Positions 1 to 64,000 of a stretch of 64,000 bases of DNA are shown one piece after another. The notes under the pieces were generated by a model that was not told where the DNA came from, ran no database searches, and worked only from the letters and a program-made list of their open reading frames with translations. Within the stretch, counting starts at the first letter, position 1; every line of letters starts with the position of its first letter. The position numbers were made by a program, and so were the translations under genes. The DNA comes from a virus, in IMG/VR virus record IMGVR_UViG_3300034068_000566, positions 31,290 to 95,289 of that record; one strand, given 5' to 3'.

Positions 1-2
1 CA

Positions 3-188
3 AGCGAAATTCTTGTAACAGTAGACGGAGCAAACAATGTATATATTACAGAGTATGCCAATGTAATTAGTAATGCTGCCCTTGGAACAATTACTGCAGC
101 CTATAGCGCTGGAAATGTTGTTCTTACAGTTGCTGCAACAGCAGCAGATACTTCAGTTAAGTTACACAAGACTTACGTTGAAGCATAA
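3..188 (+). CDS. 3' end of a virion/tail-fibre-associated protein (partial)
   Basis: Open frame from the window edge (SEILVTVDGANNVYITEYA...KTYVEA*) ending in TAA at 186-188; beta-rich, upstream of fibre genes. Confidence 0.7.
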   Translation, partial: SEILVTVDGANNVYITEYANVISNAALGTITAAYSAGNVVLTVAATAADTSVKLHKTYVEA

Positions 189-222
189 TTTAAAAATACA
201 GTAAAAAGAAAAGAGGACGGGA

Positions 223-675
223 ATGGCAACTACTACTAAAGACTTTAAAGTTAAACACGGTTTATCCGTAGTCAATGGAGGTTCCTTTGGTGGAACGGTA
301 GTAGTTGCTACCCCAACCGAAAATACACATGCAACAACAAAAGCATATGTTGATGGTCTTGCTGGGATAACAATAGCAACAACAGCACCAGCAATAACAA
401 GAAATGGACAGTTCTACTTTAATCCAGATACCTACCACTTATCAGTCTCTTATGACAGTGAGTGGTTAGTTTTGGCAAATTATATGGACACTGTAAATCT
501 TCCACAGCACATCCACGACACCTCTATTGGTGGAAATGGCTTACTAACTACAATTTTCCAGGATGCAGGATTCTATTATGAAGTCCCACTATCATTTAAT
601 GATGCTAGTTTTTATAATAATGCTATCTGGGAAATTCTTTTTGACGGCGGTATGGCAGTAGATAACTTCAACTAA
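223..675 (+). CDS. Tail-fibre-associated structural protein
   Basis: KDFKVKHGL N-terminus, ATPT..HATTKAYVD fibre motif, C-terminal DAG/DGG motifs; GAGGA RBS. Confidence 0.65.
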   Translation: MATTTKDFKVKHGLSVVNGGSFGGTVVVATPTENTHATTKAYVDGLAGITIATTAPAITRNGQFYFNPDTYHLSVSYDSEWLVLANYMDTVNLPQHIHDTSIGGNGLLTTIFQDAGFYYEVPLSFNDASFYNNAIWEILFDGGMAVDNFN

Positions 676-680
676 ATTGA

Positions 681-689
681 TGTTATAAT
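681..689 (+). promoter_or_regulatory. Extended -10 promoter (TGTTATAAT)
   Basis: One of many TGnTATA(A/C)T motifs in intergenic gaps. Confidence 0.6.
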
Positions 690-728
690 AATATAAGTAA
701 TGGGTAGCACCCAAAAGGAGAACTAAAT

Positions 729-2942
729 ATGGCAACTAGAATGCAACAGCGCAGAGGAACTGCAGCTCAGTGGATATCTTTAAATGATGGAGATGGCCCA
801 ATTCTTGCTGCTGGCGAAATTGGTTTTGAGAGCGATACTGGTCAGTTTAAGATCGGTAATGGAGTCAGCCATTGGACAGATCTTTCATATTTTAAAGACT
901 TTGGCGATCTAGGCGGATCATTAGACGACTATATTGAACTTACAGCTAAAGGAGCAGCATCTGGAGTTGCAGAACTCGATGCTACATTTAATGTTTTAAC
1001 AAAGACTGGCGTTGTTTTTGAAGGCGCTACAGCAAATGATTTTGAGACAACTTTACAGGTAACAGAGCCAACAGCTGATCGGGCTATCACACTTCCAAAT
1101 GCTACAGGAACAGTTGTTCTTGCAGATGGCAGCGGTAACGTAACAGTATCAGGAGACTTAACAGTATCAGGTACAACTACTATCATTGACAGCACAACAA
1201 TTAATGTTCAAAATAACATTAGATTTGAAGGAACAACACCAAATGATTTTGAGACAAGCTTAACAGCAGCAGATCCAACTGCAGACAGAACTATCACACT
1301 TCCAGATGCCACAGGAACAGTTGTTCTTGAAGATGGAACTCAAACACTATCTAATAAGACAATTAATTTAAATGCAAACACTTTAAACACTACTCTTGCT
1401 CAATTAAATACAGCAGTATCTGATGCCGATGTTGCTTCACTTGCTGGATCAGAAACATTAACTAATAAAACTTTAACATCTCCAAATGTTAATGAAGCAG
1501 TTGCTCTTACAGCAACATCTACAGAGTTAAATATTCTTGACGGAGCAACCGTAAGTGCTGCAGAACTAAATATTCTTGATGGCGTAACATCTTCAACCGC
1601 AGAACTAAATATTCTTGACGGTGTTACATCAACAGCTGCAGAATTAAACGTACTTGATGGAATTACTTCATCTACTGCAGAACTAAATATCCTTGACGGA
1701 GTAACAGCAACCGCAGCACAAATAAATGTTCTTGGAAGCCTAACTGCTACTGCAGCAGAATTAAACATTCTTGACGGTGTTACATCTACTACAGCAGAGA
1801 TAAACAAACTTTCTGGAGTAACCGCTACATCGGCTGAAATTAATACTTTGTCTGGAATTACTTCCACTGTTGCAGAATTAAATATTCTAGATGGTGCACT
1901 TTTATCTGTAACAGAATTAAACTATCTAGATGGTGTTACTTCTGCAATTCAAACACAGATTGATGCTAAAGCAGATACTGCTGCCCCTACATTTACAGGA
2001 ACAGTTGTTCTTCCATCTACAACATCAATTGGAACAGTAACCTCAACAGAATTAGGATATATTAGTGGAGTAACCTCAGCAATTCAAACTCAGATATCTG
2101 GAAAGCAATCAGTTGTTGCTAATGTTTCAGATGTTGAGATTGGATATTTAGATGGCGTTACTTCTCCAATTCAAACTCAATTAGGAAATAAGCAAGCAGT
2201 TGTTGCCAATGTTTCAGATACTGAAATAGGATACCTTGATGGAGTTACATCCGCAATTCAGACCCAACTTGACGCTAAACTAGCATCTGCAACAGCAGCA
2301 TCAACTTATGCCCCTCTAGTATCTCCAGCACTTACTGGAACACCTACAGCACCATTGGCAGTAACTGGAACTAATACAACGCAGGTTGCTACAACAAGTT
2401 TTGTACAGCAAGAACTTGCCGTATTAACAACTGGCGCACCAGCAGCACTAAATACGCTTGATGAACTGGCAGCAGCCCTAGGTGATGATGCTAACTATGC
2501 AGCTACAATTACAACAGCACTTGGAAATAAGGCTCCACTTGCCTCTCCTACATTTACAGGAACAGTTACTCTTCCTGCAGCAGGAATTGTATTTACAGAT
2601 GGCACACAAGCAAAAGAAGGTGTTCCTTCTCGTACACCAATTATTGCAAAGACAGATTCTTACACACTGTCAGCATTAACTGAAAGAGATTCATTGATTG
2701 AAGTTGCAAAAGCAACAGCAACAACAGTTACAATCCCAACAGATGCAACTCTAAACTTCCCAATTGGAACATCTATTGATATTCTTCAAACTGGAGCGGG
2801 ACAAGTAACGATTGCCCCAGTATCAGGAACAGTTACAGTCAATGCTACACCTGGATTAAAGCTTCGTACAACTTGGTCATCTGCAACTCTTCTTAAAAGA
2901 GCAGCAAATACTTGGGTTGTATTTGGCGATCTAACAGCGTAA
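729..2942 (+). CDS. Long tail fibre protein with Mtd_N-like N-terminal domain and internal repeats
   Basis: RMQQRRGTAAQW...LAAGEIGFESDTGQFKIGNG N-terminus; TAAELNILDGVTS and EIGYLDGVTSAIQTQ repeats; C-terminal FPIGTSIDILQTGAGQVT...WVVFGDL fibre domain; AAGGAG RBS. Confidence 0.85.
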   Translation: MATRMQQRRGTAAQWISLNDGDGPILAAGEIGFESDTGQFKIGNGVSHWTDLSYFKDFGDLGGSLDDYIELTAKGAASGVAELDATFNVLTKTGVVFEGATANDFETTLQVTEPTADRAITLPNATGTVVLADGSGNVTVSGDLTVSGTTTIIDSTTINVQNNIRFEGTTPNDFETSLTAADPTADRTITLPDATGTVVLEDGTQTLSNKTINLNANTLNTTLAQLNTAVSDADVASLAGSETLTNKTLTSPNVNEAVALTATSTELNILDGATVSAAELNILDGVTSSTAELNILDGVTSTAAELNVLDGITSSTAELNILDGVTATAAQINVLGSLTATAAELNILDGVTSTTAEINKLSGVTATSAEINTLSGITSTVAELNILDGALLSVTELNYLDGVTSAIQTQIDAKADTAAPTFTGTVVLPSTTSIGTVTSTELGYISGVTSAIQTQISGKQSVVANVSDVEIGYLDGVTSPIQTQLGNKQAVVANVSDTEIGYLDGVTSAIQTQLDAKLASATAASTYAPLVSPALTGTPTAPLAVTGTNTTQVATTSFVQQELAVLTTGAPAALNTLDELAAALGDDANYAATITTALGNKAPLASPTFTGTVTLPAAGIVFTDGTQAKEGVPSRTPIIAKTDSYTLSALTERDSLIEVAKATATTVTIPTDATLNFPIGTSIDILQTGAGQVTIAPVSGTVTVNATPGLKLRTTWSSATLLKRAANTWVVFGDLTA
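1510..2280 (+). repeat. Coding tandem repeats in the fibre shaft (13-aa ELNILDGVTSTAA units, then ~24-aa EIGYLDGVTSAIQTQ units)
   Basis: About 11 degenerate 39-nt units followed by longer related units, visible in both DNA and protein. Confidence 0.85.
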
Positions 2943-2972
2943 TAAAAATTCAATAAAAAATAGGAGATATAA

Positions 2973-3959
2973 ATGGCATCAGGTAAAAAAATAGGCAAGA
3001 AGTCTCAAGCGTCAAATGACTTCTTAGAGCCAATGGCTCCTACTGGTGTAACAGCAACAAATGTTGGAACTGGAAGAGCCTTTAATAATGGAGCAGCTAC
3101 AGTTACATTTTCTTTGCCTGCACTATCTCCTGCTGCTTCATCATTTACTGTAACCTCATCACCTGGCGGATATACTGGCACTGGAGCATCTTCTCCAATT
3201 ACAGTAGCTGGACTTCAATCTGCCACAGCCTATACATTTACCGCAACAGCTACTAATGCTGCAGGAACATCTGTAGCCTCTTCTGCTTCAGCTTCTATTA
3301 CCGCAACAACAGTTCCAGCAACTATGTCTGCTCCAACCCCAACTGCTGGAGTTAATCAAAACTCAATTGCTTTTTCAGCACCAGCAACTGGTGGATCTAC
3401 AATTACAGGATTTACCGTAACAGGCTCTGATGGTACATCTGGAACTGGAGCATCTTCTCCAATTGTTATTGCAGACACTGGTGGAACTTCTCAGACATAT
3501 ACAGTTAGGGCAACTAATGCTAACGGTACTGGTTCAGCTTCATCTGCATCTGGATCTATTACCACTACCCCGCCATTTTTCCCACCATTCTTCCCACCTT
3601 TCTTCCCGTTCTTCCCACCATTCTTCCCTCCGTTCTTCCCTCCGTTCTTCCCACCATTCTTCCCATTCTTCCCGTTCTTCCCACCATTCTTCCCTCCGTT
3701 CTTCCCACCTTTCTTCCCACCATTCTTCCCATTCTTCCCACCATTCTTCCCACCTTTCTTCCCTCCATTCTTCCCACCGTTCTTCCCATTCTTCCCATTC
3801 TTCCCATTCTTCCCACCATTCTTCCCACCTTTCTTCCCACCTTCATTCCCATTCTTCCCTCCATTCTTCACAGCACCTTCTTGCCACACTTGCAATGGCT
3901 CTGATGCCTACTGGGGCTACTATGGCTGTGGTTACCCAGGAGAAGTTGTTTGCAACTAA
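2973..3959 (+). CDS. FN3-like domain protein with 100-aa Pro/Phe repeat and Cys-rich C-terminal tip (probable virion fibre/decoration protein)
   Basis: Two FN3-like repeats (APTGVTAT...GASSPITVAGL..ATAYTFTATATNAAG; PATMSAPT...YTVRATNANG), then (P)PFF x27, then CHTC...C...C; AGGAG RBS. Confidence 0.8.
   Translation: MASGKKIGKKSQASNDFLEPMAPTGVTATNVGTGRAFNNGAATVTFSLPALSPAASSFTVTSSPGGYTGTGASSPITVAGLQSATAYTFTATATNAAGTSVASSASASITATTVPATMSAPTPTAGVNQNSIAFSAPATGGSTITGFTVTGSDGTSGTGASSPIVIADTGGTSQTYTVRATNANGTGSASSASGSITTTPPFFPPFFPPFFPFFPPFFPPFFPPFFPPFFPFFPFFPPFFPPFFPPFFPPFFPFFPPFFPPFFPPFFPPFFPFFPFFPFFPPFFPPFFPPSFPFFPPFFTAPSCHTCNGSDAYWGYYGCGYPGEVVCN
3570..3869 (+). repeat. (PPFF/PFF)n low-complexity coding repeat
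   Basis: 300 nt: 18 PPFF, 8 PFF and 1 PPSF (46 P, 53 F, 1 S); Pro codons vary at the third position. Confidence 0.95.
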
Positions 3960-4007
3960 GCAGATATCAATGATTATGATATACTTGTATAAAGAAAAGG
4001 AGAACTA

Positions 4008-4454
4008 ATGATTAAAGATATTGATATTCAACATAGTTTTAGTAGAGATAAGTTAGCAGGAGCACCATTAGTATTTGTTATTGATGGGGAGTGTCTTTAT
4101 AATTTTAATGCAACACTTCCTGGCATTGACCTATTTACAAAAAATAAAGGCATTACAGATATATCTGCTGACTACCCAGAGCACGATGGGGCTACACTTC
4201 AAATTGTTAAAGAAAATGATGAAATTGAAGTCTATCAAACTAACGAATACTTTGGTTCAGTTTTACTAAGCAATCCAACAGTTCTTGATTTAAATGATTA
4301 TCCTTATGGACATCATGTTATGTCTCCAGATGCCTCATTTGATGGAGAAAAGTTTATTATTAAAAATAAAACGGTTGCTGAACATGTACGATTAACGGAA
4401 TGGCATATTCACAATCCTAAAAATCCAAATTATGTACCCCATCCAAACGTTTAA
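4008..4454 (+). CDS. Hypothetical protein, possibly a fibre-associated chaperone
   Basis: AAGGAG RBS and upstream TGATATACT; FVIDGE...VLLSNPTV...FDGEKF pattern resembles small proteins that follow phage fibre genes. Confidence 0.55.
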   Translation: MIKDIDIQHSFSRDKLAGAPLVFVIDGECLYNFNATLPGIDLFTKNKGITDISADYPEHDGATLQIVKENDEIEVYQTNEYFGSVLLSNPTVLDLNDYPYGHHVMSPDASFDGEKFIIKNKTVAEHVRLTEWHIHNPKNPNYVPHPNV

Positions 4455-4490
4455 TTTTTTTATTATATAATTACAACAAAGGAGTTTGTT

Positions 4491-4724
4491 TTGTCAGAAA
4501 AAAGCGCATGGGAAAAATATAAAGAAAAAAATGGGGTAACTCCACTAGATATGCTTAATCCACATACAAAGCGTATACCACATGAATCTGCTCAAAAAAG
4601 ATTTGATATTTGTAAGGAGTGTCCAGAATTAATAAAACTTACTTCTCAGTGTAAAAAATGTGGTTGTTTCATGAAAGTTAAGACTACTCTTGAGATTGCT
4701 AAATGCCCACTAAATAAGTGGTAA
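4491..4724 (+). CDS. Small Cys-rich metal-binding protein (DUF6171-like)
   Basis: R..IC..CPEL...QCKKCGCFM..K......CP..KW; AAGGAG RBS, TTG start. Confidence 0.7.
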   Translation: MSEKSAWEKYKEKNGVTPLDMLNPHTKRIPHESAQKRFDICKECPELIKLTSQCKKCGCFMKVKTTLEIAKCPLNKW

Positions 4725-4758
4725 CACTCGCTATATATTGCTTTAAATAGCACTTTTA

Positions 4759-4767
4759 TGCTATAAT
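4759..4767 (+). promoter_or_regulatory. Extended -10 promoter (TGCTATAAT) for the oxygenase cluster
   Basis: Consensus motif about 30 nt upstream of the ATG at 4798. Confidence 0.65.
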
Positions 4768-4797
4768 AAAACTATACCATTAAAAGATAGGAATCAC

Positions 4798-5517
4798 ATG
4801 CAAGCATATGATGAAAACGATAATCACTGGTTTACTAAAGATAGATCAGAAACAGCCTCAACAAGAATTTCCCGATTGATGCCTCAAAGTAATATCCCGA
4901 TTAGCAATCCAGGATTAGGTTTAAATATTTATCATAATGTTTTTTCAAAAGATGATTCAGATAGATATATCAATACTCTTGAGCACAATCTTTCAGGGGA
5001 TAATAAGTATAAGTGGTCTGAAGCACAGGTAACAAACTCTACTGTTCCAATCAAAAAAGCAAGAGATGCTGTAGACTTTAAATATAAGCAAGAAAATCTT
5101 GGTCCAAGAGATGAACATAATGCTGATCTGATTGATTTGCATGAAGAGATATATCAAAAACTAAAATTGTGCATAGATGATTATGCACACTACTGGGGAA
5201 TAAATGTTACATATTATGAAGCATTTAACTTTGTAAAGTATGAAGGTGAAGGAACTCACTTTAATATACATGCTGATCATGGTCCAGCTTATAATTGTAC
5301 TGTTTCTGCAGTAATTTATATTAATGATGATTACGAAGGTGGAGAAATTAAGTTTCCAAGATTAGATAATTTTGTTCATACCCCAAAGGTTGGAGATATA
5401 GCAATCTTTCCTTCAAACTATATATATGAGCATGCTTCTTTGCCAATGAAAACAGGAACAAAATATTGTGTTGTCATTATGACAGACATTAATCTTTTAG
5501 GTCACACAGGAAATTAA
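4798..5517 (+). CDS. 2OG-Fe(II) oxygenase, prolyl 4-hydroxylase-like (#1)
   Basis: HAD...YINDDYEGGEIKF...FPSN..YEH.....GTKY. Confidence 0.9.
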   Translation: MQAYDENDNHWFTKDRSETASTRISRLMPQSNIPISNPGLGLNIYHNVFSKDDSDRYINTLEHNLSGDNKYKWSEAQVTNSTVPIKKARDAVDFKYKQENLGPRDEHNADLIDLHEEIYQKLKLCIDDYAHYWGINVTYYEAFNFVKYEGEGTHFNIHADHGPAYNCTVSAVIYINDDYEGGEIKFPRLDNFVHTPKVGDIAIFPSNYIYEHASLPMKTGTKYCVVIMTDINLLGHTGN

Positions 5518-5530
5518 CATAGGAGAAAAT

Positions 5531-6202
5531 ATGAATACAGAAAATACAACATCAGCACCTTGGAGCAGCTATGAAGAGATTGCTCCAGGAATTTTTGTTT
5601 ACCACGACGTTCTGCCAACAGAATTAAACATTATTGATAGGCTGGAAGAGGTTTTGAATAATGACAGACCAAACTATAATTGGCAACCAGCCTATGTTGG
5701 TTATCAACAAAGAATGCCAGAGTATAGAGATTGCGTTGATTTTAAATTTAAGAAAACAGACATTGAAAGAGATGTATCTCCAGACTCCTTAAAACTTCAG
5801 GGCATTTGGCAAGACTGTTATGATAGACAAAAGTTAGCAGTAGAAGATTACTGCAGACGCTTTAATATTAATAACCTAAGATACTGGGAAGCTTTTAATT
5901 ACATTAAGTATGAGCCTGGTCAACACTTTATGGAACATCATGATCATGGATTTTCATATAACTGTACATTGTCTCTAGTTGCTTATATTAATGATAATTT
6001 TGAAGGCGGAGAATTATTCTTTAGACTTCAAGGAATTACGTATATTCCAAAAGCTGGGGATGTTGTATTGTTCCCATCTAACTTTATGTATCCACATCAA
6101 GCTAAGGTTGTTCATTCTGGGACAAAGTATTCTTTAGTAACAATGCTTGACTATAGCGATAAGTATCACACTCCAGAGATGTATCAAGAGACTGGATCAT
6201 AA
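5531..6202 (+). CDS. 2OG-Fe(II) oxygenase, prolyl 4-hydroxylase-like (#2)
   Basis: HHD...YINDNFEGGELFF...FPSNFMYPH.....GTKY; clear paralogue of #1 (RDxVDFK, EAFNxxKYE, DHG..YNCT). Confidence 0.9.
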   Translation: MNTENTTSAPWSSYEEIAPGIFVYHDVLPTELNIIDRLEEVLNNDRPNYNWQPAYVGYQQRMPEYRDCVDFKFKKTDIERDVSPDSLKLQGIWQDCYDRQKLAVEDYCRRFNINNLRYWEAFNYIKYEPGQHFMEHHDHGFSYNCTLSLVAYINDNFEGGELFFRLQGITYIPKAGDVVLFPSNFMYPHQAKVVHSGTKYSLVTMLDYSDKYHTPEMYQETGS

Positions 6203-6915
6203 TGTCAATTATCACTGCTTATAGAAAAACACCAATGGCATTGAATATAGAGCCAATGTCTATAAAAAGAGATTGGATGGATGAAACTCCACAGGGTCAT
6301 GCCTATAGATGTCATCCAGTCACATCTGCCAATGTTATTGGCTGGAGTATATCTTCACCAGTAGACATAAAGTTCATCTGGAATGGTGTTAATGATACAA
6401 GCGGAGATAATGTTACTATACTTGAAGGAAAAGAGTATGTTTATACTGGAAGAGGACAGTCAACAGTTAGTTTTAATACTGGATTTATTTTAAGAACAGA
6501 TGAAAAAACTAGCGTATTGACAATAACTCCACAAAACTATTTTAATGAAGATGTTGAGGTTATGTCCTCTCTCATATCTACTTCTTTTTTAAATACAGAT
6601 TTTCCCTTAGCAATTAAATGCAAGGTAGCAAATAAAGAAATTACTATTAAGGCAGGTTCACCCATAGCAACCATAATTCCTATCTCTTTAACTTCTTTAA
6701 AAGATGAGTCTGTAGAGATAGTCAACTTTGTACACACACAAGAATATTCTGATGCTTTAAACTCATATGGTAAAGCAGCTCAAGAAGTAAACCAGAGTGG
6801 AGAGTGGACTGACTGGTATAGAAATGCTGTAAATGAAAAAGGCGAGTCTATTGGATCACACGAAGTTAAAAATTTAAAATTAAACGTTATTGATAATACA
6901 GGAGGCAAACAGTGA
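6202..6915 (+). CDS. DUF6065-like protein
   Basis: RDWMDET..HAYRCHPV..AN..GW signature; GSPIATIIP. Confidence 0.7.
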   Translation: MSIITAYRKTPMALNIEPMSIKRDWMDETPQGHAYRCHPVTSANVIGWSISSPVDIKFIWNGVNDTSGDNVTILEGKEYVYTGRGQSTVSFNTGFILRTDEKTSVLTITPQNYFNEDVEVMSSLISTSFLNTDFPLAIKCKVANKEITIKAGSPIATIIPISLTSLKDESVEIVNFVHTQEYSDALNSYGKAAQEVNQSGEWTDWYRNAVNEKGESIGSHEVKNLKLNVIDNTGGKQ

Positions 6916-7637
6916 AGATCATTGAGTTTATAACTAATAGGCCTTGGCTAAATAAAGATAGTAAATCAAAGCCAATACCAATTTCAAGATCAATGCCACA
7001 GTGGTATAAAGAAGCTGATAGGTTTGCTAAAAAACCAGATGGAGAATATTGGATAGGACCAGACAAAGGAAAGATCCCTACATGGAAAGCCTGTCCTGCA
7101 ATTCTTGATATTTTAACAACTGGGTATAGCCTTGTAACCCCCTGTGATATAGAATTTTTCCTTGATGGCGCAGGGCAAATTGATGTTAAAACTGAAGATC
7201 CAATGTATAAAGATTTTGCTACAAGAAGAACTCCCATGCCACAATTTCGTCATCCAGAAGGATATTATAATTATCACTTTGCATGGATGCCAGATTGGGC
7301 AGTAAAGGTTCCAGATGGCTATAGCGTTTTATATGTTGCTCCATTTAATAGATACGATCTTCCAATTATGACAGTTTCTGGAATTATTGATAATGACAAA
7401 GTTAACTTGCCTGGATCTTTTCCATTTTTTGTACAAAAAGGTTGGACTGGAGTTCTTCCAGCAGGAACTCCTTATGCTCAGTTGCTTCCATTTTTGAGGG
7501 AAGATTGGAAATCCGAAATAACTGTTCCAACTGCTTCTGAAATGATGAATCATAATATAGAAAATAGTAAAAAATATCGTGTCCCAGATGGCGGAGTTTA
7601 TCAAAAAGAAGTCTGGACTAAGAGATTCTACGAATAG
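6912..7637 (+). CDS. DUF6065-related (possibly dUTPase-like fold) protein
   Basis: PQWYK...KACP.I.D...GY...PCD...PDGYS.L..P.N...SGIID.D...GTPYAQLLPF.RE.W pattern seen beside phage oxygenases. Confidence 0.6.
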   Translation: MKIIEFITNRPWLNKDSKSKPIPISRSMPQWYKEADRFAKKPDGEYWIGPDKGKIPTWKACPAILDILTTGYSLVTPCDIEFFLDGAGQIDVKTEDPMYKDFATRRTPMPQFRHPEGYYNYHFAWMPDWAVKVPDGYSVLYVAPFNRYDLPIMTVSGIIDNDKVNLPGSFPFFVQKGWTGVLPAGTPYAQLLPFLREDWKSEITVPTASEMMNHNIENSKKYRVPDGGVYQKEVWTKRFYE

Positions 7638-7641
7638 GAAA

Positions 7642-7650
7642 TGGTATAAT
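7642..7650 (+). promoter_or_regulatory. Extended -10 promoter, leaderless geometry
   Basis: TGGTATAAT then 5 nt then ATG at 7656; no SD between them. Confidence 0.65.
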
Positions 7651-7655
7651 AAAAC

Positions 7656-8336
7656 ATGAAACAAAATAACGAGTCGTACACAGTAGTTAAAAGAACACCA
7701 TCTATAACTCCATCTGGTTGGTTTGGAGATAGCAAAGACATGATTGTCGAGCTAGAAAATTTTATGACCCCAGAAGAGATTGAGTTTTTAGAAAAAGCTG
7801 CTAAGTCTTTGACAATTTGGGATGTAACTGAAAGCCATATGAATGAAAATGGGACTGTTACATATGACTCAAACTATTGGAAAGACAGAGTTGCTACTAG
7901 CCCAACATTAAATAAAAATGATCCAACCATCGCACCAGTAATTGCTGGATTATTTCAAAGATTAAAACCAATTGTTGAAGAATTTTATAAGGTAGAAGTC
8001 GTTCCAACTGGAACAACTATTGTTAAATGGCTTCCTGGACAATTTCAAAAACCTCATGCGGATAAAGAGTTACATGAAGGTCCTGATGCTGGAACTCCTA
8101 ATGACTTTCCAAATTATGACCTATCTAGTCTATTTTATTTAAATGATGACTATGAGGGTGGAGAATTATACTTTCCTATACAAGGTGTACAGTTTAAGCC
8201 TAAAAAAGGAGCTGCATACTTCTTCCCAGGAGATAAAAACTATATTCATGGAGTTACTGAAATCAAAAGTGGCCTAAGATTTACATGTCCATTTTTTTGG
8301 GAAATTACTAAGCATACAGGAGATAGGCAACCATAA
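7656..8336 (+). CDS. 2OG-Fe(II) oxygenase, P4H-like (#3)
   Basis: HAD...YLNDDYEGGELYF...FFPG..NYIHGV....GLRF. Confidence 0.9.
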   Translation: MKQNNESYTVVKRTPSITPSGWFGDSKDMIVELENFMTPEEIEFLEKAAKSLTIWDVTESHMNENGTVTYDSNYWKDRVATSPTLNKNDPTIAPVIAGLFQRLKPIVEEFYKVEVVPTGTTIVKWLPGQFQKPHADKELHEGPDAGTPNDFPNYDLSSLFYLNDDYEGGELYFPIQGVQFKPKKGAAYFFPGDKNYIHGVTEIKSGLRFTCPFFWEITKHTGDRQP

Positions 8337-9223
8337 TGACATATCCTTGGCCAAACAATAATAAACTTGAGTCAATAGAAATATATCCAAATATTGTTGT
8401 GTACAAAAATCTTTTTAAAGATATTGAAAAATCTTATAAAATTTTAACAGATTCTTTATCAGAAACAGAAGATGGTTTGTTTAATCCTTGGACCACTTGG
8501 TCTGTTTTTGGGGAATACTTAAATCCAATAACTCCTCAATTTTCAATGAATGATAGATATGGAAATATGAAAGATGTAGAAACATCAACAGAAACGCAAG
8601 AAAATCATAAAAACTTTGTAATTGAAATGATGGACAATTTTTATTTAGCTACAGAAGACTATATCAAGAGCCATAATTTAGACGTAGATTTAGATGCAAT
8701 GTCTATAAATGATGATGGGAATCCTATTCCAACATGGAGATGGGCTGGTGGAACTATAGGTAAATATCATGTAAGTAATGAAGACAGTAGAGTTGGAATG
8801 AACTATCATTCAGACTATATAAGAGAGCAAGGTCATACCCCAGGTTATAAGTTTGTAATAACATCTACAATATATTTTAATGATAACTATGAGGGTGGAG
8901 AAATTGATTTTGCAATGGGAGACAAGCTTGTAAAGTATAAACCAGAAGCAGGAGATGTTTTAGTTTTTCCATCAGGGCACCCAGACTATCTGACAGAAGA
9001 AGGAAAACCATATTTACATGGAGTTATGCCATCATATAAAAATAATAAGTTTTTGTCAAGAATGTATTGGCAAAAATATCAAAAAGGAACTGATGATTGG
9101 TATGAAAAAGAAAAAGAGTTTGGAAAAGATGTTTGGGCGGAAATGCAAAAAGATTTAGACGAACAGTTTAGACTAAAGCACCCGCAAAGAGCTGTAATAG
9201 AAAATGGAGTAAGAATACAATGA
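8336..9223 (+). CDS. 2OG-Fe(II) oxygenase, P4H-like (#4)
   Basis: HSD...YFNDNYEGGEIDF...FPSG...YLHGV.....NKF. Confidence 0.88.
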   Translation: MTYPWPNNNKLESIEIYPNIVVYKNLFKDIEKSYKILTDSLSETEDGLFNPWTTWSVFGEYLNPITPQFSMNDRYGNMKDVETSTETQENHKNFVIEMMDNFYLATEDYIKSHNLDVDLDAMSINDDGNPIPTWRWAGGTIGKYHVSNEDSRVGMNYHSDYIREQGHTPGYKFVITSTIYFNDNYEGGEIDFAMGDKLVKYKPEAGDVLVFPSGHPDYLTEEGKPYLHGVMPSYKNNKFLSRMYWQKYQKGTDDWYEKEKEFGKDVWAEMQKDLDEQFRLKHPQRAVIENGVRIQ

Positions 9224-9978
9224 ACCTAGAGAATAAAGTTAGGCTAACAAAAGACATAGTTGTTTATAAAAATTTTATAAGCAAAGAGGATTGTCAAAAG
9301 ATGATTCAAGCATTAGATGCTCAGGCAGATAATGGTGCACTCTCTTGGATGCCTATTTCATTTTATGAATCATACTCTTCTGTCCTTCCACAAGACAATG
9401 ATCAAGAGTTGCTTGATGCTGAACTATCTCCAACTATTTTTTCAGACATTGAAAAAACAATGCCAGAGGCAATTGCTTCAGTTCATGACTTAGATCCAAA
9501 GACAATTTCTAAGATTGGATACCATACACAAAAGTGGGAGCCAGGAGCATACGCAAGAATTCACTCTGATAATACAGATGCTCAAGGAAATTCAGGAGCA
9601 TTTACAAGAAGTCGTTATGCAGGGTTCCTATATCTAAACGATGACTTTGAAGGGGGACTGCTTAAGTTTCCAAGTCATAACATAGAGATTAAACCAGAAG
9701 TTGGAATGCTTGCTGTTTTTGACGGGGGATTTAGCAACATGCACGAAGTCTCCCTAATAGAAAGTGGAGTAAGATATACCATTGGATCTTTTTGGGATGA
9801 CAGAGAAGAAGATGCTTACCCACAAGAATTAAGAGATGCCTGGGCTGCAGAAATGAAAGAGACTAGAGCAAAACAAGAAATTGAAAGAGCCGAATGGCAA
9901 GATCTTTTAAAAGAAGGATGGAAGTTGGATGCTGCTGGAAATAAATATAAGGTAGAAGATTTAGGGAATAATGTCTAA
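9220..9978 (+). CDS. 2OG-Fe(II) oxygenase, P4H-like (#5)
   Basis: HSD...YLNDDFEGGLLKF...MHEV....GVRYT. Confidence 0.9.
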   Translation: MNLENKVRLTKDIVVYKNFISKEDCQKMIQALDAQADNGALSWMPISFYESYSSVLPQDNDQELLDAELSPTIFSDIEKTMPEAIASVHDLDPKTISKIGYHTQKWEPGAYARIHSDNTDAQGNSGAFTRSRYAGFLYLNDDFEGGLLKFPSHNIEIKPEVGMLAVFDGGFSNMHEVSLIESGVRYTIGSFWDDREEDAYPQELRDAWAAEMKETRAKQEIERAEWQDLLKEGWKLDAAGNKYKVEDLGNNV

Positions 9979-10630
9979 TTTTCTAACAAGCATACTAAAA
10001 GAAAATAATTTTCAGGTTGAAGAAGTTACTGATGATATTGTTTTAGTTAAAGATTTTTTTTCTAAAGATGATCTAGATCAAGTTTTTAATATTATAGACT
10101 CAACTCCAAATGAAGAGTGGTTTATAGAATATCATGCTAACTTAAAAAACTTTTGTATGCAAAAATTTGGCAGAGATGATGTTGATAATTTAGTTGCAGA
10201 AGGTAAATTTGAAATAACTCAAAACTGGCAAGATAAAAATTTAAATATAGGACAACACCCATTTCAAAAAACCTTGTTCGATAGACTAAATAATTTAGTT
10301 CAAAATGTTGACAACACAATAGAGTTAAGTGGTTTTGCAACTATTCAAAGGATGCAAGAGGGTGTCGAGTTAAAAGCTCACACAGATCAAGATACAGATC
10401 CATCGATTAGGTACGCTGCCATTCTGTATTTAAATAATGATTATGTTGACGGAGAGTTGTTTTTTCCAAACAATGGCTTAGAGTTTAAGCCTGATCCTGG
10501 GTCAATGCTTATTTTTCCAGGCACAGCAGAATATAATCATGGAGTAAAGCATGTAGGTCCAGGACCAATTAGATATGTTTTGGTTGGATTTATTAAGGTT
10601 AAAAATTTTTATGATAACAATAAATACTAA
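9971..10630 (+). CDS. 2OG-Fe(II) oxygenase, P4H-like (#6)
   Basis: HTD...YLNNDYVDGELFF...FPG...YNHGV.....IRY. Confidence 0.9.
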   Translation: MSNFLTSILKENNFQVEEVTDDIVLVKDFFSKDDLDQVFNIIDSTPNEEWFIEYHANLKNFCMQKFGRDDVDNLVAEGKFEITQNWQDKNLNIGQHPFQKTLFDRLNNLVQNVDNTIELSGFATIQRMQEGVELKAHTDQDTDPSIRYAAILYLNNDYVDGELFFPNNGLEFKPDPGSMLIFPGTAEYNHGVKHVGPGPIRYVLVGFIKVKNFYDNNKY

Positions 10631-10641
10631 AGGAGAAATAA

Positions 10642-11373
10642 ATGAATAAAGAACTACTAGACCCAAAGGTATACTATTATACTGACGCAATTGAAAATTT
10701 TGACAAATTTAAACAAGTTTGGAAAGAGTTAGACACTCTTGAGCAATATGATGAGTTAGGGGTAAATGTTTGGAACCCTTGGACATCTTCTAACGATAAA
10801 ACTTTTATCTACGGAGAAACAAAAACTTTTGATGCTAATGCAATAAGCAATCTTAGTGGAGATGTAGCAGAAAAAAGTAAATATATTTATGATGCCGTTA
10901 TGACTACAATGTATAATGTTTGTAAAGACTATGCATCCTCTATGGGAGACTTTGATGAGCCAAGACTTTTTCCAACATTTAACATAAAAAAGTACAATAC
11001 TGGAATGGCTATGGGGGCGCACTTTGATCAACTCGATGGCGATAAGACATTGAGATATTCTTTGGTAATGTATTTAAACGATGACTGTGAAGGCGGAGAA
11101 ATTTCTTTTCAGTTAAAGGACTATGATGGTGGATGGACTAGCTCAGAAGGTTGGGTAAGTGGCGCACCAGCAGTAGAGTTAGACTATGATCTTGCAGTTG
11201 CAAACAAAGCTATTAGTTTTGGTGTAAAACCTAAAGAAAATAGCGTTGTAATATTTCCAGCATATGCTCCATATTTTCACACGGCACACACAGTTAAGTC
11301 TGGCGTAAAGTATATGATTCCTGGACATTGGATCCATAACAATATGGAGCTTAATCAAAGCCAGAGCATGTAA
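10642..11373 (+). CDS. 2OG-Fe(II) oxygenase, P4H-like (#7)
   Basis: HFD...YLNDDCEGGEISF...FPA..PYFHTAH...GVKY. Confidence 0.9.
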   Translation: MNKELLDPKVYYYTDAIENFDKFKQVWKELDTLEQYDELGVNVWNPWTSSNDKTFIYGETKTFDANAISNLSGDVAEKSKYIYDAVMTTMYNVCKDYASSMGDFDEPRLFPTFNIKKYNTGMAMGAHFDQLDGDKTLRYSLVMYLNDDCEGGEISFQLKDYDGGWTSSEGWVSGAPAVELDYDLAVANKAISFGVKPKENSVVIFPAYAPYFHTAHTVKSGVKYMIPGHWIHNNMELNQSQSM

Positions 11374-12042
11374 TTGAAAACAGCAATTGTAACTGGAGCA
11401 AGTAAGGGTGTTGGATTAGCAACAGTTAAGCGCTTGTCTGAAAATGGGTATAAAGTAATTGCTGTTTCAAGAAACCTTTCAAAAGTCTCTGAACTAATAT
11501 CTGATAATGTTGAGGTATATAATCTAGACATTACAGACTCTAAAGCAATAGAAGTGTTCTTTGAAAAATACAAAGACATTACTTTAGACCTTTTAGTTAA
11601 TAATGCTGGAGGAGGGTCAGGCCCAACTCATATTATTAATGAGACTCCAGAAAACTTTAGAAAAGCTTATGATATAAATGTAACTGGCCCTATGTACCTA
11701 TCTCAACTATTTGCTCCATGTATGGAAAAGTCAGAGTCTCCAACAATTATCTTTATTACTTCTTTTGGAGGAAAGGTACCATATCGTGGTGGAGGAAACT
11801 ATACAAATGCGAAGAGAGGTGAACGTGGTCTTATTGATACAATGAGACTTGAGTTTCCTCAATTTGGGATTAAGATTACAGAAATCTGTCCAGCAACTAT
11901 TGATACCCAAGAACAAAAACGGGATCAAGCATTAACCGCAGAAGATTTAGCAGAAGCAATTTACTGGGTAGGATCATTACCAAGTCATGTTAATATAAAT
12001 GAAATTGAAATCTGTCATATTCACAGCAGCAAGTATGGTTAA
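11374..12042 (+). CDS. Short-chain dehydrogenase/reductase (YdfG-like, NADP-type)
   Basis: TGASKGVG, LVNNAG, catalytic S...YTNAK, LPSHVNINEI C-terminus. Confidence 0.9.
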   Translation: MKTAIVTGASKGVGLATVKRLSENGYKVIAVSRNLSKVSELISDNVEVYNLDITDSKAIEVFFEKYKDITLDLLVNNAGGGSGPTHIINETPENFRKAYDINVTGPMYLSQLFAPCMEKSESPTIIFITSFGGKVPYRGGGNYTNAKRGERGLIDTMRLEFPQFGIKITEICPATIDTQEQKRDQALTAEDLAEAIYWVGSLPSHVNINEIEICHIHSSKYG

Positions 12043-12136
12043 CTATTTCTTTATAACACTTTTGTTATATAAAAGTGCTAACCATAAACAATAACTTTAT
12101 AGATTGAAATCAAGCGTAGAATTGTTTTAAATTACC

Positions 12137-12145
12137 TGCTATACT
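12137..12145 (+). promoter_or_regulatory. Extended -10 promoter (TGCTATACT) for RNR, followed by an 8-bp hairpin at 12150-12174
   Basis: Consensus motif; AGTACTTT/AAAGTACT inverted repeat; AAGGTGG RBS. Confidence 0.55.
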
Positions 12146-12204
12146 TAGGAGTACTTTCAATTCTACAAAGTACTAATACAATAATAGAAAGGTGGCATAC
12201 TTAA

Positions 12205-14190
12205 ATGTCAGATGTTTTTTCATTTCGTTTATCAGAGGATTTTGTAACAAAATATAGTAATACTCCAGCACCGTTTGGATTTGCAGATGCGGGGGAAAAC
12301 TCTTTAGGAGAAATTACTTTTATTCGTACCTATTCTCGTGTAAAAGAAGACGGAACAAAAGAACGTTGGCACGAAGTTTGTCGTCGTGTTATTGAAGGCA
12401 TGTATTCAGTTCAAAAAAATCATGCTAAAGATAATCGTCTAGGCTGGAATGACAATAAAGCTCAGAAGTCTGCACAAGAAGCATTCCAAAGAATGTTTGA
12501 ATTAAAGTGGACCCCTCCAGGTCGTGGTATGTGGACATTTGGAACAGCCATGACTATGGAAAAGAAAAACTCAGCAGCGCTACAAAACTGTGCAATGGTT
12601 TCTACAAAAGACCTTGACAAGAATGATCCAGGGGCTTTGTTTGCTTGGGTTATGGATGCCTTAATGCTTGGTATTGGTGTAGGGTTTGACACAATAGGAC
12701 AAGAGAAGAATTTTTCTATTTATGCTCCAACAGAACCAGCAGTTATCTTTGAAATTCCAGATACTCGTGAGGGCTGGGTAGAATCAGTACGTATACTATT
12801 AAACTCTTACCTAAGATCAAATCAACCTATCCAAAAGTTTAATTATGACCTTATCAGACCTCTAGGAGCACCAATTAAGGGCTTTGGAGGGGTCGCTAGC
12901 GGTCCAGCACCACTCATTGCATTACACGATAAGATCAATCATGTCATAGGCTCTAGAGCAGGGGAAATCCTAGATTCTCGTGCTATTACAGACATCGTCA
13001 ACCTTATTGGAACATGTGTTGTTTCAGGAAATGTCCGTCGTTCTGCAACCTTAGCTTTAGGTGCTCCAGGAGATGAAGATTTTATTAATTTAAAAAACCC
13101 AGAAGTATTCCCAGAACGTAACTCCTATGATTCAGATAATCCAGGATGGGCATGGATGTCTAATAATTCTATTGCAGCAACAGTTGGAATGGATTATGAA
13201 AAATATACAGATTTAATTGTAAACAATGGAGAGCCAGGTTTTATTTGGCTTGATGTTGCTCGTAACTATGGTCGTCTTGCAGATCCAGCGGATGGAAAAG
13301 ACTATCGTGTTATGGGCTTTAATCCTTGTGCGGAGCAGCCATTAGAATCATACGAACTTTGTACACTTGTAGAAGTGCACTTAAACCGTCATGATTCCAA
13401 GACTGTAACTCTTCTTCCAACACATTGGCAGCAAACAAACGGTATTATGCAACGCAACCGTCGTATTGGTACATCTCTTACTGGTATTGCATCATTTGCA
13501 GATCAAAATGGATTACCAATTGTTCGTGAATGGATGGACGAAGGTTATAACAAGATACGTTATTATGATAAAAAATATTCAGAGTGGTTGTGTGTTCGTG
13601 AATCAATTCGTGTAACAACTGTTAAGCCATCTGGATCAGTTTCAATTCTTTCTGGTGCAACCCCTGGGGTTCACTGGGGACCTGGAGGAAACTTCTTCCT
13701 TCGTGCTATTCGTTTTGGAAACACAGATCCAATGCTTCATTTGTTTAAAGCAGCAGGGTATAAAATTGAAGACGATCTAGTATCAGCAAACACATCAGTA
13801 GTTTATTTCCCAGTTAAATCAGGTCATCCAAGATCTGAAAAGGATGTAACCCTGTTTGAAAAGATAAACCTTGCTGCAACAGCTCAAAAGTATTGGTCTG
13901 ACAATGGAGTATCTGTAACTCTATCCTTTGATAAGGAGACAGAGTCAAAGCATGTTCCAACAGTTTTGCATATGTACGAGGGACAACTAAAGGCAGTATC
14001 ATTCCTTCCAATGGGAAATCATACTTATCCACAACAGCCATATACTCAGATCACAGAAGAAGAATATGATTACTATGTTGGTCGTATCGGTCATATTGAT
14101 TTCTCTGCTATTTATGACGGGGTAGATAATCTTGAGGCACTTGGCGAAAGCTATTGCACTACAGACTACTGTGAGATTAAAATTAAATAG
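12205..14190 (+). CDS. nrdJ: Class II (adenosylcobalamin-dependent, monomeric RTPR-type) ribonucleotide reductase; apparent internal ~15-aa deletion
   Basis: RTYSR, PPGRG, ALQNC, GNVRRSA, NPCAEQPL..YELCTL, TTVKPSGSVS, C-terminal CTTDYC; no small-subunit gene adjacent. Confidence 0.92.
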   Translation: MSDVFSFRLSEDFVTKYSNTPAPFGFADAGENSLGEITFIRTYSRVKEDGTKERWHEVCRRVIEGMYSVQKNHAKDNRLGWNDNKAQKSAQEAFQRMFELKWTPPGRGMWTFGTAMTMEKKNSAALQNCAMVSTKDLDKNDPGALFAWVMDALMLGIGVGFDTIGQEKNFSIYAPTEPAVIFEIPDTREGWVESVRILLNSYLRSNQPIQKFNYDLIRPLGAPIKGFGGVASGPAPLIALHDKINHVIGSRAGEILDSRAITDIVNLIGTCVVSGNVRRSATLALGAPGDEDFINLKNPEVFPERNSYDSDNPGWAWMSNNSIAATVGMDYEKYTDLIVNNGEPGFIWLDVARNYGRLADPADGKDYRVMGFNPCAEQPLESYELCTLVEVHLNRHDSKTVTLLPTHWQQTNGIMQRNRRIGTSLTGIASFADQNGLPIVREWMDEGYNKIRYYDKKYSEWLCVRESIRVTTVKPSGSVSILSGATPGVHWGPGGNFFLRAIRFGNTDPMLHLFKAAGYKIEDDLVSANTSVVYFPVKSGHPRSEKDVTLFEKINLAATAQKYWSDNGVSVTLSFDKETESKHVPTVLHMYEGQLKAVSFLPMGNHTYPQQPYTQITEEEYDYYVGRIGHIDFSAIYDGVDNLEALGESYCTTDYCEIKIK

Positions 14191-14221
14191 GTCTTCTGTG
14201 GTAAAATAGGTTAGGAGAACT

Positions 14222-17200
14222 ATGACTAACCCATCTAACTTATATGCTGAAAAGATTTTTGCGGAACATCCATTGGCTTTGTGGGCACTGGATGATAAGG
14301 TTGACTATATATCTTTAATCACTGAGTCTCAAAGAAATCTATCAAACTGGACAATAACTAATGGGTCTTCAGAGTCATTCACCTTTGATTATCCAGTGTT
14401 TGATCAGCCCTTTCCAGAAAGTTATATTGGTTTATTTTCTGCCGATGTACCCTCTAACCCTATAGAGCAAATAGTTGCAATAAGCGATGACATCTTAAAC
14501 TTTAACGACTTCAGCTCTGAACTGTCAACATTTTCTGTAGGAGCTTGCTTATATTCTTTAAGTCCATATATTAATAGCGTTGAAATTGGATATGAGTATT
14601 ACGATACAACAACCTCTTCTACTGTACAACACTTAAAAAGTTTTGACATATCGTTAACAGATCAGTGGTTTTTTATTTCTGAAACCTTTGGTATTCTTCC
14701 AGAAAGCGCAACAGTTAGAATTGTTGTTAAAATAAACTATTTGTCTGGATCGTTATCTGCAGAAGACTACTTGTTTTTAATTAATGGAATTTCTTTGGGT
14801 CAATGGAGTGAAGAGTTTCAGTCGTATTCTTTAGGAATCAACCCTCAAACCTTGCCTGCTGGAATTTTTTCATCTACAACAAAAGGAATTAAAGCATATT
14901 CTTATGGATTAGAAGAAGAGTTTGGATACTACTTAACTGAGAATGAAACACTTTTATCTAAAAATTCAGGACTGCCAATTGTTTATGGATCTTCTAATGT
15001 TACGGCCTTATCGCCAAGTTCTAATGGTATGCCATCTTTAATAATTCCAGGCAAAGGCTTTTTAAATAAAATTGGTCAATACAAAGACTATACTTTTGAG
15101 ATGTGGTTAAAAGTAGCCGTAGACTCTACAGAACCTAAAAAAATATTTGGAAATCTTAGGGGAGACAACGGTCTATGGGTTGATGGTTCTTTCCTTATCC
15201 TTAAAATAGGATCAAGTCTTGGGTCTTATTTTGTTGGCGAGTGGGACAGGCCCATGCTAATCCACATAACTGTTTCAGAGAATAACTCTTCTTTATTGGT
15301 TAATGGAGAAGAAGTAATCTCTCTAACTTATCTAAGCACAGATCTAGAATTTCCAGAAATTTATTCCGACACCCTAAGTAATGACTGGCTTGGCTTTTGG
15401 TCTTATGACGACGTCTATCCTTTTCAAATTGATTGTGTTGCAATTTATCCTTACAGAGTTTCTTCTATTGTTGCAACAAGAAGGTTTGTATATGGACAAG
15501 GAGTTGAGTTTCCAGAAGGGATAAATCAGTCTTATAGCGGAACGTCTGTTTTTATTGACTATCCTTTTGCAGACTATACAAACAACTACTCTTATCCTAA
15601 TATGGCTAGTTGGAATCAAGGATCTGTTGATAACCTTACAACTAATAATGGAATTTTATCAACCCCAGAATACTTCCTGCCAGACATTGTTGTAAGTAAT
15701 AAGACTGATCAAGATTTTTATTCAGATAATGCGTCTAGTCAAAATGAATCTGACCTATTCTTTTCTTTATATCCTGGAGGTCTAGATTCTTGGGACTACT
15801 CAGAAGGATATCTTTTATTTAATAATTTAAGTTTTTTACAAGAAGAAATTAAATGTTTCTATGGAATATTTAAATCTAAGTCTCCAGCAATTAATGAAAT
15901 TCTTATTTACATTGACTCAGCAGACTCAAATGACTATTTTGAAATTTCTTTAAATGGCAGTGTAATTTCTTATAAGTTGAATTATAATGGAATCTTAGAA
16001 ACAGTATATCAATCGTATGGATATTCAACGGGAGAAACATTTGTTTCTGGAATTCATATAGACTCCTTTGTAAGTCATTTTGGTGGAAACGTAGCCTCAT
16101 TTTTTGGTAATCGTGGGAGTTTAAGACCTTATGTCGGTGGCAAAAAAGAACTAGAGAATACTTTTAAAGGAAATATCTATAATGTAGGATTCTCTAATAA
16201 TAAAAACTATCAGCAAATTAAAGATTTTTTTAACGACATTGGCGTTCCAGTAAACTATGAGAATGTTTTTAATTTATACGGTAGCCTTGTAGACTATGAT
16301 GCTGGAGAAACTTACTTTGGCAATCAGGCGTCTTATTGGCAGTTTTTATTAAACGGAGGGACTCCTTCAGGGTTTTCAACTTATATGCTTATTAACCATA
16401 CAGCAAGCTACACCCTGTCTCCAGTATTATACTTTGGCGAATATAGTTTAGATATTGATATTAATGGTTCCTGGAAAGACTATCTTCCACTTTCTTATTT
16501 TGCTCAATACGTAAAGAATGCAAAAGACGATTTTTATTACGATTTAGATTTTTTGCAATTTAATATTAACTACCCAGAACCTTCAAAGTTTGTTGAAGAT
16601 CAATCTTCTGGCACTTGGACATATCAAGAACTTAAAGAGCAATACGCAATTCCTGTACAAAGAACATATGAGTCACTAGATAATCAACTTTATACAGGGT
16701 ACAACGATTATTCAGATTTGCAAAACAAGTCAATAAAAAACTATAAGTATGACACCTCTACATCAATGGTAAAGACCCATATATCATTTGAGTACTTATC
16801 TTCTGGAGCCAATGCAATAGATGAATTTTTTACCTATGCTGAGCTAGCTCCTAAAGAAGGAGTTATTGAACCAGGGACCAATTGGATAAACACAAAGTAT
16901 GAAGTAGTTAATAATACAATCTTGTATCCTCCAAAAACTTCAGACATTTTAGATATTGCTGTAGTAACGCATGTTGACTTTACTGTTAAATCCTCTTTAA
17001 AGAAAAGGGTTAATATTAAAAGTTTACAACTTTGCTCTCAAGCCTTTAATGATGTTTCTCCAAATCCTATTGGTACAAGATTTGGAACTTCTATTTATCC
17101 ATACAAAAAGACAGGGATTTACTATGACTATAAAAGTCCAAACCCTTTTACCATATACAAAGGAAGCTCTCCATATTTATACACAACAAGGCATAGCGGT

Positions 17201-17935
17201 ATAGAGTTAAAAGGAACTTATGACCCAATAGTTAATCGTGGAGTATCAATTCCAATAAATCAAAACGCAGTAAGCTCGTTTAAGGTTATTGCAATTCAGG
17301 CAGCAATTAGATATACTCAAGACTTTTTCCCTTTTGCAGCAACAGAAATATTTGAGATTGAGTCACGGGATAAGGTAATTAAAATTTATATGGTCGCCAA
17401 TGATCCACAGGGTAGAAGAGCAAAACTCTATGCTGTTGATTCCTACAGTGGACAGATTTCAAATGATATTGGATTTTACTGGAATGGTAAGGTTGTTAAA
17501 GAGCCTATAATTACCACCAAGGATTGGGGCTTCTTAGGTCTTTCATTTATTAATGCTCTTAATTTTTCAAATATTGTGGGATCAATTAAAATAACTGGAC
17601 CAATTTTAACTAATACTATTTCTTATTATCAATCAACAAATTTACAAGAAAAGCAAAAGGTAGTAAATAGGCCATGGTTTAAAGTCAAGACAGATATATC
17701 TACTGAGCTTGACTGGAATTACTGGGATTCACCAAGCGTAACTTGGAATAATGTTTTGATTCTTGCCTCTAGCAGTTATTATGGGGTAGATCCATCAATT
17801 ATTTATAAGATTTACACAGGAACCAACAAGATCATTGTGGGAGACGGTCCAGATAAGATTTTAAAGTTTGGGTCTTACCAATATCTATTCTATCAAGATG
17901 TTTTATGGACAAGCAACACAGAGAATGCTATCTAA
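14222..17935 (+). CDS. Large virion structural protein with LamG/ConA-like segments
   Basis: YAEKIFAEHPLALWALD N-terminus and YTFEMW...LLVNGEEV...IDCVAIY LamG-like pattern; aromatic/beta-rich; TGGTAAAAT and AGGAG upstream. Confidence 0.6.
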   Translation: MTNPSNLYAEKIFAEHPLALWALDDKVDYISLITESQRNLSNWTITNGSSESFTFDYPVFDQPFPESYIGLFSADVPSNPIEQIVAISDDILNFNDFSSELSTFSVGACLYSLSPYINSVEIGYEYYDTTTSSTVQHLKSFDISLTDQWFFISETFGILPESATVRIVVKINYLSGSLSAEDYLFLINGISLGQWSEEFQSYSLGINPQTLPAGIFSSTTKGIKAYSYGLEEEFGYYLTENETLLSKNSGLPIVYGSSNVTALSPSSNGMPSLIIPGKGFLNKIGQYKDYTFEMWLKVAVDSTEPKKIFGNLRGDNGLWVDGSFLILKIGSSLGSYFVGEWDRPMLIHITVSENNSSLLVNGEEVISLTYLSTDLEFPEIYSDTLSNDWLGFWSYDDVYPFQIDCVAIYPYRVSSIVATRRFVYGQGVEFPEGINQSYSGTSVFIDYPFADYTNNYSYPNMASWNQGSVDNLTTNNGILSTPEYFLPDIVVSNKTDQDFYSDNASSQNESDLFFSLYPGGLDSWDYSEGYLLFNNLSFLQEEIKCFYGIFKSKSPAINEILIYIDSADSNDYFEISLNGSVISYKLNYNGILETVYQSYGYSTGETFVSGIHIDSFVSHFGGNVASFFGNRGSLRPYVGGKKELENTFKGNIYNVGFSNNKNYQQIKDFFNDIGVPVNYENVFNLYGSLVDYDAGETYFGNQASYWQFLLNGGTPSGFSTYMLINHTASYTLSPVLYFGEYSLDIDINGSWKDYLPLSYFAQYVKNAKDDFYYDLDFLQFNINYPEPSKFVEDQSSGTWTYQELKEQYAIPVQRTYESLDNQLYTGYNDYSDLQNKSIKNYKYDTSTSMVKTHISFEYLSSGANAIDEFFTYAELAPKEGVIEPGTNWINTKYEVVNNTILYPPKTSDILDIAVVTHVDFTVKSSLKKRVNIKSLQLCSQAFNDVSPNPIGTRFGTSIYPYKKTGIYYDYKSPNPFTIYKGSSPYLYTTRHSGIELKGTYDPIVNRGVSIPINQNAVSSFKVIAIQAAIRYTQDFFPFAATEIFEIESRDKVIKIYMVANDPQGRRAKLYAVDSYSGQISNDIGFYWNGKVVKEPIITTKDWGFLGLSFINALNFSNIVGSIKITGPILTNTISYYQSTNLQEKQKVVNRPWFKVKTDISTELDWNYWDSPSVTWNNVLILASSSYYGVDPSIIYKIYTGTNKIIVGDGPDKILKFGSYQYLFYQDVLWTSNTENAI

Positions 17936-17953
17936 TATGGTATACTTATGGTT

Positions 17954-18358
17954 ATGAATATTGAAAATCAAAAGAAAAAGCGTAAACCAGCCCCTAAGAT
18001 GAAGGGACAAGTTGGTGAGTCCAAGGTAAAAGTTATTGAAAAGCATTACGATTGGGGCTTGTATGTCTACAAAAAGGCTAGCGGTAAATGGTTTACAGAC
18101 GGAAATGGCTCAGTTCTAAACATCCCCTCAATGAAGGGTGACCTTTCTAAAATTTCTGAACTCAAAACAGCAGCAAAGCATTATGGTGATGAAGGAGATG
18201 GAACGTGTGTATTTGTTCCAGGACTTACTAGAATTTCAGAAGAAGAGTATTCTGAGCAAAAGCAAAGAATGTCAGAAGGCTTAATTCCTTCTTTAAACGA
18301 TCTTGGTGCAGTCCAGGCAGCAAAAGATACAATTGCAAAATATGGAAGTGATGACTAA
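17954..18358 (+). CDS. Hypothetical protein upstream of portal (leaderless start likely at 17954)
   Basis: TGGTATACT at 17938-17946, 7 nt before the ATG; stop overlaps the portal start (TAATG). Confidence 0.65.
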   Translation: MNIENQKKKRKPAPKMKGQVGESKVKVIEKHYDWGLYVYKKASGKWFTDGNGSVLNIPSMKGDLSKISELKTAAKHYGDEGDGTCVFVPGLTRISEEEYSEQKQRMSEGLIPSLNDLGAVQAAKDTIAKYGSDD

Positions 18359-19974
18359 TGTCAGATACAAACGATTATGTGATTGGTGCAAGAATTGATA
18401 AGGCAATTGCAGCCGACGACACATTTGAAAAACAAGATCCATTTAATAAATCTTGGGATGATTTAAAAAACCTTAGCGGTTTAGATAATAACTTTAAACG
18501 TCGAAGCTCTCGTGTAGTCAAATCATTAGAGACAGATTTATCTAAAGTTGACGCATCACAAGGATATATTGATGCAGCTCGTGCTGTTAGCTCTGGTATT
18601 AACGGGGCACAATCAAAAGAGATAAATCCTGGATTAATTTATCGCAATGGATACGGACTATTTGATGTAATTACTCCACCTTGGAATATGTATGAGCTTG
18701 CTAATTTTTATGATACTTCATTTGCCAATCATGCTGCTATAGACGCAAAGGTAGAAAATATAGTTGGTCTAGGATATGACTTTGAAGTATCCCCAAGAAC
18801 AATGTTAAAGCTTGAGTCTTCTTCAGATGCAGCCTCAATAGATCGTGCAAGAAAACGAATTGAAAGAGCAAAGATTGAAGTTAGAGACTGGTTAGAAAGT
18901 CTAAATAGCGATGACTCTTTTACAACATCTATGGAAAAGGTTGAGACAGATCTACAAGCAACGGGTAATGGTTACCTTGAAGTCGGCAGAACCGTAAAAG
19001 GAGAAATTGGCTACATTGGTCACATTCCTTCTACAACGGTTCGAGTTCGCAGACTGCGTGATGGTTTTGTTCAGGTAATTGCAAACAAGGTTGTCTACTT
19101 CCGTAACTTTGGAGCAACAAATCCAAACCCATTAGGCACTGACGCTAGACCAAATGAGATTATTCACTTTAAACAATACTCACCGCTAAACACTTTTTAT
19201 GGTGTTCCAGATATTATTTCGGCTATCAATTCTTTATATGGTGATAGCCTTGCTTCTCAATACAACATTGACTACTTCCAAAACAAAGCTGTTCCAAGAT
19301 ATGTCGTGACTCTAAAAGGTGCAAAGCTTTCCTCAGATGCAGAAGACAAAATGTTTAGATTCCTTCAAACTGGGCTTAAGGGTCAATCACATAGAACCCT
19401 TTACATTCCACTTCCAGGAGATTCAGAAACCAACAAGGTTGAGTTCAAAATGGAGCCAATTGAAAACGGCGTTCAAGAAGGATCATTTGAAAAGTATCGC
19501 AAACAAAACCGTGATGATATTCTAATAGCTCATCAAGTTCCTTTGTCTAAGTTAGGTGGCAGCGACGCCTCTGGCATTGCAGCAGCACTTTCTCAAGACA
19601 GAACATTTAAAGAGCAGGTAGCAAGACCAGCACAAGATAAATTAAACAAAATGATTAGCAAGATTATTCGTGAAAAAACAGACATCCTAGACTTTAAGTT
19701 TAACGAGCTTACTCTAACTGATGAGATCACACAGTCTCAAATTCTTGAGAGATATGTTAAGACTCAAATTATGGTTCCAAATGAAGCTCGTACAATTTTG
19801 GGTATGCCACAAAGAGATGGTGGAGACGAACCTTTAGAGATGAAGCCAGAACAAGCAGCAGATGCTACTGCCAATAGAGCAAGAGATTCACAAAGAACCA
19901 ACAATAATTCTGACAGCCCGTCAACTGTTGCTGGAAGAAACCCAAAAGGCGAAGGCCGTAAATTTGATGAATAA
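18358..19974 (+). CDS. Portal protein
   Basis: DLQATGNGYLEV.R, EIIHFK..SP..FYGVP, YFQNKAVP, ILIAHQVP, MVPNEAR..LG. Confidence 0.93.
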   Translation: MSDTNDYVIGARIDKAIAADDTFEKQDPFNKSWDDLKNLSGLDNNFKRRSSRVVKSLETDLSKVDASQGYIDAARAVSSGINGAQSKEINPGLIYRNGYGLFDVITPPWNMYELANFYDTSFANHAAIDAKVENIVGLGYDFEVSPRTMLKLESSSDAASIDRARKRIERAKIEVRDWLESLNSDDSFTTSMEKVETDLQATGNGYLEVGRTVKGEIGYIGHIPSTTVRVRRLRDGFVQVIANKVVYFRNFGATNPNPLGTDARPNEIIHFKQYSPLNTFYGVPDIISAINSLYGDSLASQYNIDYFQNKAVPRYVVTLKGAKLSSDAEDKMFRFLQTGLKGQSHRTLYIPLPGDSETNKVEFKMEPIENGVQEGSFEKYRKQNRDDILIAHQVPLSKLGGSDASGIAAALSQDRTFKEQVARPAQDKLNKMISKIIREKTDILDFKFNELTLTDEITQSQILERYVKTQIMVPNEARTILGMPQRDGGDEPLEMKPEQAADATANRARDSQRTNNNSDSPSTVAGRNPKGEGRKFDE

Positions 19975-20019
19975 GCATGGTTTTTAAATAAACGAATAAA
20001 AAGGGATTATAATATAATA

Positions 20020-21405
20020 GTGAATAGTATATCAAAAGCCCACTGGGATACAGATGGGGAAAATGTTCGTCTATCAATGCCACTTACTAAGGTTGATAAG
20101 GAACGACGCATCGTTTCAGGCTTTGCATCACTAGATAATGTTGATAAACAAGATGACATCGTAACAGCAGAAGCATCAATGGATGCCTTTGCAAAGTTTC
20201 GTGGGAATATTAGAGAAATGCATCAACCTTTAGCAGTAGGCAAAATGGTATCCTTTAAATCAGATAAGTACTTCGATCCAGAAACAAAGAAATTCTATAA
20301 TGGAGTTTTTGTCTCTGCCTATGTTTCTAAGGGCGCACAAGATACTTGGGAAAAGGTTCTTGACGGAACCCTACAAGGTTTTTCAATTGGCGGAAGAATG
20401 AACAAGTGGGATGACGCATATGATGAGAAAGCAGATAAGACAATTAGAGTTATTAAGCAATATGATTTGGTAGAGTTGAGCCTTGTTGATTCCCCTGCTA
20501 ATCAGTTTGCAAACATTGTATCTGTTGAAAAAGTAGATGGCGTAGATGTTATTAAGGGCGATGAGACATTGCTCGAAAATGTATTTTGGGACAAAGAGTC
20601 TGGCCTTGTAATGGTTTCAGAAAATGAATCTGAGACAAGCCCAGTCAATGGCAATGAGATGTCAAATATAGGTTTCGTTGAAAAAACGGATAATGAAAAA
20701 ACAAACATGATAAAGTTCTTAGTTGATAGTGCTAAAGGCATTAATACTTCTAAGATTAACAAGGAGGCAAATCCTATGGCAAAAACAACAAAAAACGTAA
20801 CAGAAGAAATCGTTGAGAAATCAGAAGTTGCAGTTGAAGCAGTAGAGGTCGCTCCAGAGGCAGTTGCAGTTGCGGAAGCAACAGAAGCAGTCGAAGCAGC
20901 AGTAGCAAAATCTGATACAGAGAAGGCAGTAATGCCATCTAATGGTAAAGAAGATGCTGAAGAAGATGCAGAAGAATCAACAGAAAAAGCTGAAAAGCCA
21001 ATGACTGATGAAGAAATTGCAGCTGCTAAAGAGGCTGAGGCAATGAAGCCAATGGCTCCTAAGTCAGATGAAGTTGCTGCAGATGCAGACAACTCTGTCG
21101 ATCTTAACCAAGCCTTTAGCGATCTAGTATCAACAGTCAAATCTTTACAAGCAGAAGTAGAACTTCTTAAGTCTTCAAAGGTAGATGTAGATGAAGTAAA
21201 AAACTCATTTGAAGCGGTAGCAAAAGATATTGCAGCAGCATCAAATGTATTCAATGAATTTGGTAAGAGAGTAGATGCTGTAGAAGCAGATACTGCTTTC
21301 CGAAAGTCTGGCGATCTCGGCGAGATAGTACAGAATCAACCTGAAACGGTTGAAAAATCCCTATGGGGCGGTAGTTTCCTCAAAACAGCCGACTTATTCA
21401 ATTAA
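20020..21405 (+). CDS. Prohead (HK97-type) protease fused to an acidic/coiled-coil scaffold domain
   Basis: RIVSGFAS.DNVDKQDD, REMH, GFSIGG, ELSLVDSPANQ; Glu/Ala-rich C-half. Confidence 0.9.
   Translation: MNSISKAHWDTDGENVRLSMPLTKVDKERRIVSGFASLDNVDKQDDIVTAEASMDAFAKFRGNIREMHQPLAVGKMVSFKSDKYFDPETKKFYNGVFVSAYVSKGAQDTWEKVLDGTLQGFSIGGRMNKWDDAYDEKADKTIRVIKQYDLVELSLVDSPANQFANIVSVEKVDGVDVIKGDETLLENVFWDKESGLVMVSENESETSPVNGNEMSNIGFVEKTDNEKTNMIKFLVDSAKGINTSKINKEANPMAKTTKNVTEEIVEKSEVAVEAVEVAPEAVAVAEATEAVEAAVAKSDTEKAVMPSNGKEDAEEDAEESTEKAEKPMTDEEIAAAKEAEAMKPMAPKSDEVAADADNSVDLNQAFSDLVSTVKSLQAEVELLKSSKVDVDEVKNSFEAVAKDIAAASNVFNEFGKRVDAVEADTAFRKSGDLGEIVQNQPETVEKSLWGGSFLKTADLFN
20776..21405 (+). CDS. Nested in-frame scaffolding protein (internal start)
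   Basis: AAGGAGG at 20761-20767, 8 nt before an in-frame ATG (codon 253) at the protease/scaffold boundary. Confidence 0.6.
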   Translation: MAKTTKNVTEEIVEKSEVAVEAVEVAPEAVAVAEATEAVEAAVAKSDTEKAVMPSNGKEDAEEDAEESTEKAEKPMTDEEIAAAKEAEAMKPMAPKSDEVAADADNSVDLNQAFSDLVSTVKSLQAEVELLKSSKVDVDEVKNSFEAVAKDIAAASNVFNEFGKRVDAVEADTAFRKSGDLGEIVQNQPETVEKSLWGGSFLKTADLFN

Positions 21406-21441
21406 AAAATCGATAAGTAAAAATCACTAGGAGGTGACAAT

Positions 21442-22590
21442 ATGTCGGAACAAAATATAGAAAAGAACCAGCCAGGTACTTCAGGTAACATTGGCGGAAC
21501 AACTCCAGGACTCTATCAGGGTCAGGGAGCATTTGCATCAGGTTCAGATGCAGCAGTTAACACACCAGGCAATTACACTGATGGCGGAGTATTAAACAAT
21601 ATCCCAACAGCACTATCAGGTATTACATCAGGTGCCAACGCAGTAAACCCTTCAGGTGAGGCTGGATCAGGTATCCTACGCCCAGAGCAAGCACGTCGTT
21701 TTATTGACTACGTGTGGGATGCAACCATTCTCGCCCAAGATGGCCGTCGTGTTACTATGAGAGCCAACACAATGGAACTCGAAAAGGTAAACGTCGGAGA
21801 GCGTGTAATTCGTTCTGCAACACAATCACTCGGAGAGTACACAAACGCTGGAGCAACTTTTACAAAGGTTGAATTGACTACAAAGAAGATTCGTCTTGAC
21901 TGGGAAGTAACTTCAGAAGCACTAGAAGATAACATCGAAGGTGCAGCACTTGAAGATCACATCGTTCGTCTTATGACAAACGCATTCGGTAATGACATTG
22001 AAGACCTTGCCATTAATGGTGTAGGTTCAGGCAGCGATGCTTTCCTTGGAATTATGGAAGGCTTTGTTAATAAGGTCAAAACAGAGGGTGATGCTCATGA
22101 GTCAGTTGTAACAGTCGCTAATAACGCCTGGACAACAGATGTAATGCAAGACATCATTCTAGCAATGCCACGCAAGTATCGTGCTATCAAGTCTAACTTG
22201 AAGTTCTATGCTGGTACAGATGCATTCCAGGGAATCGTTAAGAATAACGGTACTCTAGCAGACGCAGTTGCTGAAGCATTTGCTTCACAAGCTGGCGGAA
22301 CTCCAACTAATCGTCAAGCATACCTTGATGGTGGAGCACAGACATTCGGCGGAGCACGTACAACACGTGTTCTTGGAATTGACGTACAAGAAGTTCCTTA
22401 CTACCCTGCAGGATATATCGACTTGACATTCCCACAGAACCGTGTATGGGGATTCCAGCGTGACATCACTGTTAACCGTGAATACAAGCCAAAGAAGGAC
22501 ACTGTAGAATACACAGTCTTCGTTCGCTTCGGTATTACATGGGAAGAGCAAGATGCTATCGCATATGCTGATGCTGCATCAGATTCATAA
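21442..22590 (+). CDS. Major capsid protein (HK97 fold)
   Basis: GILRPEQARRFID, VELTTKKIRLDWEVTSEALEDNIEG, FGNDIEDLAING; strong GGAGGT RBS; highly biased codons. Confidence 0.92.
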   Translation: MSEQNIEKNQPGTSGNIGGTTPGLYQGQGAFASGSDAAVNTPGNYTDGGVLNNIPTALSGITSGANAVNPSGEAGSGILRPEQARRFIDYVWDATILAQDGRRVTMRANTMELEKVNVGERVIRSATQSLGEYTNAGATFTKVELTTKKIRLDWEVTSEALEDNIEGAALEDHIVRLMTNAFGNDIEDLAINGVGSGSDAFLGIMEGFVNKVKTEGDAHESVVTVANNAWTTDVMQDIILAMPRKYRAIKSNLKFYAGTDAFQGIVKNNGTLADAVAEAFASQAGGTPTNRQAYLDGGAQTFGGARTTRVLGIDVQEVPYYPAGYIDLTFPQNRVWGFQRDITVNREYKPKKDTVEYTVFVRFGITWEEQDAIAYADAASDS

Positions 22591-22612
22591 TCTGTAAACA
22601 GTAAAATTTTAG

Positions 22613-22646
22613 GGGGAGTAGGAGTTAATTCTCTTACTCCCCTTAT
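22613..22646 (+). terminator. Stem-loop after capsid gene
   Basis: GGGGAGTAGGAG-ttaatt-CTCTTACTCCCC followed by TTAT. Confidence 0.75.
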
Positions 22647-22683
22647 TAACTTATAATGATATAATACTATTTAGGAGGAAATA

Positions 22684-23106
22684 ATGGAAAATATAAATGA
22701 AAACTCAACTGTAGAAGAAAATATTGAAACTCCAGTTGTTGAAGAAACACCAGAGGTTGCTGAAACCCCTGTAGTAGAAGCACCAGTTGTTGAACAAGAA
22801 CCAACAGCAATTGATACATCAGATTTTGGGAAATCAACTTCTGAGGTACAAGCAGTTGGTCAAGTAGATAATGGTGCAATTGGAGTTACAGCAGCACCAG
22901 TAGCACCTAAGCAATCCAAGAAGTCAAAGATGGATGCAGAAGAAAAAGTTGCTATTAGATCAACAAAAAATGTTTCTTGGTCAGAAGTTGGTAAAGTCTA
23001 TGTTGGTATCAACATTGTGCCAGCATCTGCAGCTGAAAAATGGCTAACTAGATCACACATTTCACTTGCTACACCAGAAGAAGTTGCCAAGGAATTTGGT
23101 AAGTAA
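22684..23106 (+). CDS. Hypothetical protein (acidic N-terminus), head module
   Basis: AGGAGG RBS and TGATATAAT promoter at 22657-22665. Confidence 0.75.
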   Translation: MENINENSTVEENIETPVVEETPEVAETPVVEAPVVEQEPTAIDTSDFGKSTSEVQAVGQVDNGAIGVTAAPVAPKQSKKSKMDAEEKVAIRSTKNVSWSEVGKVYVGINIVPASAAEKWLTRSHISLATPEEVAKEFGK

Positions 23107-23109
23107 TTC

Positions 23110-24024
23110 ATGGAAATATTGAGGGTTCCGCCATATGATGATATTCTTGTAAATTTTGTTGTCCCAGCAGGGTATACCGATGCAGACATCTACGCAAGAG
23201 TAACAGATATGGCGGATCTTTCAGTCCAAGATTTAGAGTTTTTAGAATGGTCTACAGGAGATAATATAAATATATATCTCCCTGGAAGATACGACAACGA
23301 CTATAGAGTTGAAATTTTTACAATTGGTGAGGGTGAAGAATTAATTCACGAAGAATATTATGAACTAATAAGACCATATGTAAACCCAAACACATTAGGA
23401 ACAACAGCATCTGAGATTACTGAGTATACAACATTAGAATTAGTAGCCAGATCAATTATTGATACTTTTGTCACAGAAGGTTTTTATAATAAAAAAATAA
23501 CAGTGGTAGGTACTGGAAATGGAACAGACTACTTTCCTTTGTGGAACAGAGTTTATAGAGTATTTAAAGTATATGAGAATAACGAACTATCTTATGACAA
23601 ATCAACTCCAGATACTAATGAATATGAATACATAATTACAGCAGATAAAACAGCTATACAAAAAGTAGTATCTGGTGGATTAAATAGATATGAATCTACT
23701 GGTCCAAATCTTATTTCTGCAAGAGGAGATCTTGGATACTACGGGTATGACGGTGTTGGATTTCCACAAGGGTATGATTATACTTTTGTTGTTGACCAAG
23801 GATATTTAACAGTTCCAGCGGACATTGAGTATGCCTCAAAACTTTTGATTGAAGATTTAAAGTGTGGCAAGTTAGATTACTATAAGAGATACGTCACAGC
23901 ATACAACACAGACCAATTTAGAATTCAATTTGATAAAACAATGTTTGATGGTACTGGTAACTTCTTGGTAGATAGGATACTGGATAAATATATTAAAACC
24001 ATTACCAAACCAGGGATAATTTAA
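23110..24024 (+). CDS. Head-tail adaptor protein
   Basis: Position; ARSIIDTF...GYLTVPADIEYAS...TGNFLVDRILDKY adaptor-type motifs. Confidence 0.7.
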   Translation: MEILRVPPYDDILVNFVVPAGYTDADIYARVTDMADLSVQDLEFLEWSTGDNINIYLPGRYDNDYRVEIFTIGEGEELIHEEYYELIRPYVNPNTLGTTASEITEYTTLELVARSIIDTFVTEGFYNKKITVVGTGNGTDYFPLWNRVYRVFKVYENNELSYDKSTPDTNEYEYIITADKTAIQKVVSGGLNRYESTGPNLISARGDLGYYGYDGVGFPQGYDYTFVVDQGYLTVPADIEYASKLLIEDLKCGKLDYYKRYVTAYNTDQFRIQFDKTMFDGTGNFLVDRILDKYIKTITKPGII

Positions 24025-24470
24025 TGATATGCGAAGAGCCAGATTTTATATTCCCCATGCAAGCAGATGTCTACTATCCAATTGTTGAGCAAGGCGCATA
24101 TGGTAATGTTAAGAAGCAGTGGATTTTAGATAAAACAATTGCAGGTAGCTTTGCCTCAGCTGGTTCTGCATTTAAAGAAGAAGTAACTCCTAATGTAAAT
24201 ATAACCCAAGAATCACTATTGCTTGGAAGAGTAAAAACTGATATTAGAGTTTCAAGCAAAGATTCTAGAAACTCAATTACAAACATAGTTGTTACAAATA
24301 TTCGTGATAAAAACTGTAATGAAATTTACACCGAAACCTCTGGTCCAAGATCTGGAAAGCCAACAATATTTGAAGTAGCCACAGTAGAGCCTTTTGTAGG
24401 TCCATTTGGTGGAGTAGAGTATTATAAAATTGTTATACGCCGTTCTGAGAATCAGGCGGTAGACCTATGA
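24024..24470 (+). CDS. Head closure/stopper protein
   Basis: Position, size and beta-rich sequence. Confidence 0.55.
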   Translation: MICEEPDFIFPMQADVYYPIVEQGAYGNVKKQWILDKTIAGSFASAGSAFKEEVTPNVNITQESLLLGRVKTDIRVSSKDSRNSITNIVVTNIRDKNCNEIYTETSGPRSGKPTIFEVATVEPFVGPFGGVEYYKIVIRRSENQAVDL

Positions 24471-25138
24471 AAATGAACATAGACTCTAGAGCATTTAGAA
24501 AAGACATGAACAACATTGTTCAATATTCTTTTGGTTTTTTAGAAGGAGCACAAAAAGGTAAAACAGTTATGTACAGAACCCTTGGAGCAGGGGTATCAAA
24601 AATAATGTATGAGTATATTGATAGTAATGCCAGAGTAAGTCCAGCTACGCTACACCATGTATATGAGTGGTCAGAAATTGGAACACCACAAGGCCGTCTA
24701 TTTGACATAGATTTTACTATTAGCAATCTAGGCCTTACCTTTAAAACCAATCTACAGCAGTCTACATCTATTAAAAATGGTTCTAGAGTTCCATTCTATG
24801 ACAAAGCAAAGATTATGGAAAACGGAATTGCTGTAACTATTACTCCTAAAAAAGCAGAAGCCTTAAGGTTTGAAATAGGTGGAGAAGAAATTTTTACTAA
24901 AGAGCCAGTAACAGTTTTAAATCCTGGAGGAGAAACACAGGGTAAGTTTGAGCAGGTTATTGATACATTCTTTAATTTATATTTTAGACAATCATTTTTA
25001 AGAATAAGTGGGCTAGAGTCACACTTTAATAATCCATCCGTATATAGAAAAAATTTACAGAGTGGAAAAAAGCAAGGAAGATCTGCTGGAATTAAAACAG
25101 GGTTTCAGTGGGTCGCTAGTGCGGGAGTTGGTATGTAA
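24467..25138 (+). CDS. Neck/tail completion protein
   Basis: Position between closure and terminator genes; overlapping start. Confidence 0.5.
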   Translation: MKMNIDSRAFRKDMNNIVQYSFGFLEGAQKGKTVMYRTLGAGVSKIMYEYIDSNARVSPATLHHVYEWSEIGTPQGRLFDIDFTISNLGLTFKTNLQQSTSIKNGSRVPFYDKAKIMENGIAVTITPKKAEALRFEIGGEEIFTKEPVTVLNPGGETQGKFEQVIDTFFNLYFRQSFLRISGLESHFNNPSVYRKNLQSGKKQGRSAGIKTGFQWVASAGVGM

Positions 25139-25719
25139 TGGCAAACGATAGTTTATTAAATACTCCAGTTTTATGGATTAACAAATATCTACAAAGTAAG
25201 ATTGAGTTACTTACTGACATAGAAACGCCATTTTTCCCATCAACCCCATCAACAATAAATGATTTAACTCAATACTTTCCTGATGGTGGAGTCATGGCTA
25301 CATGGGACAGATTAATTAAAATGAATAAAAAAGGCTTTCCTCATATTAAGTGTGAGCAGCTGCTTTATTATTTTTATGCTACTGCAGAGAACAGTGTAGA
25401 GAATATGATACAAATTCAAGAGTCAGTATTAAGACTAATGGACAGGTTTGATGAAACTGCAGAAGAGATTAACGCATGGTGTGCAAATAGAAGCATAAAC
25501 ATTGGAACAACACAATCTCCAGAGATAATTGACAACCAATTCTATTTCCACAACTTTAAAGTCTATCAGCTGGAAGAAACCAGAGACATCATTGATTTTG
25601 GAACAGCTCGTACATACGGTGGAAATAAGATAATCATTGATTTTGATTATCATCAAATGCCAGATTTAATTAACACAGAAGGACCCGAAAGCCGTTTGGC
25701 TACTAAAATAATTATATAA
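25138..25719 (+). CDS. Tail terminator-like protein
   Basis: Immediately upstream of the major tail gene. Confidence 0.5.
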   Translation: MANDSLLNTPVLWINKYLQSKIELLTDIETPFFPSTPSTINDLTQYFPDGGVMATWDRLIKMNKKGFPHIKCEQLLYYFYATAENSVENMIQIQESVLRLMDRFDETAEEINAWCANRSINIGTTQSPEIIDNQFYFHNFKVYQLEETRDIIDFGTARTYGGNKIIIDFDYHQMPDLINTEGPESRLATKIII

Positions 25720-25787
25720 AACCCGTGTTATACTTTATATGAGGAAACACGCCCACAATTTAATACAATCGAAAGAGGTGGAAAATT

Positions 25788-26459
25788 ATGGCATATTCAA
25801 GAGGCGACAGTACTAACATTATCGTTGGTGCAGCAGCACTTTTTACATACAATGACGGCATCCTAACTGATGCTGATCTTCCAGCGTATGCAGATGGAAA
25901 ATCTTTTAAGGATTCTCTATCTGGTTATTCAGGCCAAGTTGCAGGAGATGCTGCAAAAGCAGCAAACTTCCGTAACGTTGGTTACACAATGAATGGTTTG
26001 GAAATTCAATTCCAGCCAGATTTCGGCGAAGTTGCCGTAGATCAGGTTCTTGACGTAGCAAAGTTGTTCAAGCAAGGTATGCAGGTTAACCTAAATACCA
26101 CATTTGCTGAGTCAACATTAGAAAATCTTTTGTTTGCAATCGCAGGCAAGGGTGACGAATCAGCTAACCCAGATCTAACAACAGTTTCAGGAAATCCAAC
26201 ACTCAACCTTTCAGCAGGAGACATCGGAGAATGTCCAGTTGAGCGTGGTTTGGTAGCAGTAGGTCCAGGTACAGGTGACTGTGCAATTGGTTCAGAGTTG
26301 GAAAGAATTTATGTTGCATACCGTGCACTCTCAATTGAGAATGTTTCAGTATCAGCAAAGCGTGATGAAGCAACAATGTTTGAGGTTTCATTCCGTCTAC
26401 TTCCAAATGATGATGCATCATACGGTAAAATCGTAGATCGCACTATTCCAGAAGCATAA
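25788..26459 (+). CDS. Major tail (tube) protein
   Basis: NIIVGAA, NVGYTMNGL, VDQVLD, TTFAESTLENL, FEVSFRLLP; GAGGTGG RBS; TGTTATACT promoter at 25726. Confidence 0.85.
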   Translation: MAYSRGDSTNIIVGAAALFTYNDGILTDADLPAYADGKSFKDSLSGYSGQVAGDAAKAANFRNVGYTMNGLEIQFQPDFGEVAVDQVLDVAKLFKQGMQVNLNTTFAESTLENLLFAIAGKGDESANPDLTTVSGNPTLNLSAGDIGECPVERGLVAVGPGTGDCAIGSELERIYVAYRALSIENVSVSAKRDEATMFEVSFRLLPNDDASYGKIVDRTIPEA

Positions 26460-26479
26460 TACAACTTAATAATACAGGG

Positions 26480-26517
26480 TTGCCCTTCATCTTCGGATGC
26501 GGGGCAATTTTGTTTTT
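26480..26517 (+). terminator. Rho-independent terminator with cUUCGg loop
   Basis: TTGCCCTTCATC-TTCG-GATGCGGGGCAA followed by TTTTGTTTTT. Confidence 0.8.
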
Positions 26518-26531
26518 GGTATACTGTATTA

Positions 26532-27218
26532 ATGGCTACAAGAATATATAATAGTGAGTTGCTCTATTTAGTTGATGGAACACCCCTTTATATTACCCCA
26601 TTAAAAATAAAATATTTAAGACAATTTATGGTTGCTTTTGAAATTGTTAGAAAGTCTCAAGGGGATCAAGACACTATTGAAAATCTAGTAGAGTGTGCCA
26701 GAATTGCTATGCAACAATATATGCCAGAAATAAAGACGGTAGAGGATCTAGAAGACAACTTTGACCTTCCCACAATATATAAACTAATAGATATTGCAGC
26801 AGGGATTAAAGTAGATAAAGATTCAGAGCAAAGCGTTAAAGAGCAAGCAGTAGAAAGTGGATCTTCTTGGGAAACATTAGATTTAGCAAAGCTAGAGTCT
26901 GAGTTATTTTTGCTGGGTATCTGGAAAGACTACAATCAACTAGAAGAATCTTTGTCGATGCCAGAATTAATAGCAACCCTTGAAAGCAAAAGAGAGTCAA
27001 GATACGATGAACAGAAATTTTTAGCAGCAATGCAAGGTGTTGATCTTGACAAAGCAAGTAATAAGAGTACAGGCAATGCTTGGGAAGAATTAAAGGCTAG
27101 AGTTTATAGTGGCGGATCAGCAGCAAACTCAAAGGATGTTTTAGCGTTACAAGGAGCAAATGCACAAAAGGCTGGCTTTGGTATTGGTATGGGATTATCT
27201 TACGAAAGAATAGACTAA
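26532..27218 (+). CDS. Tail assembly chaperone, long (GT-like) form
   Basis: Between major tail and TMP; N-half paralogous to 27269-27595, extra C-terminal domain; leaderless TGGTATACT. Confidence 0.7.
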   Translation: MATRIYNSELLYLVDGTPLYITPLKIKYLRQFMVAFEIVRKSQGDQDTIENLVECARIAMQQYMPEIKTVEDLEDNFDLPTIYKLIDIAAGIKVDKDSEQSVKEQAVESGSSWETLDLAKLESELFLLGIWKDYNQLEESLSMPELIATLESKRESRYDEQKFLAAMQGVDLDKASNKSTGNAWEELKARVYSGGSAANSKDVLALQGANAQKAGFGIGMGLSYERID

Positions 27219-27268
27219 AAATAAGCCTGCCTATGGTATAATTAATCTACAACCACAGGAGGTTATAC

Positions 27269-27595
27269 ATGGCCACTAAGCCAATTGAAAAGAATGAGAT
27301 CGTCTTTATCGACGGAACAAAAATTGACGCACAGCCACTTAAGATTTCTCTACTTAGACCGTTTATGAAATCTTTTGAAGGACTAACAGCAGTAGCAACA
27401 GATAATGAAAAATCAATGGACATCTTAATTAATTGTGTCCACATTGCAATGAAACAATATAAAGCAGACGCAGACTACTCTGTTGCTGATTTGGAAGATC
27501 TAATTGATCTGCCAACAGTATACAAGATCATTGAAGCAGCATCAGGAATCAATCTAAACGATTCAGCATTACTTGCACTTGCTTCACAAGAATAA
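27269..27595 (+). CDS. Tail assembly chaperone, short (G-like) form
   Basis: Directly before TMP; own TGGTATAAT (27234) and AGGAGG RBS. Confidence 0.75.
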   Translation: MATKPIEKNEIVFIDGTKIDAQPLKISLLRPFMKSFEGLTAVATDNEKSMDILINCVHIAMKQYKADADYSVADLEDLIDLPTVYKIIEAASGINLNDSALLALASQE

Positions 27596-27625
27596 AAAAA
27601 TAAAATAGGGGGTCATGGCGGTTAA

Positions 27626-30600
27626 ATGGCAGATATAAATAGCAATATTTTAATTAATATTGATACAACGCAGGCTATGTCCGCACTACGTGGGCTAGAC
27701 AAGCAGATATCTGCACTTAACCGCTCCATGATCGTCGGCACTAAGGCTGCTTCATTAGCTCAAGCTGACTTTGCAAAATCACTACTTCATAATGTTAATG
27801 CCACGGGCATGTTTAATGCCTCAATGGGCAAGATGTCTACTTCTACGGATCAGTTTTCAAAACGTTTAGAAGCTGGCAAACTATCTCTTCGTGAATACTA
27901 CCGATATGGAATGGCATCAACTAAAACATTTGGAAAAAATTACGGTAGAGAATTTCAAACAATTAGCAACCTTGCTGAAAAAAGAGTTAAGGCTCTTCAA
28001 AGCCAGTATGTCCAACTAGGTAAAGACGCACAGGGCGCAATACGCTCAATGCGAATTACACCAAAAGCACTAAATTATAACGACGCACTAACAAGAATGT
28101 CAATGACTATTCAACGTCAACAGATAATGAATAAGCTGCTTGACGATGGTGCTACAAAACTTCTTAACTTTGGTAAAAATACACAGTGGGCTGGTCGTCA
28201 GCTTATGGTTGGTTTTACAATTCCATTGGCCATGTTTGCAGGATCAGCAATAAAAGCATTTAAAGAAATTGAAACTCAGGCAGTTAGATTTAAAAAGGTT
28301 TATGGCGACATCTTTACAACACAAGATGACACTGATAAAGCTCTTAAAAACATGAAGGATATTGCTAAAGAATATACAAAGTATGGACTTAAAGTTTCTG
28401 AAACAATCAAGATGGCTGCAGATGCAGCAGCAGCAGGTAACTCAGGCCAACAGCTTGAAACTGTAGTAAAGCAAGCAAGCAAGCTAGCAGTTCTTGGTGG
28501 AGTAGCACAGGACAAAGCCTTAGAAACAACAATTGCTTTACAGAACGCATTTCAAATTGGCAGTGGTGAACTTGGTAAAACGATGGACTTTCTCAACTCT
28601 GTTGAAAACCAAACTGTTTTAAGTCTTGAGGATTTATCTAATGCAATTCCAAGAGTTGCTCCAGTTATTAAACAGCTTGGCGGAGATGTAAAAGATTTAG
28701 CATTCTTCCTTACAGCAATGAAAGAAGGTGGTATCAGTGCAGAGCAAGGAGCTAACGCACTTAAGTCTGGTCTTGCATCTTTAATTAATCCATCAAAAGC
28801 AGCAACTGAAGCAACTTCAAAGCTAGGCATTAACCTTAAGGGAATTATTGAAAGCAATCAGGGTAACTTAAAAAATACTGTTGTTTCTTTTGCTCAAGCA
28901 TTACAACCACTAACAGACCTACAAAGAGCACAAACAATTGAAAAAGTTTTTGGCAAGTATCAGTTTTCAAGAATCTCAGCACTTTTAAATAACGTAACAA
29001 AAGAAGGAAACCAAGCAAGCAGAGTTTTAAAATTGGCATCTGCATCTGCAGAAGAGTTAGCGCTGTTATCTGAACGAGAATTAAAAACACAGGAATCATC
29101 TCCTATGTATAAAATGCAGGCAGCAATTGAGAAACTAAAAGCATCTATTGCTCCAATTGGTGAATTGTTTGCAAAGGTGTTAACTCCAGTTATTAATTTC
29201 TTTGTTAACCTGTTTGATAAATTTAACAATGCTCCAGAAGGCATTAAAAAAGCAGTAGCAATTATCGTAGCAGCTGTAGCTGGTATTGGTCCAGTTCTTC
29301 TTATGACTGTTGGTCTTGTTGCTAATGGTTTAGCCAACCTAATGAAAATGTTTAACCTTATTCGTAAAGGTTTTCAAGGCTTAGCTTATGGATCAAAAGA
29401 TGCAGCCCTTGGAACACAGTACCTCAGCAATGAGGAGCTAGAAAATATTGCTGTATCAAACAGTCTTGCAACAGCTCACAAATCTTTGTCTTCCGCATAT
29501 GTCCTTGAGTCGGCAAGCCTTGTTGCCTTAACTAATGCTTACAGAGAAGCAAAAGTTGCAATGTCTAGTTTTGCTAGTACAAACCCTGGAATGTTTATGC
29601 CAAGCAGGGGCAGAGTTACCCCTCCAAGACGTTTTGCTAAGGGTGTAACAAGTGTTCCTGGAACAGGTAATAAAGATACTACCCCAGCCCTTCTAACCCC
29701 TGGAGAAGCCGTTATTCCTGCTGACATGGCTAAAAAGTATGCACCATTTATTGGACAGATGATTGACGGAACCCTTCCAGGCCACATGGCTGGAAGAATG
29801 CCATTATTTTTGGGTATGCCAAAAACTATTAAAGCAGTAACAGATCAACGTAAAGCAAGAATGACAATGGAAGAGATTGCAAAAGCAACAGAAGCAAGTA
29901 GATTTGGAAAGATGGACCCTACTGATTTTGGTGTACAACTTGAGGCAACCACAGGTCGTTCATTCCCAGTACGAGGAGTTGGCGGTTTATATCAAAAGCC
30001 AGATGGGACAAAGGTATTCGTTAAACCAATGCTCGATGAGACTGCTGCTTTAGCAGAACTAAGAGCAACTACTATTGCAAGAGAAGCACACGGACTAAAT
30101 GCACCTCAACAAACAATTCGCACAATGATTGATCCGACTGATCCATTAAAGAAAAGAAAACTTATTGCATTAGAAGCACCGTACAATCCTGAGTTTGCTA
30201 AGCCAACTGGAAAGTTTTCAAAAGACGAATACTTTAGACAACTAGTTGCCTCTGGATTAAGAGGAGATAAAGATTTGCAGGTGGCCAATCTATCAGGAAA
30301 TAACCTAGTAGATGTTGGACCAGCAGGTGTATTTAGTGCAGCATCTGGTCTAAGATCATATGCAAAAACTATGCCATCTGTTGAAGATCAGGTTCGTATA
30401 AACTTACTTGGTGTAAAGGGTTCAAATACAAGAAGATTCTTTGCTGAAGAAACAACCAATATTCCAAAGGGAATGACTCCTCAAGCATACAACCAAGCAA
30501 TGGTAGACGAAATAGATTTGGTTTTGCCTAAACTTAGAAAGACAATAAAAGGCTTTGGTGATTTAAATCCAGAAGAACAAGGTATTTATCAAAACATGAT

Positions 30601-33600
30601 TAAGCGTCTAGAAGATTCTAGAGGCGCTAACTGGAGAGAACTACATGGTGTTCACTCATCAGTAATTAAAAGCACAAAGAAGCCACTAACCCCTGCAGCA
30701 ATAAAGAAAATAGAAGATGAAATTACATTAAGAGCAAGACAAAAAGGACATGGTGCATCTTTATCTGACAAAGACTTTATGGATGGCTTTGCTAAATGGG
30801 CACAAGGAAATGGTTTTGCTAAGGGTGGAGTAGTTCCAGGATACATGGCTGGAAGAACTGGCTTAACCTATGGCGCAGCAGCAGCAACGAAAGTTTCAGG
30901 GGCAAAAGAAGCAGCAACAGTTGCCAGTCTAGAATCTAGAACAAGATTACCACTAACTCCACTGCCTCCTGGCATGCCATTTAAAATTAGTAGACTTGAA
31001 TCTGGAATGTCACAAATTCAAATAGGTGGTCAATCTATGACCGCAAAAACGTCAGAAGTTTCTAAGTTTGAAGAAAGATGGAAAGAGTTTGCAGCAGCCT
31101 ATCCAGATAAAACAATTTATGCCCAAAAAGTAAAAGATTTAGAAGCAAGAATTTTAGATTATAAACTTAATCCTAGAATAGACTCTAAAACTGGTCTCGA
31201 AAAGCCATTAAGATTATCTGGAACTGGCAATAATGGTTTATTTGCTAATGTCAATCCTTGGTCAGGATCAAGAACTAGAAAAACTCCACCAGAAGTAAAA
31301 AGTAGATGGCAAAAGGTTCTTGCTGACCCTAGTAAAAATAAGCCAGCCCAAAAACTATTAAATTATTATGCAGAAGAGCTTGCTTCTGTAAAGAAGAATC
31401 TTGTTGGCAAAGGTCCTGGAAAAATTTCAGAAGCAGATGCGCTTGCTGTATTAAAAGCACCAGACTTTAAAACTGCAATAGAGAGAGTCAGATCTGGCGA
31501 AGGCGGAATCGCAGCAAGTCATATAAAAGCTACTGGTAAAAATAGAGATTTAGAGTTTTGGCCAGCAGACAATGTTGTGAGAGATCAAACAGTTGTAAAC
31601 TCTGGAATGAATGCACTTTCAAAAAGGATGGGCGCAATTCACGTAACAACTGAAAAAGAAGCATTGAGAGCAATTAGTAAATTAGAAAGTAAAAAACATC
31701 AATATAAAGGTTGGGGTGCAAAAAATAAAACAGACACTTGGACAACTACAGATATAATTACTGAACACCTGCTAAGGAAAAGAATTCGTGATGGTTATTA
31801 TAGAGATCAGAAGTTTAAAGATTCAGACTATATGCCAGCAGATACTCTTGCATTATCAAAAGGAATTTTTTCAGTTCCAGGGCCAAAGGGTGCGGGAGAT
31901 ATTCAACCAGCAATGCTATCTCCTGGAGAAGCAGTTATCCCAGCAAAGGCTGCATCTAAATATTCTTCATTAGTTTCAGGAATGATTAATGGAACAATTC
32001 CAGAACATGGAAAAGGCAAGGGTGGAGTTCCAAGACCTCTTCCTGGATACACCATGGTCGATAAGGGTGATGGTTGGGGAGCAACTCCAGTAGCAAATAC
32101 ACCAGCACCTTCAAGGGGAGCAGATGTTCTTGGAAAAGCCACAGCTCAAGTTAGCAAGTTTGGAACGGCGGTAGTAACTGGAACTAAAGCAGTTGCTAAT
32201 AATGCTAGGGTTCAATCAGCAAGTGCAAAAGCAATGGATAGAGTTAGAAAGATTGATGCTCGCCTGTCATCTATGGGTGGTCCTTCTGGTCCTGGTGGTC
32301 CAGGTGGTCCTAGCGGTCCTAAACCACATGGTGGTTATTGGACAGGGTACGGAAAAGTTGCAACCCATGATCAAGATGGTAAGGCATTAACTAAGGAACA
32401 AAGAATTAATGCAAGACAAGATTATAGAATGAAGTCATCTCAAACCATGATGGGTGTAGGAATGGCAGCCATGATGATTCCTATGCTTGCTCAAGGAATT
32501 GCACAAGGATCACCTGATTCAACATTAGGAAAAGCTGCAGCCAATAACATGCCAGCAATTATAGGAGCATCTATGCTTCCAATGATATTGCCACTTCTTA
32601 ATTCACCGCTAAAGAAATTAATTGCCACAGTAGTAGCATTAGGCGCTGCATTTAAGATGCAGAGTATGGCAATTAGAAAATCTATTTCTGATGGAGTTAA
32701 ACAGGGACAATCTATTGGAAATACCATTGAGTCTTTAGAAGGTTTTGGATCTATACTTGGATCAATGTCTGCAACACAGATCATGGACAAAAAGAGAGAA
32801 GCAAACAGACTTGAGATAACTCCAATTGATCAAACATTTGGTAAAGATTTTTCAGGTAGTGAATTTGGAAAGAAGTTTATTGCTGAGTTTAACGCCTACG
32901 CAAAATCAAACGGTAGAGGTGCAGCTAAACAACTAGGAACAAAACTTGCTTCAGCAGTAAGTCAAGGAGTATTGTCTGCAGATCAAGCAGAATCAATTAT
33001 TGTAAATCTTGCAAGAGATATGGGAGATCAATCTTTAGAGATTGAAGCTAGAGGATTTTTAAGAGAAATCATCGGCCCCGATGGAAAAGATCTAAAAGAT
33101 AATCCTATTGGTGTTCAATTAAGAATATTGAAGAATCAAAAACAACTTACTACTCAGATGCAGAATATTTTTAGTGATGTTGTTGAAAAAGAAATGGGCG
33201 GATGGTTTGCTAACCTCATGCAGAATGTGCCTGGAGCAGGGGCTGTTGGACTAAGGACTGGAATCAATAAACGTGAGGGGTTTGAGCTTGCAGGAAGCAC
33301 AGTCGGTGGCGCTCTTCTTGGCGCCCGTATTGCTAGTCAACTTGATAAAACAGGGGTTATAGCTGGGGCTAGAGCGCTACCTGCTGCAGCAACTTTTGCA
33401 AAAGAGTCACAAATAGCAGGAACTTTAGGAAAGGCAAGATTTGGCGCAGGAGTTATAAGAGGAGCAGCAGCATTAGGAACAGGTGCTTCTGCAACTGGCG
33501 CAGGAGTACTTCCTGGAGCAATTATATTAGCAACAACACTTGCTGCAGATCTAGCTCTTAGAAAGTATCAACAAGGTAGAGAGAAGAAAGCTGTAGGAGC

Positions 33601-36600
33601 AGTTGCTGGAGCAGTTGCAGGTAATTCAATTCAGTCGTTAGCCCAAGTTCAACAATCTATGGATCTACTACAGATGCAAACTGATGCTCAAATTGAAAAA
33701 CTTACTAAAGAAAAAGAGGCCGTTAAGACTGCAGAAAAAAGACTTGAAATTGAAAAGAAAATTAAAGATCTTAATGATCAGAATCTTAAAGATCAACAAG
33801 AATTAAGAAATCAAGGGGTAGCCGTTGTAGATCGAGCTACTGGTTTCTTAGACAACATTGATGGCAAAGATGCAAAGGTTAAATATGCAGAAGCATACAA
33901 GACCGCATTTGAGGATAAATATAAAGATTCCGTAGGTCCAGAAAAAATTGCAGCAACAGAACTTGGTGCATTGCTAAATCCAGATTCAGGAATGATTCCA
34001 AAAGAAGCTGGAATTTCTTCAGAAGAAAGAAAAGAATTAAAGAAACAACTAGCAGAGTCAGAAAAAAGAGTAGCAGAAATTCAAGCAAGAAGAGATTCCT
34101 ACGATAGTAATAGTGGTGAATTTACTGCAGCGCAAGCAGAATATACTGCTGAAATGATAAATCAAGTAAAGATTATTCAAGGATTAAAAGCAAAAACATC
34201 TCAAGATGTAACAAAAATTGGAGTTATGGTTCAGGCATCAGTCGTATCTGGTGACATTTCTGCTAGTTCTGCAAAAGCTTTAATTGACAACTTTATAGCA
34301 ACTGGAAAAAATATTGAAACAACCTGGAAATTAATGTTAGGAGGCCAAGGAGCTAAAGAGATGGATTCTCTTGGCTGGATTCTTCAAAATTTATCAGATC
34401 AAGAAAACATTAATACTGTAGTTAATGTTGCTGGTACTTTTAATGGCAAAGAAGGCCCTCAACAAGCTAGAGAATTCTACTCAATGTTAGAAGACTTTAT
34501 TCAATTCCCTCCAGAGTTTAGAATAGATTTAAATATAGAATCAGACCCAGATGACATTCCCGTACTCAAAAAACTTGGAAAAGAAATTGATGCCCTTAGA
34601 AAACATTTTCCAGGAGGAAAGCTTACTAAGCCAGCGCTAATTGCGTATCAAGCTGAGTTAAAGTTAAAAGGGAAAAGCCCAAATGAAGCGCTTGATCGTG
34701 CAGTAAAAAATTGGGATCTATTAAGTAGTTATGATCCAACACTACAGCTAGAGGCATCAGTTACTTTAAATCAGTTGTTGATATCAGATAACATCCAACA
34801 AGAGTTGAATGCAGAATTAATTAATGCGTTTAAGAAAAAAGGACTTTGGAAAGATGTTCCTCTTCCATTAGCAAACTCAGCAGCTCTCATACAAGCACAA
34901 ATAGATCAGTTAAGCGCAGCAAATCCAGGAATTGCTAAAGGCACTTGGGATAAGTTACTAAAAGAAAGACTGGATTCTCTCTATGGTCCAAAGACTGCTG
35001 ATCTAAAAAAGCTAGCTGCGCAAGAAGCTGCTGAAAAATTAAAATCAGCAAATTCTTTCCTAGATGATTTAGCAATGAAACTAAAGCTATTTAGAGATTC
35101 AGCCTTTAACGCTCTCAGTCCATTAAAATCTATTATGGCTGCATTTGCAAATACTAAAGATGCTGAAAACGGTCTTGGAAGAATGTTTGAAAAGTTTAGG
35201 GGTCTCCAGCAAATAATGTTGGATGGTGGCAAAGATGCAAAGGGCAATAATATATCTGGTAGTTTGGCTCCAGGACTTATGGATGCAATTTCTGGAATGT
35301 CAGCAGAAGAGTTTGAAACTTTTAAAAATCAAGATCTAAACCCAAATGTAGAAGGAACACAAAAACCATTCATCCTAGATAAAAAGGGAAACGTAATTGG
35401 GTTATCTAAAGATTTGTTAGGTCTATCTGAAGCCTTTAACTCAGTAGCTGTAGGTATGGCTCAAATGGGAGCTGCACAAAGTATAGATAATATCAAAAAA
35501 CAAAGAGAAGCTTTTGAGATTCTTAGGGCTTCAGGCATGTCTGTTACTGACGCACTTAAGGTAATTGAAGATCAATCTCTTGCTTCAGCTATTGCTGCTG
35601 GAACCCTTGGTGCTGCAGGGTCAGATGAAATGAAAAAGTTTATTAAAGATATTGCAGCTGCCAACAGCGCAATGGAAAAGATGCAGGTTATAACTGACAC
35701 CCTTACAAAGAATGCAGAGTTTGATGTATTTGCAAAAACTCCAGAAGTAGTAGGTGCAATGAAGTCTATGGGGTATTCTGTAGAGCAAATTGACGCAGTA
35801 CTTGGAAACCCTGCAATGCTTAAGCAGTTCACCCAAAACATTAAAGATGGCAAAATTGATATAGCAGCCATTGAAGGTTCAACTGGAGCAATCTCTGAGT
35901 TCCTAAAAGACATAGAGGCTAAAAAGTTAATTGATATTCAGATTAACTTTAACAAGGGAGACTATGCTCAAGTTGCTTCCTCTGGTCTTGATATGGTTAA
36001 TCAAATGTTTGCGGTACAGGAAGATCTAATCACAACAGGTGTAGATGCAAGAAGCACTAAGGATGTAGCACAACTTGCTGCAAATGAAACAAAGGTTAAA
36101 GAGTTACAAAGTCAACTCCGCCCATACGAAGCACAGATTGAACAACTACAATATAAGATTAATGATATTCAAGCAGAAGTTTCTTTAAAGATTAGTCAGC
36201 AAGTTGAAGCGTATCAAGAAGAGATTAATGACTTACAACATGAGATTGACATTCAGTTTAATGAGCCTATTCAAGCATTGCAAGACCAGGCAAGTGTTCT
36301 TTCTCATGATATGGATCTTATTTCTTATGCTGCAGACAAAGTTAATAAGCGTTACGATCAGCAGGCAGAATCTCTAACAACAATTAAAGATATTAATGAT
36401 GCAATTTTATCACAACAAGAAAAGCAGATTAGCTTATCAGATGCCCTAACTAGTGGAGATATTTCAGCAGCAGGAAAAGCAATGCAGGATATGCGAAAAG
36501 CAGACGCAGATCTATATGCTAATGCAGCACAAAAATCTTTTGACCTAGCCAGAAAAAATGAACTAGCCAGACTTGTAGGAACTCAAGGCCTTAATGAAGA

Positions 36601-38590
36601 GCAGATAAAAGAAAGACAGTATCAAATTTCTCAAGATATTTACGCTCTAGAAACACATCCTGACAAAATAAAGTATCAGAATCAGATTAAAGCCAAGACT
36701 GCCAGCATCTATGAACTTGAAGAAGCAAGAGAAGCATCTTTAAAGCAAGTCCAAGAATACGAAAATCAAATTGCTAAAATTACTAAGGATCACGTTGTTG
36801 ATAAAGAAAGAATGATTGCTGCTTTAAATACTGAAAACGAAACTATTCAAGCAAGACTTGATAAGTTGAATGCAGAAACTCTTGTTCTTGGAAAGAATAA
36901 AGCAGAATGGGCTGCGATTGAAGCTAGTATAAAAGCATACGACTTATCTCGTAAAGATTTAGACACTGCTTTTGCTGGACTATATGCAGCATCAACAGCA
37001 ATTAATGCTGAGTGGACTAAGATTATGGAAAAAATTGGAGTCTATTCTAAAACTCCTGCTGCAAATTCTAAAATAATGACTACCGCACAAACAATTGTTA
37101 CAAATTCTGGAAGTACCGCAAGTGTATCTAAGGCTGAAGCAGATGCAAAAGCTAAGGCAGATAAAGATGCTGCCGAAGCTAAAGCCAAGGCAGAAGCAGA
37201 TGCAAAGGCAGCAGCTGATGCATCAGCCAAATCTATAGCAGAGGCAGAAGCATTACTCGCAGCAGCTTTAAAGGCAGCAGCAGAGGCTACGGCAAAAGCA
37301 GAGGCAGCAGCAGCTGCCAAAGCAGAAGACAAAGCCAAAGCAGAAGCAGAGGCTAAGGCTGCTCAAGACAAAGCGGATGCTGCTACAGCAGCAGCAGCTA
37401 ACGCAGCAACAGCAGCAACAGCAGCAGCCGAAGCAGCAGCCGAAGCAGCTAACGCCGCAGCAGTAATGGCAGATGCAGCTTTAAAAGCAGCAGAGGCAAT
37501 TGCAGCTAGTGCATCCGCTGCTCAACAGGTTGCAGACACTGCTATGTCTCAAGCAATTGCTGTAGCCAATGCTGTGATGGCGGATTTATTAGCATATAAA
37601 CCTGCAGGGCTTGAACAAGCTTTAGCAAACGTTGATAATGCAAAACAGGCGTATGCTGATCTAGAAGATCGTTTTACGTTTATGGATAGAATGGATGCAA
37701 ACGCATTACAACAATTAAAAAATGCACAAGAGGAAATTACAAGAGCAGAAGATAGGTTAAACCTTGTTAAGTCAGGGCAAGCAGCAGAGCAAGATCTTGC
37801 TGCAGAGTTAAAGGCTATGGCAGAAAGAAGTTCACTTCTAACTACATCTACGGATAAATTAGCAGGAGCAAATGCATTACTAGCTGCAGCTTTAAAAGCT
37901 AAAAAAATAAAAGATGCTACCCCAACCGCTACGGCAACAGTTACACCGTCTTCTACTTCAACAGCCTCATCACCTACCTCAACATCTTCATCTTCAACAT
38001 CTTCATCTTCAACATCTTCAAGTACAACATCTTCCACAGCCACCGATCCAGAGTCCCCAGAACTATTTTTTACCCCTGGTGCACCACTTATTGGATCTTC
38101 ATCTAAGCCAAAATGGACAATATGGGGAAATGATTATAAGAATGGTCAGGTTTACACAGATACAGGAGTTGGAGCGCTTATCTATAGAAGTAAAACTGAT
38201 ACCTGGGACCCCTTTACTGGTAAGAAAGATGGAATTAATTATAAAGATGGCAAGCCAACTCTTTTTAATTTTAGCACTGACTTTTCTACTAAATCTTCTG
38301 GTGGTTTAATTCCCCAGTTCTTTGCTTCAGGTGGTTATGCTATGGGGACAGATATAGTGCCAGCAATGCTTACTCCAGGAGAATTTGTAATGAGTAAATA
38401 TGCTGTTAACACTCATGGTGCCGATAAAATGAAAGCTATTAATAATGGTGACTCAGTAGGCGACGCAGTGTATAATTATAGTATTAGCGTAAACGTAAAA
38501 TCGGATGCAAATCCTGATGATATTGCTAGAGCAGTAATGACTCAAATTAAACAGATAGATTCACAAAAAATTCGGGGGAGTAGATTTTAA
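27626..38590 (+). CDS. Tape measure protein (3654 aa) with internal cargo domains
   Basis: TP901-like core (KNTQWAGRQLMVGFT...GANALKSGLASLINP), long helical regions, three DxxPAxL(T/S)PGE motifs. Confidence 0.93.
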   Translation: MADINSNILINIDTTQAMSALRGLDKQISALNRSMIVGTKAASLAQADFAKSLLHNVNATGMFNASMGKMSTSTDQFSKRLEAGKLSLREYYRYGMASTKTFGKNYGREFQTISNLAEKRVKALQSQYVQLGKDAQGAIRSMRITPKALNYNDALTRMSMTIQRQQIMNKLLDDGATKLLNFGKNTQWAGRQLMVGFTIPLAMFAGSAIKAFKEIETQAVRFKKVYGDIFTTQDDTDKALKNMKDIAKEYTKYGLKVSETIKMAADAAAAGNSGQQLETVVKQASKLAVLGGVAQDKALETTIALQNAFQIGSGELGKTMDFLNSVENQTVLSLEDLSNAIPRVAPVIKQLGGDVKDLAFFLTAMKEGGISAEQGANALKSGLASLINPSKAATEATSKLGINLKGIIESNQGNLKNTVVSFAQALQPLTDLQRAQTIEKVFGKYQFSRISALLNNVTKEGNQASRVLKLASASAEELALLSERELKTQESSPMYKMQAAIEKLKASIAPIGELFAKVLTPVINFFVNLFDKFNNAPEGIKKAVAIIVAAVAGIGPVLLMTVGLVANGLANLMKMFNLIRKGFQGLAYGSKDAALGTQYLSNEELENIAVSNSLATAHKSLSSAYVLESASLVALTNAYREAKVAMSSFASTNPGMFMPSRGRVTPPRRFAKGVTSVPGTGNKDTTPALLTPGEAVIPADMAKKYAPFIGQMIDGTLPGHMAGRMPLFLGMPKTIKAVTDQRKARMTMEEIAKATEASRFGKMDPTDFGVQLEATTGRSFPVRGVGGLYQKPDGTKVFVKPMLDETAALAELRATTIAREAHGLNAPQQTIRTMIDPTDPLKKRKLIALEAPYNPEFAKPTGKFSKDEYFRQLVASGLRGDKDLQVANLSGNNLVDVGPAGVFSAASGLRSYAKTMPSVEDQVRINLLGVKGSNTRRFFAEETTNIPKGMTPQAYNQAMVDEIDLVLPKLRKTIKGFGDLNPEEQGIYQNMIKRLEDSRGANWRELHGVHSSVIKSTKKPLTPAAIKKIEDEITLRARQKGHGASLSDKDFMDGFAKWAQGNGFAKGGVVPGYMAGRTGLTYGAAAATKVSGAKEAATVASLESRTRLPLTPLPPGMPFKISRLESGMSQIQIGGQSMTAKTSEVSKFEERWKEFAAAYPDKTIYAQKVKDLEARILDYKLNPRIDSKTGLEKPLRLSGTGNNGLFANVNPWSGSRTRKTPPEVKSRWQKVLADPSKNKPAQKLLNYYAEELASVKKNLVGKGPGKISEADALAVLKAPDFKTAIERVRSGEGGIAASHIKATGKNRDLEFWPADNVVRDQTVVNSGMNALSKRMGAIHVTTEKEALRAISKLESKKHQYKGWGAKNKTDTWTTTDIITEHLLRKRIRDGYYRDQKFKDSDYMPADTLALSKGIFSVPGPKGAGDIQPAMLSPGEAVIPAKAASKYSSLVSGMINGTIPEHGKGKGGVPRPLPGYTMVDKGDGWGATPVANTPAPSRGADVLGKATAQVSKFGTAVVTGTKAVANNARVQSASAKAMDRVRKIDARLSSMGGPSGPGGPGGPSGPKPHGGYWTGYGKVATHDQDGKALTKEQRINARQDYRMKSSQTMMGVGMAAMMIPMLAQGIAQGSPDSTLGKAAANNMPAIIGASMLPMILPLLNSPLKKLIATVVALGAAFKMQSMAIRKSISDGVKQGQSIGNTIESLEGFGSILGSMSATQIMDKKREANRLEITPIDQTFGKDFSGSEFGKKFIAEFNAYAKSNGRGAAKQLGTKLASAVSQGVLSADQAESIIVNLARDMGDQSLEIEARGFLREIIGPDGKDLKDNPIGVQLRILKNQKQLTTQMQNIFSDVVEKEMGGWFANLMQNVPGAGAVGLRTGINKREGFELAGSTVGGALLGARIASQLDKTGVIAGARALPAAATFAKESQIAGTLGKARFGAGVIRGAAALGTGASATGAGVLPGAIILATTLAADLALRKYQQGREKKAVGAVAGAVAGNSIQSLAQVQQSMDLLQMQTDAQIEKLTKEKEAVKTAEKRLEIEKKIKDLNDQNLKDQQELRNQGVAVVDRATGFLDNIDGKDAKVKYAEAYKTAFEDKYKDSVGPEKIAATELGALLNPDSGMIPKEAGISSEERKELKKQLAESEKRVAEIQARRDSYDSNSGEFTAAQAEYTAEMINQVKIIQGLKAKTSQDVTKIGVMVQASVVSGDISASSAKALIDNFIATGKNIETTWKLMLGGQGAKEMDSLGWILQNLSDQENINTVVNVAGTFNGKEGPQQAREFYSMLEDFIQFPPEFRIDLNIESDPDDIPVLKKLGKEIDALRKHFPGGKLTKPALIAYQAELKLKGKSPNEALDRAVKNWDLLSSYDPTLQLEASVTLNQLLISDNIQQELNAELINAFKKKGLWKDVPLPLANSAALIQAQIDQLSAANPGIAKGTWDKLLKERLDSLYGPKTADLKKLAAQEAAEKLKSANSFLDDLAMKLKLFRDSAFNALSPLKSIMAAFANTKDAENGLGRMFEKFRGLQQIMLDGGKDAKGNNISGSLAPGLMDAISGMSAEEFETFKNQDLNPNVEGTQKPFILDKKGNVIGLSKDLLGLSEAFNSVAVGMAQMGAAQSIDNIKKQREAFEILRASGMSVTDALKVIEDQSLASAIAAGTLGAAGSDEMKKFIKDIAAANSAMEKMQVITDTLTKNAEFDVFAKTPEVVGAMKSMGYSVEQIDAVLGNPAMLKQFTQNIKDGKIDIAAIEGSTGAISEFLKDIEAKKLIDIQINFNKGDYAQVASSGLDMVNQMFAVQEDLITTGVDARSTKDVAQLAANETKVKELQSQLRPYEAQIEQLQYKINDIQAEVSLKISQQVEAYQEEINDLQHEIDIQFNEPIQALQDQASVLSHDMDLISYAADKVNKRYDQQAESLTTIKDINDAILSQQEKQISLSDALTSGDISAAGKAMQDMRKADADLYANAAQKSFDLARKNELARLVGTQGLNEEQIKERQYQISQDIYALETHPDKIKYQNQIKAKTASIYELEEAREASLKQVQEYENQIAKITKDHVVDKERMIAALNTENETIQARLDKLNAETLVLGKNKAEWAAIEASIKAYDLSRKDLDTAFAGLYAASTAINAEWTKIMEKIGVYSKTPAANSKIMTTAQTIVTNSGSTASVSKAEADAKAKADKDAAEAKAKAEADAKAAADASAKSIAEAEALLAAALKAAAEATAKAEAAAAAKAEDKAKAEAEAKAAQDKADAATAAAANAATAATAAAEAAAEAANAAAVMADAALKAAEAIAASASAAQQVADTAMSQAIAVANAVMADLLAYKPAGLEQALANVDNAKQAYADLEDRFTFMDRMDANALQQLKNAQEEITRAEDRLNLVKSGQAAEQDLAAELKAMAERSSLLTTSTDKLAGANALLAAALKAKKIKDATPTATATVTPSSTSTASSPTSTSSSSTSSSSTSSSTTSSTATDPESPELFFTPGAPLIGSSSKPKWTIWGNDYKNGQVYTDTGVGALIYRSKTDTWDPFTGKKDGINYKDGKPTLFNFSTDFSTKSSGGLIPQFFASGGYAMGTDIVPAMLTPGEFVMSKYAVNTHGADKMKAINNGDSVGDAVYNYSISVNVKSDANPDDIARAVMTQIKQIDSQKIRGSRF

Positions 38591-39213
38591 TGGCAACACA
38601 AACATACATTAATGGTAGAAGAAAGTATGCTAGACCACAAGCAATGCTTTGGGCTAACAACTCAGGCACCCTTACAAATGGCTTCTACGTTCCCAACGGT
38701 TATGAGATAAAATCTGACACTACGGGGATATCAGATCAATCTCTGTTAGATCAATTCTTAATATTATCTGATGATAATAGGGGAGAGATTAATTTTAATA
38801 ACAACAGAATTGAAAAACGTGAAAGAATGATTAATGGTCGTATGCGCTCATATCATATTGCTGACAAACTAACTATCAGTACATCTTGGAATATGCTTCC
38901 ATCTAGATCAAGTGGAGTAGCTCCAGACTTTAATTCATCTGGTAAATCAGCAGAAACATCTTATACTACTGATGGTGGAGCAGGAGGAGTAGATCTTGTA
39001 GACTGGTATGATAGTCACAAAGGTTCTTTCTGGGTATATCTTGCTTATGATAAGTATTCTAATTTTGGTAAAGATGATTTAGCTTACGCACATCTTGGAC
39101 AATATAATGAATTAATAGAAATGTTTGTTTCAGATTTTAGTTATACTGTTGTTAAGCGTGGTGGAAGTAACCATGACTTCTGGAATGTTTCTTGTACATT
39201 GGAAGAAGTGTAA
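38590..39213 (+). CDS. Distal tail (Dit-like) protein
   Basis: Follows TMP; RMINGRMRSYHIADK...WNVSCTLEEV. Confidence 0.7.
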   Translation: MATQTYINGRRKYARPQAMLWANNSGTLTNGFYVPNGYEIKSDTTGISDQSLLDQFLILSDDNRGEINFNNNRIEKRERMINGRMRSYHIADKLTISTSWNMLPSRSSGVAPDFNSSGKSAETSYTTDGGAGGVDLVDWYDSHKGSFWVYLAYDKYSNFGKDDLAYAHLGQYNELIEMFVSDFSYTVVKRGGSNHDFWNVSCTLEEV

Positions 39214-42200
39214 TGTTTAAGAGTGATGAATTAAAAAACCACCTAGAAACATCATCTGTCATTAAAAGCAGATCATCAATTGTTGGTGAGTGGAATATGA
39301 ATATTGCTAATAATATTAGCCTTATTGGTAATTACAGATATAGACCTGCAGAAACTGGAACAACTTATTCAACATTACCAAACACATTTGATGCAGGAGA
39401 TGCTGGAAACTTTTATACTGGAGCAACCGATGCAGATATCTTAATTGATGGAGGAGTTGACGAGACCGAAACTCCGTTTACCCTAGTTCAAACAAAAGAA
39501 AAAAATAAATTCTTATACTCATTAGAAGATTGTTTTAAACCGTTTAGACCAAGATCTGGAATAAATAAATCATCTTTCTTTGCTGGTAAATTTTTTATAC
39601 ATAATCCCAATATGTTTATGGCCCAACGCCCAAGATACTACATGCCAGATAAAACAGATGTATTTAAATACTGGACCTCTTATAGAACTGAGAATGGTTA
39701 CTCTTATGGTGTTTCTAGTTTACACAATAACGAGTATAAAATTTCAGATAGTGTTCCTTTTATAGTTTATAAGGATGCTGTTCCGACAAACAGAATTGTT
39801 GTAAAAATGCAAACAAATGTTGGAGACATAAATCTTGGCCCATTTACAAATAGAGGTAGTTCCTTTGTTGATCCTTACTACGGAGATGTAAATAAAACTA
39901 CTCCAAAAAAATGGAAAATTCAGTATTTAAAAAACAATAGCTGGGTAGATGCTATATCTTTTAAGCCACAAGATTTAAGATCAGATGGATCTCCAATCAT
40001 TAAATCAGATGGGTATTTAGAAATTGAGTATGGACTTAAGGTTCCAAATCAATATAAAGATATCTTTGTATTTGCTGAAAAATATTCTTCTGCTAATCTT
40101 TTACCTGCAAAGTCTGTTAATGGTTATGCTTATTTAATTACAGCAAATGAAACAGACATTGGAACATTCCATATTTGGAATCAACCTAACTTAAGATACG
40201 ATACATTTACTCCAGAATATGCTTGGCAAATTCACGAAGAGACTGTTACAAGACTAACAAATTTTGTAACTGACGTAACAAGTCCACTATCATTTTTAAA
40301 TCCAACAGACAGCCTAACAAGGTACAGAGAGTTTGAGTATATCAAAGGTTTAAGAGTTGTAGTTGAATCAATGAATACAAATCAATCAACCTTTGATCTA
40401 ATTGAATTATCTCCTAGACTGGCTGTTGACCTTACAGAAAAAACTTTAAACTACTCGGTAAACAAGATTGCTTCAGATTTAGGGTCTAGTGGTTTGCCAG
40501 TTGGACAACTCTTGGCGTCTAATGGCTCAGTTGAATTCTTTGATTATGATGATGCTTTTAATGAAAACAATTCTACAAGCATTATTAGTAAATATAACTC
40601 AAGGTATATTCAGATTAAATTCTATGAAGTTATTGAAGAGGTTAATGGGTGGGACTATTTTGTACCACTAAAAACTTTATACTCTGATGGCTTTTTGGCT
40701 AACAACAACTCTAGTAAAACAGTTAGCCTAGAGCTTAGAGATTTATATTTTTATTTAGAATCAATTAAAGCCCCAGAACTTTTACTTAAAGACATATCTT
40801 TTTCTTCGGCAGTTTCTATTTTAATGGATGCAACAGGTGTGTCAAATTACACCTTTAAAAGAATTTCTGGAGAATCAGAGCATATAATTCCTTACTTCTT
40901 TGTACAACCAGACATTAGTGTTGCAGAAGTCTTACAGCAACTGGCTATTTCTACACAGACCGCAATGTTTTTTGATGAATACAATAACTTTATCTTGATG
41001 AGTAAAGAGTATATGATGCCAACCGCAACACAAAGAACAACTGATATGACCCTTTATGGTTCTTCAGATCAGGTTAAGGATGGTGCAATAAAAAATAAAA
41101 CTAATAAAGATAAGATTGCCAACATTATTGAAATATCTTCACAAGACAGCAATGTTTACAATGATGGTTTAATTAACTATACTTCTAGATATATTCAAAG
41201 AACTTTATCTTCTATAGATCAAACTAGTCAGGGTGAAGATAATGCAAAAACTTGGAGATATAAGCCAGCACTTTTGTGGGAAGTTGGAGCAAGCGAAAAT
41301 ACTCAAGCTCAAAATGAGACAGCAGGAACTCAATCATCTTATTCGTTATCAGCAATCCCACTAAACTCTGACCTTGCTAACTCTATTCCTTATGTTGTAA
41401 ACAATCAGGTTGTTAATAATATAATTGATCTAGGCGAGGGTATTAGTTTGTTGTCAAGAAATAATGGATACCTATACGCTAACGGAGAAATCATTAAATA
41501 CGATGCTGTTGAATATAACATACCTGGAGCAGAGCGACTACTTGAAACAGTGACAGCAAATGGACAAGACATTTATACTATTACTGTATCACTAAATAGT
41601 CTTGGAAATGTTTGGGTTCAAAACACTGAAGAGTATCAAAGATATTTCTCACAACTACCATTTAATGGAAAGATGTATAAAACTGGAAGATTAAGAATTT
41701 ATTCTGAGCCAAACTATGAAGAGATCAATGGCGTAACAAAACTAAAAAATGGTCCAGTGGCCAAACATGGAAGAAGACAGTTTGGAACTTTTGCTACTGC
41801 ACATACCGCTGGGCTAAATCCATACTGGTCAGATAATAAAAATGTTAGGGGCTGCACAATGCGTTCTGAATATTTATTTGGAAATCAAGATGTTGTTACG
41901 CTTACTGGAGTTACCTCAGCTGGAAATGTTATTACTACAAGTAGCACAACACTAGTTAAGGTTGGGCAAAGGGTAAAACTTACTTCAGGTTTGTCTACTG
42001 GGCTTTTAGATTTATCCGTAGTTAATAAAGTTACAGAAATTGTTGACGCAACCAAATTTAAAATAAGTCTACCTCCTCAAACGGCTTTGGTTAATGCAGA
42101 CTTAGAGTTAGAAAAATTACCAACTACAGTAATAGGTGCAGCAGGGGTTAACCCTGCTTTAGCAGTTAAAACAACAAGAAATGGAATAATAAAAAACTAT

Positions 42201-43793
42201 GCCTCTTCATTTAAAACTGCAGAATCAGAAAATAACAAAAAGACTACTCCGATAAGAGGAACAGTTCAGTCTTCTGCATTAGTAATGAATGGCCCATCTT
42301 TTAATACAACAGAAAAACCTTTAGACTTTATTTCGTATGTTTATAGGCCATTAGAGAATAAGTTTAAGCACTTCGGAACAAGAATGAGAATTGTTGGAAG
42401 AATTGAAAATGACACTAACGTTGTTCAGACTGCTGTTGGAAGTACTATAAATTATACTATTGATGGCACAACGCCAAACGAATCAATCAATGTTTCTGGT
42501 GGTTCTGGTGGTCTTGGGGTATTGCTAAATCCAACAACAAATAATGGATACTATTTTGAGATAATTGCACTTGGTACAAACAGTCGTAGTAAAAACCTAG
42601 ATGCAAATCTAAATGACGTCATTTTTTACAAAATTAAAAAAGATTCAGTAACTGGTGAAGCTATTCCAGAAATATTGTGGCAGGGCCTTCTTGGAGTTAC
42701 AGTAGATAACGGCTTGTTTACTGGGCAGGGCAGACTCATTGGAGACTCACCAACTACTGTATATGACTTATCTGTTGAGTATGAAAATTTAGGATCTAAA
42801 AAAGTTTTTTATCTTTTTATTAACGAGAATATTATAGCCAGAGTGGTTGATAATGAGCCTTTACCAGAGTACAACAACATGGCAATGTTTGTTCGTGGAT
42901 CTTCAAGAGTTATGTTTGAGCATGTTTATGCACTAACACAAAACTATAGTCAAAATTCTGGCTTTGCTTTAGATACGCCAGTAAGTTCTGCCTTTGCAAA
43001 TAAAGAAATTAATGCAAGCGAATCATTTAGAAAGTATGCTATCAGTGGGATAGTTCAAAATAGCTATCTGTCTGGTATTAGTTCTTCAGATCCGTTACGA
43101 TACAACATATTCTTTGATGAGTTTGGAACGATTATGAGAGAAGTTGCATCGTTTAATGTTAAGTATGATAAAGCGTACCCAGCACTTTTTGCTAAATTAT
43201 CTCCAACCTTTAATAGACTTAGAGGATATGTTGTTTCTGGTTTTAGAGCAGGAGCATATGGGGCAGAGTTTTTAATTTTTAATACAACAGATTCTATATT
43301 ATTTTTAGATGAAACTTCGGGGAACTATCTAAAGATTCAGGGTGTTACGTTTACCCAAGAAACAAAAAACACATTAACTGTTGATCAGTATTTTTCTAAG
43401 AATAGCAGCTTTTCTGGCCTTGAGTTTAATGGAGACAGTATTGTTACATCACCGTTAAAGTTAACAAAAGACTACGAGGATATTAAGATGAGCAGAATGA
43501 CCTATGGCAAAAAAGATTTTTCTCTTGAGGCAGAATACATTCAAACACAAGACTCTGCAAATTCATTAATGAAGTGGATTATTTCAAAAATTATGAAGCC
43601 TAGAAAATCTGTAGGCGTAAAACTTTTTGCTACCCCAACATTACAGCTAGGAGATATTGTTAATATAGACTATAATGAAAAATCTATAAATAAACTAGGA
43701 GACATGTCTAATCGATATGTAGTATACAATATCCAATACAGCAAAGGCCCAGATGGTCCTGATATGACGGTATATTTAAGTGAGGTGGCATAA
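39213..43793 (+). CDS. Tail tip / baseplate hub protein
   Basis: ATG overlaps the upstream stop (TAATG); LQQLAISTQTAMFFDEYNN hub motif and PTLQLGDIVNI C-terminus. Confidence 0.75.
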   Translation: MFKSDELKNHLETSSVIKSRSSIVGEWNMNIANNISLIGNYRYRPAETGTTYSTLPNTFDAGDAGNFYTGATDADILIDGGVDETETPFTLVQTKEKNKFLYSLEDCFKPFRPRSGINKSSFFAGKFFIHNPNMFMAQRPRYYMPDKTDVFKYWTSYRTENGYSYGVSSLHNNEYKISDSVPFIVYKDAVPTNRIVVKMQTNVGDINLGPFTNRGSSFVDPYYGDVNKTTPKKWKIQYLKNNSWVDAISFKPQDLRSDGSPIIKSDGYLEIEYGLKVPNQYKDIFVFAEKYSSANLLPAKSVNGYAYLITANETDIGTFHIWNQPNLRYDTFTPEYAWQIHEETVTRLTNFVTDVTSPLSFLNPTDSLTRYREFEYIKGLRVVVESMNTNQSTFDLIELSPRLAVDLTEKTLNYSVNKIASDLGSSGLPVGQLLASNGSVEFFDYDDAFNENNSTSIISKYNSRYIQIKFYEVIEEVNGWDYFVPLKTLYSDGFLANNNSSKTVSLELRDLYFYLESIKAPELLLKDISFSSAVSILMDATGVSNYTFKRISGESEHIIPYFFVQPDISVAEVLQQLAISTQTAMFFDEYNNFILMSKEYMMPTATQRTTDMTLYGSSDQVKDGAIKNKTNKDKIANIIEISSQDSNVYNDGLINYTSRYIQRTLSSIDQTSQGEDNAKTWRYKPALLWEVGASENTQAQNETAGTQSSYSLSAIPLNSDLANSIPYVVNNQVVNNIIDLGEGISLLSRNNGYLYANGEIIKYDAVEYNIPGAERLLETVTANGQDIYTITVSLNSLGNVWVQNTEEYQRYFSQLPFNGKMYKTGRLRIYSEPNYEEINGVTKLKNGPVAKHGRRQFGTFATAHTAGLNPYWSDNKNVRGCTMRSEYLFGNQDVVTLTGVTSAGNVITTSSTTLVKVGQRVKLTSGLSTGLLDLSVVNKVTEIVDATKFKISLPPQTALVNADLELEKLPTTVIGAAGVNPALAVKTTRNGIIKNYASSFKTAESENNKKTTPIRGTVQSSALVMNGPSFNTTEKPLDFISYVYRPLENKFKHFGTRMRIVGRIENDTNVVQTAVGSTINYTIDGTTPNESINVSGGSGGLGVLLNPTTNNGYYFEIIALGTNSRSKNLDANLNDVIFYKIKKDSVTGEAIPEILWQGLLGVTVDNGLFTGQGRLIGDSPTTVYDLSVEYENLGSKKVFYLFINENIIARVVDNEPLPEYNNMAMFVRGSSRVMFEHVYALTQNYSQNSGFALDTPVSSAFANKEINASESFRKYAISGIVQNSYLSGISSSDPLRYNIFFDEFGTIMREVASFNVKYDKAYPALFAKLSPTFNRLRGYVVSGFRAGAYGAEFLIFNTTDSILFLDETSGNYLKIQGVTFTQETKNTLTVDQYFSKNSSFSGLEFNGDSIVTSPLKLTKDYEDIKMSRMTYGKKDFSLEAEYIQTQDSANSLMKWIISKIMKPRKSVGVKLFATPTLQLGDIVNIDYNEKSINKLGDMSNRYVVYNIQYSKGPDGPDMTVYLSEVA

Positions 43794-44320
43794 TGACTGA
43801 GGCAACGGCTAATCTAGCGTCTAGTACCCCTTCTAAGCCTTCAGTGGCGGTAAAGGTGGCAATCCCAGAGCTAATTATTTTAGAGGATTCTCTTCCACCA
43901 AAAGAAATACAGTTCTACCTTACCTTTGAAGATATAGGTGGCCAAGAGATGATTAATATTGCTAGACATGATTTAGTCAATGGGCAAGATGTAGTCTATC
44001 AGGCAATCAAAAATTTAGCTGCCATTAACTTTCAATATAATCCTCAAAACATTCTTGCATTACAAGACGCTGACTTAACCTATTTTAAAAACTTCCCAAT
44101 ATCTTTTGAGAATAAGGTTCCAGATTGTGGAACTGGATACACACTATCTGGCACATCTCCAAACATAGAGCGAGTTCCCAACTGCAAGATTGTTTATCTT
44201 GAACCTGAAACTGGAAATATAATTATTAATGTCATAAACTTACAAAAAGATGAACAGGTTGAGGTTGAAATCTTAAGTTCTGGCGTGGTATTAAATGGTA
44301 CAATATATGAGGCGGTGTAA
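43793..44320 (+). CDS. Tail-associated hypothetical protein
   Basis: Translationally coupled, within the tail module. Confidence 0.6.
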   Translation: MTEATANLASSTPSKPSVAVKVAIPELIILEDSLPPKEIQFYLTFEDIGGQEMINIARHDLVNGQDVVYQAIKNLAAINFQYNPQNILALQDADLTYFKNFPISFENKVPDCGTGYTLSGTSPNIERVPNCKIVYLEPETGNIIINVINLQKDEQVEVEILSSGVVLNGTIYEAV

Positions 44321-44322
44321 TT

Positions 44323-45738
44323 ATGATAACAAATACAGGAAAAAGCATTCTGGCAAAATATTTAGTGGGACAAGCTCCCGCTTATGCTTCTTATATTGCT
44401 GTAGGTTGCGGACCAAAACCCCTCTCCTTGCTTTCATGTGATATTGTAAAAACTTCTATCACAGGAAATATAGCCACAATTACTACTGATCAGCCTCATA
44501 GATTTAACTTTAAACAAAAAATAGTAATATCAAATCCATCAAAAGGTAATATAGATCCTGTATATCTTGGTTCTCATACAGTATTGTCAGTGCCAACAAC
44601 TACAACATTTACATATGCTTTAACTAACACAAATTTGACAGAAGAAGTTATTTTCCCTGTGGGCACAGTGTCAGTAGATTTTTCAAAGCAAACATCTTTA
44701 GATTTTGAAATGTTTCGTGTTCCAATTTCTTCTCGTGGCTATGCCGTAGAAGATGTTTTGGTAGAAGGTGAGATTGTACAAGTTTCTAAAATTGTATTAA
44801 CAGCAGAGCTTCCAACAGAAGAAAGATATGATATTTCAGAAATTGGAATTTATTCTGCGGGATCAAATCCAGCAGCAGGAGCAAGAGATAGTAAGGTTGT
44901 TAATTCATTTAGAGATACAGAGCTATGGGAATACCATACCGTAACTCCAGCCCTTGCAACAGAGATTCCTTTTATTCCACAACCGCTAGATTCAAACAAT
45001 GACAACATCATTACTGGAGAATATTCTATCGGTGGTGTTCTAACTGAAACTCCAGTTTTTCAAACCAATGCTGATAACAGAATTTTTGCTACTGCAAACA
45101 GATCTGAAAGATATGAGAATTCTAGATTTTTAAATAACATGATCATGATGCGTGGTGATACTGCAACTCTTGCCCTAGATGTTGACGGAAACTTAAATCC
45201 ATCATCAGACTCTAATCATATTCACTTAACTGGAGTTAGTTTGAACTTTGATCAAAACTCATCACTGGATGAGTTACGCCTTGCATTTTCTTTAATTAAC
45301 GTTAGTGGAAACGGAACCCCAGATCAGGTTAGAGTTTTGTTTGAGTTTGCCTCAACAGATATCTCTAATACTGGTGTTTGGGCTAAATTCTCAACAGTCT
45401 TATCTGATGCAGATTATGATTTTTCAACAAACAGATATTTTGTTTCAAGTAAACAATTACAACAATTAGAAAAGAGTACTTCTTTTACTTGGACTTCTGT
45501 AAACGTTGTAAAGGTTTATGTTACAGTAGTTGAAAATATTTCAGCGCCAGTTCTTGTTGGGTCTTCAGATTATTATGTTGCCCTTGATGCCCTACGCCTA
45601 GAAAATGTAAGTTCGTCAAATTCTGTTTATGGATTGACTGGATACACGGTTATTAAAACAGACAACGCAGAAACAATAACAAAACTATCAAATACCAAAA
45701 ATTATATTGAGTTTAGGTTTGGGGTTGATGTTTTATAA
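44323..45738 (+). CDS. Tail/baseplate protein
   Basis: MITNTGKSILAKYL...YIAVGCG...ISEIGIYS pattern of tail-collar/baseplate proteins. Confidence 0.65.
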   Translation: MITNTGKSILAKYLVGQAPAYASYIAVGCGPKPLSLLSCDIVKTSITGNIATITTDQPHRFNFKQKIVISNPSKGNIDPVYLGSHTVLSVPTTTTFTYALTNTNLTEEVIFPVGTVSVDFSKQTSLDFEMFRVPISSRGYAVEDVLVEGEIVQVSKIVLTAELPTEERYDISEIGIYSAGSNPAAGARDSKVVNSFRDTELWEYHTVTPALATEIPFIPQPLDSNNDNIITGEYSIGGVLTETPVFQTNADNRIFATANRSERYENSRFLNNMIMMRGDTATLALDVDGNLNPSSDSNHIHLTGVSLNFDQNSSLDELRLAFSLINVSGNGTPDQVRVLFEFASTDISNTGVWAKFSTVLSDADYDFSTNRYFVSSKQLQQLEKSTSFTWTSVNVVKVYVTVVENISAPVLVGSSDYYVALDALRLENVSSSNSVYGLTGYTVIKTDNAETITKLSNTKNYIEFRFGVDVL

Positions 45739-46166
45739 TGGCTGACTCAGGAATTAAAAAAACCACAATATATAAAAAAGATTTAGGTAAAGTAGGAAAT
45801 TCCAATGAATATATTTTAAGGTATAGAATAGTTTCAGAAGATAAAAACCGAACATCCCATTGGTCACCAACATATGCTATTCCAGCAGAAGTTTTACCAG
45901 TTCAAGGTGTTCAAGGAGATGTTCAGGTAATTGGAAATACTGTTACTGTAGTTTGGGGCAGTTTATTAGGTACATCAGCATATGATATCTTTGTTGGCTT
46001 TGATGGTGCTCCACTTACTTGGAGAGCAACATCATCTGCTAACTCTCATTCATTTGTAAAGACAGGAACATCATCTGTACAGGTTCAGATACAGGTAGAA
46101 GGAATAAGCCAAACCCTAAATGATGCACTAAAAATATACCTATCACCAATCAAGTCTCTGGTATAA
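45738..46166 (+). CDS. Tail-associated protein (Ig/FN3-like)
   Basis: YILRYRIVSEDKNRTSHWSP; coupled start. Confidence 0.55.
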   Translation: MADSGIKKTTIYKKDLGKVGNSNEYILRYRIVSEDKNRTSHWSPTYAIPAEVLPVQGVQGDVQVIGNTVTVVWGSLLGTSAYDIFVGFDGAPLTWRATSSANSHSFVKTGTSSVQVQIQVEGISQTLNDALKIYLSPIKSLV

Positions 46167-46176
46167 TAGAATTACT

Positions 46177-46620
46177 ATGGCACAAATACAAATCCCACAA
46201 GCTGGCCAGCCTTTAGATGTTTCTTATATCTCTGAAATGGCAAGTGCTTTAAATGATCTTCAAAGTTTAGTTAGCCCAAATCAGTCTAAATATTTAACTA
46301 TAGATACTTCTCAGTCTGGTACTCAAACAGCGATGGGAAAAAACTCACGCTTTATTGGCGGGTATGTAGAAATTAAACCTGGAACAGTAACTGGCGGAGA
46401 AGGTATCCCATTTACTTATTCATTTTCATCAGCTGAATTTAAGTATCCACCAATTGTAACTGCAACAGTAGTTAATAAGGGAAATACTGTAGCTGGTAAA
46501 GACACTTACGTTATACTCTATCCAGCATCTACCTCAAAGGTTGATGGCGTTGTAAAGTTTGACTCTACTGGTAATGTTATTGTTGGAGTAAATCTTATTA
46601 TCATTGGTATCACTAATTAA
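46177..46620 (+). CDS. Virion-associated hypothetical protein
   Basis: FKYPPIVTAT...VNLIIIG C-terminal beta domain typical of minor tail proteins. Confidence 0.55.
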   Translation: MAQIQIPQAGQPLDVSYISEMASALNDLQSLVSPNQSKYLTIDTSQSGTQTAMGKNSRFIGGYVEIKPGTVTGGEGIPFTYSFSSAEFKYPPIVTATVVNKGNTVAGKDTYVILYPASTSKVDGVVKFDSTGNVIVGVNLIIIGITN

Positions 46621-46811
46621 TGCTAAAATGCAAAAAATGTAAAGGTAGGATGTTAATTGATAGAATTTACAGCTCTCCCACTCACCTTGAAACTTATTGC
46701 CTTATGTGTGGCAATAGGGTTTTCTTTACCCCACCCGAAAAAACATCAGAGGGTTCATGGCTACTAAAAAAGGAACAACAGAGAGCGAAGGCTACAATCT
46801 CTCGCCTATAA
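46620..46811 (+). CDS. Zinc-ribbon protein
   Basis: CKKCKGRM...CLMCG. Confidence 0.65.
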   Translation: MLKCKKCKGRMLIDRIYSSPTHLETYCLMCGNRVFFTPPEKTSEGSWLLKKEQQRAKATISRL

Positions 46812-47299
46812 TTTCTGGCAATAAAAAAGTTTGGTTTTTAAATGGAGATTTAGTCAGAGTGCATCATTTTAATAAGTCTAATGGGATTATGTCTGTTTAT
46901 AATATTAACAAAGATCAAATTGAAAGTTGTTTAATTAGCGAGTTTAAAAAGAAAAGAGAAAAAGCATATACTGTTGGCGAGACTGCTGATTTAGTTAATC
47001 GTCATAAAAAATATATGCCAAGATTAATGAAGAAAGGTTTGATACCTTTTCCTACTGGATCACAAAAAGGCGGGGCAAGAGGATGGCAAGTACGATCATA
47101 TTATTCAGAATCGCAAGTAAAAGAGATACGTGATATACTTGCAATGAACCATATTGGCAGACCAAGAAAAGATAATTTAATAACAAATGATATTACTCCC
47201 ACTAAGCAAGAGTTGACAAGACGTATGGGAGAAGGTATACTTACATATACGAGAACTGATGATGGGAGATTTATTCCAATTTGGAATGAGTCTATTTAA
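46757..47299 (+). CDS. MerR-like helix-turn-helix DNA-binding protein
   Basis: AYTVGETADLVNRH...GLIPFP...RSYYSESQV. Confidence 0.7.
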   Translation: MATKKGTTESEGYNLSPIISGNKKVWFLNGDLVRVHHFNKSNGIMSVYNINKDQIESCLISEFKKKREKAYTVGETADLVNRHKKYMPRLMKKGLIPFPTGSQKGGARGWQVRSYYSESQVKEIRDILAMNHIGRPRKDNLITNDITPTKQELTRRMGEGILTYTRTDDGRFIPIWNESI

Positions 47300-47312
47300 C
47301 GAAGGGTATAAA

Positions 47313-47519
47313 ATGGAAAACGATTTAACTAAGGTATCTGTAACATTAGGATATACATTAAACCTTGGAAACTTTCAATCACTAAGACTTGATCTTGGCA
47401 TTGTAGATTCTAAGCGTGGAGAAGAAAGCACAAACGAAGCGTTTGAGCGTGTGTATAAGTTTGTTGAAGATAAGCTTGCTGAAAAGATTAACGAAGCAAA
47501 GTCTGAAATCAACGAGTAA
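47313..47519 (+). CDS. Hypothetical protein
   Basis: KVSVTLGYTLNLGNFQSLRLD; start at 47313 after AAGGG. Confidence 0.7.
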   Translation: MENDLTKVSVTLGYTLNLGNFQSLRLDLGIVDSKRGEESTNEAFERVYKFVEDKLAEKINEAKSEINE

Positions 47520-47827
47520 TGGCCGAACGCAAAGACCGAATGGCTTTGCTTTCACGCTACAGTAAATACCATACTGCAAAGTATGAGCAAAAGCCATCAC
47601 TAAACTTAAATGTAGAGCAATGGGCAGCAGATGCTCTTGTAGAGTCCTATGGGGTTTCTGGGTGCTACGATATACTTGAGTACTATTTTAAGGTTGCAGA
47701 AAATCCTTCATGGAATTATTTTGCGTACAACGCAGAAAAAATTTTACAGGCACAAAAAGATAAAGGTCGAGATGACAAAGAGAGAGCAGAGCGCAGACGA
47801 ATGGCAAAGGAGTGGCTAAGTGAATAA
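47519..47827 (+). CDS. Hypothetical protein (possible helicase loader)
   Basis: Coupled directly upstream of the helicase. Confidence 0.55.
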   Translation: MAERKDRMALLSRYSKYHTAKYEQKPSLNLNVEQWAADALVESYGVSGCYDILEYYFKVAENPSWNYFAYNAEKILQAQKDKGRDDKERAERRRMAKEWLSE

Positions 47828-49043
47828 TACAGAAGCAAAACTAATCTCCGCAGTTTTAAGCGATAAGCAGGTGCACGTTCTCTTACAAGCAAATGTTGAC
47901 AACCTACTTAGAACCCATAATGATGTTTGGAATTTCATTAGAAATTATTTTGAGCATAACAGTTCTGTTCCACCAGTAGAGTTAGTTGTAGAAAAGTTTA
48001 GAGACTTTCAGCCTATCTCTGGCATTGGCGCTACTAAGCATCACCTTGAAGAATTACAGTCAGAGTATCTAACTGATAGCCTAAAAGATATCATTCGCAC
48101 AGCAGCCTCAGAAATTCAAACAGGTAATGGTGGTGAAGCACTTGACCAACTAATTACTAAAACATCTGAGTTAAAGAAAAACACATCAGCAATTCGTGAT
48201 ATTGATGTAACTGATCTTGAGTCAGCAGTTGCATACTTTGAAAACTTGAAAGCTCAACAAGCAGCAGGCCACGTTGGGATCAAGACTAACTTGCCAGGAT
48301 TTGATAACTACCTTCCTTCTGGAATTATGCCAGGGCAGCTAGGAGTCTTCTTAGCATACCCAGGTATAGGAAAGTCATGGATGGCTCTATACTTTGCTGT
48401 ACAGGCTTGGAAACAGGGTAAGACACCCCTTGTGATCTCACTTGAGATGTCTGAAACAGAAGTTCGTAACCGTGTATTTACAATTATGGGCGAAGGTCTT
48501 TGGTCTCACAGAAAATTAAGTAACGGTGAAGTTGAAATGGATATGCTAAAGATGTGGCATGCCAAACATCTACAGGGAAAGCCTGAGTTTCATATTATTT
48601 CAAATGATCAAGGTGGAGAGATTAATCCTTCAGTACTTCGTGGAAAGATTGATCAGTACAAGCCAGACTTTGTAATCGTTGACTACCTTCAACTGATGGC
48701 TCCTAATCAGAAGTCAGATAATGAAACGGTACGAATGAAAAACCTTTCAAGAGAACTAAAGCTAATGGCAATTGGCGAAGAGGTTCCAATCATTGCTATC
48801 TCATCTGCAACACCAGATGATGTTAATGATCTTAGTGGAGTACCTACATTAGGTCAAACTGCTTGGTCAAGACAAATTGCCTATGATGCTGACTGGGTTA
48901 TTGCTTTAGGCCGAGCAACCAATAGTGATATCATTGAGTGCGCCTTTAGAAAGAACCGCAATGGTTTTATGGGAGACTTTCTTGTTCAGGTTGATTTTGA
49001 CAAGGGATATTACAGATATAAGGACTTTGAGGATAAAAATTAA
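47820..49043 (+). CDS. dnaB: Replicative DnaB-like helicase
   Basis: AYPGIGKS Walker A, SLEMS, IVDYLQLM, IAYDAD, KNRNG. Confidence 0.93.
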   Translation: MNNTEAKLISAVLSDKQVHVLLQANVDNLLRTHNDVWNFIRNYFEHNSSVPPVELVVEKFRDFQPISGIGATKHHLEELQSEYLTDSLKDIIRTAASEIQTGNGGEALDQLITKTSELKKNTSAIRDIDVTDLESAVAYFENLKAQQAAGHVGIKTNLPGFDNYLPSGIMPGQLGVFLAYPGIGKSWMALYFAVQAWKQGKTPLVISLEMSETEVRNRVFTIMGEGLWSHRKLSNGEVEMDMLKMWHAKHLQGKPEFHIISNDQGGEINPSVLRGKIDQYKPDFVIVDYLQLMAPNQKSDNETVRMKNLSRELKLMAIGEEVPIIAISSATPDDVNDLSGVPTLGQTAWSRQIAYDADWVIALGRATNSDIIECAFRKNRNGFMGDFLVQVDFDKGYYRYKDFEDKN

Positions 49044-49064
49044 GATTAGTAGTTATAATAGGGT

Positions 49065-49391
49065 ATGGAAAACTATCACCACAAGCCTATTAAGAAGTTT
49101 TATCTGGATGGATTAATCCACGATGAGGCATCTATTGGTAGGCTTAAAATTGAATATATCAGATTAATTGTTTCAGAGATGAGACTTAGTGGATATGTTC
49201 CAAGGTTTGATATTGAGCCAGATTTTACGATAGACTATAATGAGAAGAAGAACAGTTTTTATTTTGCACTGACAGTACACGGAATATACGTAGGGAAGAG
49301 ACAAAGCGAATGGATATCAGGAATAGACGGAACCAAGGCAATACATATACAACCGAACAAATCAAAAGAGTCATCACAGGCTCAGGTTTAA
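49065..49391 (+). CDS. Hypothetical protein (leaderless)
   Basis: TATAAT at 49054-49059, 5 nt before the ATG. Confidence 0.65.
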   Translation: MENYHHKPIKKFYLDGLIHDEASIGRLKIEYIRLIVSEMRLSGYVPRFDIEPDFTIDYNEKKNSFYFALTVHGIYVGKRQSEWISGIDGTKAIHIQPNKSKESSQAQV

Positions 49392-50254
49392 CTATTGAGT
49401 CAGAGGTTGACTCAGACTATATTCTTTTCTGTCCATTTCATAATAATAATCGTACCCCTGCAGGAGAAGTAGATAAAAATAGTGGGATATTCTTTTGCTT
49501 TTCTTGTCATAAAGTTGCAGATCTGATTGAATTAGTAATACATACTACTGGCAGAACTTACTTTGAGTCTATTAGGTTTATTAAGAATAAAGAAACACAG
49601 ATGGATTTAGAAAAAGAAATTAACAAACAGCTTTATGTTAAACCAGAATTTGTGCCGTTTGACGAATTGATTTTAAAAAGACTTTACAATGGATTAATTT
49701 TATCAGACAGAGCAAAAGATTATTTTAAGTATCGCAAAATTGATACATCATCATGGTCAAAGTTTTCTTTAGGTTATTCAGAAAAGCAAGACATGGTAAC
49801 TGTTCCCGTACACAGCCCAGATGGAATGCCTGTTGGATTTGTTGGCAGATCCGTTGAGGGTAAAGAGTTTAAAAATACTCCAGGATTACCAAAAGCAAAA
49901 ACATTATTTAACTTACACAGAGTAAAGACAGCAGACAAAGTGTATGTAGTAGAGTCTTCTTTTGATGCGATAAGGCTTGATCAGGTTGGCTTTCCAGCAG
50001 TAGCAACACTTGGATCTAATGTATCCAACATACAAATAGAATTGCTTCAGAAATACTTTAATAACATTATTGTTATTGCAGATAATGATGAAGCGGGAGG
50101 AAATATGAAAGATAAGATAATTGAAAAACTTGGCTCTCGTGTTTCCGTTATCAAACTAGATAAACAATATAAAGACATTGGCGATATGGTAGATGATGAG
50201 ATAAAGACTTTAGAGTCTTCGTTTGACAAAACTATACAGTCTATGCTAAACTAA
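49310..50254 (+). CDS. dnaG: DNA primase (CHC2 zinc finger + TOPRIM)
   Basis: CPFH...FFCFSC, VVESSFDA, ADNDEAG, YKDIGD. Confidence 0.92.
   Translation: MDIRNRRNQGNTYTTEQIKRVITGSGLTIESEVDSDYILFCPFHNNNRTPAGEVDKNSGIFFCFSCHKVADLIELVIHTTGRTYFESIRFIKNKETQMDLEKEINKQLYVKPEFVPFDELILKRLYNGLILSDRAKDYFKYRKIDTSSWSKFSLGYSEKQDMVTVPVHSPDGMPVGFVGRSVEGKEFKNTPGLPKAKTLFNLHRVKTADKVYVVESSFDAIRLDQVGFPAVATLGSNVSNIQIELLQKYFNNIIVIADNDEAGGNMKDKIIEKLGSRVSVIKLDKQYKDIGDMVDDEIKTLESSFDKTIQSMLN
50223..50252 (+). promoter_or_regulatory. Sigma70/SigA-type promoter for SSB/polymerase
   Basis: TTGACA-N18-TAAACT with a TG extension. Confidence 0.6.
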
Positions 50255-50280
50255 TATAAACAACACAAAAGGAGAAAAAC

Positions 50281-50934
50281 ATGAGTGTAATTAAGGGATT
50301 AAAAGATATCAACGCCCTACTCGAAAAGCCAAAATATGAAGGTACAGGACAAAAGGTTCGTTGGGTTAAGTTAGCTGACGGACAATCTGCAAAGGTTCGT
50401 TTCGTTGAAGAACTTGATCAGGATTCAGCACACTATGCAGAAGCACGTGGCTTGTCTGTTGTGGTTGCAGAACACACAAATCCAAAAGACTATAAGCGTA
50501 AGGCTGCATGTACACAAGAAGCCGAAGGTCGTTGCTTTGGTTGTGAGATGGCTCGCAAGGAACCAAAGTCAGGCTGGAGAGCAAGACTTCGTTTTTATTG
50601 CAACGTGCTAATCAATGACGGTACAGAAGATCCATACGTTGCTGTTTGGTCACAGGGTATTTCAAAGCAATCAGCATTCAATAATATTCGTGAGTATGCA
50701 CTTGACACAGGTAGTGTTTCAAATCTTGAATGGAAGTTAAAGCGTAATGGTCAGGGAACTGAAACTAATTACACACTTCTTCCATCAAAGCCAGACTCAG
50801 AGCCATTCAATTGGGAAAGCCATGAGTTTTTCAACCTAGAAAAGGTTGTTCGTGAAGTTCCATATCCAGAGCAAGAAGCTTTTTACTTTGGGTTTGATAC
50901 TCCATCTGTTACCAGCACAAATATTGACTGGTAA
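50281..50934 (+). CDS. Single-stranded DNA-binding protein (gp32-like)
   Basis: KLADGQSAKVRF, Cys cluster, KLKRNGQGTETNY, acidic/aromatic C-terminus. Confidence 0.75.
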   Translation: MSVIKGLKDINALLEKPKYEGTGQKVRWVKLADGQSAKVRFVEELDQDSAHYAEARGLSVVVAEHTNPKDYKRKAACTQEAEGRCFGCEMARKEPKSGWRARLRFYCNVLINDGTEDPYVAVWSQGISKQSAFNNIREYALDTGSVSNLEWKLKRNGQGTETNYTLLPSKPDSEPFNWESHEFFNLEKVVREVPYPEQEAFYFGFDTPSVTSTNIDW

Positions 50935-50937
50935 TTG

Positions 50938-53900
50938 ATGTCCTACGTAGGCTTACACGTACACACCCACTACTCGTTATTTGACGGGATCGCTACTCCA
51001 GAAGAATATGTTGACCGTGCAGTTGATTTAGGGATGACAGCCATTGCCATCACTGATCATGGTACTTTATCTGGGCATAGGGAACTGCATCGTATTGCAA
51101 AAGCGAAGGGTATTAAGCCTATACTTGGCGTAGAAGGCTATATGTGTGCTGATAGATTTGATACAAGAGATAAGTCGGAAAGAAACGGCGATCTTGATTT
51201 AGTCTACAACCATATAGTCCTTCTCGCTAAGAACCAAATTGGTTTAGAGAATTTAAATAAGATTAACGAAATTGCATGGACAGAGGGATATTTTAAAAAG
51301 CCAAGGTTTGACTTTGAAGTTCTTGAAAAGTATTCTGAAGGCATCATTGTTACATCTGCCTGTCCAAGTAGTGTTCTTGTAAAAGCCCTTGAGAATAATG
51401 AGTTTGCAATAGCAAAAGATTATATCCAATGGTTTAAGCGTGTATTTAAAGATGATTATTATATTGAGGTAATGCCACATAACGAAGCCGAAATTAATAA
51501 ACAGTTAATTGCTTTGGCAGATGAGTTTGGTGTTCAAGTAGTTGTAACTCCAGACTGCCACCACAGTCATACAGATCAAAAAGAAATCCAGGAATTTAAA
51601 TTACTTCTTAATACTCATGTCAAGATTGATAAAGAGCATACGTTTGAGAAGTCTAAAAAGCATACAAATATGATGGATCGTTTAGATTATCTATATGGAC
51701 ATGATCGTCAAATTACATTCAATAAGTTTGATATTCACCTTCTTTCCTATGAAGAGATGAAAGCTGCTATGGAAGCACAAGGTATTGATCGTCCAGACAT
51801 TTACGCCAACACAATCTCTGTTGCTGAAAAAGTTGGGGACTATGGAATTCAAGAAGGAATGGATCTACTACCAGTACAATACAAGAATCCAGATAAAGAG
51901 TTAAAGACACTTGCACTAGAAGGTTTAGCAGAGCGTGGCTTGCAAGATAACCAAGAATATCTAGATCGTCTAGATGAAGAGCTAAAAATTATTAAAGATA
52001 AAAAGTTTGGCCCTTACTTTCTTGTTGTGCGTAGTATGATTACGTGGGCAAAGAAAGAAGGGATTATGGTTGGCCCAGGTCGTGGTTCTTCTGCTGGTTC
52101 ATTACTTTGTTACACACTTGGAATTACGGACATTGATCCAATTAAACATGGGCTATTATTCTTTCGTTTTATTAACCCAGACCGAAATGACTTTCCAGAT
52201 ATTGATACAGATATTCAAGATAACCGTCGTGAAGAAGTTAAAGACTATCTTGTTAGACAATACAAACATGTTGCATCAATTGCCACTTTCCTTTCATTTA
52301 AAGATAAGGGTGTAGTCCGAGATGTTGCACGAGTATTAAATATTCCCTTAACTGATGTTAACAAGGTTTTAAAGTTAGTTGACACTTGGGATGAATATTG
52401 CAGTTCAAAAACAACACGGGAATTCCGTGAGAAATATCCAGAGGTGGAAATATATGGAGAACAACTTCGTGGTCGTATTAGAGGTACTGGCATTCACGCT
52501 GCTGGCGTTGTCACTAGTAAAGATCCTATTTTTAGGTTCGCACCAATGGAGACAAGGTCTTCTACTGGTAGCGATGAGCGTATTCCTGTTGTTGCGGTTG
52601 ACATGGAAGAAGCTGAAAAAATTGGCTTAATTAAGATTGATGCTCTTGGTTTAAAAACTTTATCAGTTTTACAAGATGCTATTCAAATTATTAAAGAACG
52701 TGATGGTAAAACAATTAAACCATTAGACATCCCTATGGATGATGCTAATGTTTATCAGATGCTTTCTGATGGTTATACAAAGGGAGTGTTTCAGTGTGAA
52801 GCAGCACCCTATACAAACCTTCTTATTAAGATGGGTGTAAAGAATCTTGCCGAACTAGCAGCTTCAAATGCTTTAGTTCGTCCAGGCGCAATGAATACAA
52901 TTGGAAAAGACTATATTGAACGCAAGCATGGTCGTCAAAATATTGGGTATACTCATCAAGTACTAAAAGAATTTACGGAGGAAACCTATGGTTGTATTCT
53001 TTACCAGGAACAAGTTATGCAAGCATGCGTATCGCTTGGCGGTATGTCCATGTCGGAAGCAGATAAAGTTAGAAAGATCATTGGAAAGAAAAAAGATGCT
53101 AAAGAGTTTGATGTATTCAAGGACAAGTTTGTCAATGGTGCTTCTGCCTATGTTAGTCCCAATACGGCTCGTGATTTATGGCATGACTTTGAAGCGCATG
53201 CGGGATACTCGTTCAACAAGTCTCATGCGGTTGCTTACTCTACGCTCTCGTATTGGACGGCGTGGTTAAAATATCATTATCCATTAGAGTTTATGTACTC
53301 ACTACTAAAGAATGAAAAGGACAAAGATGCTCGCACTGAATACCTTATTGAAGCAAAAAGAATGGGGATTAGCATTAAGCTGCCTCACATTAATGATTCG
53401 GATATCGATTTTAAAATTGAAGGAAAGGGTATTCGTTTTGGTTTGTCGGGCATTAAGTTCATATCTGACAAAATCGCCGAGAGGTATATCTCCGCAAGGC
53501 CTTTTGATTCGTATGCTCACCTGGAAGAGTTCACGTTTACAAAAGGAAATGGAGTCAATTCTAGAGCATTGCAAGCGCTACGAGTCATTGGCGCTGCAAC
53601 GTTTAATGATCAACCAAGAAATGAAAATGAGATAAAAGAAAATCTATATGAGTATTTAAATTTACCAGAGTTTAATATTTCTGTTCCATCTCACTATCAT
53701 GCTTGGATTACACAAAATGAAGACTATGAAGAAAAAGGTTCCTTTATCCTCATGGGAATGATTAAAAGTATTAAGAGATCAAAGGGTTGGTCAAGAGTAG
53801 AACTATTAGATAAAACAGGAAGCGTAGGAATATTTGATGATGAAAACACCACTATTGAAGCTGGCATATCGTATCTCATTTTGGCTAATGATAATAGGAT

Positions 53901-54210
53901 TCTTTCTGCTATCCCTGTCGACCAAATAAAAGGTTCTGACAGTGCTCTTGTAAAGTTTTTAAACTACAAGATGCTTCCATATAAAGATGATGATATGTTT
54001 GTGGTATCCTTTAAACCAAGGATTACAAAAACGGGAAAGAAAATGGCTTCGCTTACACTTGCAGACTCTTCAAGAGATTTACACTCTGTAACTGTTTTTC
54101 CTACAACATTTGCAAAAGCTTACATGAAACTTGAAGAGGGCAATGTATATAAGTTTAGTTTTGGTAAGACTAAGGATGGAACAGTTATCTTGGAGGATAT
54201 AAATGTATGA
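50938..54210 (+). CDS. dnaE: DNA polymerase III alpha subunit (with PHP domain)
   Basis: LHVHTHYSLFDG, TDHG, GPGRGSSAGSL, PDIDTD, HAAGVV, KIDALGL, YSFNKSHA. Confidence 0.96.
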   Translation: MSYVGLHVHTHYSLFDGIATPEEYVDRAVDLGMTAIAITDHGTLSGHRELHRIAKAKGIKPILGVEGYMCADRFDTRDKSERNGDLDLVYNHIVLLAKNQIGLENLNKINEIAWTEGYFKKPRFDFEVLEKYSEGIIVTSACPSSVLVKALENNEFAIAKDYIQWFKRVFKDDYYIEVMPHNEAEINKQLIALADEFGVQVVVTPDCHHSHTDQKEIQEFKLLLNTHVKIDKEHTFEKSKKHTNMMDRLDYLYGHDRQITFNKFDIHLLSYEEMKAAMEAQGIDRPDIYANTISVAEKVGDYGIQEGMDLLPVQYKNPDKELKTLALEGLAERGLQDNQEYLDRLDEELKIIKDKKFGPYFLVVRSMITWAKKEGIMVGPGRGSSAGSLLCYTLGITDIDPIKHGLLFFRFINPDRNDFPDIDTDIQDNRREEVKDYLVRQYKHVASIATFLSFKDKGVVRDVARVLNIPLTDVNKVLKLVDTWDEYCSSKTTREFREKYPEVEIYGEQLRGRIRGTGIHAAGVVTSKDPIFRFAPMETRSSTGSDERIPVVAVDMEEAEKIGLIKIDALGLKTLSVLQDAIQIIKERDGKTIKPLDIPMDDANVYQMLSDGYTKGVFQCEAAPYTNLLIKMGVKNLAELAASNALVRPGAMNTIGKDYIERKHGRQNIGYTHQVLKEFTEETYGCILYQEQVMQACVSLGGMSMSEADKVRKIIGKKKDAKEFDVFKDKFVNGASAYVSPNTARDLWHDFEAHAGYSFNKSHAVAYSTLSYWTAWLKYHYPLEFMYSLLKNEKDKDARTEYLIEAKRMGISIKLPHINDSDIDFKIEGKGIRFGLSGIKFISDKIAERYISARPFDSYAHLEEFTFTKGNGVNSRALQALRVIGAATFNDQPRNENEIKENLYEYLNLPEFNISVPSHYHAWITQNEDYEEKGSFILMGMIKSIKRSKGWSRVELLDKTGSVGIFDDENTTIEAGISYLILANDNRILSAIPVDQIKGSDSALVKFLNYKMLPYKDDDMFVVSFKPRITKTGKKMASLTLADSSRDLHSVTVFPTTFAKAYMKLEEGNVYKFSFGKTKDGTVILEDINV
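52454..52630 (+). CDS. Putative overprinted 58-aa two-TM membrane protein inside dnaE (+1 frame)
   Basis: GAGGTGG 6 nt before ATG; two hydrophobic segments and a KKLKK tail. Confidence 0.3.
   Translation: MENNFVVVLEVLAFTLLALSLVKILFLGSHQWRQGLLLVAMSVFLLLRLTWKKLKKLA
52988..53269 (+). CDS. Putative overprinted 93-aa basic membrane protein inside dnaE (+1 frame)
   Basis: GGAGG 6 nt before ATG; cluster of otherwise rare NCG codons in dnaE that make Arg in this frame. Confidence 0.4.
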   Translation: MVVFFTRNKLCKHAYRLAVCPCRKQIKLERSLERKKMLKSLMYSRTSLSMVLLPMLVPIRLVIYGMTLKRMRDTRSTSLMRLLTLRSRIGRRG

Positions 54211-54538
54211 CAATGTGTTTGACAACCTAGCAATTAATTTGCATAAAGCTGCAGTTGAAAAAGGATTTTGGCCTGAGCCAGAAGATGTTGATGATATCTT
54301 TATTGCAAAGCAACTCATGATGATTGTTTCTGAGGTAACCGAAGTAATGGAAGCAATTCGCAAAGATAAAGGTGAAGAAGAAATTACAAAAGAGTTTGCC
54401 GATATCTTAATTCGTACACTTGACCTATATGCTGGAGTTGTTGACGCAGGGTATACCAAGCTTTCGCTTGATCAAGCATTAAGAGAGAAAATAGATTTTA
54501 ATAAAACTAGACCAGAGAAACATGGAGTACGATTCTAA
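54203..54538 (+). CDS. MazG-like NTP pyrophosphohydrolase
   Basis: IVSEVTEVMEAIRK...EFADILIR..D...K..FNK.R. Confidence 0.85.
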   Translation: MYDNVFDNLAINLHKAAVEKGFWPEPEDVDDIFIAKQLMMIVSEVTEVMEAIRKDKGEEEITKEFADILIRTLDLYAGVVDAGYTKLSLDQALREKIDFNKTRPEKHGVRF

Positions 54539-55548
54539 TGACTGTAACAATAGAAGAAGCAATGGCACAACTCGACCCAAAACTAAGAAAGAAATTGGGC
54601 ACTGGTGTAGGGATTAACTATGAATATCAACCAACCCCTAGTTATGGTTTAAACCGTGCTCTGGGCGGTGGCCTTCCGTATGGTAGGCAAGTTCTTATCT
54701 GGGGGTCAAAGTCCTCTGCAAAGTCCTCTATGTGCCTTCAAATGATTGCTTTAGCCCAAGCAGAAGGAAAGTTATGTGCATGGATTGATTCAGAAATGTC
54801 ATACTCAGAAGATTGGGCCAGAGCTCTTGGGGTAGATCCAGAAAAACTTATTTATTCACAAGCAAGAACTATCAGCGATATGGTTGATGTAGGTGTGGCA
54901 TTAATGAATGCTGGCGTTGATTTAATTGTAGTGGATTCCATTACATCGATGCTTCCTGCAATATACTTTGAAAAAGATACTGATGAGATGAAGGCTTTGG
55001 AAAATACCAAACAGATTGGAGCAGAATCTCGTGACTTTAGTAACGCATGGAAAATGCTTAACTACGCAAACAATAAGGTTAAGCCAACTTTGCTTGTTCT
55101 TATTTCTCAGTCTCGTAACAATATCAATGCTATGTATACTAGCCAGCAGCCTTCTGGTGGTCAGGCTACTAAGTTTTATTCCTCATGTATTGTTAAGCTC
55201 TTTTCTTCAGAGTCAGACAATCAAGCAATTAAGGGCAAGATTAAAGTAGGAGATAAATTAATTGAAGAAAAAATTGGTAGAACTATTCGCTGGGAATTGC
55301 AATTCTCTAAAACCTCTCCAGGGTTCCAATCTGGTGAGTATGATTTTTATTTTAGAGGTGACGATATTGGTCTTGATACCATTGGTGATCTGGTTACTAC
55401 CGCAGAACTAAACGGCATTGTAGAACGAACTGGTGCTTGGTACATCCTGCCTGACGGATCAAAGGTACAAGGTAAAGAATCTTTTATTAATCGTGTAAGA
55501 GAAGATCTTGATTTACAAAAATCAATCAAGGATAGACTAAGTGCCTAA
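54538..55548 (+). CDS. recA: RecA-like recombinase
   Basis: LGGGLPYGR, WIDSE, WARALGVD, IVVDSI, ISQ.R, SGGQATKFYSS, GAWY. Confidence 0.92.
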   Translation: MTVTIEEAMAQLDPKLRKKLGTGVGINYEYQPTPSYGLNRALGGGLPYGRQVLIWGSKSSAKSSMCLQMIALAQAEGKLCAWIDSEMSYSEDWARALGVDPEKLIYSQARTISDMVDVGVALMNAGVDLIVVDSITSMLPAIYFEKDTDEMKALENTKQIGAESRDFSNAWKMLNYANNKVKPTLLVLISQSRNNINAMYTSQQPSGGQATKFYSSCIVKLFSSESDNQAIKGKIKVGDKLIEEKIGRTIRWELQFSKTSPGFQSGEYDFYFRGDDIGLDTIGDLVTTAELNGIVERTGAWYILPDGSKVQGKESFINRVREDLDLQKSIKDRLSA

Positions 55549-55717
55549 CTATACAGTTTATAATGGTAAGTTTCTTTGCCATACTTGCAAGGCAGAAGTT
55601 CCAACATTAAGGCTATACCCAATTACAAAAGAGATTACTTGGATGTGTAAGGAAAAACACCTTAGCAAGGTCTCTCTTGGTAAAAGAAAGAAGAGCGACT
55701 TTGACGGAGAAGAGTGA
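55541..55717 (+). CDS. Small zinc-binding protein (58 aa; not in ORF track)
   Basis: GTG start overlapping the recA end; MPNYTVYNGKFLCHTC...WMCKEKH. Confidence 0.65.
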   Translation: MPNYTVYNGKFLCHTCKAEVPTLRLYPITKEITWMCKEKHLSKVSLGKRKKSDFDGEE

Positions 55718-55982
55718 GTCTAAGAGGATAGGTGCTAAGCAGCACAAGAACTCTGGTCGCAATACTCAAAAAGGAGATGCTTCTTGGAAAAACTTTGTGG
55801 TAGATTTTAAAGAGGTTGGAAAATCTTTTACTTTAAATAAAGATGTTTGGGCAAAGGCTACCACCGATGCTATGAAGAATGGCAAAGACCCAGCCATCGT
55901 TGTCGTGATAGGCGAGGGTAACTCTAAAGTCAGACTTGCTATAATTGAGATGAGTATATTAGAAGATCTAGTGGAGGAATAA
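55701..55982 (+). CDS. PD-(D/E)xK nuclease, Holliday-junction-resolvase-like
   Basis: TTG start; E..R.GA....SG.....GD.....VDFKE...SF; W.K...DA. Confidence 0.65.
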   Translation: MTEKSESKRIGAKQHKNSGRNTQKGDASWKNFVVDFKEVGKSFTLNKDVWAKATTDAMKNGKDPAIVVVIGEGNSKVRLAIIEMSILEDLVEE

Positions 55983-56287
55983 TGGAACAACAAGTAACAA
56001 CAATAGACATGGTAAATGGTTTGGTAGAAATTGCTGACTATATGGAAGATGAAGAATTAACAACAGCTTTAACAATGATTGCTAAATTAATTATAAAGCC
56101 AGACATTCCAATCAATGTTGCTCATATAGAAATTGTAAGGCTTCAAGCTATCGCAGCAAAGATGGCGTTGAAAGCAACATGGATGGCTAATGTAGATAAG
56201 TCAGACCGAGGCAAAAAGAATTTATATTATACTGCAGCAGAAGCAATTAATAATTTAGTCTCTGCTTTAAAATACATAACACGATAA
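55982..56287 (+). CDS. Hypothetical helical protein
   Basis: GGAGG RBS; coupled start. Confidence 0.7.
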   Translation: MEQQVTTIDMVNGLVEIADYMEDEELTTALTMIAKLIIKPDIPINVAHIEIVRLQAIAAKMALKATWMANVDKSDRGKKNLYYTAAEAINNLVSALKYITR

Positions 56288-56325
56288 TCTGCTATACTTA
56301 TACTAATAGAAACGAGCATAAAACA

Positions 56326-57126
56326 ATGACAAAAAGTTTATTACAGCAGGTTATGGTTAAGCAGGAAAAGCCACCAATTCATCCAATTGATGTTGCGGGA
56401 ATTACTGAAAAAATTCAGTCTGGCTATACTGTAAATCGTATTGACAAGCAAACACAGAAAAAGACTTTTGCTCCATCAACAATTGCCTATGGCCATGGCG
56501 AGTGCCCAAGATATTGGTACTTAGCTTTTGACGGACAAATGTTTGAAGATGATGCAACACCATATAGTGCAGCCAACATGACTGCAGGAACTAAGTCTCA
56601 CGAAAGAATCCAAGAAGCAATGGGCAACGTTCCAGACTTTCTTGTTGATTCAGAATTTAAAATTGTAAACAATGACCCGCCAATTTTTGGTTATGGCGAT
56701 GTTATTGTAAATTGGCAGGGAGAAGAACTCCTTGGTGAAATTAAAACAATGATGAACGAGGGCTTTGAGTACCGCAAAGCTCACATGAAACCAAAGACTG
56801 GACACTTAGTTCAGCTTCTTATTTATATGAAGATTCTCAAGAAGGCAAAAGCAGTTCTTATTTATGAAAATAAAAATAATCACGAGTTGCTTATTCTTCC
56901 TGTAGAAGTAAATGATTATTATCGTCGGTGGGTAGACCAGACGTTTGAATGGATGAGATCAGTTCGTAAGGCTTGGGTCGATAGAACCCTACCTGAAAAG
57001 AATTACCGATCCAATTCAAAGATCTGCAAATCATGTCCAATTAAAAAGGCATGTGCAGAGGCTGGTAAAGGAGACTTTAAACTAAAGTCCTTGGAGCCTA
57101 TAGATGAAGCATTGTCAATGGTGTGA
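56326..57126 (+). CDS. Cas4-like PD-(D/E)xK exonuclease
   Basis: ECPRYWY...GT..H...GYGD...GEIKT...QLLIY...CKSCPIKKAC (4 Cys); TGCTATACT upstream. Confidence 0.85.
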   Translation: MTKSLLQQVMVKQEKPPIHPIDVAGITEKIQSGYTVNRIDKQTQKKTFAPSTIAYGHGECPRYWYLAFDGQMFEDDATPYSAANMTAGTKSHERIQEAMGNVPDFLVDSEFKIVNNDPPIFGYGDVIVNWQGEELLGEIKTMMNEGFEYRKAHMKPKTGHLVQLLIYMKILKKAKAVLIYENKNNHELLILPVEVNDYYRRWVDQTFEWMRSVRKAWVDRTLPEKNYRSNSKICKSCPIKKACAEAGKGDFKLKSLEPIDEALSMV

Positions 57127-57379
57127 TAAAACTTTTAACACACAAATAAAATATCAGATATACTGCTCTGTAGAATGTAGAACCGAATCTACAAAAGAAA
57201 AAATAGCAGCACGATATATTATTGAGCGTCGTCAAACACGAATAGGCAAAGATAGACGGTGCAAAAGTTGTGCAGAGCCTTTGTCTATCTACAATGACGA
57301 AAACTTGTGTATTAAATGCAATGTTAATCCCAAAGACGTAATGAAAGCATTGAAAGAAATTAAGGATAACTTGAAATGA
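57104..57379 (+). CDS. Zinc-finger protein
   Basis: CQWC...YCSVEC...CKSC...CIKC. Confidence 0.75.
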   Translation: MKHCQWCDKTFNTQIKYQIYCSVECRTESTKEKIAARYIIERRQTRIGKDRRCKSCAEPLSIYNDENLCIKCNVNPKDVMKALKEIKDNLK

Positions 57380-57966
57380 AATTAGCAGAAGCTATAGGTT
57401 CAAAAGCACCAGAGCGTGTCTGTGCTATTGACGCAAGTACTAATAGCCTTGCTTATGCTACTTTTCATGGAGGGTATCTTAGAGAGTTTGGAAAGATTAA
57501 TTTTCAAGGCAAAGATATTTATGAAAAAGTTATTGATGCTGGAAGAAAGTCAATTGGACTCTTTAACCACATTGTAAATGTAGATGCAATTGTTATTGAG
57601 CATACTGTTTTTATGAATAGTCCTAAGACTGCTGCGGATCTTGCATTGGTTCAAGGTGCCTTACTTGGTGCTGCAGGACAGTCTGGGATTCGGATTATTG
57701 GAAAAGTTTCTCCAATCACTTGGCAAAATTATTTAGGAAACAAAAAGATGTCAAAAGAAGAGCAGGCTTTAATTAGATCTGCTCATCCAGGAAAATCTGT
57801 TTCTTGGTACAAAACATATGAAAGAAATCTTAGAAAAGAAAGAACTATTACAATGATTAACACAATCTATAATAAATCTATTACTGATAACGATGTTGCC
57901 GATGCTTGTGGCATTGGACATTGGGCAGTAAAAAATTGGGGCAAAGCAATAGGAGCTGATCAATAA
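57376..57966 (+). CDS. RuvC-like (RNase H fold) resolvase
   Basis: AIDAST, IVIE, LALVQG, P.TW, DNDVADACGI. Confidence 0.8.
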   Translation: MKLAEAIGSKAPERVCAIDASTNSLAYATFHGGYLREFGKINFQGKDIYEKVIDAGRKSIGLFNHIVNVDAIVIEHTVFMNSPKTAADLALVQGALLGAAGQSGIRIIGKVSPITWQNYLGNKKMSKEEQALIRSAHPGKSVSWYKTYERNLRKERTITMINTIYNKSITDNDVADACGIGHWAVKNWGKAIGADQ

Positions 57967-58616
57967 TGCCAGAGCTAAATGCAAACATTCCACCAATAGA
58001 GTGCTATGTGCGTGGAAACTTTTTAAGAGATCAAGAAGATAGTCATGACCAATACTTCCCATGTGTTATCTTTGGAGTCTCAAGTATTAAGGGAAGAAGT
58101 CCGTTGTTCCATTTCTTAATGGAAGATGGTGGGCTATGGTGGAGAATGCCAATAAATGCTTTTTGTACAAAGCCAGGAGTTCCAGAAGAGCCTATCTACA
58201 ATCTTGTGCTATGGAATTCATTTTCTCCACACGTGGCTGTAACTAAATTTCAAAACCTAGTTAACATGAGAATGTCTTATCTTAATAGAGAAAAAGAAAA
58301 TGTTCCTGGAAAGTATTTGTTTACCCTTGACTGGCACAACCCAGAATCAAACATCTTAGATGATGGCTACTCTGAAAATCCAGGGCAACATAAATGTGGT
58401 CATGTAATTCAAAGAGATGATGGAAACTTTGCTATTCAGCCTAACAATAGAGTCAAACTATATGAGCCATCATTTGTAACAAAGCAAAGCTTATTGCTTC
58501 ATAGACTTGTAAATACTAATAAGTGGGACGTTGAGAGTTATGATAAGTGGATGCTAGAAGACTCTAATTCTTATGACTATGACATTTTTGAAAAAGATAA
58601 AAATGCAAACACCTAA
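57966..58616 (+). CDS. Conserved phage hypothetical protein
   Basis: LNANIPP...WWRMPI.AF...HKCGH...GNFAIQPNNR. Confidence 0.75.
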   Translation: MPELNANIPPIECYVRGNFLRDQEDSHDQYFPCVIFGVSSIKGRSPLFHFLMEDGGLWWRMPINAFCTKPGVPEEPIYNLVLWNSFSPHVAVTKFQNLVNMRMSYLNREKENVPGKYLFTLDWHNPESNILDDGYSENPGQHKCGHVIQRDDGNFAIQPNNRVKLYEPSFVTKQSLLLHRLVNTNKWDVESYDKWMLEDSNSYDYDIFEKDKNANT

Positions 58617-58854
58617 TCAACTTAAGGCAGCAGCCCTTATTGAACATTTAATTTTACAAAATGCTCTTGAGATAGATGGATTTGACATTGAGACTGGAGA
58701 AACGATATACTCTATTACAGACAACTTAGAGTTTGTCAACCCAGAACTTTATGAAGATTTAAGAGAAGACTTTAATCATCAGATGTTTGAAATGGTTAGA
58801 CAAGGTCCAACAATTATGAAATGGAAAATTGACGGGAGATTCTTTAATGGCTAA
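58603..58854 (+). CDS. Hypothetical protein
   Basis: LILQNALEIDG.D..TGE..YSIT. Confidence 0.6.
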   Translation: MQTPNQLKAAALIEHLILQNALEIDGFDIETGETIYSITDNLEFVNPELYEDLREDFNHQMFEMVRQGPTIMKWKIDGRFFNG

Positions 58855-58999
58855 GTTATACACAAGTAACATATGGTTACGTAAACGCTACATCATAGAC
58901 AAGAAAACTCCTGAAGAGATTGCTACAGAGTGTGGAACAAGCGTTGAAACAATTTATGTTTACCTTGCTAAGTTTGGATTAAGGAAGTCAAAGCGATGA
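58847..58999 (+). CDS. Small HTH protein (50 aa; not in ORF track)
   Basis: WLRKRY..DKKTPEEIATECGTSVETIYVYLAKFGL; GGAG RBS. Confidence 0.75.
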   Translation: MAKLYTSNIWLRKRYIIDKKTPEEIATECGTSVETIYVYLAKFGLRKSKR

Positions 59000-59118
59000 A
59001 TAAAGCACAAAAAGTTTTTATTGGATTAGTTATAGCCTGCTCTGTTGGGTTAACCTATGCAGCAACAGTTGTTAAGGATATGCCAGATGCCTTTGATTGG
59101 GATGATGACGATGAGTGA
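58996..59118 (+). CDS. Small single-TM membrane protein (40 aa; not in ORF track)
   Basis: ATGA overlap; MNKAQKVFIGLVIACSVGLTYAA...DWDDDDE. Confidence 0.6.
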   Translation: MNKAQKVFIGLVIACSVGLTYAATVVKDMPDAFDWDDDDE

Positions 59119-59353
59119 AAATTTAAGCATTACGGTTGATCAAGTAAATCATCCACGACATTACACAACAGATCCTTCTGGCGTAGAGTGTATTGATATT
59201 ACCAGACATCGCAATTTTAATATTGGGAATGCTTTTAAATACCTTTGGCGAGCAGGACTTAAAGATGAATCTAAAACTATACAAGATCTAGAAAAAGCTA
59301 TTTTCTATATCAAAGATGAAATAAATAGATTAGAGGGTAAGTATGTCAACTGA
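59111..59353 (+). CDS. DUF3310 family protein
   Basis: VNHPRHY...ECIDI...GNAFKYLWRAGLK...DLEKA.FY. Confidence 0.85.
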   Translation: MSENLSITVDQVNHPRHYTTDPSGVECIDITRHRNFNIGNAFKYLWRAGLKDESKTIQDLEKAIFYIKDEINRLEGKYVN

Positions 59354-59876
59354 AGAAGATTTAGTCAAGCACTTAGATCAAGTTAATGATGTAGTTGAAG
59401 AATACCTAAAAGGTAATGACCCAACTAAAATTTCTAAGGATCTTGCAATTCCACGTACTCGTGTAGTACAACTTATTAATGAGTGGAAGGTTATGGCATC
59501 AGCTAACGATGCTATCCGTGCTCGTGCTAAAGAAGCACTAGCAGCAGCCGATGCTCACTACGGGAAGTTAATCTCAAAATCTTATGAGGTAATCGATGAA
59601 GCATCTATGACTAATAACCTTAGTGCTAAAACTGCTGGTATTAAGTTAGTTATGGACATTGAGTCTAAGCGTATTGATATGTTGCAAAAAGCTGGACTGC
59701 TTGAGAATAAAGAACTAGCAGAAGAAATGGTTGAGATTGAAAACAGGCAAATAGTTTTAATGTCAATTCTTAAAGACATTGCCTCAGAACATCCAGAGAT
59801 TCGTGATGAAATTATGAAGCGACTATCTTCTATTGCTAAAAAAGATGAAGTGATTACGGTAGTACACGATGGCTGA
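59343..59876 (+). CDS. Probable terminase small subunit
   Basis: N-terminal HTH plus helical body, overlapping the TerL start. Confidence 0.6.
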   Translation: MSTEEDLVKHLDQVNDVVEEYLKGNDPTKISKDLAIPRTRVVQLINEWKVMASANDAIRARAKEALAAADAHYGKLISKSYEVIDEASMTNNLSAKTAGIKLVMDIESKRIDMLQKAGLLENKELAEEMVEIENRQIVLMSILKDIASEHPEIRDEIMKRLSSIAKKDEVITVVHDG

Positions 59877-61644
59877 TTTTGGTGATTTCCTTGAGGCTTT
59901 AAAAAATAACAACTTTGCTGAGACACCAGTCAACGCAAAGACATTTGTTGAAGGTGAAGATTATTTAGGACAGCCTCCGTTATCTCAAACACAATATGAC
60001 ATTATTGAAGCAATGAGTCAAATCTATAGAAAAGAAGATTTGATTGATTTGATGGGCGAAGAAGAAGGCGCAAGATATTATAAAAAATATACTAAGAATG
60101 AAATTATTCTGCAACTTGGCAAGGGATCTGGTAAAGACTTTACCTCAACAGTAGCATGTGCATACATTGTATATAAACTATTATGTTTAAAAGAACCAGC
60201 AAGATACTTTGGCAAACCTTCTGGAGATGCTATTGATATTATTAACGTTGCCATTAACGCTCAACAAGCTAAGAACGTTTTCTTTAAAGGTTTTAAAACA
60301 AAGATTGAAAAGTCCCCTTGGTTTCAAGGAAAGTATAATCCAAAAGCCGAAAGCATTGAATTTGATCATGCGATAACTGTTTATTCTGGTCACTCAGAAA
60401 GAGAGTCACACGAAGGTTTAAACCTTATCCTTGCTGTCCTTGATGAGATCTCTGGCTTTGCTAATGATGTAGGTACTGGAAACGATCAAGGAAAGACTGC
60501 AGATAACATCTACAAGGCTTTCCGTGCCTCTGTAGACTCTCGTTTCCCTGATCTTGGTAAAGTTGCTTTGCTATCGTTCCCCCGCTATCCAGGAGACTTT
60601 ATCTCACAAAGATATGATGCTGTAATTTTAGAAAAAGAAGCACTACACAAGACTCATAAGTTTATTATTAACGATGAACTTCCAGAAGATATGGTTGGTA
60701 ACTCTTTAGAAATTGAGTGGGATGAAGATCAAATCATTTCATATAAATATCCAGGAGTCTTTGCATTAAAGAGACCTACATGGGAAGTAAATCCCACTCG
60801 TAAAATTGATGATTTTAAGATTGCTTTTATGACAGACCTTGGCGATGCTATGCAGCGCTTTGCATGTGTTCCAACATATTCTAGTGATTCATTTTTTAAG
60901 CAGGTAGAAAAAGTTAGATCCTGCATGACAATCAGAAACCCTATTGATTCATATAAAAGATTTGATGAAACATTTAAACCAGATCCAACTAAGAAGTATT
61001 ATGTACATGCTGACTTAGCCCAAAAGCATGACAAATGTGCTGTTGCTATTGCTCATGTTGATAAGTGGGTAAATATTCAGGTAATTAAAGATTACCAACA
61101 GGTAGCACCAATAGTTGTAGTAGATGCTGTAGTGTATTGGGAACCAAAGGTTGAAGGCCCAGTTAACTTATCTGAAGTAAAATTATGGATTCAGAATTTA
61201 AGAAGACAAGGTTTTGATATAGGAATGGTTTCTTTTGACCGTTGGCAATCGTTTGATATTCAGAACGAATTAAAACAGGTTGGTATAAGAACTGAGACTG
61301 TTTCTGTTGCTAAGAAGCATTATGAGGATATGGCTATGCTGATCTATGAGGAAAGGCTTGCTATGCCAGCAATAGAACTTTTGTTTGAAGAGCTAACTGA
61401 GCTAAAAATTATGAAAAATAACAGAGTTGACCACCCACGAAAATCTTCCAAGGACTTGGCAGATGCTGTTTGTGGAGCAATCTTTGGGGCTATCTCTCAT
61501 ACTCCAAAGGATTTAGATCAAGAAATAGAGATACATACGTTCAGGGATAGACCAAAAGTTGACAACCCCTTTGCCAATGTGATAGAATATAAACCTATGC
61601 CAAATGATGTAAAAGATTATTTGGATAGATTCAACTTACTATAG
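59869..61644 (+). CDS. terL: Terminase large subunit
   Basis: GKGSGKD Walker A, VLDE Walker B, LLSFP, HADLA..HD, FDRWQS, VDHP...SKDLADA. Confidence 0.92.
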   Translation: MADFGDFLEALKNNNFAETPVNAKTFVEGEDYLGQPPLSQTQYDIIEAMSQIYRKEDLIDLMGEEEGARYYKKYTKNEIILQLGKGSGKDFTSTVACAYIVYKLLCLKEPARYFGKPSGDAIDIINVAINAQQAKNVFFKGFKTKIEKSPWFQGKYNPKAESIEFDHAITVYSGHSERESHEGLNLILAVLDEISGFANDVGTGNDQGKTADNIYKAFRASVDSRFPDLGKVALLSFPRYPGDFISQRYDAVILEKEALHKTHKFIINDELPEDMVGNSLEIEWDEDQIISYKYPGVFALKRPTWEVNPTRKIDDFKIAFMTDLGDAMQRFACVPTYSSDSFFKQVEKVRSCMTIRNPIDSYKRFDETFKPDPTKKYYVHADLAQKHDKCAVAIAHVDKWVNIQVIKDYQQVAPIVVVDAVVYWEPKVEGPVNLSEVKLWIQNLRRQGFDIGMVSFDRWQSFDIQNELKQVGIRTETVSVAKKHYEDMAMLIYEERLAMPAIELLFEELTELKIMKNNRVDHPRKSSKDLADAVCGAIFGAISHTPKDLDQEIEIHTFRDRPKVDNPFANVIEYKPMPNDVKDYLDRFNLL

Positions 61645-61656
61645 AAAAGGAATACA

Positions 61657-63036
61657 ATGAATTCATTTAAGAAAATCTCAATTGCTACCGCTGCAGCCCT
61701 AGCAATCGTTGGACTTTCTGTCGCACCTTCTTCGGCAGCACCATTAGCCGTTACGGTTGCAGCAGCAACTAACGCAACGACTTCAGCAGCACCAGCAACA
61801 GTAGCAGTTCCATCAAGTAATGTTATTACTTCTGGAAACACTATTGCTCTTGCAGCAACAGCAGATACAGGTACAAATGTTACCTTTACTGCTTCATCAA
61901 CTGTAAAGTTGGTATCAGCACTTAACACAACAGATGCACCAAAGACAATTGCATCAGGTGTTTCAACACTTACAATTGCTTCTGCTGGATCAGCAGTAAC
62001 AGCTTATGCTTATACAACTACAACAGCAGTTGGTTCTGTGACCATTACAAATGGCTCATACTCAACAATTGTTTACATCTCTGGTATTGCTGGAGCAGCA
62101 TATAACCTAGGACTATCAGTTCCTTCTGCAACAGCAGTTGGCACAGTTCCTACAATTGCTCTTACAACAACAGATGTATTTGGAAACTCAGTTTCAGATA
62201 CAGCAACAGTAACTTTAATTGGCTCAACATTTGCTGATGGTTCTGTTACTAAGTCACTAACTACAGCAACAGCAACAAACACTTCAACTGGAGCAGTTCT
62301 TGGAACTGTAACAGCAGCACTAGCAACAGGAGTTGCTGGAGAAGTTACTGTAGTTGCTACAGGTCTTTCAACAGTAACAGCCGTAACTGGTCTTGCTGCT
62401 CCAGTAAAGTCTGTAATCACTAAGTTCACAATTTCTGATCTTTCAGGAATCATTGCAGCACTTAAGTCAGATCTTGCAGTTGCTAACGCAACCAATGCAT
62501 CTCATGTTGCAGACAAGACATCACTTACAGCAGCACTAGCAGCATCTAACAAGGCAAGAGATGATTTCTCAACAGCCCTTGCAACTGCAAATACTCAGAT
62601 TGCTAAGGCAAGTGCAGATCTTGCAGCAGCTAAGAAGGCTCTTGATGATCTAAAGACATCTTCAGATAAGGCACTTGCTGACTTGAAGACATCTTCAGAC
62701 AAGGCTCTTGCAGATGTTCAGGCATCACATGCAAAGGCTCTAGCAGATGCAAAGACTGCTTCAGATAAGGCTCTAGCAGATGCAAAGACTGCTTCAGATA
62801 AGGCTCTAGCAGATGCGATGGCATCATCTAAGGTTGCTTCAGATAAGGCACTTGCAGATGCTAAAGCAACTTCTGATTTAGCTATTGCTTTTTCAAAGTC
62901 AGCAGCGGATGCAAGCGCAGCATCAGTCAAGGCAGCAAATGACCTTGCAGCAGCAAAGGCAAAGGCCGACTATAACAAGTTGGCTGCAAAGTGGAACAAG
63001 GCTAATCCAAAGGCTAAGGTTGCACTAAAGAAGTAA
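61657..63036 (+). CDS. Exported Ala/Thr-rich surface protein with C-terminal coiled-coil repeats
   Basis: Signal peptide MNSFKKISIATAAALAIVGLSVAPSSA; Ig-like T/A-rich body; SDKALADAKTA repeats; AAGGA RBS. Confidence 0.8.
   Translation: MNSFKKISIATAAALAIVGLSVAPSSAAPLAVTVAAATNATTSAAPATVAVPSSNVITSGNTIALAATADTGTNVTFTASSTVKLVSALNTTDAPKTIASGVSTLTIASAGSAVTAYAYTTTTAVGSVTITNGSYSTIVYISGIAGAAYNLGLSVPSATAVGTVPTIALTTTDVFGNSVSDTATVTLIGSTFADGSVTKSLTTATATNTSTGAVLGTVTAALATGVAGEVTVVATGLSTVTAVTGLAAPVKSVITKFTISDLSGIIAALKSDLAVANATNASHVADKTSLTAALAASNKARDDFSTALATANTQIAKASADLAAAKKALDDLKTSSDKALADLKTSSDKALADVQASHAKALADAKTASDKALADAKTASDKALADAMASSKVASDKALADAKATSDLAIAFSKSAADASAASVKAANDLAAAKAKADYNKLAAKWNKANPKAKVALKK
62630..62880 (+). 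repeat. 33-nt / 11-aa coding repeat (SDKALADAKTA)
   Basis: About 7 units, including near-identical AAGGCTCTAGCAGATGCAAAGACTGCTTCAGAT copies. Confidence 0.85.
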
Positions 63037-63052
63037 TTTAACTTCACAAGTT

Positions 63053-63087
63053 AGGGGGTTGGCCAAGTGCCAGCCCTCTTTCTTTTT
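63053..63087 (+). terminator. Rho-independent terminator
   Basis: AGGGGGTTGGC-caagt-GCCAGCCCTCT followed by TTCTTTTT. Confidence 0.85.
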
Positions 63088-63144
63088 GTAATAAAATGAT
63101 ATAATAACCCTATTACACATTGTGTAAATAAGGGGGAACTGGAG

Positions 63145-64000
63145 ATTAAAAAATTATTACGTGTATTTTTAGTGTTATCACTAGCTTTATTTCCCCTAAT
63201 TGTAGGTATTGATAAAGCCCATGCTGCAGAAGGTTTAACCGCTCAAGTCTACAATGTACAAGGTCAAAATGCTGCTCCATATATACCACAAGGCGCTTCT
63301 CCTATACTTACTACTAATGTACCCAACATTGACTTCCAATGGGGTAGCGGTAGCGTCTTAGGTGGGCCTTCAGAGGATGTTATAGTACGGTTTACTGGTT
63401 CAGTTAGAAGCGATTCTACTCAAAACATATCATTTTTAGCAACAGCAGACGATGGTACAAGGCTATATATTGATGGAGTCTTAGTGGCAGATGACTGGGT
63501 AGACAAAGGTGGCGGAGGAACTACAACTGCCCCAATAGCCTTTACAGCAGGAGTACCTAAAACCATAGAATTAATGTACTATGAAAATGGCGGGGGGGCA
63601 AATGTATTCCTTTATTGGGATCAATCTGGATCTATGGGTATCATCCCATCATCAGCCTTTACTTCACAAGCAGCCCCAGTAGTTAAAACAATAGGGCCAC
63701 CAAGAAATTTAACGGTAGTAGATGGGGCAACAACAACAGTTTTAGATTGGGATGCTCCAGATACTGGTAACACTCAGCCAGAAAGATATGCTATAAGTTT
63801 TAATTGTTCTGGGTGTAACGGATGGGGAATTGCAACTGGAAATGTTGGTGGCGCTAATTCTTTAAACACAACAGTAACAATTGATCACTCACTACTTGAA
63901 AGTTTAATGCCAAGCGGAACTGTTTGGTCATTTCATATTAGATCAGATAATGATACATTAGCCCTATACTCTGTAAACTCAAATGTTGTTACACTTAAAA
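63145..64000 (+). CDS. Exported PA14-domain + FN3 protein (partial; probable non-AUG start)
   Basis: Signal peptide (I/M)KKLLRVFLVLSLALFPLIVGIDKAHA; PA14 motifs IDFQWGSG, VRFTG, ADDGTRLYIDG, YYENGGGA; FN3 PPRNL...WDAP; open to window end. Confidence 0.8.
   Translation, partial: MKKLLRVFLVLSLALFPLIVGIDKAHAAEGLTAQVYNVQGQNAAPYIPQGASPILTTNVPNIDFQWGSGSVLGGPSEDVIVRFTGSVRSDSTQNISFLATADDGTRLYIDGVLVADDWVDKGGGGTTTAPIAFTAGVPKTIELMYYENGGGANVFLYWDQSGSMGIIPSSAFTSQAAPVVKTIGPPRNLTVVDGATTTVLDWDAPDTGNTQPERYAISFNCSGCNGWGIATGNVGGANSLNTTVTIDHSLLESLMPSGTVWSFHIRSDNDTLALYSVNSNVVTLK

Follow-up and report, generated by a model that had tools for sequence, protein, structure and literature searches.

A Pro-Phe repeat protein beside a cassette of prolyl-hydroxylase-like oxygenases in a phage tail-fibre region, and its candidate role as their substrate

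The window, i.e. the whole stretch of DNA that was analysed, comprises 64,000 nucleotides of an IMG/VR virus record (IMGVR_UViG_3300034068_000566) and stems from an uncultured lake phage; the features of the locus are collected in Table 1. The locus starts with a gene that matches many PHROG tail-fibre families (best E 6.8e-24), and fibre homologues are found upstream of the PPxF gene, which codes for Pro-Pro-aromatic-Phe repeats, in most related loci. The repeat gene begins 30 nt past the fibre gene and is followed by two small ORFs and then by the oxygenase run, an arrangement already given in the preliminary description. The first small ORF has no Pfam or PHROG match; the DUF6171 gene is frequent near PPxF genes, being found at 29 PPxF loci. 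From oxygenase 1 to the SDR there are nine junctions, of which five overlap by 1-8 nt, one abuts and three are gaps of 11-18 nt, so that the run is indeed tightly packed and largely coupled. Where sister phages have no cassette, the ribonucleotide reductase (RNR) gene sits almost directly after the FN3 gene. As it stays when the cassette is absent, we consider it a mere neighbour.

Table 1 Features of the repeat/oxygenase locus, with positions in the window.
Feature	Position	Strand	Properties
Tail-fibre protein, conserved upstream neighbour of repeat gene	729..2942	+	737 aa; Pfam Mtd_N E 4.9e-11
FN3-(PPFF/PFF)n-Cys-tail protein, proposed substrate	2973..3959	+	328 aa
Pro/Phe polymer	3570..3869	+	residues 200-299; 99/100 P or F; 18 PPFF and 8 PFF units
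Accessory protein, no known family	4008..4454	+	148 aa; present in only 5 related loci (BLAST)
DUF6171 small Cys-rich protein	4491..4724	+	77 aa; Pfam DUF6171 E 8.1e-7; phrog_13558 E 1e-17
Oxygenase 1, P4H-like 2OG-Fe(II), lineage-specific addition to core	4798..5517	+	239 aa; PF13640 E 2.3e-10; Lys at +10
Oxygenase 2, core enzyme	5531..6202	+	223 aa; PF13640 E 3.7e-12
DUF6065 protein, core partner, dUTPase-like fold	6202..6915	+	237 aa; PF19541 E 2.4e-32
dufB, remote DUF6065 relative	6912..7637	+	241 aa; hhalign probability 96.9%, E 1.5e-10
Oxygenase 3, core enzyme	7656..8336	+	226 aa; PF13640 E 7.6e-9
Oxygenase 4, P4H-like	8336..9223	+	295 aa; PF13640 E 3.7e-8; catalytic motifs kept
Oxygenase 5, P4H-like	9220..9978	+	252 aa; PF13640 E 1e-7; catalytic motifs kept
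Oxygenase 6, P4H-like	9971..10630	+	219 aa; PF13640 E 2.5e-10; catalytic motifs kept
Oxygenase 7, P4H-like, 30-residue insert in barrel	10642..11373	+	243 aa; PF13640 E 1.2e-9
Classical SDR, last cassette gene in lineage	11374..12042	+	222 aa; adh_short E 1.4e-40
Class II (B12) ribonucleotide reductase; downstream boundary, outside system	12205..14190	+	Pfam RNR_Alpha E 1.3e-31

The N-terminal part of the repeat protein (about 198 aa) consists of two FN3-like domains (Pfam fn3 E 1.2e-5; with 25.8 bits just above the cut-off of 25), and a tail of 29 aa with four Cys follows the polymer and closes the protein. The polymer itself is real, but the 100 consecutive Pro/Phe residues initially reported were slightly overstated: residues 200-290 are 91 P/F without a break, followed by one Ser and eight further P/F. 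TTC accounts for 51 of the 52 Phe codons in the polymer, compared to 12% TTC in 13 neighbouring genes. The Pro codons vary at the third position (CCA 29, CCT 10, CCG 7), and contigs from lake metagenomes show in-frame 3-nt indels in the polymer by which one Pro codon is gained or lost. Both observations indicate that the reading frame is real. Orthologues in sister phages have kept the FN3 part while their tails differ.

The preliminary description had considered a released peptide. A repetitive, precursor-like gene adjoins tailoring enzymes, the C-terminal ends after the repeat are Cys-rich, and the repeat of some relatives is followed by a Hint-like self-cleaving domain, as might be expected if the repeat or the Cys-rich end were tailored and released in a RiPP-like pathway. 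We find this hardly credible, as a Pfam analysis of all ORFs of the region revealed no leader-recognition element, protease, transporter or classical RiPP enzyme and no leader-like feature is present. Moreover, conservation among relatives does not extend to the C-terminal ends, and two N-terminal FN3 domains beside a fibre gene are typical of virion decoration.

All seven cassette oxygenases score above the Pfam cut-off for PF13640, and their alignment shows that each has retained the HxD...H triad and a Lys or Arg 10 residues past the distal His, in full agreement with the initial count of seven intact 2OG-Fe(II) oxygenases. The core enzyme oxygenase 2 is encoded upstream of the DUF6065 gene in all lineages, usually directly, while oxygenase 3 is encoded by the gene that adjoins the PPxF gene in minimal modules. 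For oxygenase 2, the best profile match is the prolyl 4-hydroxylase of Bacillus anthracis (3itq, E 4.2e-6; E 2e-4 with the single sequence), followed by lysyl hydroxylase LH3. For oxygenase 3, it is prolyl 3-hydroxylase 1 (8k0e, E 1.1e-10), and the AF2 model (pLDDT 91.1) has the PBCV-1 prolyl hydroxylase 5c5t as its top Foldseek match (E 8.6e-11; TM 0.69 normalised to target), a remote relative according to the profile (E 9e-4). Among solved structures, those closest to the core enzymes (P3H1, BaP4H, LH3, PBCV-1 vCPH) are without exception peptidyl prolyl or lysyl hydroxylases. The assignment to the P4H-like type thus holds, the two core enzymes being nearest to peptidyl prolyl 3- and 4-hydroxylases.

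The start of the DUF6065 gene overlaps the stop of oxygenase 2. Of the two DUF6065-like proteins reported at the outset, this one is confirmed by Pfam, but the other (dufB) has no Pfam match and is only a remote relative according to hhalign; dufB-like genes also occur in sister phages, downstream of Pro-poor (GAF)n tails. The AF2 model of the DUF6065 protein (pLDDT 85.7) matches dUTPases in Foldseek (E 5e-5; VIA-align Z 9.7, rmsd 4.5 Å over 119 residues). Together with the adjacent RNR gene and weak Tet_JBP matches of oxygenase 3 (E 9e-5) and oxygenase 6 (E 6e-3), this fold would fit a cassette that makes a modified base, with dUTPase-fold proteins, RNR and TET/JBP-like oxygenases acting on nucleotides or DNA. 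We consider this very improbable. With 22 and 16 bits, the Tet_JBP matches fall far short of the 34.9 cut-off and PF13640 scores better every time, prolyl hydroxylases top the fold and profile searches with TET-like proteins appearing only at E 0.05, no dUTPase-like motif was recognised among the listed invariant DUF6065 residues, and RNR remains where the cassette is absent. The single SDR, also correctly described, carries TGASKGVG and Y-x-x-x-K and is found at the cassette end in relatives, too.

Proteins with (PP[FY]F)n repeats are encoded on more than 120 viral contigs (DNA pattern for PPFFPPFFPPFF). An oxygenase homologue is present in the available short flank of 79 of 115 PPxF loci, with a median gap of 351 bp between repeat and oxygenase; of the 85 repeat ORFs that share a locus with an oxygenase, 80 are at most 3 kb away from it. 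PF13640 occurs in 44 of 49 whole PPxF records, mostly in 6-11 copies. DUF6065 relatives are encoded on 581 contigs, and among the best 78 DUF6065 loci there are 64 with a PP[FY]F ORF, while the other 14 are all cut at a contig edge. In the 20 of these 78 loci where the cassette is uncut, the gene immediately upstream is invariably a PPxF gene of the same orientation. The order fibre, PPxF protein, ox3-type enzyme, ox2-type enzyme, DUF6065 holds at 22-33% DUF6065 identity, and also where the repeat is carried by unrelated N-terminal domains (short 125-aa proteins, FN3, PASTA, large multidomain proteins). The co-occurrence of repeat, oxygenases and DUF6065, proposed earlier as a check, is thus seen from both search directions and at deep divergence.

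Sister phages share a backbone (major capsid protein at least 79% identical) with the order fibre, FN3 protein, cassette if present, RNR, 1237-aa protein and portal. Four of them have PPxF tails and 4-7 adjacent oxygenases. Two others, one of which is 100% complete, have (GAF)n tails and only a dufB-like gene, and one with a (YN)n tail has no oxygenase at the locus. The phage G063 (100% complete) has a (GVFGFGPF)n tail and a single oxygenase. When FN3 orthologues followed by 6 kb or more of sequence were counted, all 32 with Pro-Pro tails had at least one oxygenase, compared to two of the six without a Pro-Pro doublet, each with a single gene; most of the counted loci are relatives with shared ancestry. 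A seventh tail, that of L386, is also below the Pro-Pro cut-off (only two doublets), but it is a Pro-rich PFF tail and comes with six oxygenases. As the polymer and the oxygenases co-occur or are jointly missing in sister phages, the former is a probable substrate of the latter, and we consider this reading fairly probable overall.

It could also be that fibre, repeat and oxygenases form a co-inherited host-range cassette, the oxygenases acting on another virion protein such as the fibre or a collagen-like protein, on a host surface or protein, or on a small molecule. Only 2-3 independent evolutionary switches underlie the co-variation, and the FN3 tree yields only three contrasts, one of which (L386) is an artefact of the Pro-Pro cut-off, so that the sign test (median p 0.5) has no power. 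Near-complete relatives without PPxFPPxF anywhere keep 2-6 PF13640 genes elsewhere in the genome, so that these phages must use this oxygenase class on other targets, too; in G063, two of them are found beside two dufB-like genes and GT8 glycosyltransferases. Far from the repeat, the source genome encodes a further, eighth oxygenase as well as a collagen-like protein, and the latter offers X-Pro-Gly triplets, the classical P4H target. In addition, DUF6065 occurs without oxygenases or repeats in Caulobacteraceae MAG contigs. We nevertheless regard co-inheritance alone as unlikely. The adjacency persists to about 27% identity, across unrelated N-terminal domains and differing genome sizes, and the number of oxygenases at the locus tracks the Pro-Pro content of the tail while fibre, RNR and portal remain unmoved. 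Collagen-like genes are found in only 11-16 of 48 PPxF records, and are missing even from records that are 76-83% complete and have 8-9 oxygenases.

The enzymes had been proposed to hydroxylate Pro and/or Phe. For Pro, this agrees with the linkage, the co-variation and the likeness to prolyl hydroxylases. All or part of the expanded set might instead, or besides, modify Phe by beta- or ring-hydroxylation: Phe makes up half of the polymer, seven paralogues exceed the need of two proline positions, Tyr often replaces Phe in relatives (PPYF versus PPFF), and hydroxylation of non-Pro side chains is established for some 2OG oxygenases. This appears improbable to us, as syntenic phages with Phe-rich (GAF)n and (FTPFG)n tails have no oxygenase at the locus and the best solved relatives of both core enzymes are prolyl hydroxylases. 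The Pro-poor (GAF)n and (YN)n tails without an adjacent oxygenase point to Pro-Pro, not Phe, as the target. Single-proline tails (FTPY, FSPFG) also have no oxygenase, and the rule was refined post hoc from Pro to Pro-Pro.

With the Pro-Phe tail as substrate, the locus would be a module by which the phage matures one of its virion proteins, the FN3 protein presumably being associated with the fibre. The adjacent P4H-like 2OG/Fe(II) oxygenases would hydroxylate prolines of the polymer post-translationally. The ancestral core may have consisted of an ox3-type enzyme (P3H1/chlorovirus-like), an ox2-type enzyme (bacterial P4H-like) and DUF6065, and the two enzymes would fit the two prolines of each Pro-Pro doublet. 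The source lineage seems to have enlarged this core, which now comprises seven oxygenases, two DUF6065-like proteins and an SDR; the SDR could further oxidise a newly made hydroxyl group. The seven paralogues stand opposite a repeat of only two letters, which was counted against the tail as substrate. The product might be a hydroxyproline-rich, extensin-like polyproline-II rod or a sticky tail bearing a small Cys-rich tip, and hydroxylation would provide solubility and stiffness to a very hydrophobic polymer.

A literature search retrieved no paper on this phage Pro-Phe tail/hydroxylase system. The nearest homologues from cultured phages, with about 30% identity and from the same Pfam superfamily, are the 2OG-Fe(II) oxygenases of marine T4-like cyanophages. 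In the two genomes inspected, from a Synechococcus phage and a related Methylophilales phage, the oxygenase gene stands alone among small early genes and no PPxF repeat is found. The interpretation should thus not be extended to the oxygenases of marine cyanophages.

The closest viral parallel is PBCV-1, whose prolyl 4-hydroxylase is reported to hydroxylate (Pro-Ala-Pro-Lys)n repeats of its own virus (Eriksson et al. 1999, as cited in PMC3634087). In both systems, a small P4H-type 2OG oxygenase (vCPH, 5c5t) and Pro-rich tandem repeats are encoded by the same virus. However, PBCV-1 infects a eukaryotic alga and has one enzyme, while the bacteriophages have 2 to 11 paralogues, a Pro-Pro-aromatic-Phe repeat, and adjacent genes for enzymes and proposed substrate in a fibre module, with DUF6065 and an SDR. 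The P4H of Bacillus anthracis (3itq, 5hv0) is likewise a bacterial single-domain enzyme acting on peptide prolines, its targets according to PDB titles being collagen-like peptides and EF-Tu. It has very low similarity to the phage enzymes, though, and is encoded by a lone gene rather than an array.

In collagen, two prolyl hydroxylases act on neighbouring prolines, 3-Hyp preceding 4-Hyp. The phage core resembles this pair, as the ox3-type enzyme is nearest to P3H1 (8k0e) and the ox2-type enzyme to a P4H, and by analogy the two may differ in 3- versus 4-hydroxylation. Unlike in the collagen system, there is no Gly-X-Y repeat and hence no triple helix, nor are there CRTAP, PPIB or PDI partners, and the phage enzymes have a single domain and 220-295 aa. 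For the proposed product, plant extensins and other hydroxyproline-rich glycoproteins are the best functional analogue; in these, proline runs beside aromatic residues are hydroxylated and form stiff polyproline-II rods. Extensins are built on Ser-Pro(3-5), with Tyr cross-links, and require arabinosylation, whereas the cassette is without a glycosyltransferase; the relative G063 has GT8 genes beside oxygenase/dufB pairs at another locus.

The window corresponds to bases 31290-95289 of a 95,289-bp IMG/VR record with an estimated completeness of 88%, and all genes in its first 18 kb are located on the plus strand. The gene content given in the preliminary description was borne out except for the length of the repeat run: the FN3/repeat gene, seven PF13640 oxygenases and the SDR are all present. 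The gene for the FN3-tail protein starts 30 nt past the tail-fibre gene, and after two small ORFs follows a packed run of oxygenase, DUF6065 and SDR genes (the cassette), in which five of the nine gene junctions overlap. Downstream of the cassette, the ribonucleotide reductase (RNR) gene is followed by the gene for a 1237-aa structural-looking protein and then by portal, protease and major capsid genes. Promoter-like sites are no commoner than in shuffled sequence and terminator-like sites between plus-strand genes were not found, and neither informs the operon structure. Within the tail-fibre gene, a 39-nt (13-aa) repeat, 'AELNILDGVTS..', recurs about seven times, and very long ORFs occur in the structural region.

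Features of the window, of its genome upstream and of related viral loci. Coordinates without prefix refer to the window; G000:C1 and L208 refer to the same genome including its upstream part; other L numbers are extracted loci.
Feature	Coordinates	Strand	Size	Remarks
Tail-fibre protein	729-2942	+	737 aa	Mtd_N domain, many PHROG tail-fibre families
39-nt repeats in tail-fibre gene	1528-1798
FN3-tail protein	2973-3959	+	328 aa
Pro/Phe repeat	3570-3869	+
148-aa protein		+	148 aa	between FN3-tail gene and cassette; no family
DUF6171 protein		+	77 aa	second small ORF after FN3-tail gene
Cassette	4798-12042	+		seven PF13640 oxygenases, DUF6065 protein, dufB, classical SDR
Oxygenase 1	4798-5517	+
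Oxygenase 2	5531-6202	+
DUF6065 protein	6202-6915	+
dufB	6912-7637	+
Oxygenase 3	7656-8336	+
Oxygenase 4	8336-9223	+
Oxygenase 5	9220-9978	+
Oxygenase 6	9971-10630	+
Oxygenase 7	10642-11373	+
RNR	12205-14190	+		class II
Long ORF	27626-38590		3654 aa	structural region
Long ORF	39192-43793		1533 aa	structural region
Eighth P4H-like oxygenase	G000:C1:18350-19583 (L208:4351-5584)	-	196 aa	upstream of window, far from both repeat genes
Collagen-like protein	G000:C1:22374-23129 (L208:8375-9130)	+	251 aa	PF01391, E 8e-10; upstream of window
Second PPxF protein	G000:C1:25301-26722 (L208:11302-12723)	+	473 aa	upstream of window
Separate module of G063	L305:1025-6938			GT8 glycosyltransferase, two dufB-like, unassigned 287-aa protein, two P4H-like oxygenases, second GT8-like gene (opposite strand)
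FN3 orthologue, other aromatic tail	L312:2977-4521
FN3 orthologue, other aromatic tail	L314:2761-4092
FN3 orthologue, other aromatic tail	L313:9036-9815	-
FN3 orthologue, other aromatic tail	L306:4169-4891

The N-terminal part of the FN3-tail protein (about 198 residues) is FN3-like (Pfam fn3, E 1.2e-5), and its C-terminal end consists of 29 residues with four Cys. Between them, 99 of the residues at positions 200-299 are Pro or Phe, arranged as 18 PPFF and 8 PFF units. A run of 100 consecutive Pro/Phe residues had been reported; the translation has an unbroken run of 91 plus another 8, but a near-pure Pro/Phe polymer is indeed present. It is devoid of Gly, and collagen-like Gly-X-Y triplets do not occur in it. 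The reading frame of the repeat is the coding frame. Nucleotide variation is concentrated at the third base of Pro codons, and length differences among lake metagenome contigs are single Pro codons, in frame, which interconvert PPFF and PFF. TTC accounts for 51 of the 52 Phe codons, while 13 neighbouring genes use 12% TTC and 88% TTT. This bias may result from avoidance of T6 runs or from the spread of one 12-nt unit.

All seven oxygenases score above the PF13640 cut-off (33-47 bits vs 27). Their HxD...H triads, already noted as intact, were confirmed by alignment: the columns of the Fe(II) triad are invariant across the seven proteins (H158, D160 and H212 in oxygenase 1) and also in the orthologue alignments A4 and A5 for oxygenases 2 and 3 (the ox2 and ox3 types). 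In P4H structures a basic residue about ten positions after the distal His binds the C5 carboxylate of 2OG; Lys or Arg is found ten residues past this His in seven of seven oxygenases. When profiles of both types were compared to solved structures, only protein hydroxylases occupied the top ranks. For the ox3 type, these are prolyl 3-hydroxylase 1 (E 1.1e-10), the P4H of B. anthracis (3e-7) and that of PBCV-1 (9e-4); for the ox2 type, they are the P4H of B. anthracis (4.2e-6) and LH3, a lysyl hydroxylase (2e-3). The double-stranded beta-helix fold was compared for oxygenase 3, for which the AF2 model (pLDDT 91.1) predicts a fold closest to solved prolyl hydroxylases. The best Foldseek match is the chlorovirus prolyl hydroxylase 5c5t (E 8.6e-11), and the further top matches 2jig, 3itq, 8k0f and PHD2 are algal/bacterial P4H, P3H1 and PHD2. 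The seven proteins are candidate 2OG/Fe(II) enzymes of the peptidyl prolyl hydroxylase type (P4H/P3H group), predicted to hydroxylate peptide-bound proline. A TET/JBP identity was also considered and is unlikely, the likeness being far under threshold.

Two DUF6065-like proteins had been proposed. The first is a clear member of the family (PF19541, 112.8 bits vs cut-off 26.6), but its neighbour dufB has no Pfam match and aligns to DUF6065 only by hhalign (probability 96.9%, E 1.5e-10), so that by sequence it is a remote relative and not a member by Pfam's rule. The AF2 model of the DUF6065 protein (pLDDT 85.7) resembles a dUTPase-like barrel according to Foldseek (E 5e-5, many dUTPases) and VIA-align (Z 9.7-8.8, rmsd 2.7-5.6 Å over 115-130 residues, the Z 9.7 match having 4.5 Å over 119), at 8-16% identity. 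We do not call it a dUTPase because its invariant residues (R23, W25, M26, T29, H33, A34, Y35, C37, P39 and N44 among them) do not, on informal comparison, look like dUTPase motifs; by the same comparison, dufB keeps 'GIIDxDK', which is reminiscent of dUTPase motif 3. Viral sequences make up 63-94% of the DUF6065 clusters in the ESM Atlas. In Caulobacteraceae MAG contigs (L215-L222), DUF6065 genes stand without oxygenases or PPxF genes, which indicates that the family has a role outside the module. The profile also matches in Caulobacter vibrioides, which served as control genome. Complex prediction for oxygenase 2 and DUF6065 gave a score of 0.00, which speaks neither for nor against binding. 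The last gene product, with an adh_short score of 139 bits and with the TGASKGVG cofactor motif and Y-T-N-A-K (YxxxK) readable in the translation, is by sequence a classical SDR. A resemblance to RiPP clusters had also been suggested. A Pfam search of all ORFs in 2973-12042 reported only PF13640, DUF6065, DUF6171 and SDR families, and a leader, recognition element, protease, transporter or class-defining enzyme is absent, which makes the RiPP-like reading unlikely.

The proposal that the repeat and the oxygenase/DUF6065 set occur together was confirmed in both search directions. A degenerate DNA pattern for PPFFPPFFPPFF retrieved more than 120 viral contigs, the translations of which revealed an extensive family of tails of the form (PP[FY]F)n, here called PPxF. 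What precedes the tail varies, from a short domain of about 70 aa or a pair of FN3 domains to a large multidomain protein, and the ends vary as well (simple Lys, Cys-rich knots, Hint-like domains). In many relatives (L014, L041, L051, L075, L099, L119 and others) a Hint-like domain starting with Cys ('C..EDT..') follows the repeat; it could self-cleave and leave the repeat as C-terminal end. An oxygenase homologue is found within a short flank of 79 of 115 repeat loci, with a median gap of 351 bp, and PF13640 occurs in 44 of 49 whole repeat records, mostly in 6-11 copies. Conversely, a search with the DUF6065 alignment matched at least 581 viral contigs, and the best 78 loci were inspected. 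A PP[FY]F ORF is present in 64 of these, the other 14 all being cut at a contig edge. In the uncut cassettes among them it is directly upstream on the same strand in every case (20 of 20). Oxygenase clusters in relatives lacking any Pro-rich protein had been named as an observation that would refute a substrate role of the repeat; for this cassette, none was found among the best 78 DUF6065 loci.

According to gene-order strings, the conserved core consists of fibre, PPxF protein, ox3-type oxygenase, ox2-type oxygenase and DUF6065. This order is kept even where DUF6065 identity is only 22-33%; the ox3-type gene is often on the opposite strand. Oxygenases 1 and 4-7, dufB and the SDR are additions of the window lineage. 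The module is not confined to one backbone, as it is also present in records without a detectable relative of the capsid protein of this phage, with implied genomes of about 110-215 kb (from record length and completeness estimates).

The strongest new evidence comes from natural swaps in sister phages (capsid protein at least 79% identical), which share the order fibre, FN3 protein, cassette if present, RNR, 1237-aa protein and portal. In this set, the tail of the FN3 protein and the cassette vary jointly. Four phages (G050, G053, G054 and G061) have a PPxF tail and 4-7 adjacent oxygenases before the RNR/1237-aa gene. At the same position, G058 (100% complete), with a (GAF)n tail, and G060, with a (FTPFG)/(GAF)n tail, each have one dufB-like gene, and G059, with a (YN)n tail, has no oxygenase. 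G063 (100% complete) has a (GVFGFGPF)n tail with one PF13640 oxygenase and a 224-aa protein. The guess that this protein is another oxygenase was dropped in view of its lack of a Pfam match. PPxFPPxF is absent from the whole of G057, G058, G059, G060 and G063. The alternative tails seen at L312, L314, L313 and L306 are (GAF)n, (FTPFG)n, (YNY/FYN)n and (GVFGFGPF)n; some of these aromatic tails recall nucleoporin FG repeats, and in the (GAF)n forms a further C-terminal domain follows the tail.

Among FN3 orthologues followed by 6 kb or more of sequence, all 32 Pro-Pro tails are accompanied by one or more oxygenases, and two of the six tails without a Pro-Pro doublet have an oxygenase, a single gene each. 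A seventh tail, that of L386, also falls under the Pro-Pro cut-off; it is of the PFF type and rich in Pro, has only two Pro-Pro doublets and goes with six oxygenases. It accounts for one of the three tail-type changes in the FN3-domain tree, which is an artefact of the cut-off. An independent-pairs test of tail type against oxygenase presence had three contrasts and no power (median p 0.5). The direction of the co-variation is consistent and independent events are few. The target of hydroxylation was originally given as Pro and/or Phe. Because Phe-rich tails without Pro-Pro are found that have no oxygenase, the tail sequences make the Pro-Pro doublet the likely target and Phe an unlikely one. 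As dufB-like genes accompany (GAF)n tails (G058, G060), the DUF6065 family seems linked not to hydroxylation as such but to the aromatic tail or to the FN3 protein.

Relatives free of PPxF hold 2-6 PF13640 genes at other loci, which indicates that the P4H-like class has other targets in these phages. Judging by its gene content, the separate module in G063 may combine hydroxylation with glycosylation and act on another target. In the phage itself, three further genes lie upstream of the window. The eighth oxygenase, which adjoins a weak FkbM-type methyltransferase match, scores 25.7 bits as called ORF vs the cut-off of 27, and 27.4 bits in a six-frame genome search. The second PPxF protein starts with a PASTA-like region, its repeated domains are joined by short PPFF/PPYF segments, and its end is rich in Cys; the preceding gene encodes a 208-aa protein that has the C-terminal domain in common with the tail fibre. 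The collagen-like protein has about 17 Gly-X-Y triplets, several with Pro at Y (X-Pro-Gly triplets), and might serve a P4H-like enzyme as an additional target. As general or main substrate it was rejected: no more than 11-16 of the 48 PPxF records have a collagen-like gene, and none is present in records that are 76-83% complete and have 8-9 oxygenases. Since most PPxF records are without one, such genes do not explain the cassette. The 358-aa protein encoded before the collagen-like gene has (GAD)n repeats.

Cultured relatives could not be detected among 50,697 phage records by megablast of the region or by tblastn of the repeat protein and of DUF6065; the low-complexity filter of BLAST masks the repeat, which limits the search with that protein. 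The nearest oxygenase homologues in cultured phages, at about 30% identity, are from cyanophages and related marine phages. In the two records inspected, from a Synechococcus phage and a related Methylophilales phage, the oxygenase is alone among early genes and the genomes are free of PPxF; the substrate finding should not be extended to these enzymes. As to the host, the best phage match of the RNR is from an actinobacterial phage (60%), a WhiB gene is absent from the genome, and related contigs were binned into Acidimicrobiaceae, Chitinophagaceae and Cyclobacteriaceae MAGs. The stretch is nearly whole in many lake-water metagenome runs. In three lake metatranscriptome runs, contigs of the phage or close relatives match, in part, the FN3 gene, the stretch from DUF6171 through oxygenase 1, and the genes for oxygenase 5 and the SDR. 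They are not counted as proof of expression because coverage is patchy and DNA carry-over is possible.

Taken together, we consider the Pro-Phe polymer to be, on balance, the probable substrate of the adjacent oxygenases. The FN3-tail protein would be a fibre-associated virion protein, the Pro-Pro doublets of which may be hydroxylated by a core pair of one P3H-like and one P4H-like enzyme. In collagen, 3-Hyp is formed before 4-Hyp, and a comparable division of labour can be envisaged by analogy. The extra oxygenase paralogues and the SDR would extend the chemistry in the window lineage, and the product might be an extensin-like polyproline-II rod, soluble and stiff, or an adhesive tail, with the Cys-rich tip at its end. 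More tentatively, and with greater doubt than for the substrate itself, the data may be read jointly as a multi-enzyme pathway that leads to a hydroxyproline-rich extensin-like rod with 3-Hyp and 4-Hyp and possibly SDR oxidation. DUF6065 would be a new partner of aromatic tails, and tail chemistry and matching enzymes would be exchanged as units, PPFF with hydroxylases and (GAF)n with a DUF6065-like protein alone. If true, this exchange would represent a new principle in the maturation of virions and in the variation of host range.

Many phages encode 2OG-Fe(II) oxygenases, which are usually labelled auxiliary metabolic genes without a known substrate. To our knowledge, protein hydroxylation has not been reported before for a virion protein encoded by a bacteriophage, and a published description of this repeat/oxygenase/DUF6065 system was not found in the literature searched. 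The group of lake phages with the DUF6065 marker gains a concrete and easily synthesised candidate substrate, together with a minimal candidate enzyme set (DUF6065 and the ox3 and ox2 types). As natural aromatic low-complexity materials on virions, the Pro-Phe polymer and the (GAF)n, (YN)n and (GVFGFGPF)n tails are of interest in themselves. If confirmed, the system would parallel, in a bacterial virus, both the chlorovirus P4H and extensin-type rods, and DUF6065 would gain a first functional context.

The nearest precedent for the proposed system is the P4H of chlorovirus PBCV-1, which hydroxylates (Pro-Ala-Pro-Lys)n repeats encoded by the virus itself (Eriksson et al. 1999, cited via PMC3634087). 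That case concerns a single P4H in a virus of a eukaryote, whereas here a bacteriophage has an array of enzymes beside the putative substrate gene within a fibre module. The repeats differ, Pro-Ala-Pro-Lys in PBCV-1 and Pro-Pro-aromatic-Phe here, and, in contrast to the one enzyme of the precedent, the oxygenases of the lake phages are accompanied by DUF6065, a partner with a predicted dUTPase-like fold.

What the first reader, a model, noticed from the sequence alone, without database searches (positions are those of the whole stretch)
3570..3869. Almost pure Pro/Phe 100-mer maintained at protein level
Seen: 18 PPFF, 8 PFF and 1 PPSF. Pro codons vary (CCA/CCT/CCG) while the amino-acid pattern is fixed, and runs of 3-4 PPFF are punctuated by PFF. 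This points to selection on the protein rather than simple slippage. Established: Phe-Phe, Pro-Phe-Phe and Hyp-Phe-Phe peptides self-assemble into rigid structures, and PPFF is a shared motif of the ribosomal cyclic peptides antamanide and cyclolinopeptide A. Inference: a hydrophobic rod, adhesive or membrane-inserting element, or a multi-core peptide precursor.
Basis: partly seen in the sequence, partly recalled or inferred. Interest (0 to 1): 0.75.

Follow-up and report, generated by a model that had tools for sequence, protein, structure and literature searches.

The report
Proline-phenylalanine stalk on phage fibre protein
An uncultured lake-type phage encodes, right after a tail-fibre gene, a small protein whose last third is a 100-residue chain of almost only proline and phenylalanine. 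Selection keeps this undescribed tract, and it travels with a block of seven collagen-type proline-hydroxylase-like genes that may modify it, though no chemistry has been shown.

Summary
That gene has a good ribosome-binding site, two confidently folded FN3 domains and a 29-aa four-cysteine tip.

The tract is not an accident of slippage alone:
- Over 100 related phage contigs keep the same pattern at 18-181 residues, always in frame with what follows.
- Phe is coded by TTC about 9:1 inside the tract, against about 1:4 in the rest of the same genes.

Copy number still changes fast. Contig pairs with identical flanks differ by in-frame 45- and 111-nt indels, which could also be assembly error.

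The gene always follows a tail-fibre gene. Its N-terminal 200 aa are constant and its C-terminal tips are hypervariable.

Among the 73 loci whose flank also reaches the neighbouring RNR gene, a Pro-rich tract always comes with a tandem array of 5-9 P4H-like oxygenases. Pro-poor aromatic tracts in the same slot never do. However, those phages still carry 1-5 scattered oxygenases, and physical linkage is a confounder.

Best reading: a fibre-associated stalk or adhesive segment that is probably hydroxylated. The RiPP and membrane-insertion readings are not supported. I found no description in the papers searched. Earlier notes of this scan reached a similar reading on other genomes.

The parts
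729..2942 (+). Tail-fibre gene (737 aa) directly upstream. Its ends are conserved and its middle is variable.
   Evidence: Pfam Mtd_N, E 4.9e-11. About 20 PHROG tail-fibre families match. The first ~60 aa and last ~175 aa are found in ~90% of 103 related loci, the middle in 20-30%.
2962..2966 (+). Ribosome-binding site AGGAG, with 6 nt between it and the ATG
   Evidence: Read directly from the sequence.
2973..3959 (+). Gene of the FN3-Pro/Phe protein (328 aa, P0001)
   Evidence: ORF list and translation. 2656 relatives at E<=1e-3 among 8000 candidates scored.
2973..3035 (+). Conserved N-terminal peptide (aa 1-21, motif S-N-D-F-L-E-P with a short helix). Candidate docking segment.
   Evidence: K5, S11, N15, D16, F17, L18 and P20 are nearly invariant in 60 sequences. 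AF2 predicts a helix at 12-17. The docking role is an inference.
3036..3569 (+). Two FN3 domains (aa 22-199)
   Evidence: Pfam fn3, E 1.2e-5. AF2 pLDDT is 97-98 over residues 21-200. Foldseek hits FN3 proteins of uncultured phages and minor tail proteins of actinobacteriophages.
3570..3869 (+). The Pro/Phe tract: 18 PPFF, 8 PFF, 1 PPSF
   Evidence: AF2 shows no secondary structure, pLDDT about 60. TTC 52: TTT 1.
3870..3959 (+). 29-aa tip with four Cys, plus the stop codon. It belongs to one small tip family (C-x-G-S-D-x-Y...G-C-x-Y-x-G).
   Evidence: Aligns with the tips of L003, L019 and L033. That set holds 36 distinct Cys-rich tips with more than 25 different Cys spacings. AF2 pLDDT is below 50.
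4008..4454 (+). 148-aa gene of unknown function, an optional neighbour
   Evidence: No Pfam or PHROG hit. Present in only some related loci. A paralogue follows the genome's other Pro/Phe-bearing protein.
4491..4724 (+). Cys-rich 77-aa DUF6171 gene, an optional neighbour
   Evidence: Pfam DUF6171, E 8e-7. phrog_13558.
4798..6202 (+). Two P4H-like 2OG-Fe(II) oxygenases (4798-5517, 5531-6202)
   Evidence: PF13640, E 2e-10 and 4e-12. Best PDB hits are Bacillus anthracis prolyl 4-hydroxylase 3itq/5hv0. HxD...H...K/R is kept.
6202..7637 (+). Two paralogous phrog_7084/DUF6065 genes (6202-6915, 6912-7637) with a dUTPase-like fold
   Evidence: Pfam DUF6065, E 2e-32. Both hit phrog_7084. AF2 pLDDT 86.6. 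Foldseek's best hits are dUTPases, E 3e-4, TM 0.5-0.66 on the target.
7656..11373 (+). Five more P4H-like oxygenases (7656-8336, 8336-9223, 9220-9978, 9971-10630, 10642-11373), mostly with overlapping stop and start codons
   Evidence: PF13640 over the cut-off for each. The metal triad is invariant in all seven. PDB hits are P4H, P3H1 and PBCV-1 P4H 5c5t.
11374..12042 (+). Short-chain dehydrogenase that closes the enzyme block
   Evidence: Pfam adh_short, E 1.4e-40. It is 78-100% identical across Pro-rich loci. tblastn at E<=1e-6 found no match to it in any true Pro-poor locus; the one listed match, L080, is the misclassed short PFF tail.

Best explanation
The 100-mer is the translated, selectively maintained, non-globular stalk of a tail-fibre-module protein. 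The conserved N-terminal peptide and two FN3 domains form the constant part, probably docked on the conserved C-terminal domain of the fibre encoded just upstream. The Pro/Phe tract is an uncharged, extended segment, probably of polyproline-II type. Its length is tuned by in-frame gain and loss of 9- and 12-nt units. It carries a hypervariable Cys-rich tip at its far end. The tract is the likeliest substrate of the seven P4H-like oxygenases encoded in the same co-directional, tightly packed gene run. Pro-to-Hyp conversion would make this otherwise very hydrophobic polymer wettable and stiffer. The product would serve as a spacer or adhesive element in host contact. Shown: the gene, frame, domain folds, family-wide conservation, codon bias, synteny, co-variation with the array, and intact catalytic residues. 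Inferred: virion location, polyproline-II shape, hydroxylation and the adhesion role.
For: The tract is in frame, with an RBS and FN3 folds. The same P(P)xF pattern occurs in 66 distinct relatives at 13-181 aa. In it, x is F 1202, Y 78, S 44, and the last F never changes. Frame is kept into about 165-aa Hint domains in 39 distinct relatives. TTC:TTT is 2276:289 inside the tract against 118:411 outside it in the same genes. The gene always follows the fibre gene, whose C-terminal 175 aa are conserved. It closes a ~14-kb fibre-gene module. PP[FY]F tails also end 720-aa multi-FN3 tail proteins and small proteins on other phage backbones, mostly near oxygenases. Short PF motifs link domains in a second fibre-module protein of this genome. 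Loci with a Pro-rich tail have 5-9 oxygenase ORFs downstream (n=64). Loci with a Pro-poor tail in the same slot have 0-2 (n=41, after reclassing L080 from the 42 counted). Among the 73 loci with RNR in reach the association is perfect, with 9 state changes on the RNR tree. All seven enzymes keep HxD...H...K/R, and their best PDB hits are prolyl 4-hydroxylases. In this genome the tract has the highest local Pro density: 19 Pro in 40 aa.
Against: There is no chemical, proteomic or structural evidence of hydroxylation or of virion location. The tail-coding end and the array are adjacent, so a single recombination block can move both. Only 3 independent contrasts rest on well-supported branches (p 0.25). 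Five near-complete Pro-poor phages lack any PP[FY]FPP[FY]F tract yet hold 1-5 scattered PF13640 genes, so this enzyme family also has other substrates. Two dUTPase-fold genes and RNR sit in or next to the array, which leaves room for a nucleotide-related role. AF2 gives only pLDDT ~60 for the tract. The host is unknown: no WhiB and no tRNA genes were found.
Confidence: 0.5

Rival explanations
1. The tract is an unmodified passive linker or sticky segment of the fibre-module protein. The oxygenase block next to it acts on something else (another protein, a nucleotide or a small molecule), and the co-variation reflects only physical linkage.
For: Pro-poor phages keep 1-5 scattered oxygenases without any PF tract. 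Two dUTPase-fold genes and RNR flank or interrupt the array. Two paralogues give weak Tet_JBP hits. Well-supported independent contrasts number only 3. Cyanophage 2OG oxygenases have been proposed to serve 2OG balance or DNA repair (PMC3037559).
Against: The association is perfect in 73 loci across about 9 exchanges. The same pairing recurs on distant backbones, where DUF6065 identity is only 22-30% and contigs reach 202 kb. The enzymes are P4H-type by Pfam cut-off and by their best PDB hits. The enzyme genes continue the fibre operon with overlapping stops and starts.
Confidence: 0.3
2. The tract is a multi-core precursor that is cut into PPFF-type (cyclic) peptides, as in the antamanide and cyclolinopeptide families.
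For: PPFF is the shared motif of those peptides (PMC9266943, listed). Tailoring-type enzymes lie downstream.
Against: There are no recognition or spacer sequences between units. Pfam and PHROG searches of the neighbouring genes returned no protease or macrocyclase family. The tract is fused to two folded FN3 domains and capped by folded or Cys-rich domains. Short PF stretches act as inter-domain linkers. Unit order is irregular.
Confidence: 0.03
3. The tract inserts into or crosses the host membrane (a lysis or injection aid).
For: It is extremely hydrophobic and carries no charge over 100 residues.
Against: A Pro every 3-4 residues excludes a membrane helix. Backbone groups would stay unsatisfied in lipid (inference from established protein chemistry). 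There is no signal peptide or flanking basic anchor. The gene sits among fibre genes, not lysis genes.
Confidence: 0.05
4. The tract is an assembly artefact or a neutral slippage product with no function.
For: Short-read assemblies handle a 300-nt array of 9/12-nt units poorly. Contigs with identical flanks differ in copy number. All six frames are open.
Against: The tract is present and in frame in more than 100 independent assemblies from many samples. Its codon bias runs opposite to the genome's. Substitutions are position-specific. The exact pattern is absent from about 185,000 prokaryote genomes.
Confidence: 0.02

Closest known systems
Chlorovirus PBCV-1 prolyl 4-hydroxylase (A085R; PDB 5c5t) and that virus's own Pro-rich repeat ORFs (Eriksson et al. 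1999, cited in PMC7019647)
   Same: A virus encodes both a P4H-type enzyme and proteins with Pro-rich short tandem repeats that are its likely substrates. One window oxygenase hits 5c5t weakly (E 0.047).
   Different: The PBCV-1 repeats are charged (PAPK type, from my own knowledge of that paper) and there is one enzyme. Here the repeat is uncharged Pro/Phe, the virus is a tailed phage, and seven paralogous enzymes plus an SDR form the block. Hydroxylation is not shown here.
Multiple 2OG-Fe(II) oxygenase genes of marine T4-like cyanophages (Sullivan et al. 2010, PMC3037559)
   Same: These phages carry numerous paralogous 2OG-Fe(II) oxygenases of unknown substrate: 14 of 16 cyanomyovirus genomes.
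   Different: No Pro/Phe-tailed protein has been linked to those arrays. The proposed roles there were 2OG balance or DNA repair. I did not test cyanophage genomes for such tails.
Hydroxyproline-rich structural proteins (plant extensins, mussel foot protein 1)
   Same: They have Pro-rich short repeats with aromatic residues, form extended non-globular rods or adhesives, and are modified by 2OG-dependent prolyl hydroxylases (established knowledge).
   Different: The window protein has no Ser-Pro(n) or Lys-rich motifs, no signal peptide and no Tyr in its tract. It is made in the cytoplasm of an infected bacterium.
Pro-Phe-Phe / Hyp-Phe-Phe self-assembling tripeptides (Bera et al., PMC8113556)
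   Same: They share the tripeptide unit. In those peptides a single hydroxyl on Pro changes the material properties of the assembly.
   Different: Those are free synthetic tripeptides packing in crystals. Here the units are covalently chained inside a protein. No assembly data exist for it.
Phage T4-type distal adhesin gp38 on fibre gp37 (established knowledge)
   Same: A small protein is encoded right after the fibre gene. It has a conserved attachment part, a repetitive non-globular part and hypervariable host-facing segments.
   Different: gp38 uses glycine-rich polyglycine-II motifs. There is no sequence similarity, and attachment of P0001 to the fibre is only inferred from the conserved gene junction.

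Membership tests
Fibronectin type III domain proteins of phage tails | FN3 beta-sandwich domain recognised by profile and by fold | tested here: met
   Pfam fn3 E 1.2e-5, 25.8 bits against a 25-bit cut-off. AF2 gives two beta-sandwiches at pLDDT 97-98. Foldseek hits phage FN3 and minor tail proteins.
Collagen-type P4H substrates | X-Pro-Gly triplets (Gly every third residue) | tested here: not met
   The tract contains no Gly at all.
Polyproline-type P4H substrates (plant, algal and PBCV-1 type) | Pro-rich repeat able to adopt polyproline-II shape and accepted by the enzyme | not testable with these tools
   The tract is 46% Pro with 19 PP pairs and has no predicted secondary structure. Acceptance by an enzyme needs an assay.
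Multi-core RiPP precursors (orbitide / MSDIN type) | Cores flanked by conserved recognition sequences | tested here: not met
   Units abut without any spacer.
Multi-core RiPP precursors (orbitide / MSDIN type) | Dedicated protease or macrocyclase gene | tested here: not met
   Pfam or PHROG searches of the genes from 223 to 17932 returned oxygenase, DUF6065, DUF6171, SDR, RNR and fibre families. No peptidase family was returned.
Extensin-like hydroxyproline-rich glycoproteins | Ser-Pro(3-5) motifs and a secretory signal peptide | tested here: not met
   There is no SPPP motif. The N-terminus is Lys-rich and has no hydrophobic core.
FG-repeat cohesive domains (nucleoporin type) | Phe-Gly dipeptides separated by hydrophilic spacers | tested here: not met
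   The window tract has no Gly. Relatives in the same slot do carry PFG/AFGF repeats, so the resemblance holds for them only.
Bacterial intein-like (BIL) / Hint-capped forms of this family | C-terminal ~165-aa Hint domain starting with Cys or Ser and ending in His-Asn | tested here: not met
   The window protein ends in a 29-aa Cys-rich tip. Many relatives have the domain, and their profile hits BIL 2lwy at E 4e-8.
P4H-type 2OG-Fe(II) oxygenases (the seven neighbours) | His-x-Asp...His iron triad plus a basic residue that binds 2OG | tested here: met
   H158, D160 and H212 are invariant, and K/R is kept after the S-G motif in all seven. PF13640 is over its cut-off for each.

The most novel reading that the evidence does not exclude
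Aquatic phages build their fibre tips from a genetically encoded Pro/Phe polymer. A dedicated battery of paralogous prolyl-hydroxylase-type enzymes (plus an SDR) converts it into a hydroxyproline-phenylalanine material. This would be the first enzymatic hydroxylation of a phage virion protein. It would also give a first substrate for the long-unexplained 2OG-oxygenase arrays of environmental phages.
Probability: 0.35. Interest if true: 0.85.

Novelty: new variant of a known kind. Interest (0 to 1): 0.62.

Why it matters
Tandem 2OG-Fe(II) oxygenase genes are among the commonest unexplained genes of aquatic phages (PMC3037559). A repeat that co-varies with such an array, sits in the same operon and consists half of proline gives a concrete, cheap test: co-express the proteins and look for +16 Da. 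If the test is positive, phage appendages would join collagen, extensins and mussel glue as hydroxyproline materials. A natural (Hyp-Phe-Phe)n polymer would also interest peptide-materials chemists. If it is negative, the tract is still an undescribed, strongly selected Pro/Phe stalk. It is used on several phage protein scaffolds, has fast-changing length and carries hypervariable tips, all of which bear on how uncultured phages vary host contact.

Tried and rejected
- Megablast and tblastn of the region and of P0001 against 50,697 phage records found nothing. No cultured relative is available. The capsid protein is only 40% identical to that of ~129-kb Streptomyces phages.
- One DNA pattern that I mis-specified (FYPPFFPPYFPPFF) returned nothing. 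The corrected pattern gave 50 loci.
- T-run avoidance does not explain the TTC bias. TTT-TTC (105) and TTC-TTT (144) pairs are about equally common, and TTT-TTT (17) is near the number expected. The cause of the bias stays open; translational selection is possible.
- I first read the DUF6065/phrog_7084 genes as general partners of aromatic tails. They lie just behind 23 of 41 Pro-poor tails, but 18 lack them. Their dUTPase-like fold next to RNR fits nucleotide metabolism equally well.
- Host assignment failed: no WhiB and no tRNA genes.
- Papers: searches for PPFF plus phage, for proline-phenylalanine repeat plus phage, and for hydroxyproline/prolyl hydroxylase plus tail fibre found no description of such tails.

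Full report
**The sequence**

Window 3570-3869 lies inside one + strand ORF, 2973-3959 (328 aa, P0001). In that frame the 300 bases give F53, P46 and S1. Tandem Repeats Finder sees a 12-nt period (27 copies) and a 66-nt higher-order period with 87% matches. This shows recent block duplication. All six frames are open over the repeat, so an open frame is not evidence in itself.

The frame is fixed by four other features:
- an AGGAG ribosome-binding site 6 nt before the ATG;
- two FN3 domains upstream that AlphaFold2 folds at pLDDT 97-98;
- a C-terminal tip that aligns with the tips of relatives;
- in many relatives, a ~165-aa Hint domain that stays in frame behind tracts of very different length.

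**The virus**

The window is bases 31290-95289 of a 95,289-bp IMG/VR virus contig judged 88% complete. It encodes a portal, protease, capsid protein, terminase and a 3654-aa tape-measure protein. It is therefore a long-tailed siphovirus-type phage. Its capsid protein is 40% identical to those of ~129-kb Streptomyces phages. No close cultured relative exists in the phage collection. The host is unknown. One relative of P0001 is filed in NCBI under 'uncultured Caudovirales phage'. Calling these freshwater phages rests on my recollection of that study and of the IMG sample series, and on earlier notes of this scan.

**Selection and slippage together**

I extracted the homologous gene from 80 related viral contigs, which gave 66 distinct proteins.
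- All carry the tract at the same place. It starts with the same P-F-F-P-P-F-F-P-P-F-F-P-F-F and is 13-181 residues long.
- In 1355 parsed units P(P)xF, x is F 1202, Y 78, S 44 and G 10. Leu, Ile, Val and Cys are equally reachable from TTC but are nearly absent. The final F never changes.
- Inside the tracts Phe is TTC 2276: TTT 289. In the rest of the same genes it is 118: 411. In the window the figures are 52: 1 against 87: 447.
- Pro third positions vary freely, and CCG is enriched.

A neutral AT-biased drift would have filled the tract with TTT, so the synonymous choice is itself maintained. The reason is open, because simple avoidance of T runs does not fit.

Copy number is nevertheless labile. 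Contig pairs from different samples have 570/570 and 90/90 identical flanking bases yet differ by in-frame 45-nt and 111-nt indels. I cannot separate real polymorphism from short-read assembly error.

The exact pattern PPFFPPFFPPFFPFFP is absent from one genome each of about 185,000 prokaryote species.

**Context**

The gene order g150, fibre, FN3-tail gene, (small variable genes), enzyme block, RNR is conserved in all related loci.
- The upstream 737-aa gene is a tail fibre (Mtd_N and many PHROG fibre families).
- Its first 60 and last 175 residues are conserved in ~90% of 103 loci, its middle in only 20-30%.
- The first 200 residues of the FN3 protein are found in all loci.
- So conservation straddles the gene junction. 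Variability sits in the fibre shaft and in the far end of the FN3 protein.
- That far end is hypervariable. There are 36 distinct Cys-rich tips with more than 25 Cys spacings, bacterial-intein-like Hint domains (profile hit to 2lwy, E 4e-8), short basic or acidic ends, or nothing.

In the whole genome the gene closes a ~14-kb run of fibre-like genes. This layout resembles a distal adaptor or adhesin docked on a fibre. That reading is an inference. AlphaFold2 gives the tract no secondary structure at pLDDT ~60 and the tip below 50.

**The tract as a module**

A scan of viral contigs for PPYFPPFFPPYF found 50 loci, some on contigs of up to 202 kb. There the tail ends three kinds of protein: 720-aa multi-FN3 tail proteins, 100-175-aa small proteins, or a protein with an Ig-like He_PIG domain.

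In this genome a second fibre-module protein lies outside the window at contig 25301-26722. It uses 16-20-aa PF stretches as linkers between globular parts and again ends in a Cys-rich tip.

Relatives with the same FN3 part can carry Pro-poor aromatic repeats instead, of the T-P-F-G-A-F-G-F or F-T-P-Y-S type. The common denominator is therefore an uncharged, aromatic, helix-breaking repeat.

**Link to the hydroxylase-like genes**

Directly downstream and co-directional, mostly with overlapping stops and starts, lie:
- seven PF13640 oxygenases;
- two phrog_7084/DUF6065 genes;
- one SDR.

All seven oxygenases keep the HxD...H triad and a basic 2OG-binding residue. Their best solved relatives are prolyl 4-hydroxylases (3itq, 5hv0), followed by lysyl and prolyl-3 hydroxylases and PBCV-1 P4H.

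With an HMM built from these enzymes I counted oxygenase ORFs behind each tail gene that had at least 8 kb of flank.
- 64 loci with Pro-rich tails have 5-9 oxygenase ORFs.
- 41 loci with Pro-poor tails in the same slot, before the same RNR (80-88% identical), have 0-2. This count follows reclassing L080, a short PFF tail that my parser had misclassed among the 42 Pro-poor loci.
- Among the 73 loci whose flank reaches RNR the association is perfect. The states interleave, with 9 changes on the best RNR tree.

Three limits apply. Only 3 contrasts rest on strongly supported branches (sign test p 0.25). The tail-coding end and the array are contiguous, so one recombination block can carry both. 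Five near-complete Pro-poor phages have no PP[FY]FPP[FY]F tract anywhere yet keep 1-5 scattered PF13640 genes, against 6-10 in Pro-rich phages, where most sit in the array. The tandem array, not the enzyme family as such, goes with the Pro-rich tract.

The phrog_7084 genes have a dUTPase-like fold and sit near RNR. This keeps a nucleotide-related role for part of the block open.

**Verdict on readings**

A fibre-associated stalk or adhesive segment that is probably hydroxylated fits best (confidence about 0.5). The same stalk left unmodified, next to an unrelated enzyme block, is the main rival (0.3).

The multi-core peptide reading fails on three counts: no spacers between units, no processing enzyme, and fusion to folded domains. 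Membrane insertion is chemically unlikely. An artefact is excluded by recurrence in more than 100 assemblies and by the codon bias.

**Novelty**

Searches of the held paper library found no description of Pro/Phe tails in phages. The nearest published parallel is PBCV-1, which has one P4H and charged Pro-rich repeats (cited in PMC7019647). The unexplained multiple oxygenases of cyanophages are a further parallel (PMC3037559).

Earlier notes of this scan reached the same substrate hypothesis on other genomes and on this window's wider region. I re-tested their main claims here. The co-variation and the dUTPase-like fold hold. The statement that phages 'carry tails and enzymes together or lack both' is too strong, because Pro-poor phages still hold scattered oxygenases.

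Noticed in passing
window 27626-38590: A 3654-aa tape-measure protein ORF, which implies an unusually long siphovirus tail. It holds a collagen-like GGPAGP stretch near 32276 and a CAG run at 37386-37449.
   Followed up: partly
own genome contig C1:25301-26722 (upstream of the window): A second fibre-module protein (473 aa) that uses short PF stretches (A-P-P-F-F-P-F-F-P-P-F-F-P-P-Y-F and twice-repeated A-P-F-F-P-P-Y-F-A-P) as linkers between globular parts. It ends in a Cys-rich tip and is followed by a paralogue of window gene 4008-4454.
   Followed up: partly
L036:9682-10188, L097:10709-11224 and 37 other distinct relatives: Many homologues cap the aromatic repeat with a ~165-aa bacterial-intein-like (Hint) domain. 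It starts C-[IV]-x-x-x-T (Ser in some) and ends V-H-N-K. The usual T-x-x-H His is often replaced by Pro. It occurs behind both Pro-rich and Pro-poor repeats. A self-cleaving cap or a ligation step is possible.
   Followed up: partly
window 6202-7637: The two DUF6065/phrog_7084 genes are distant paralogues with a predicted dUTPase-like beta-barrel and a G-x-I-D-x-D motif. No solved-structure sequence match was found. Copies also lie between the tail gene and RNR in 23 of 41 Pro-poor loci.
   Followed up: partly
window 3570-3869 and relatives: Phe is coded almost only by TTC inside the tract, although the genome prefers TTT about 5:1. CCG for Pro is also enriched. The cause was not established.
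   Followed up: partly
proteins P0061 and P0098 (database relatives): Their tails are His/Ser-rich strings that look like the +1 frame of a Pro/Tyr/Phe repeat. These are likely frameshifts in assemblies or gene calls. I judged this by eye from the sequences.
   Followed up: no
L016 (8217-9179 and 9995-10969), L080 (9117-9956 and 9995-10936): Some related phages carry two tandem copies of the FN3-tail gene with different Cys-rich tips.
   Followed up: no
window 14222-17935: A 1237-aa conserved gene after RNR, with only a weak Laminin_G_3 hit. It is present in both Pro-rich and Pro-poor phages (36-53% identity).
   Followed up: no
own genome contig C1:21277-22353: A fibre-module protein with G-A-D-G-A-D collagen-like triplets. 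It could be another substrate for P4H-type enzymes.
   Followed up: no
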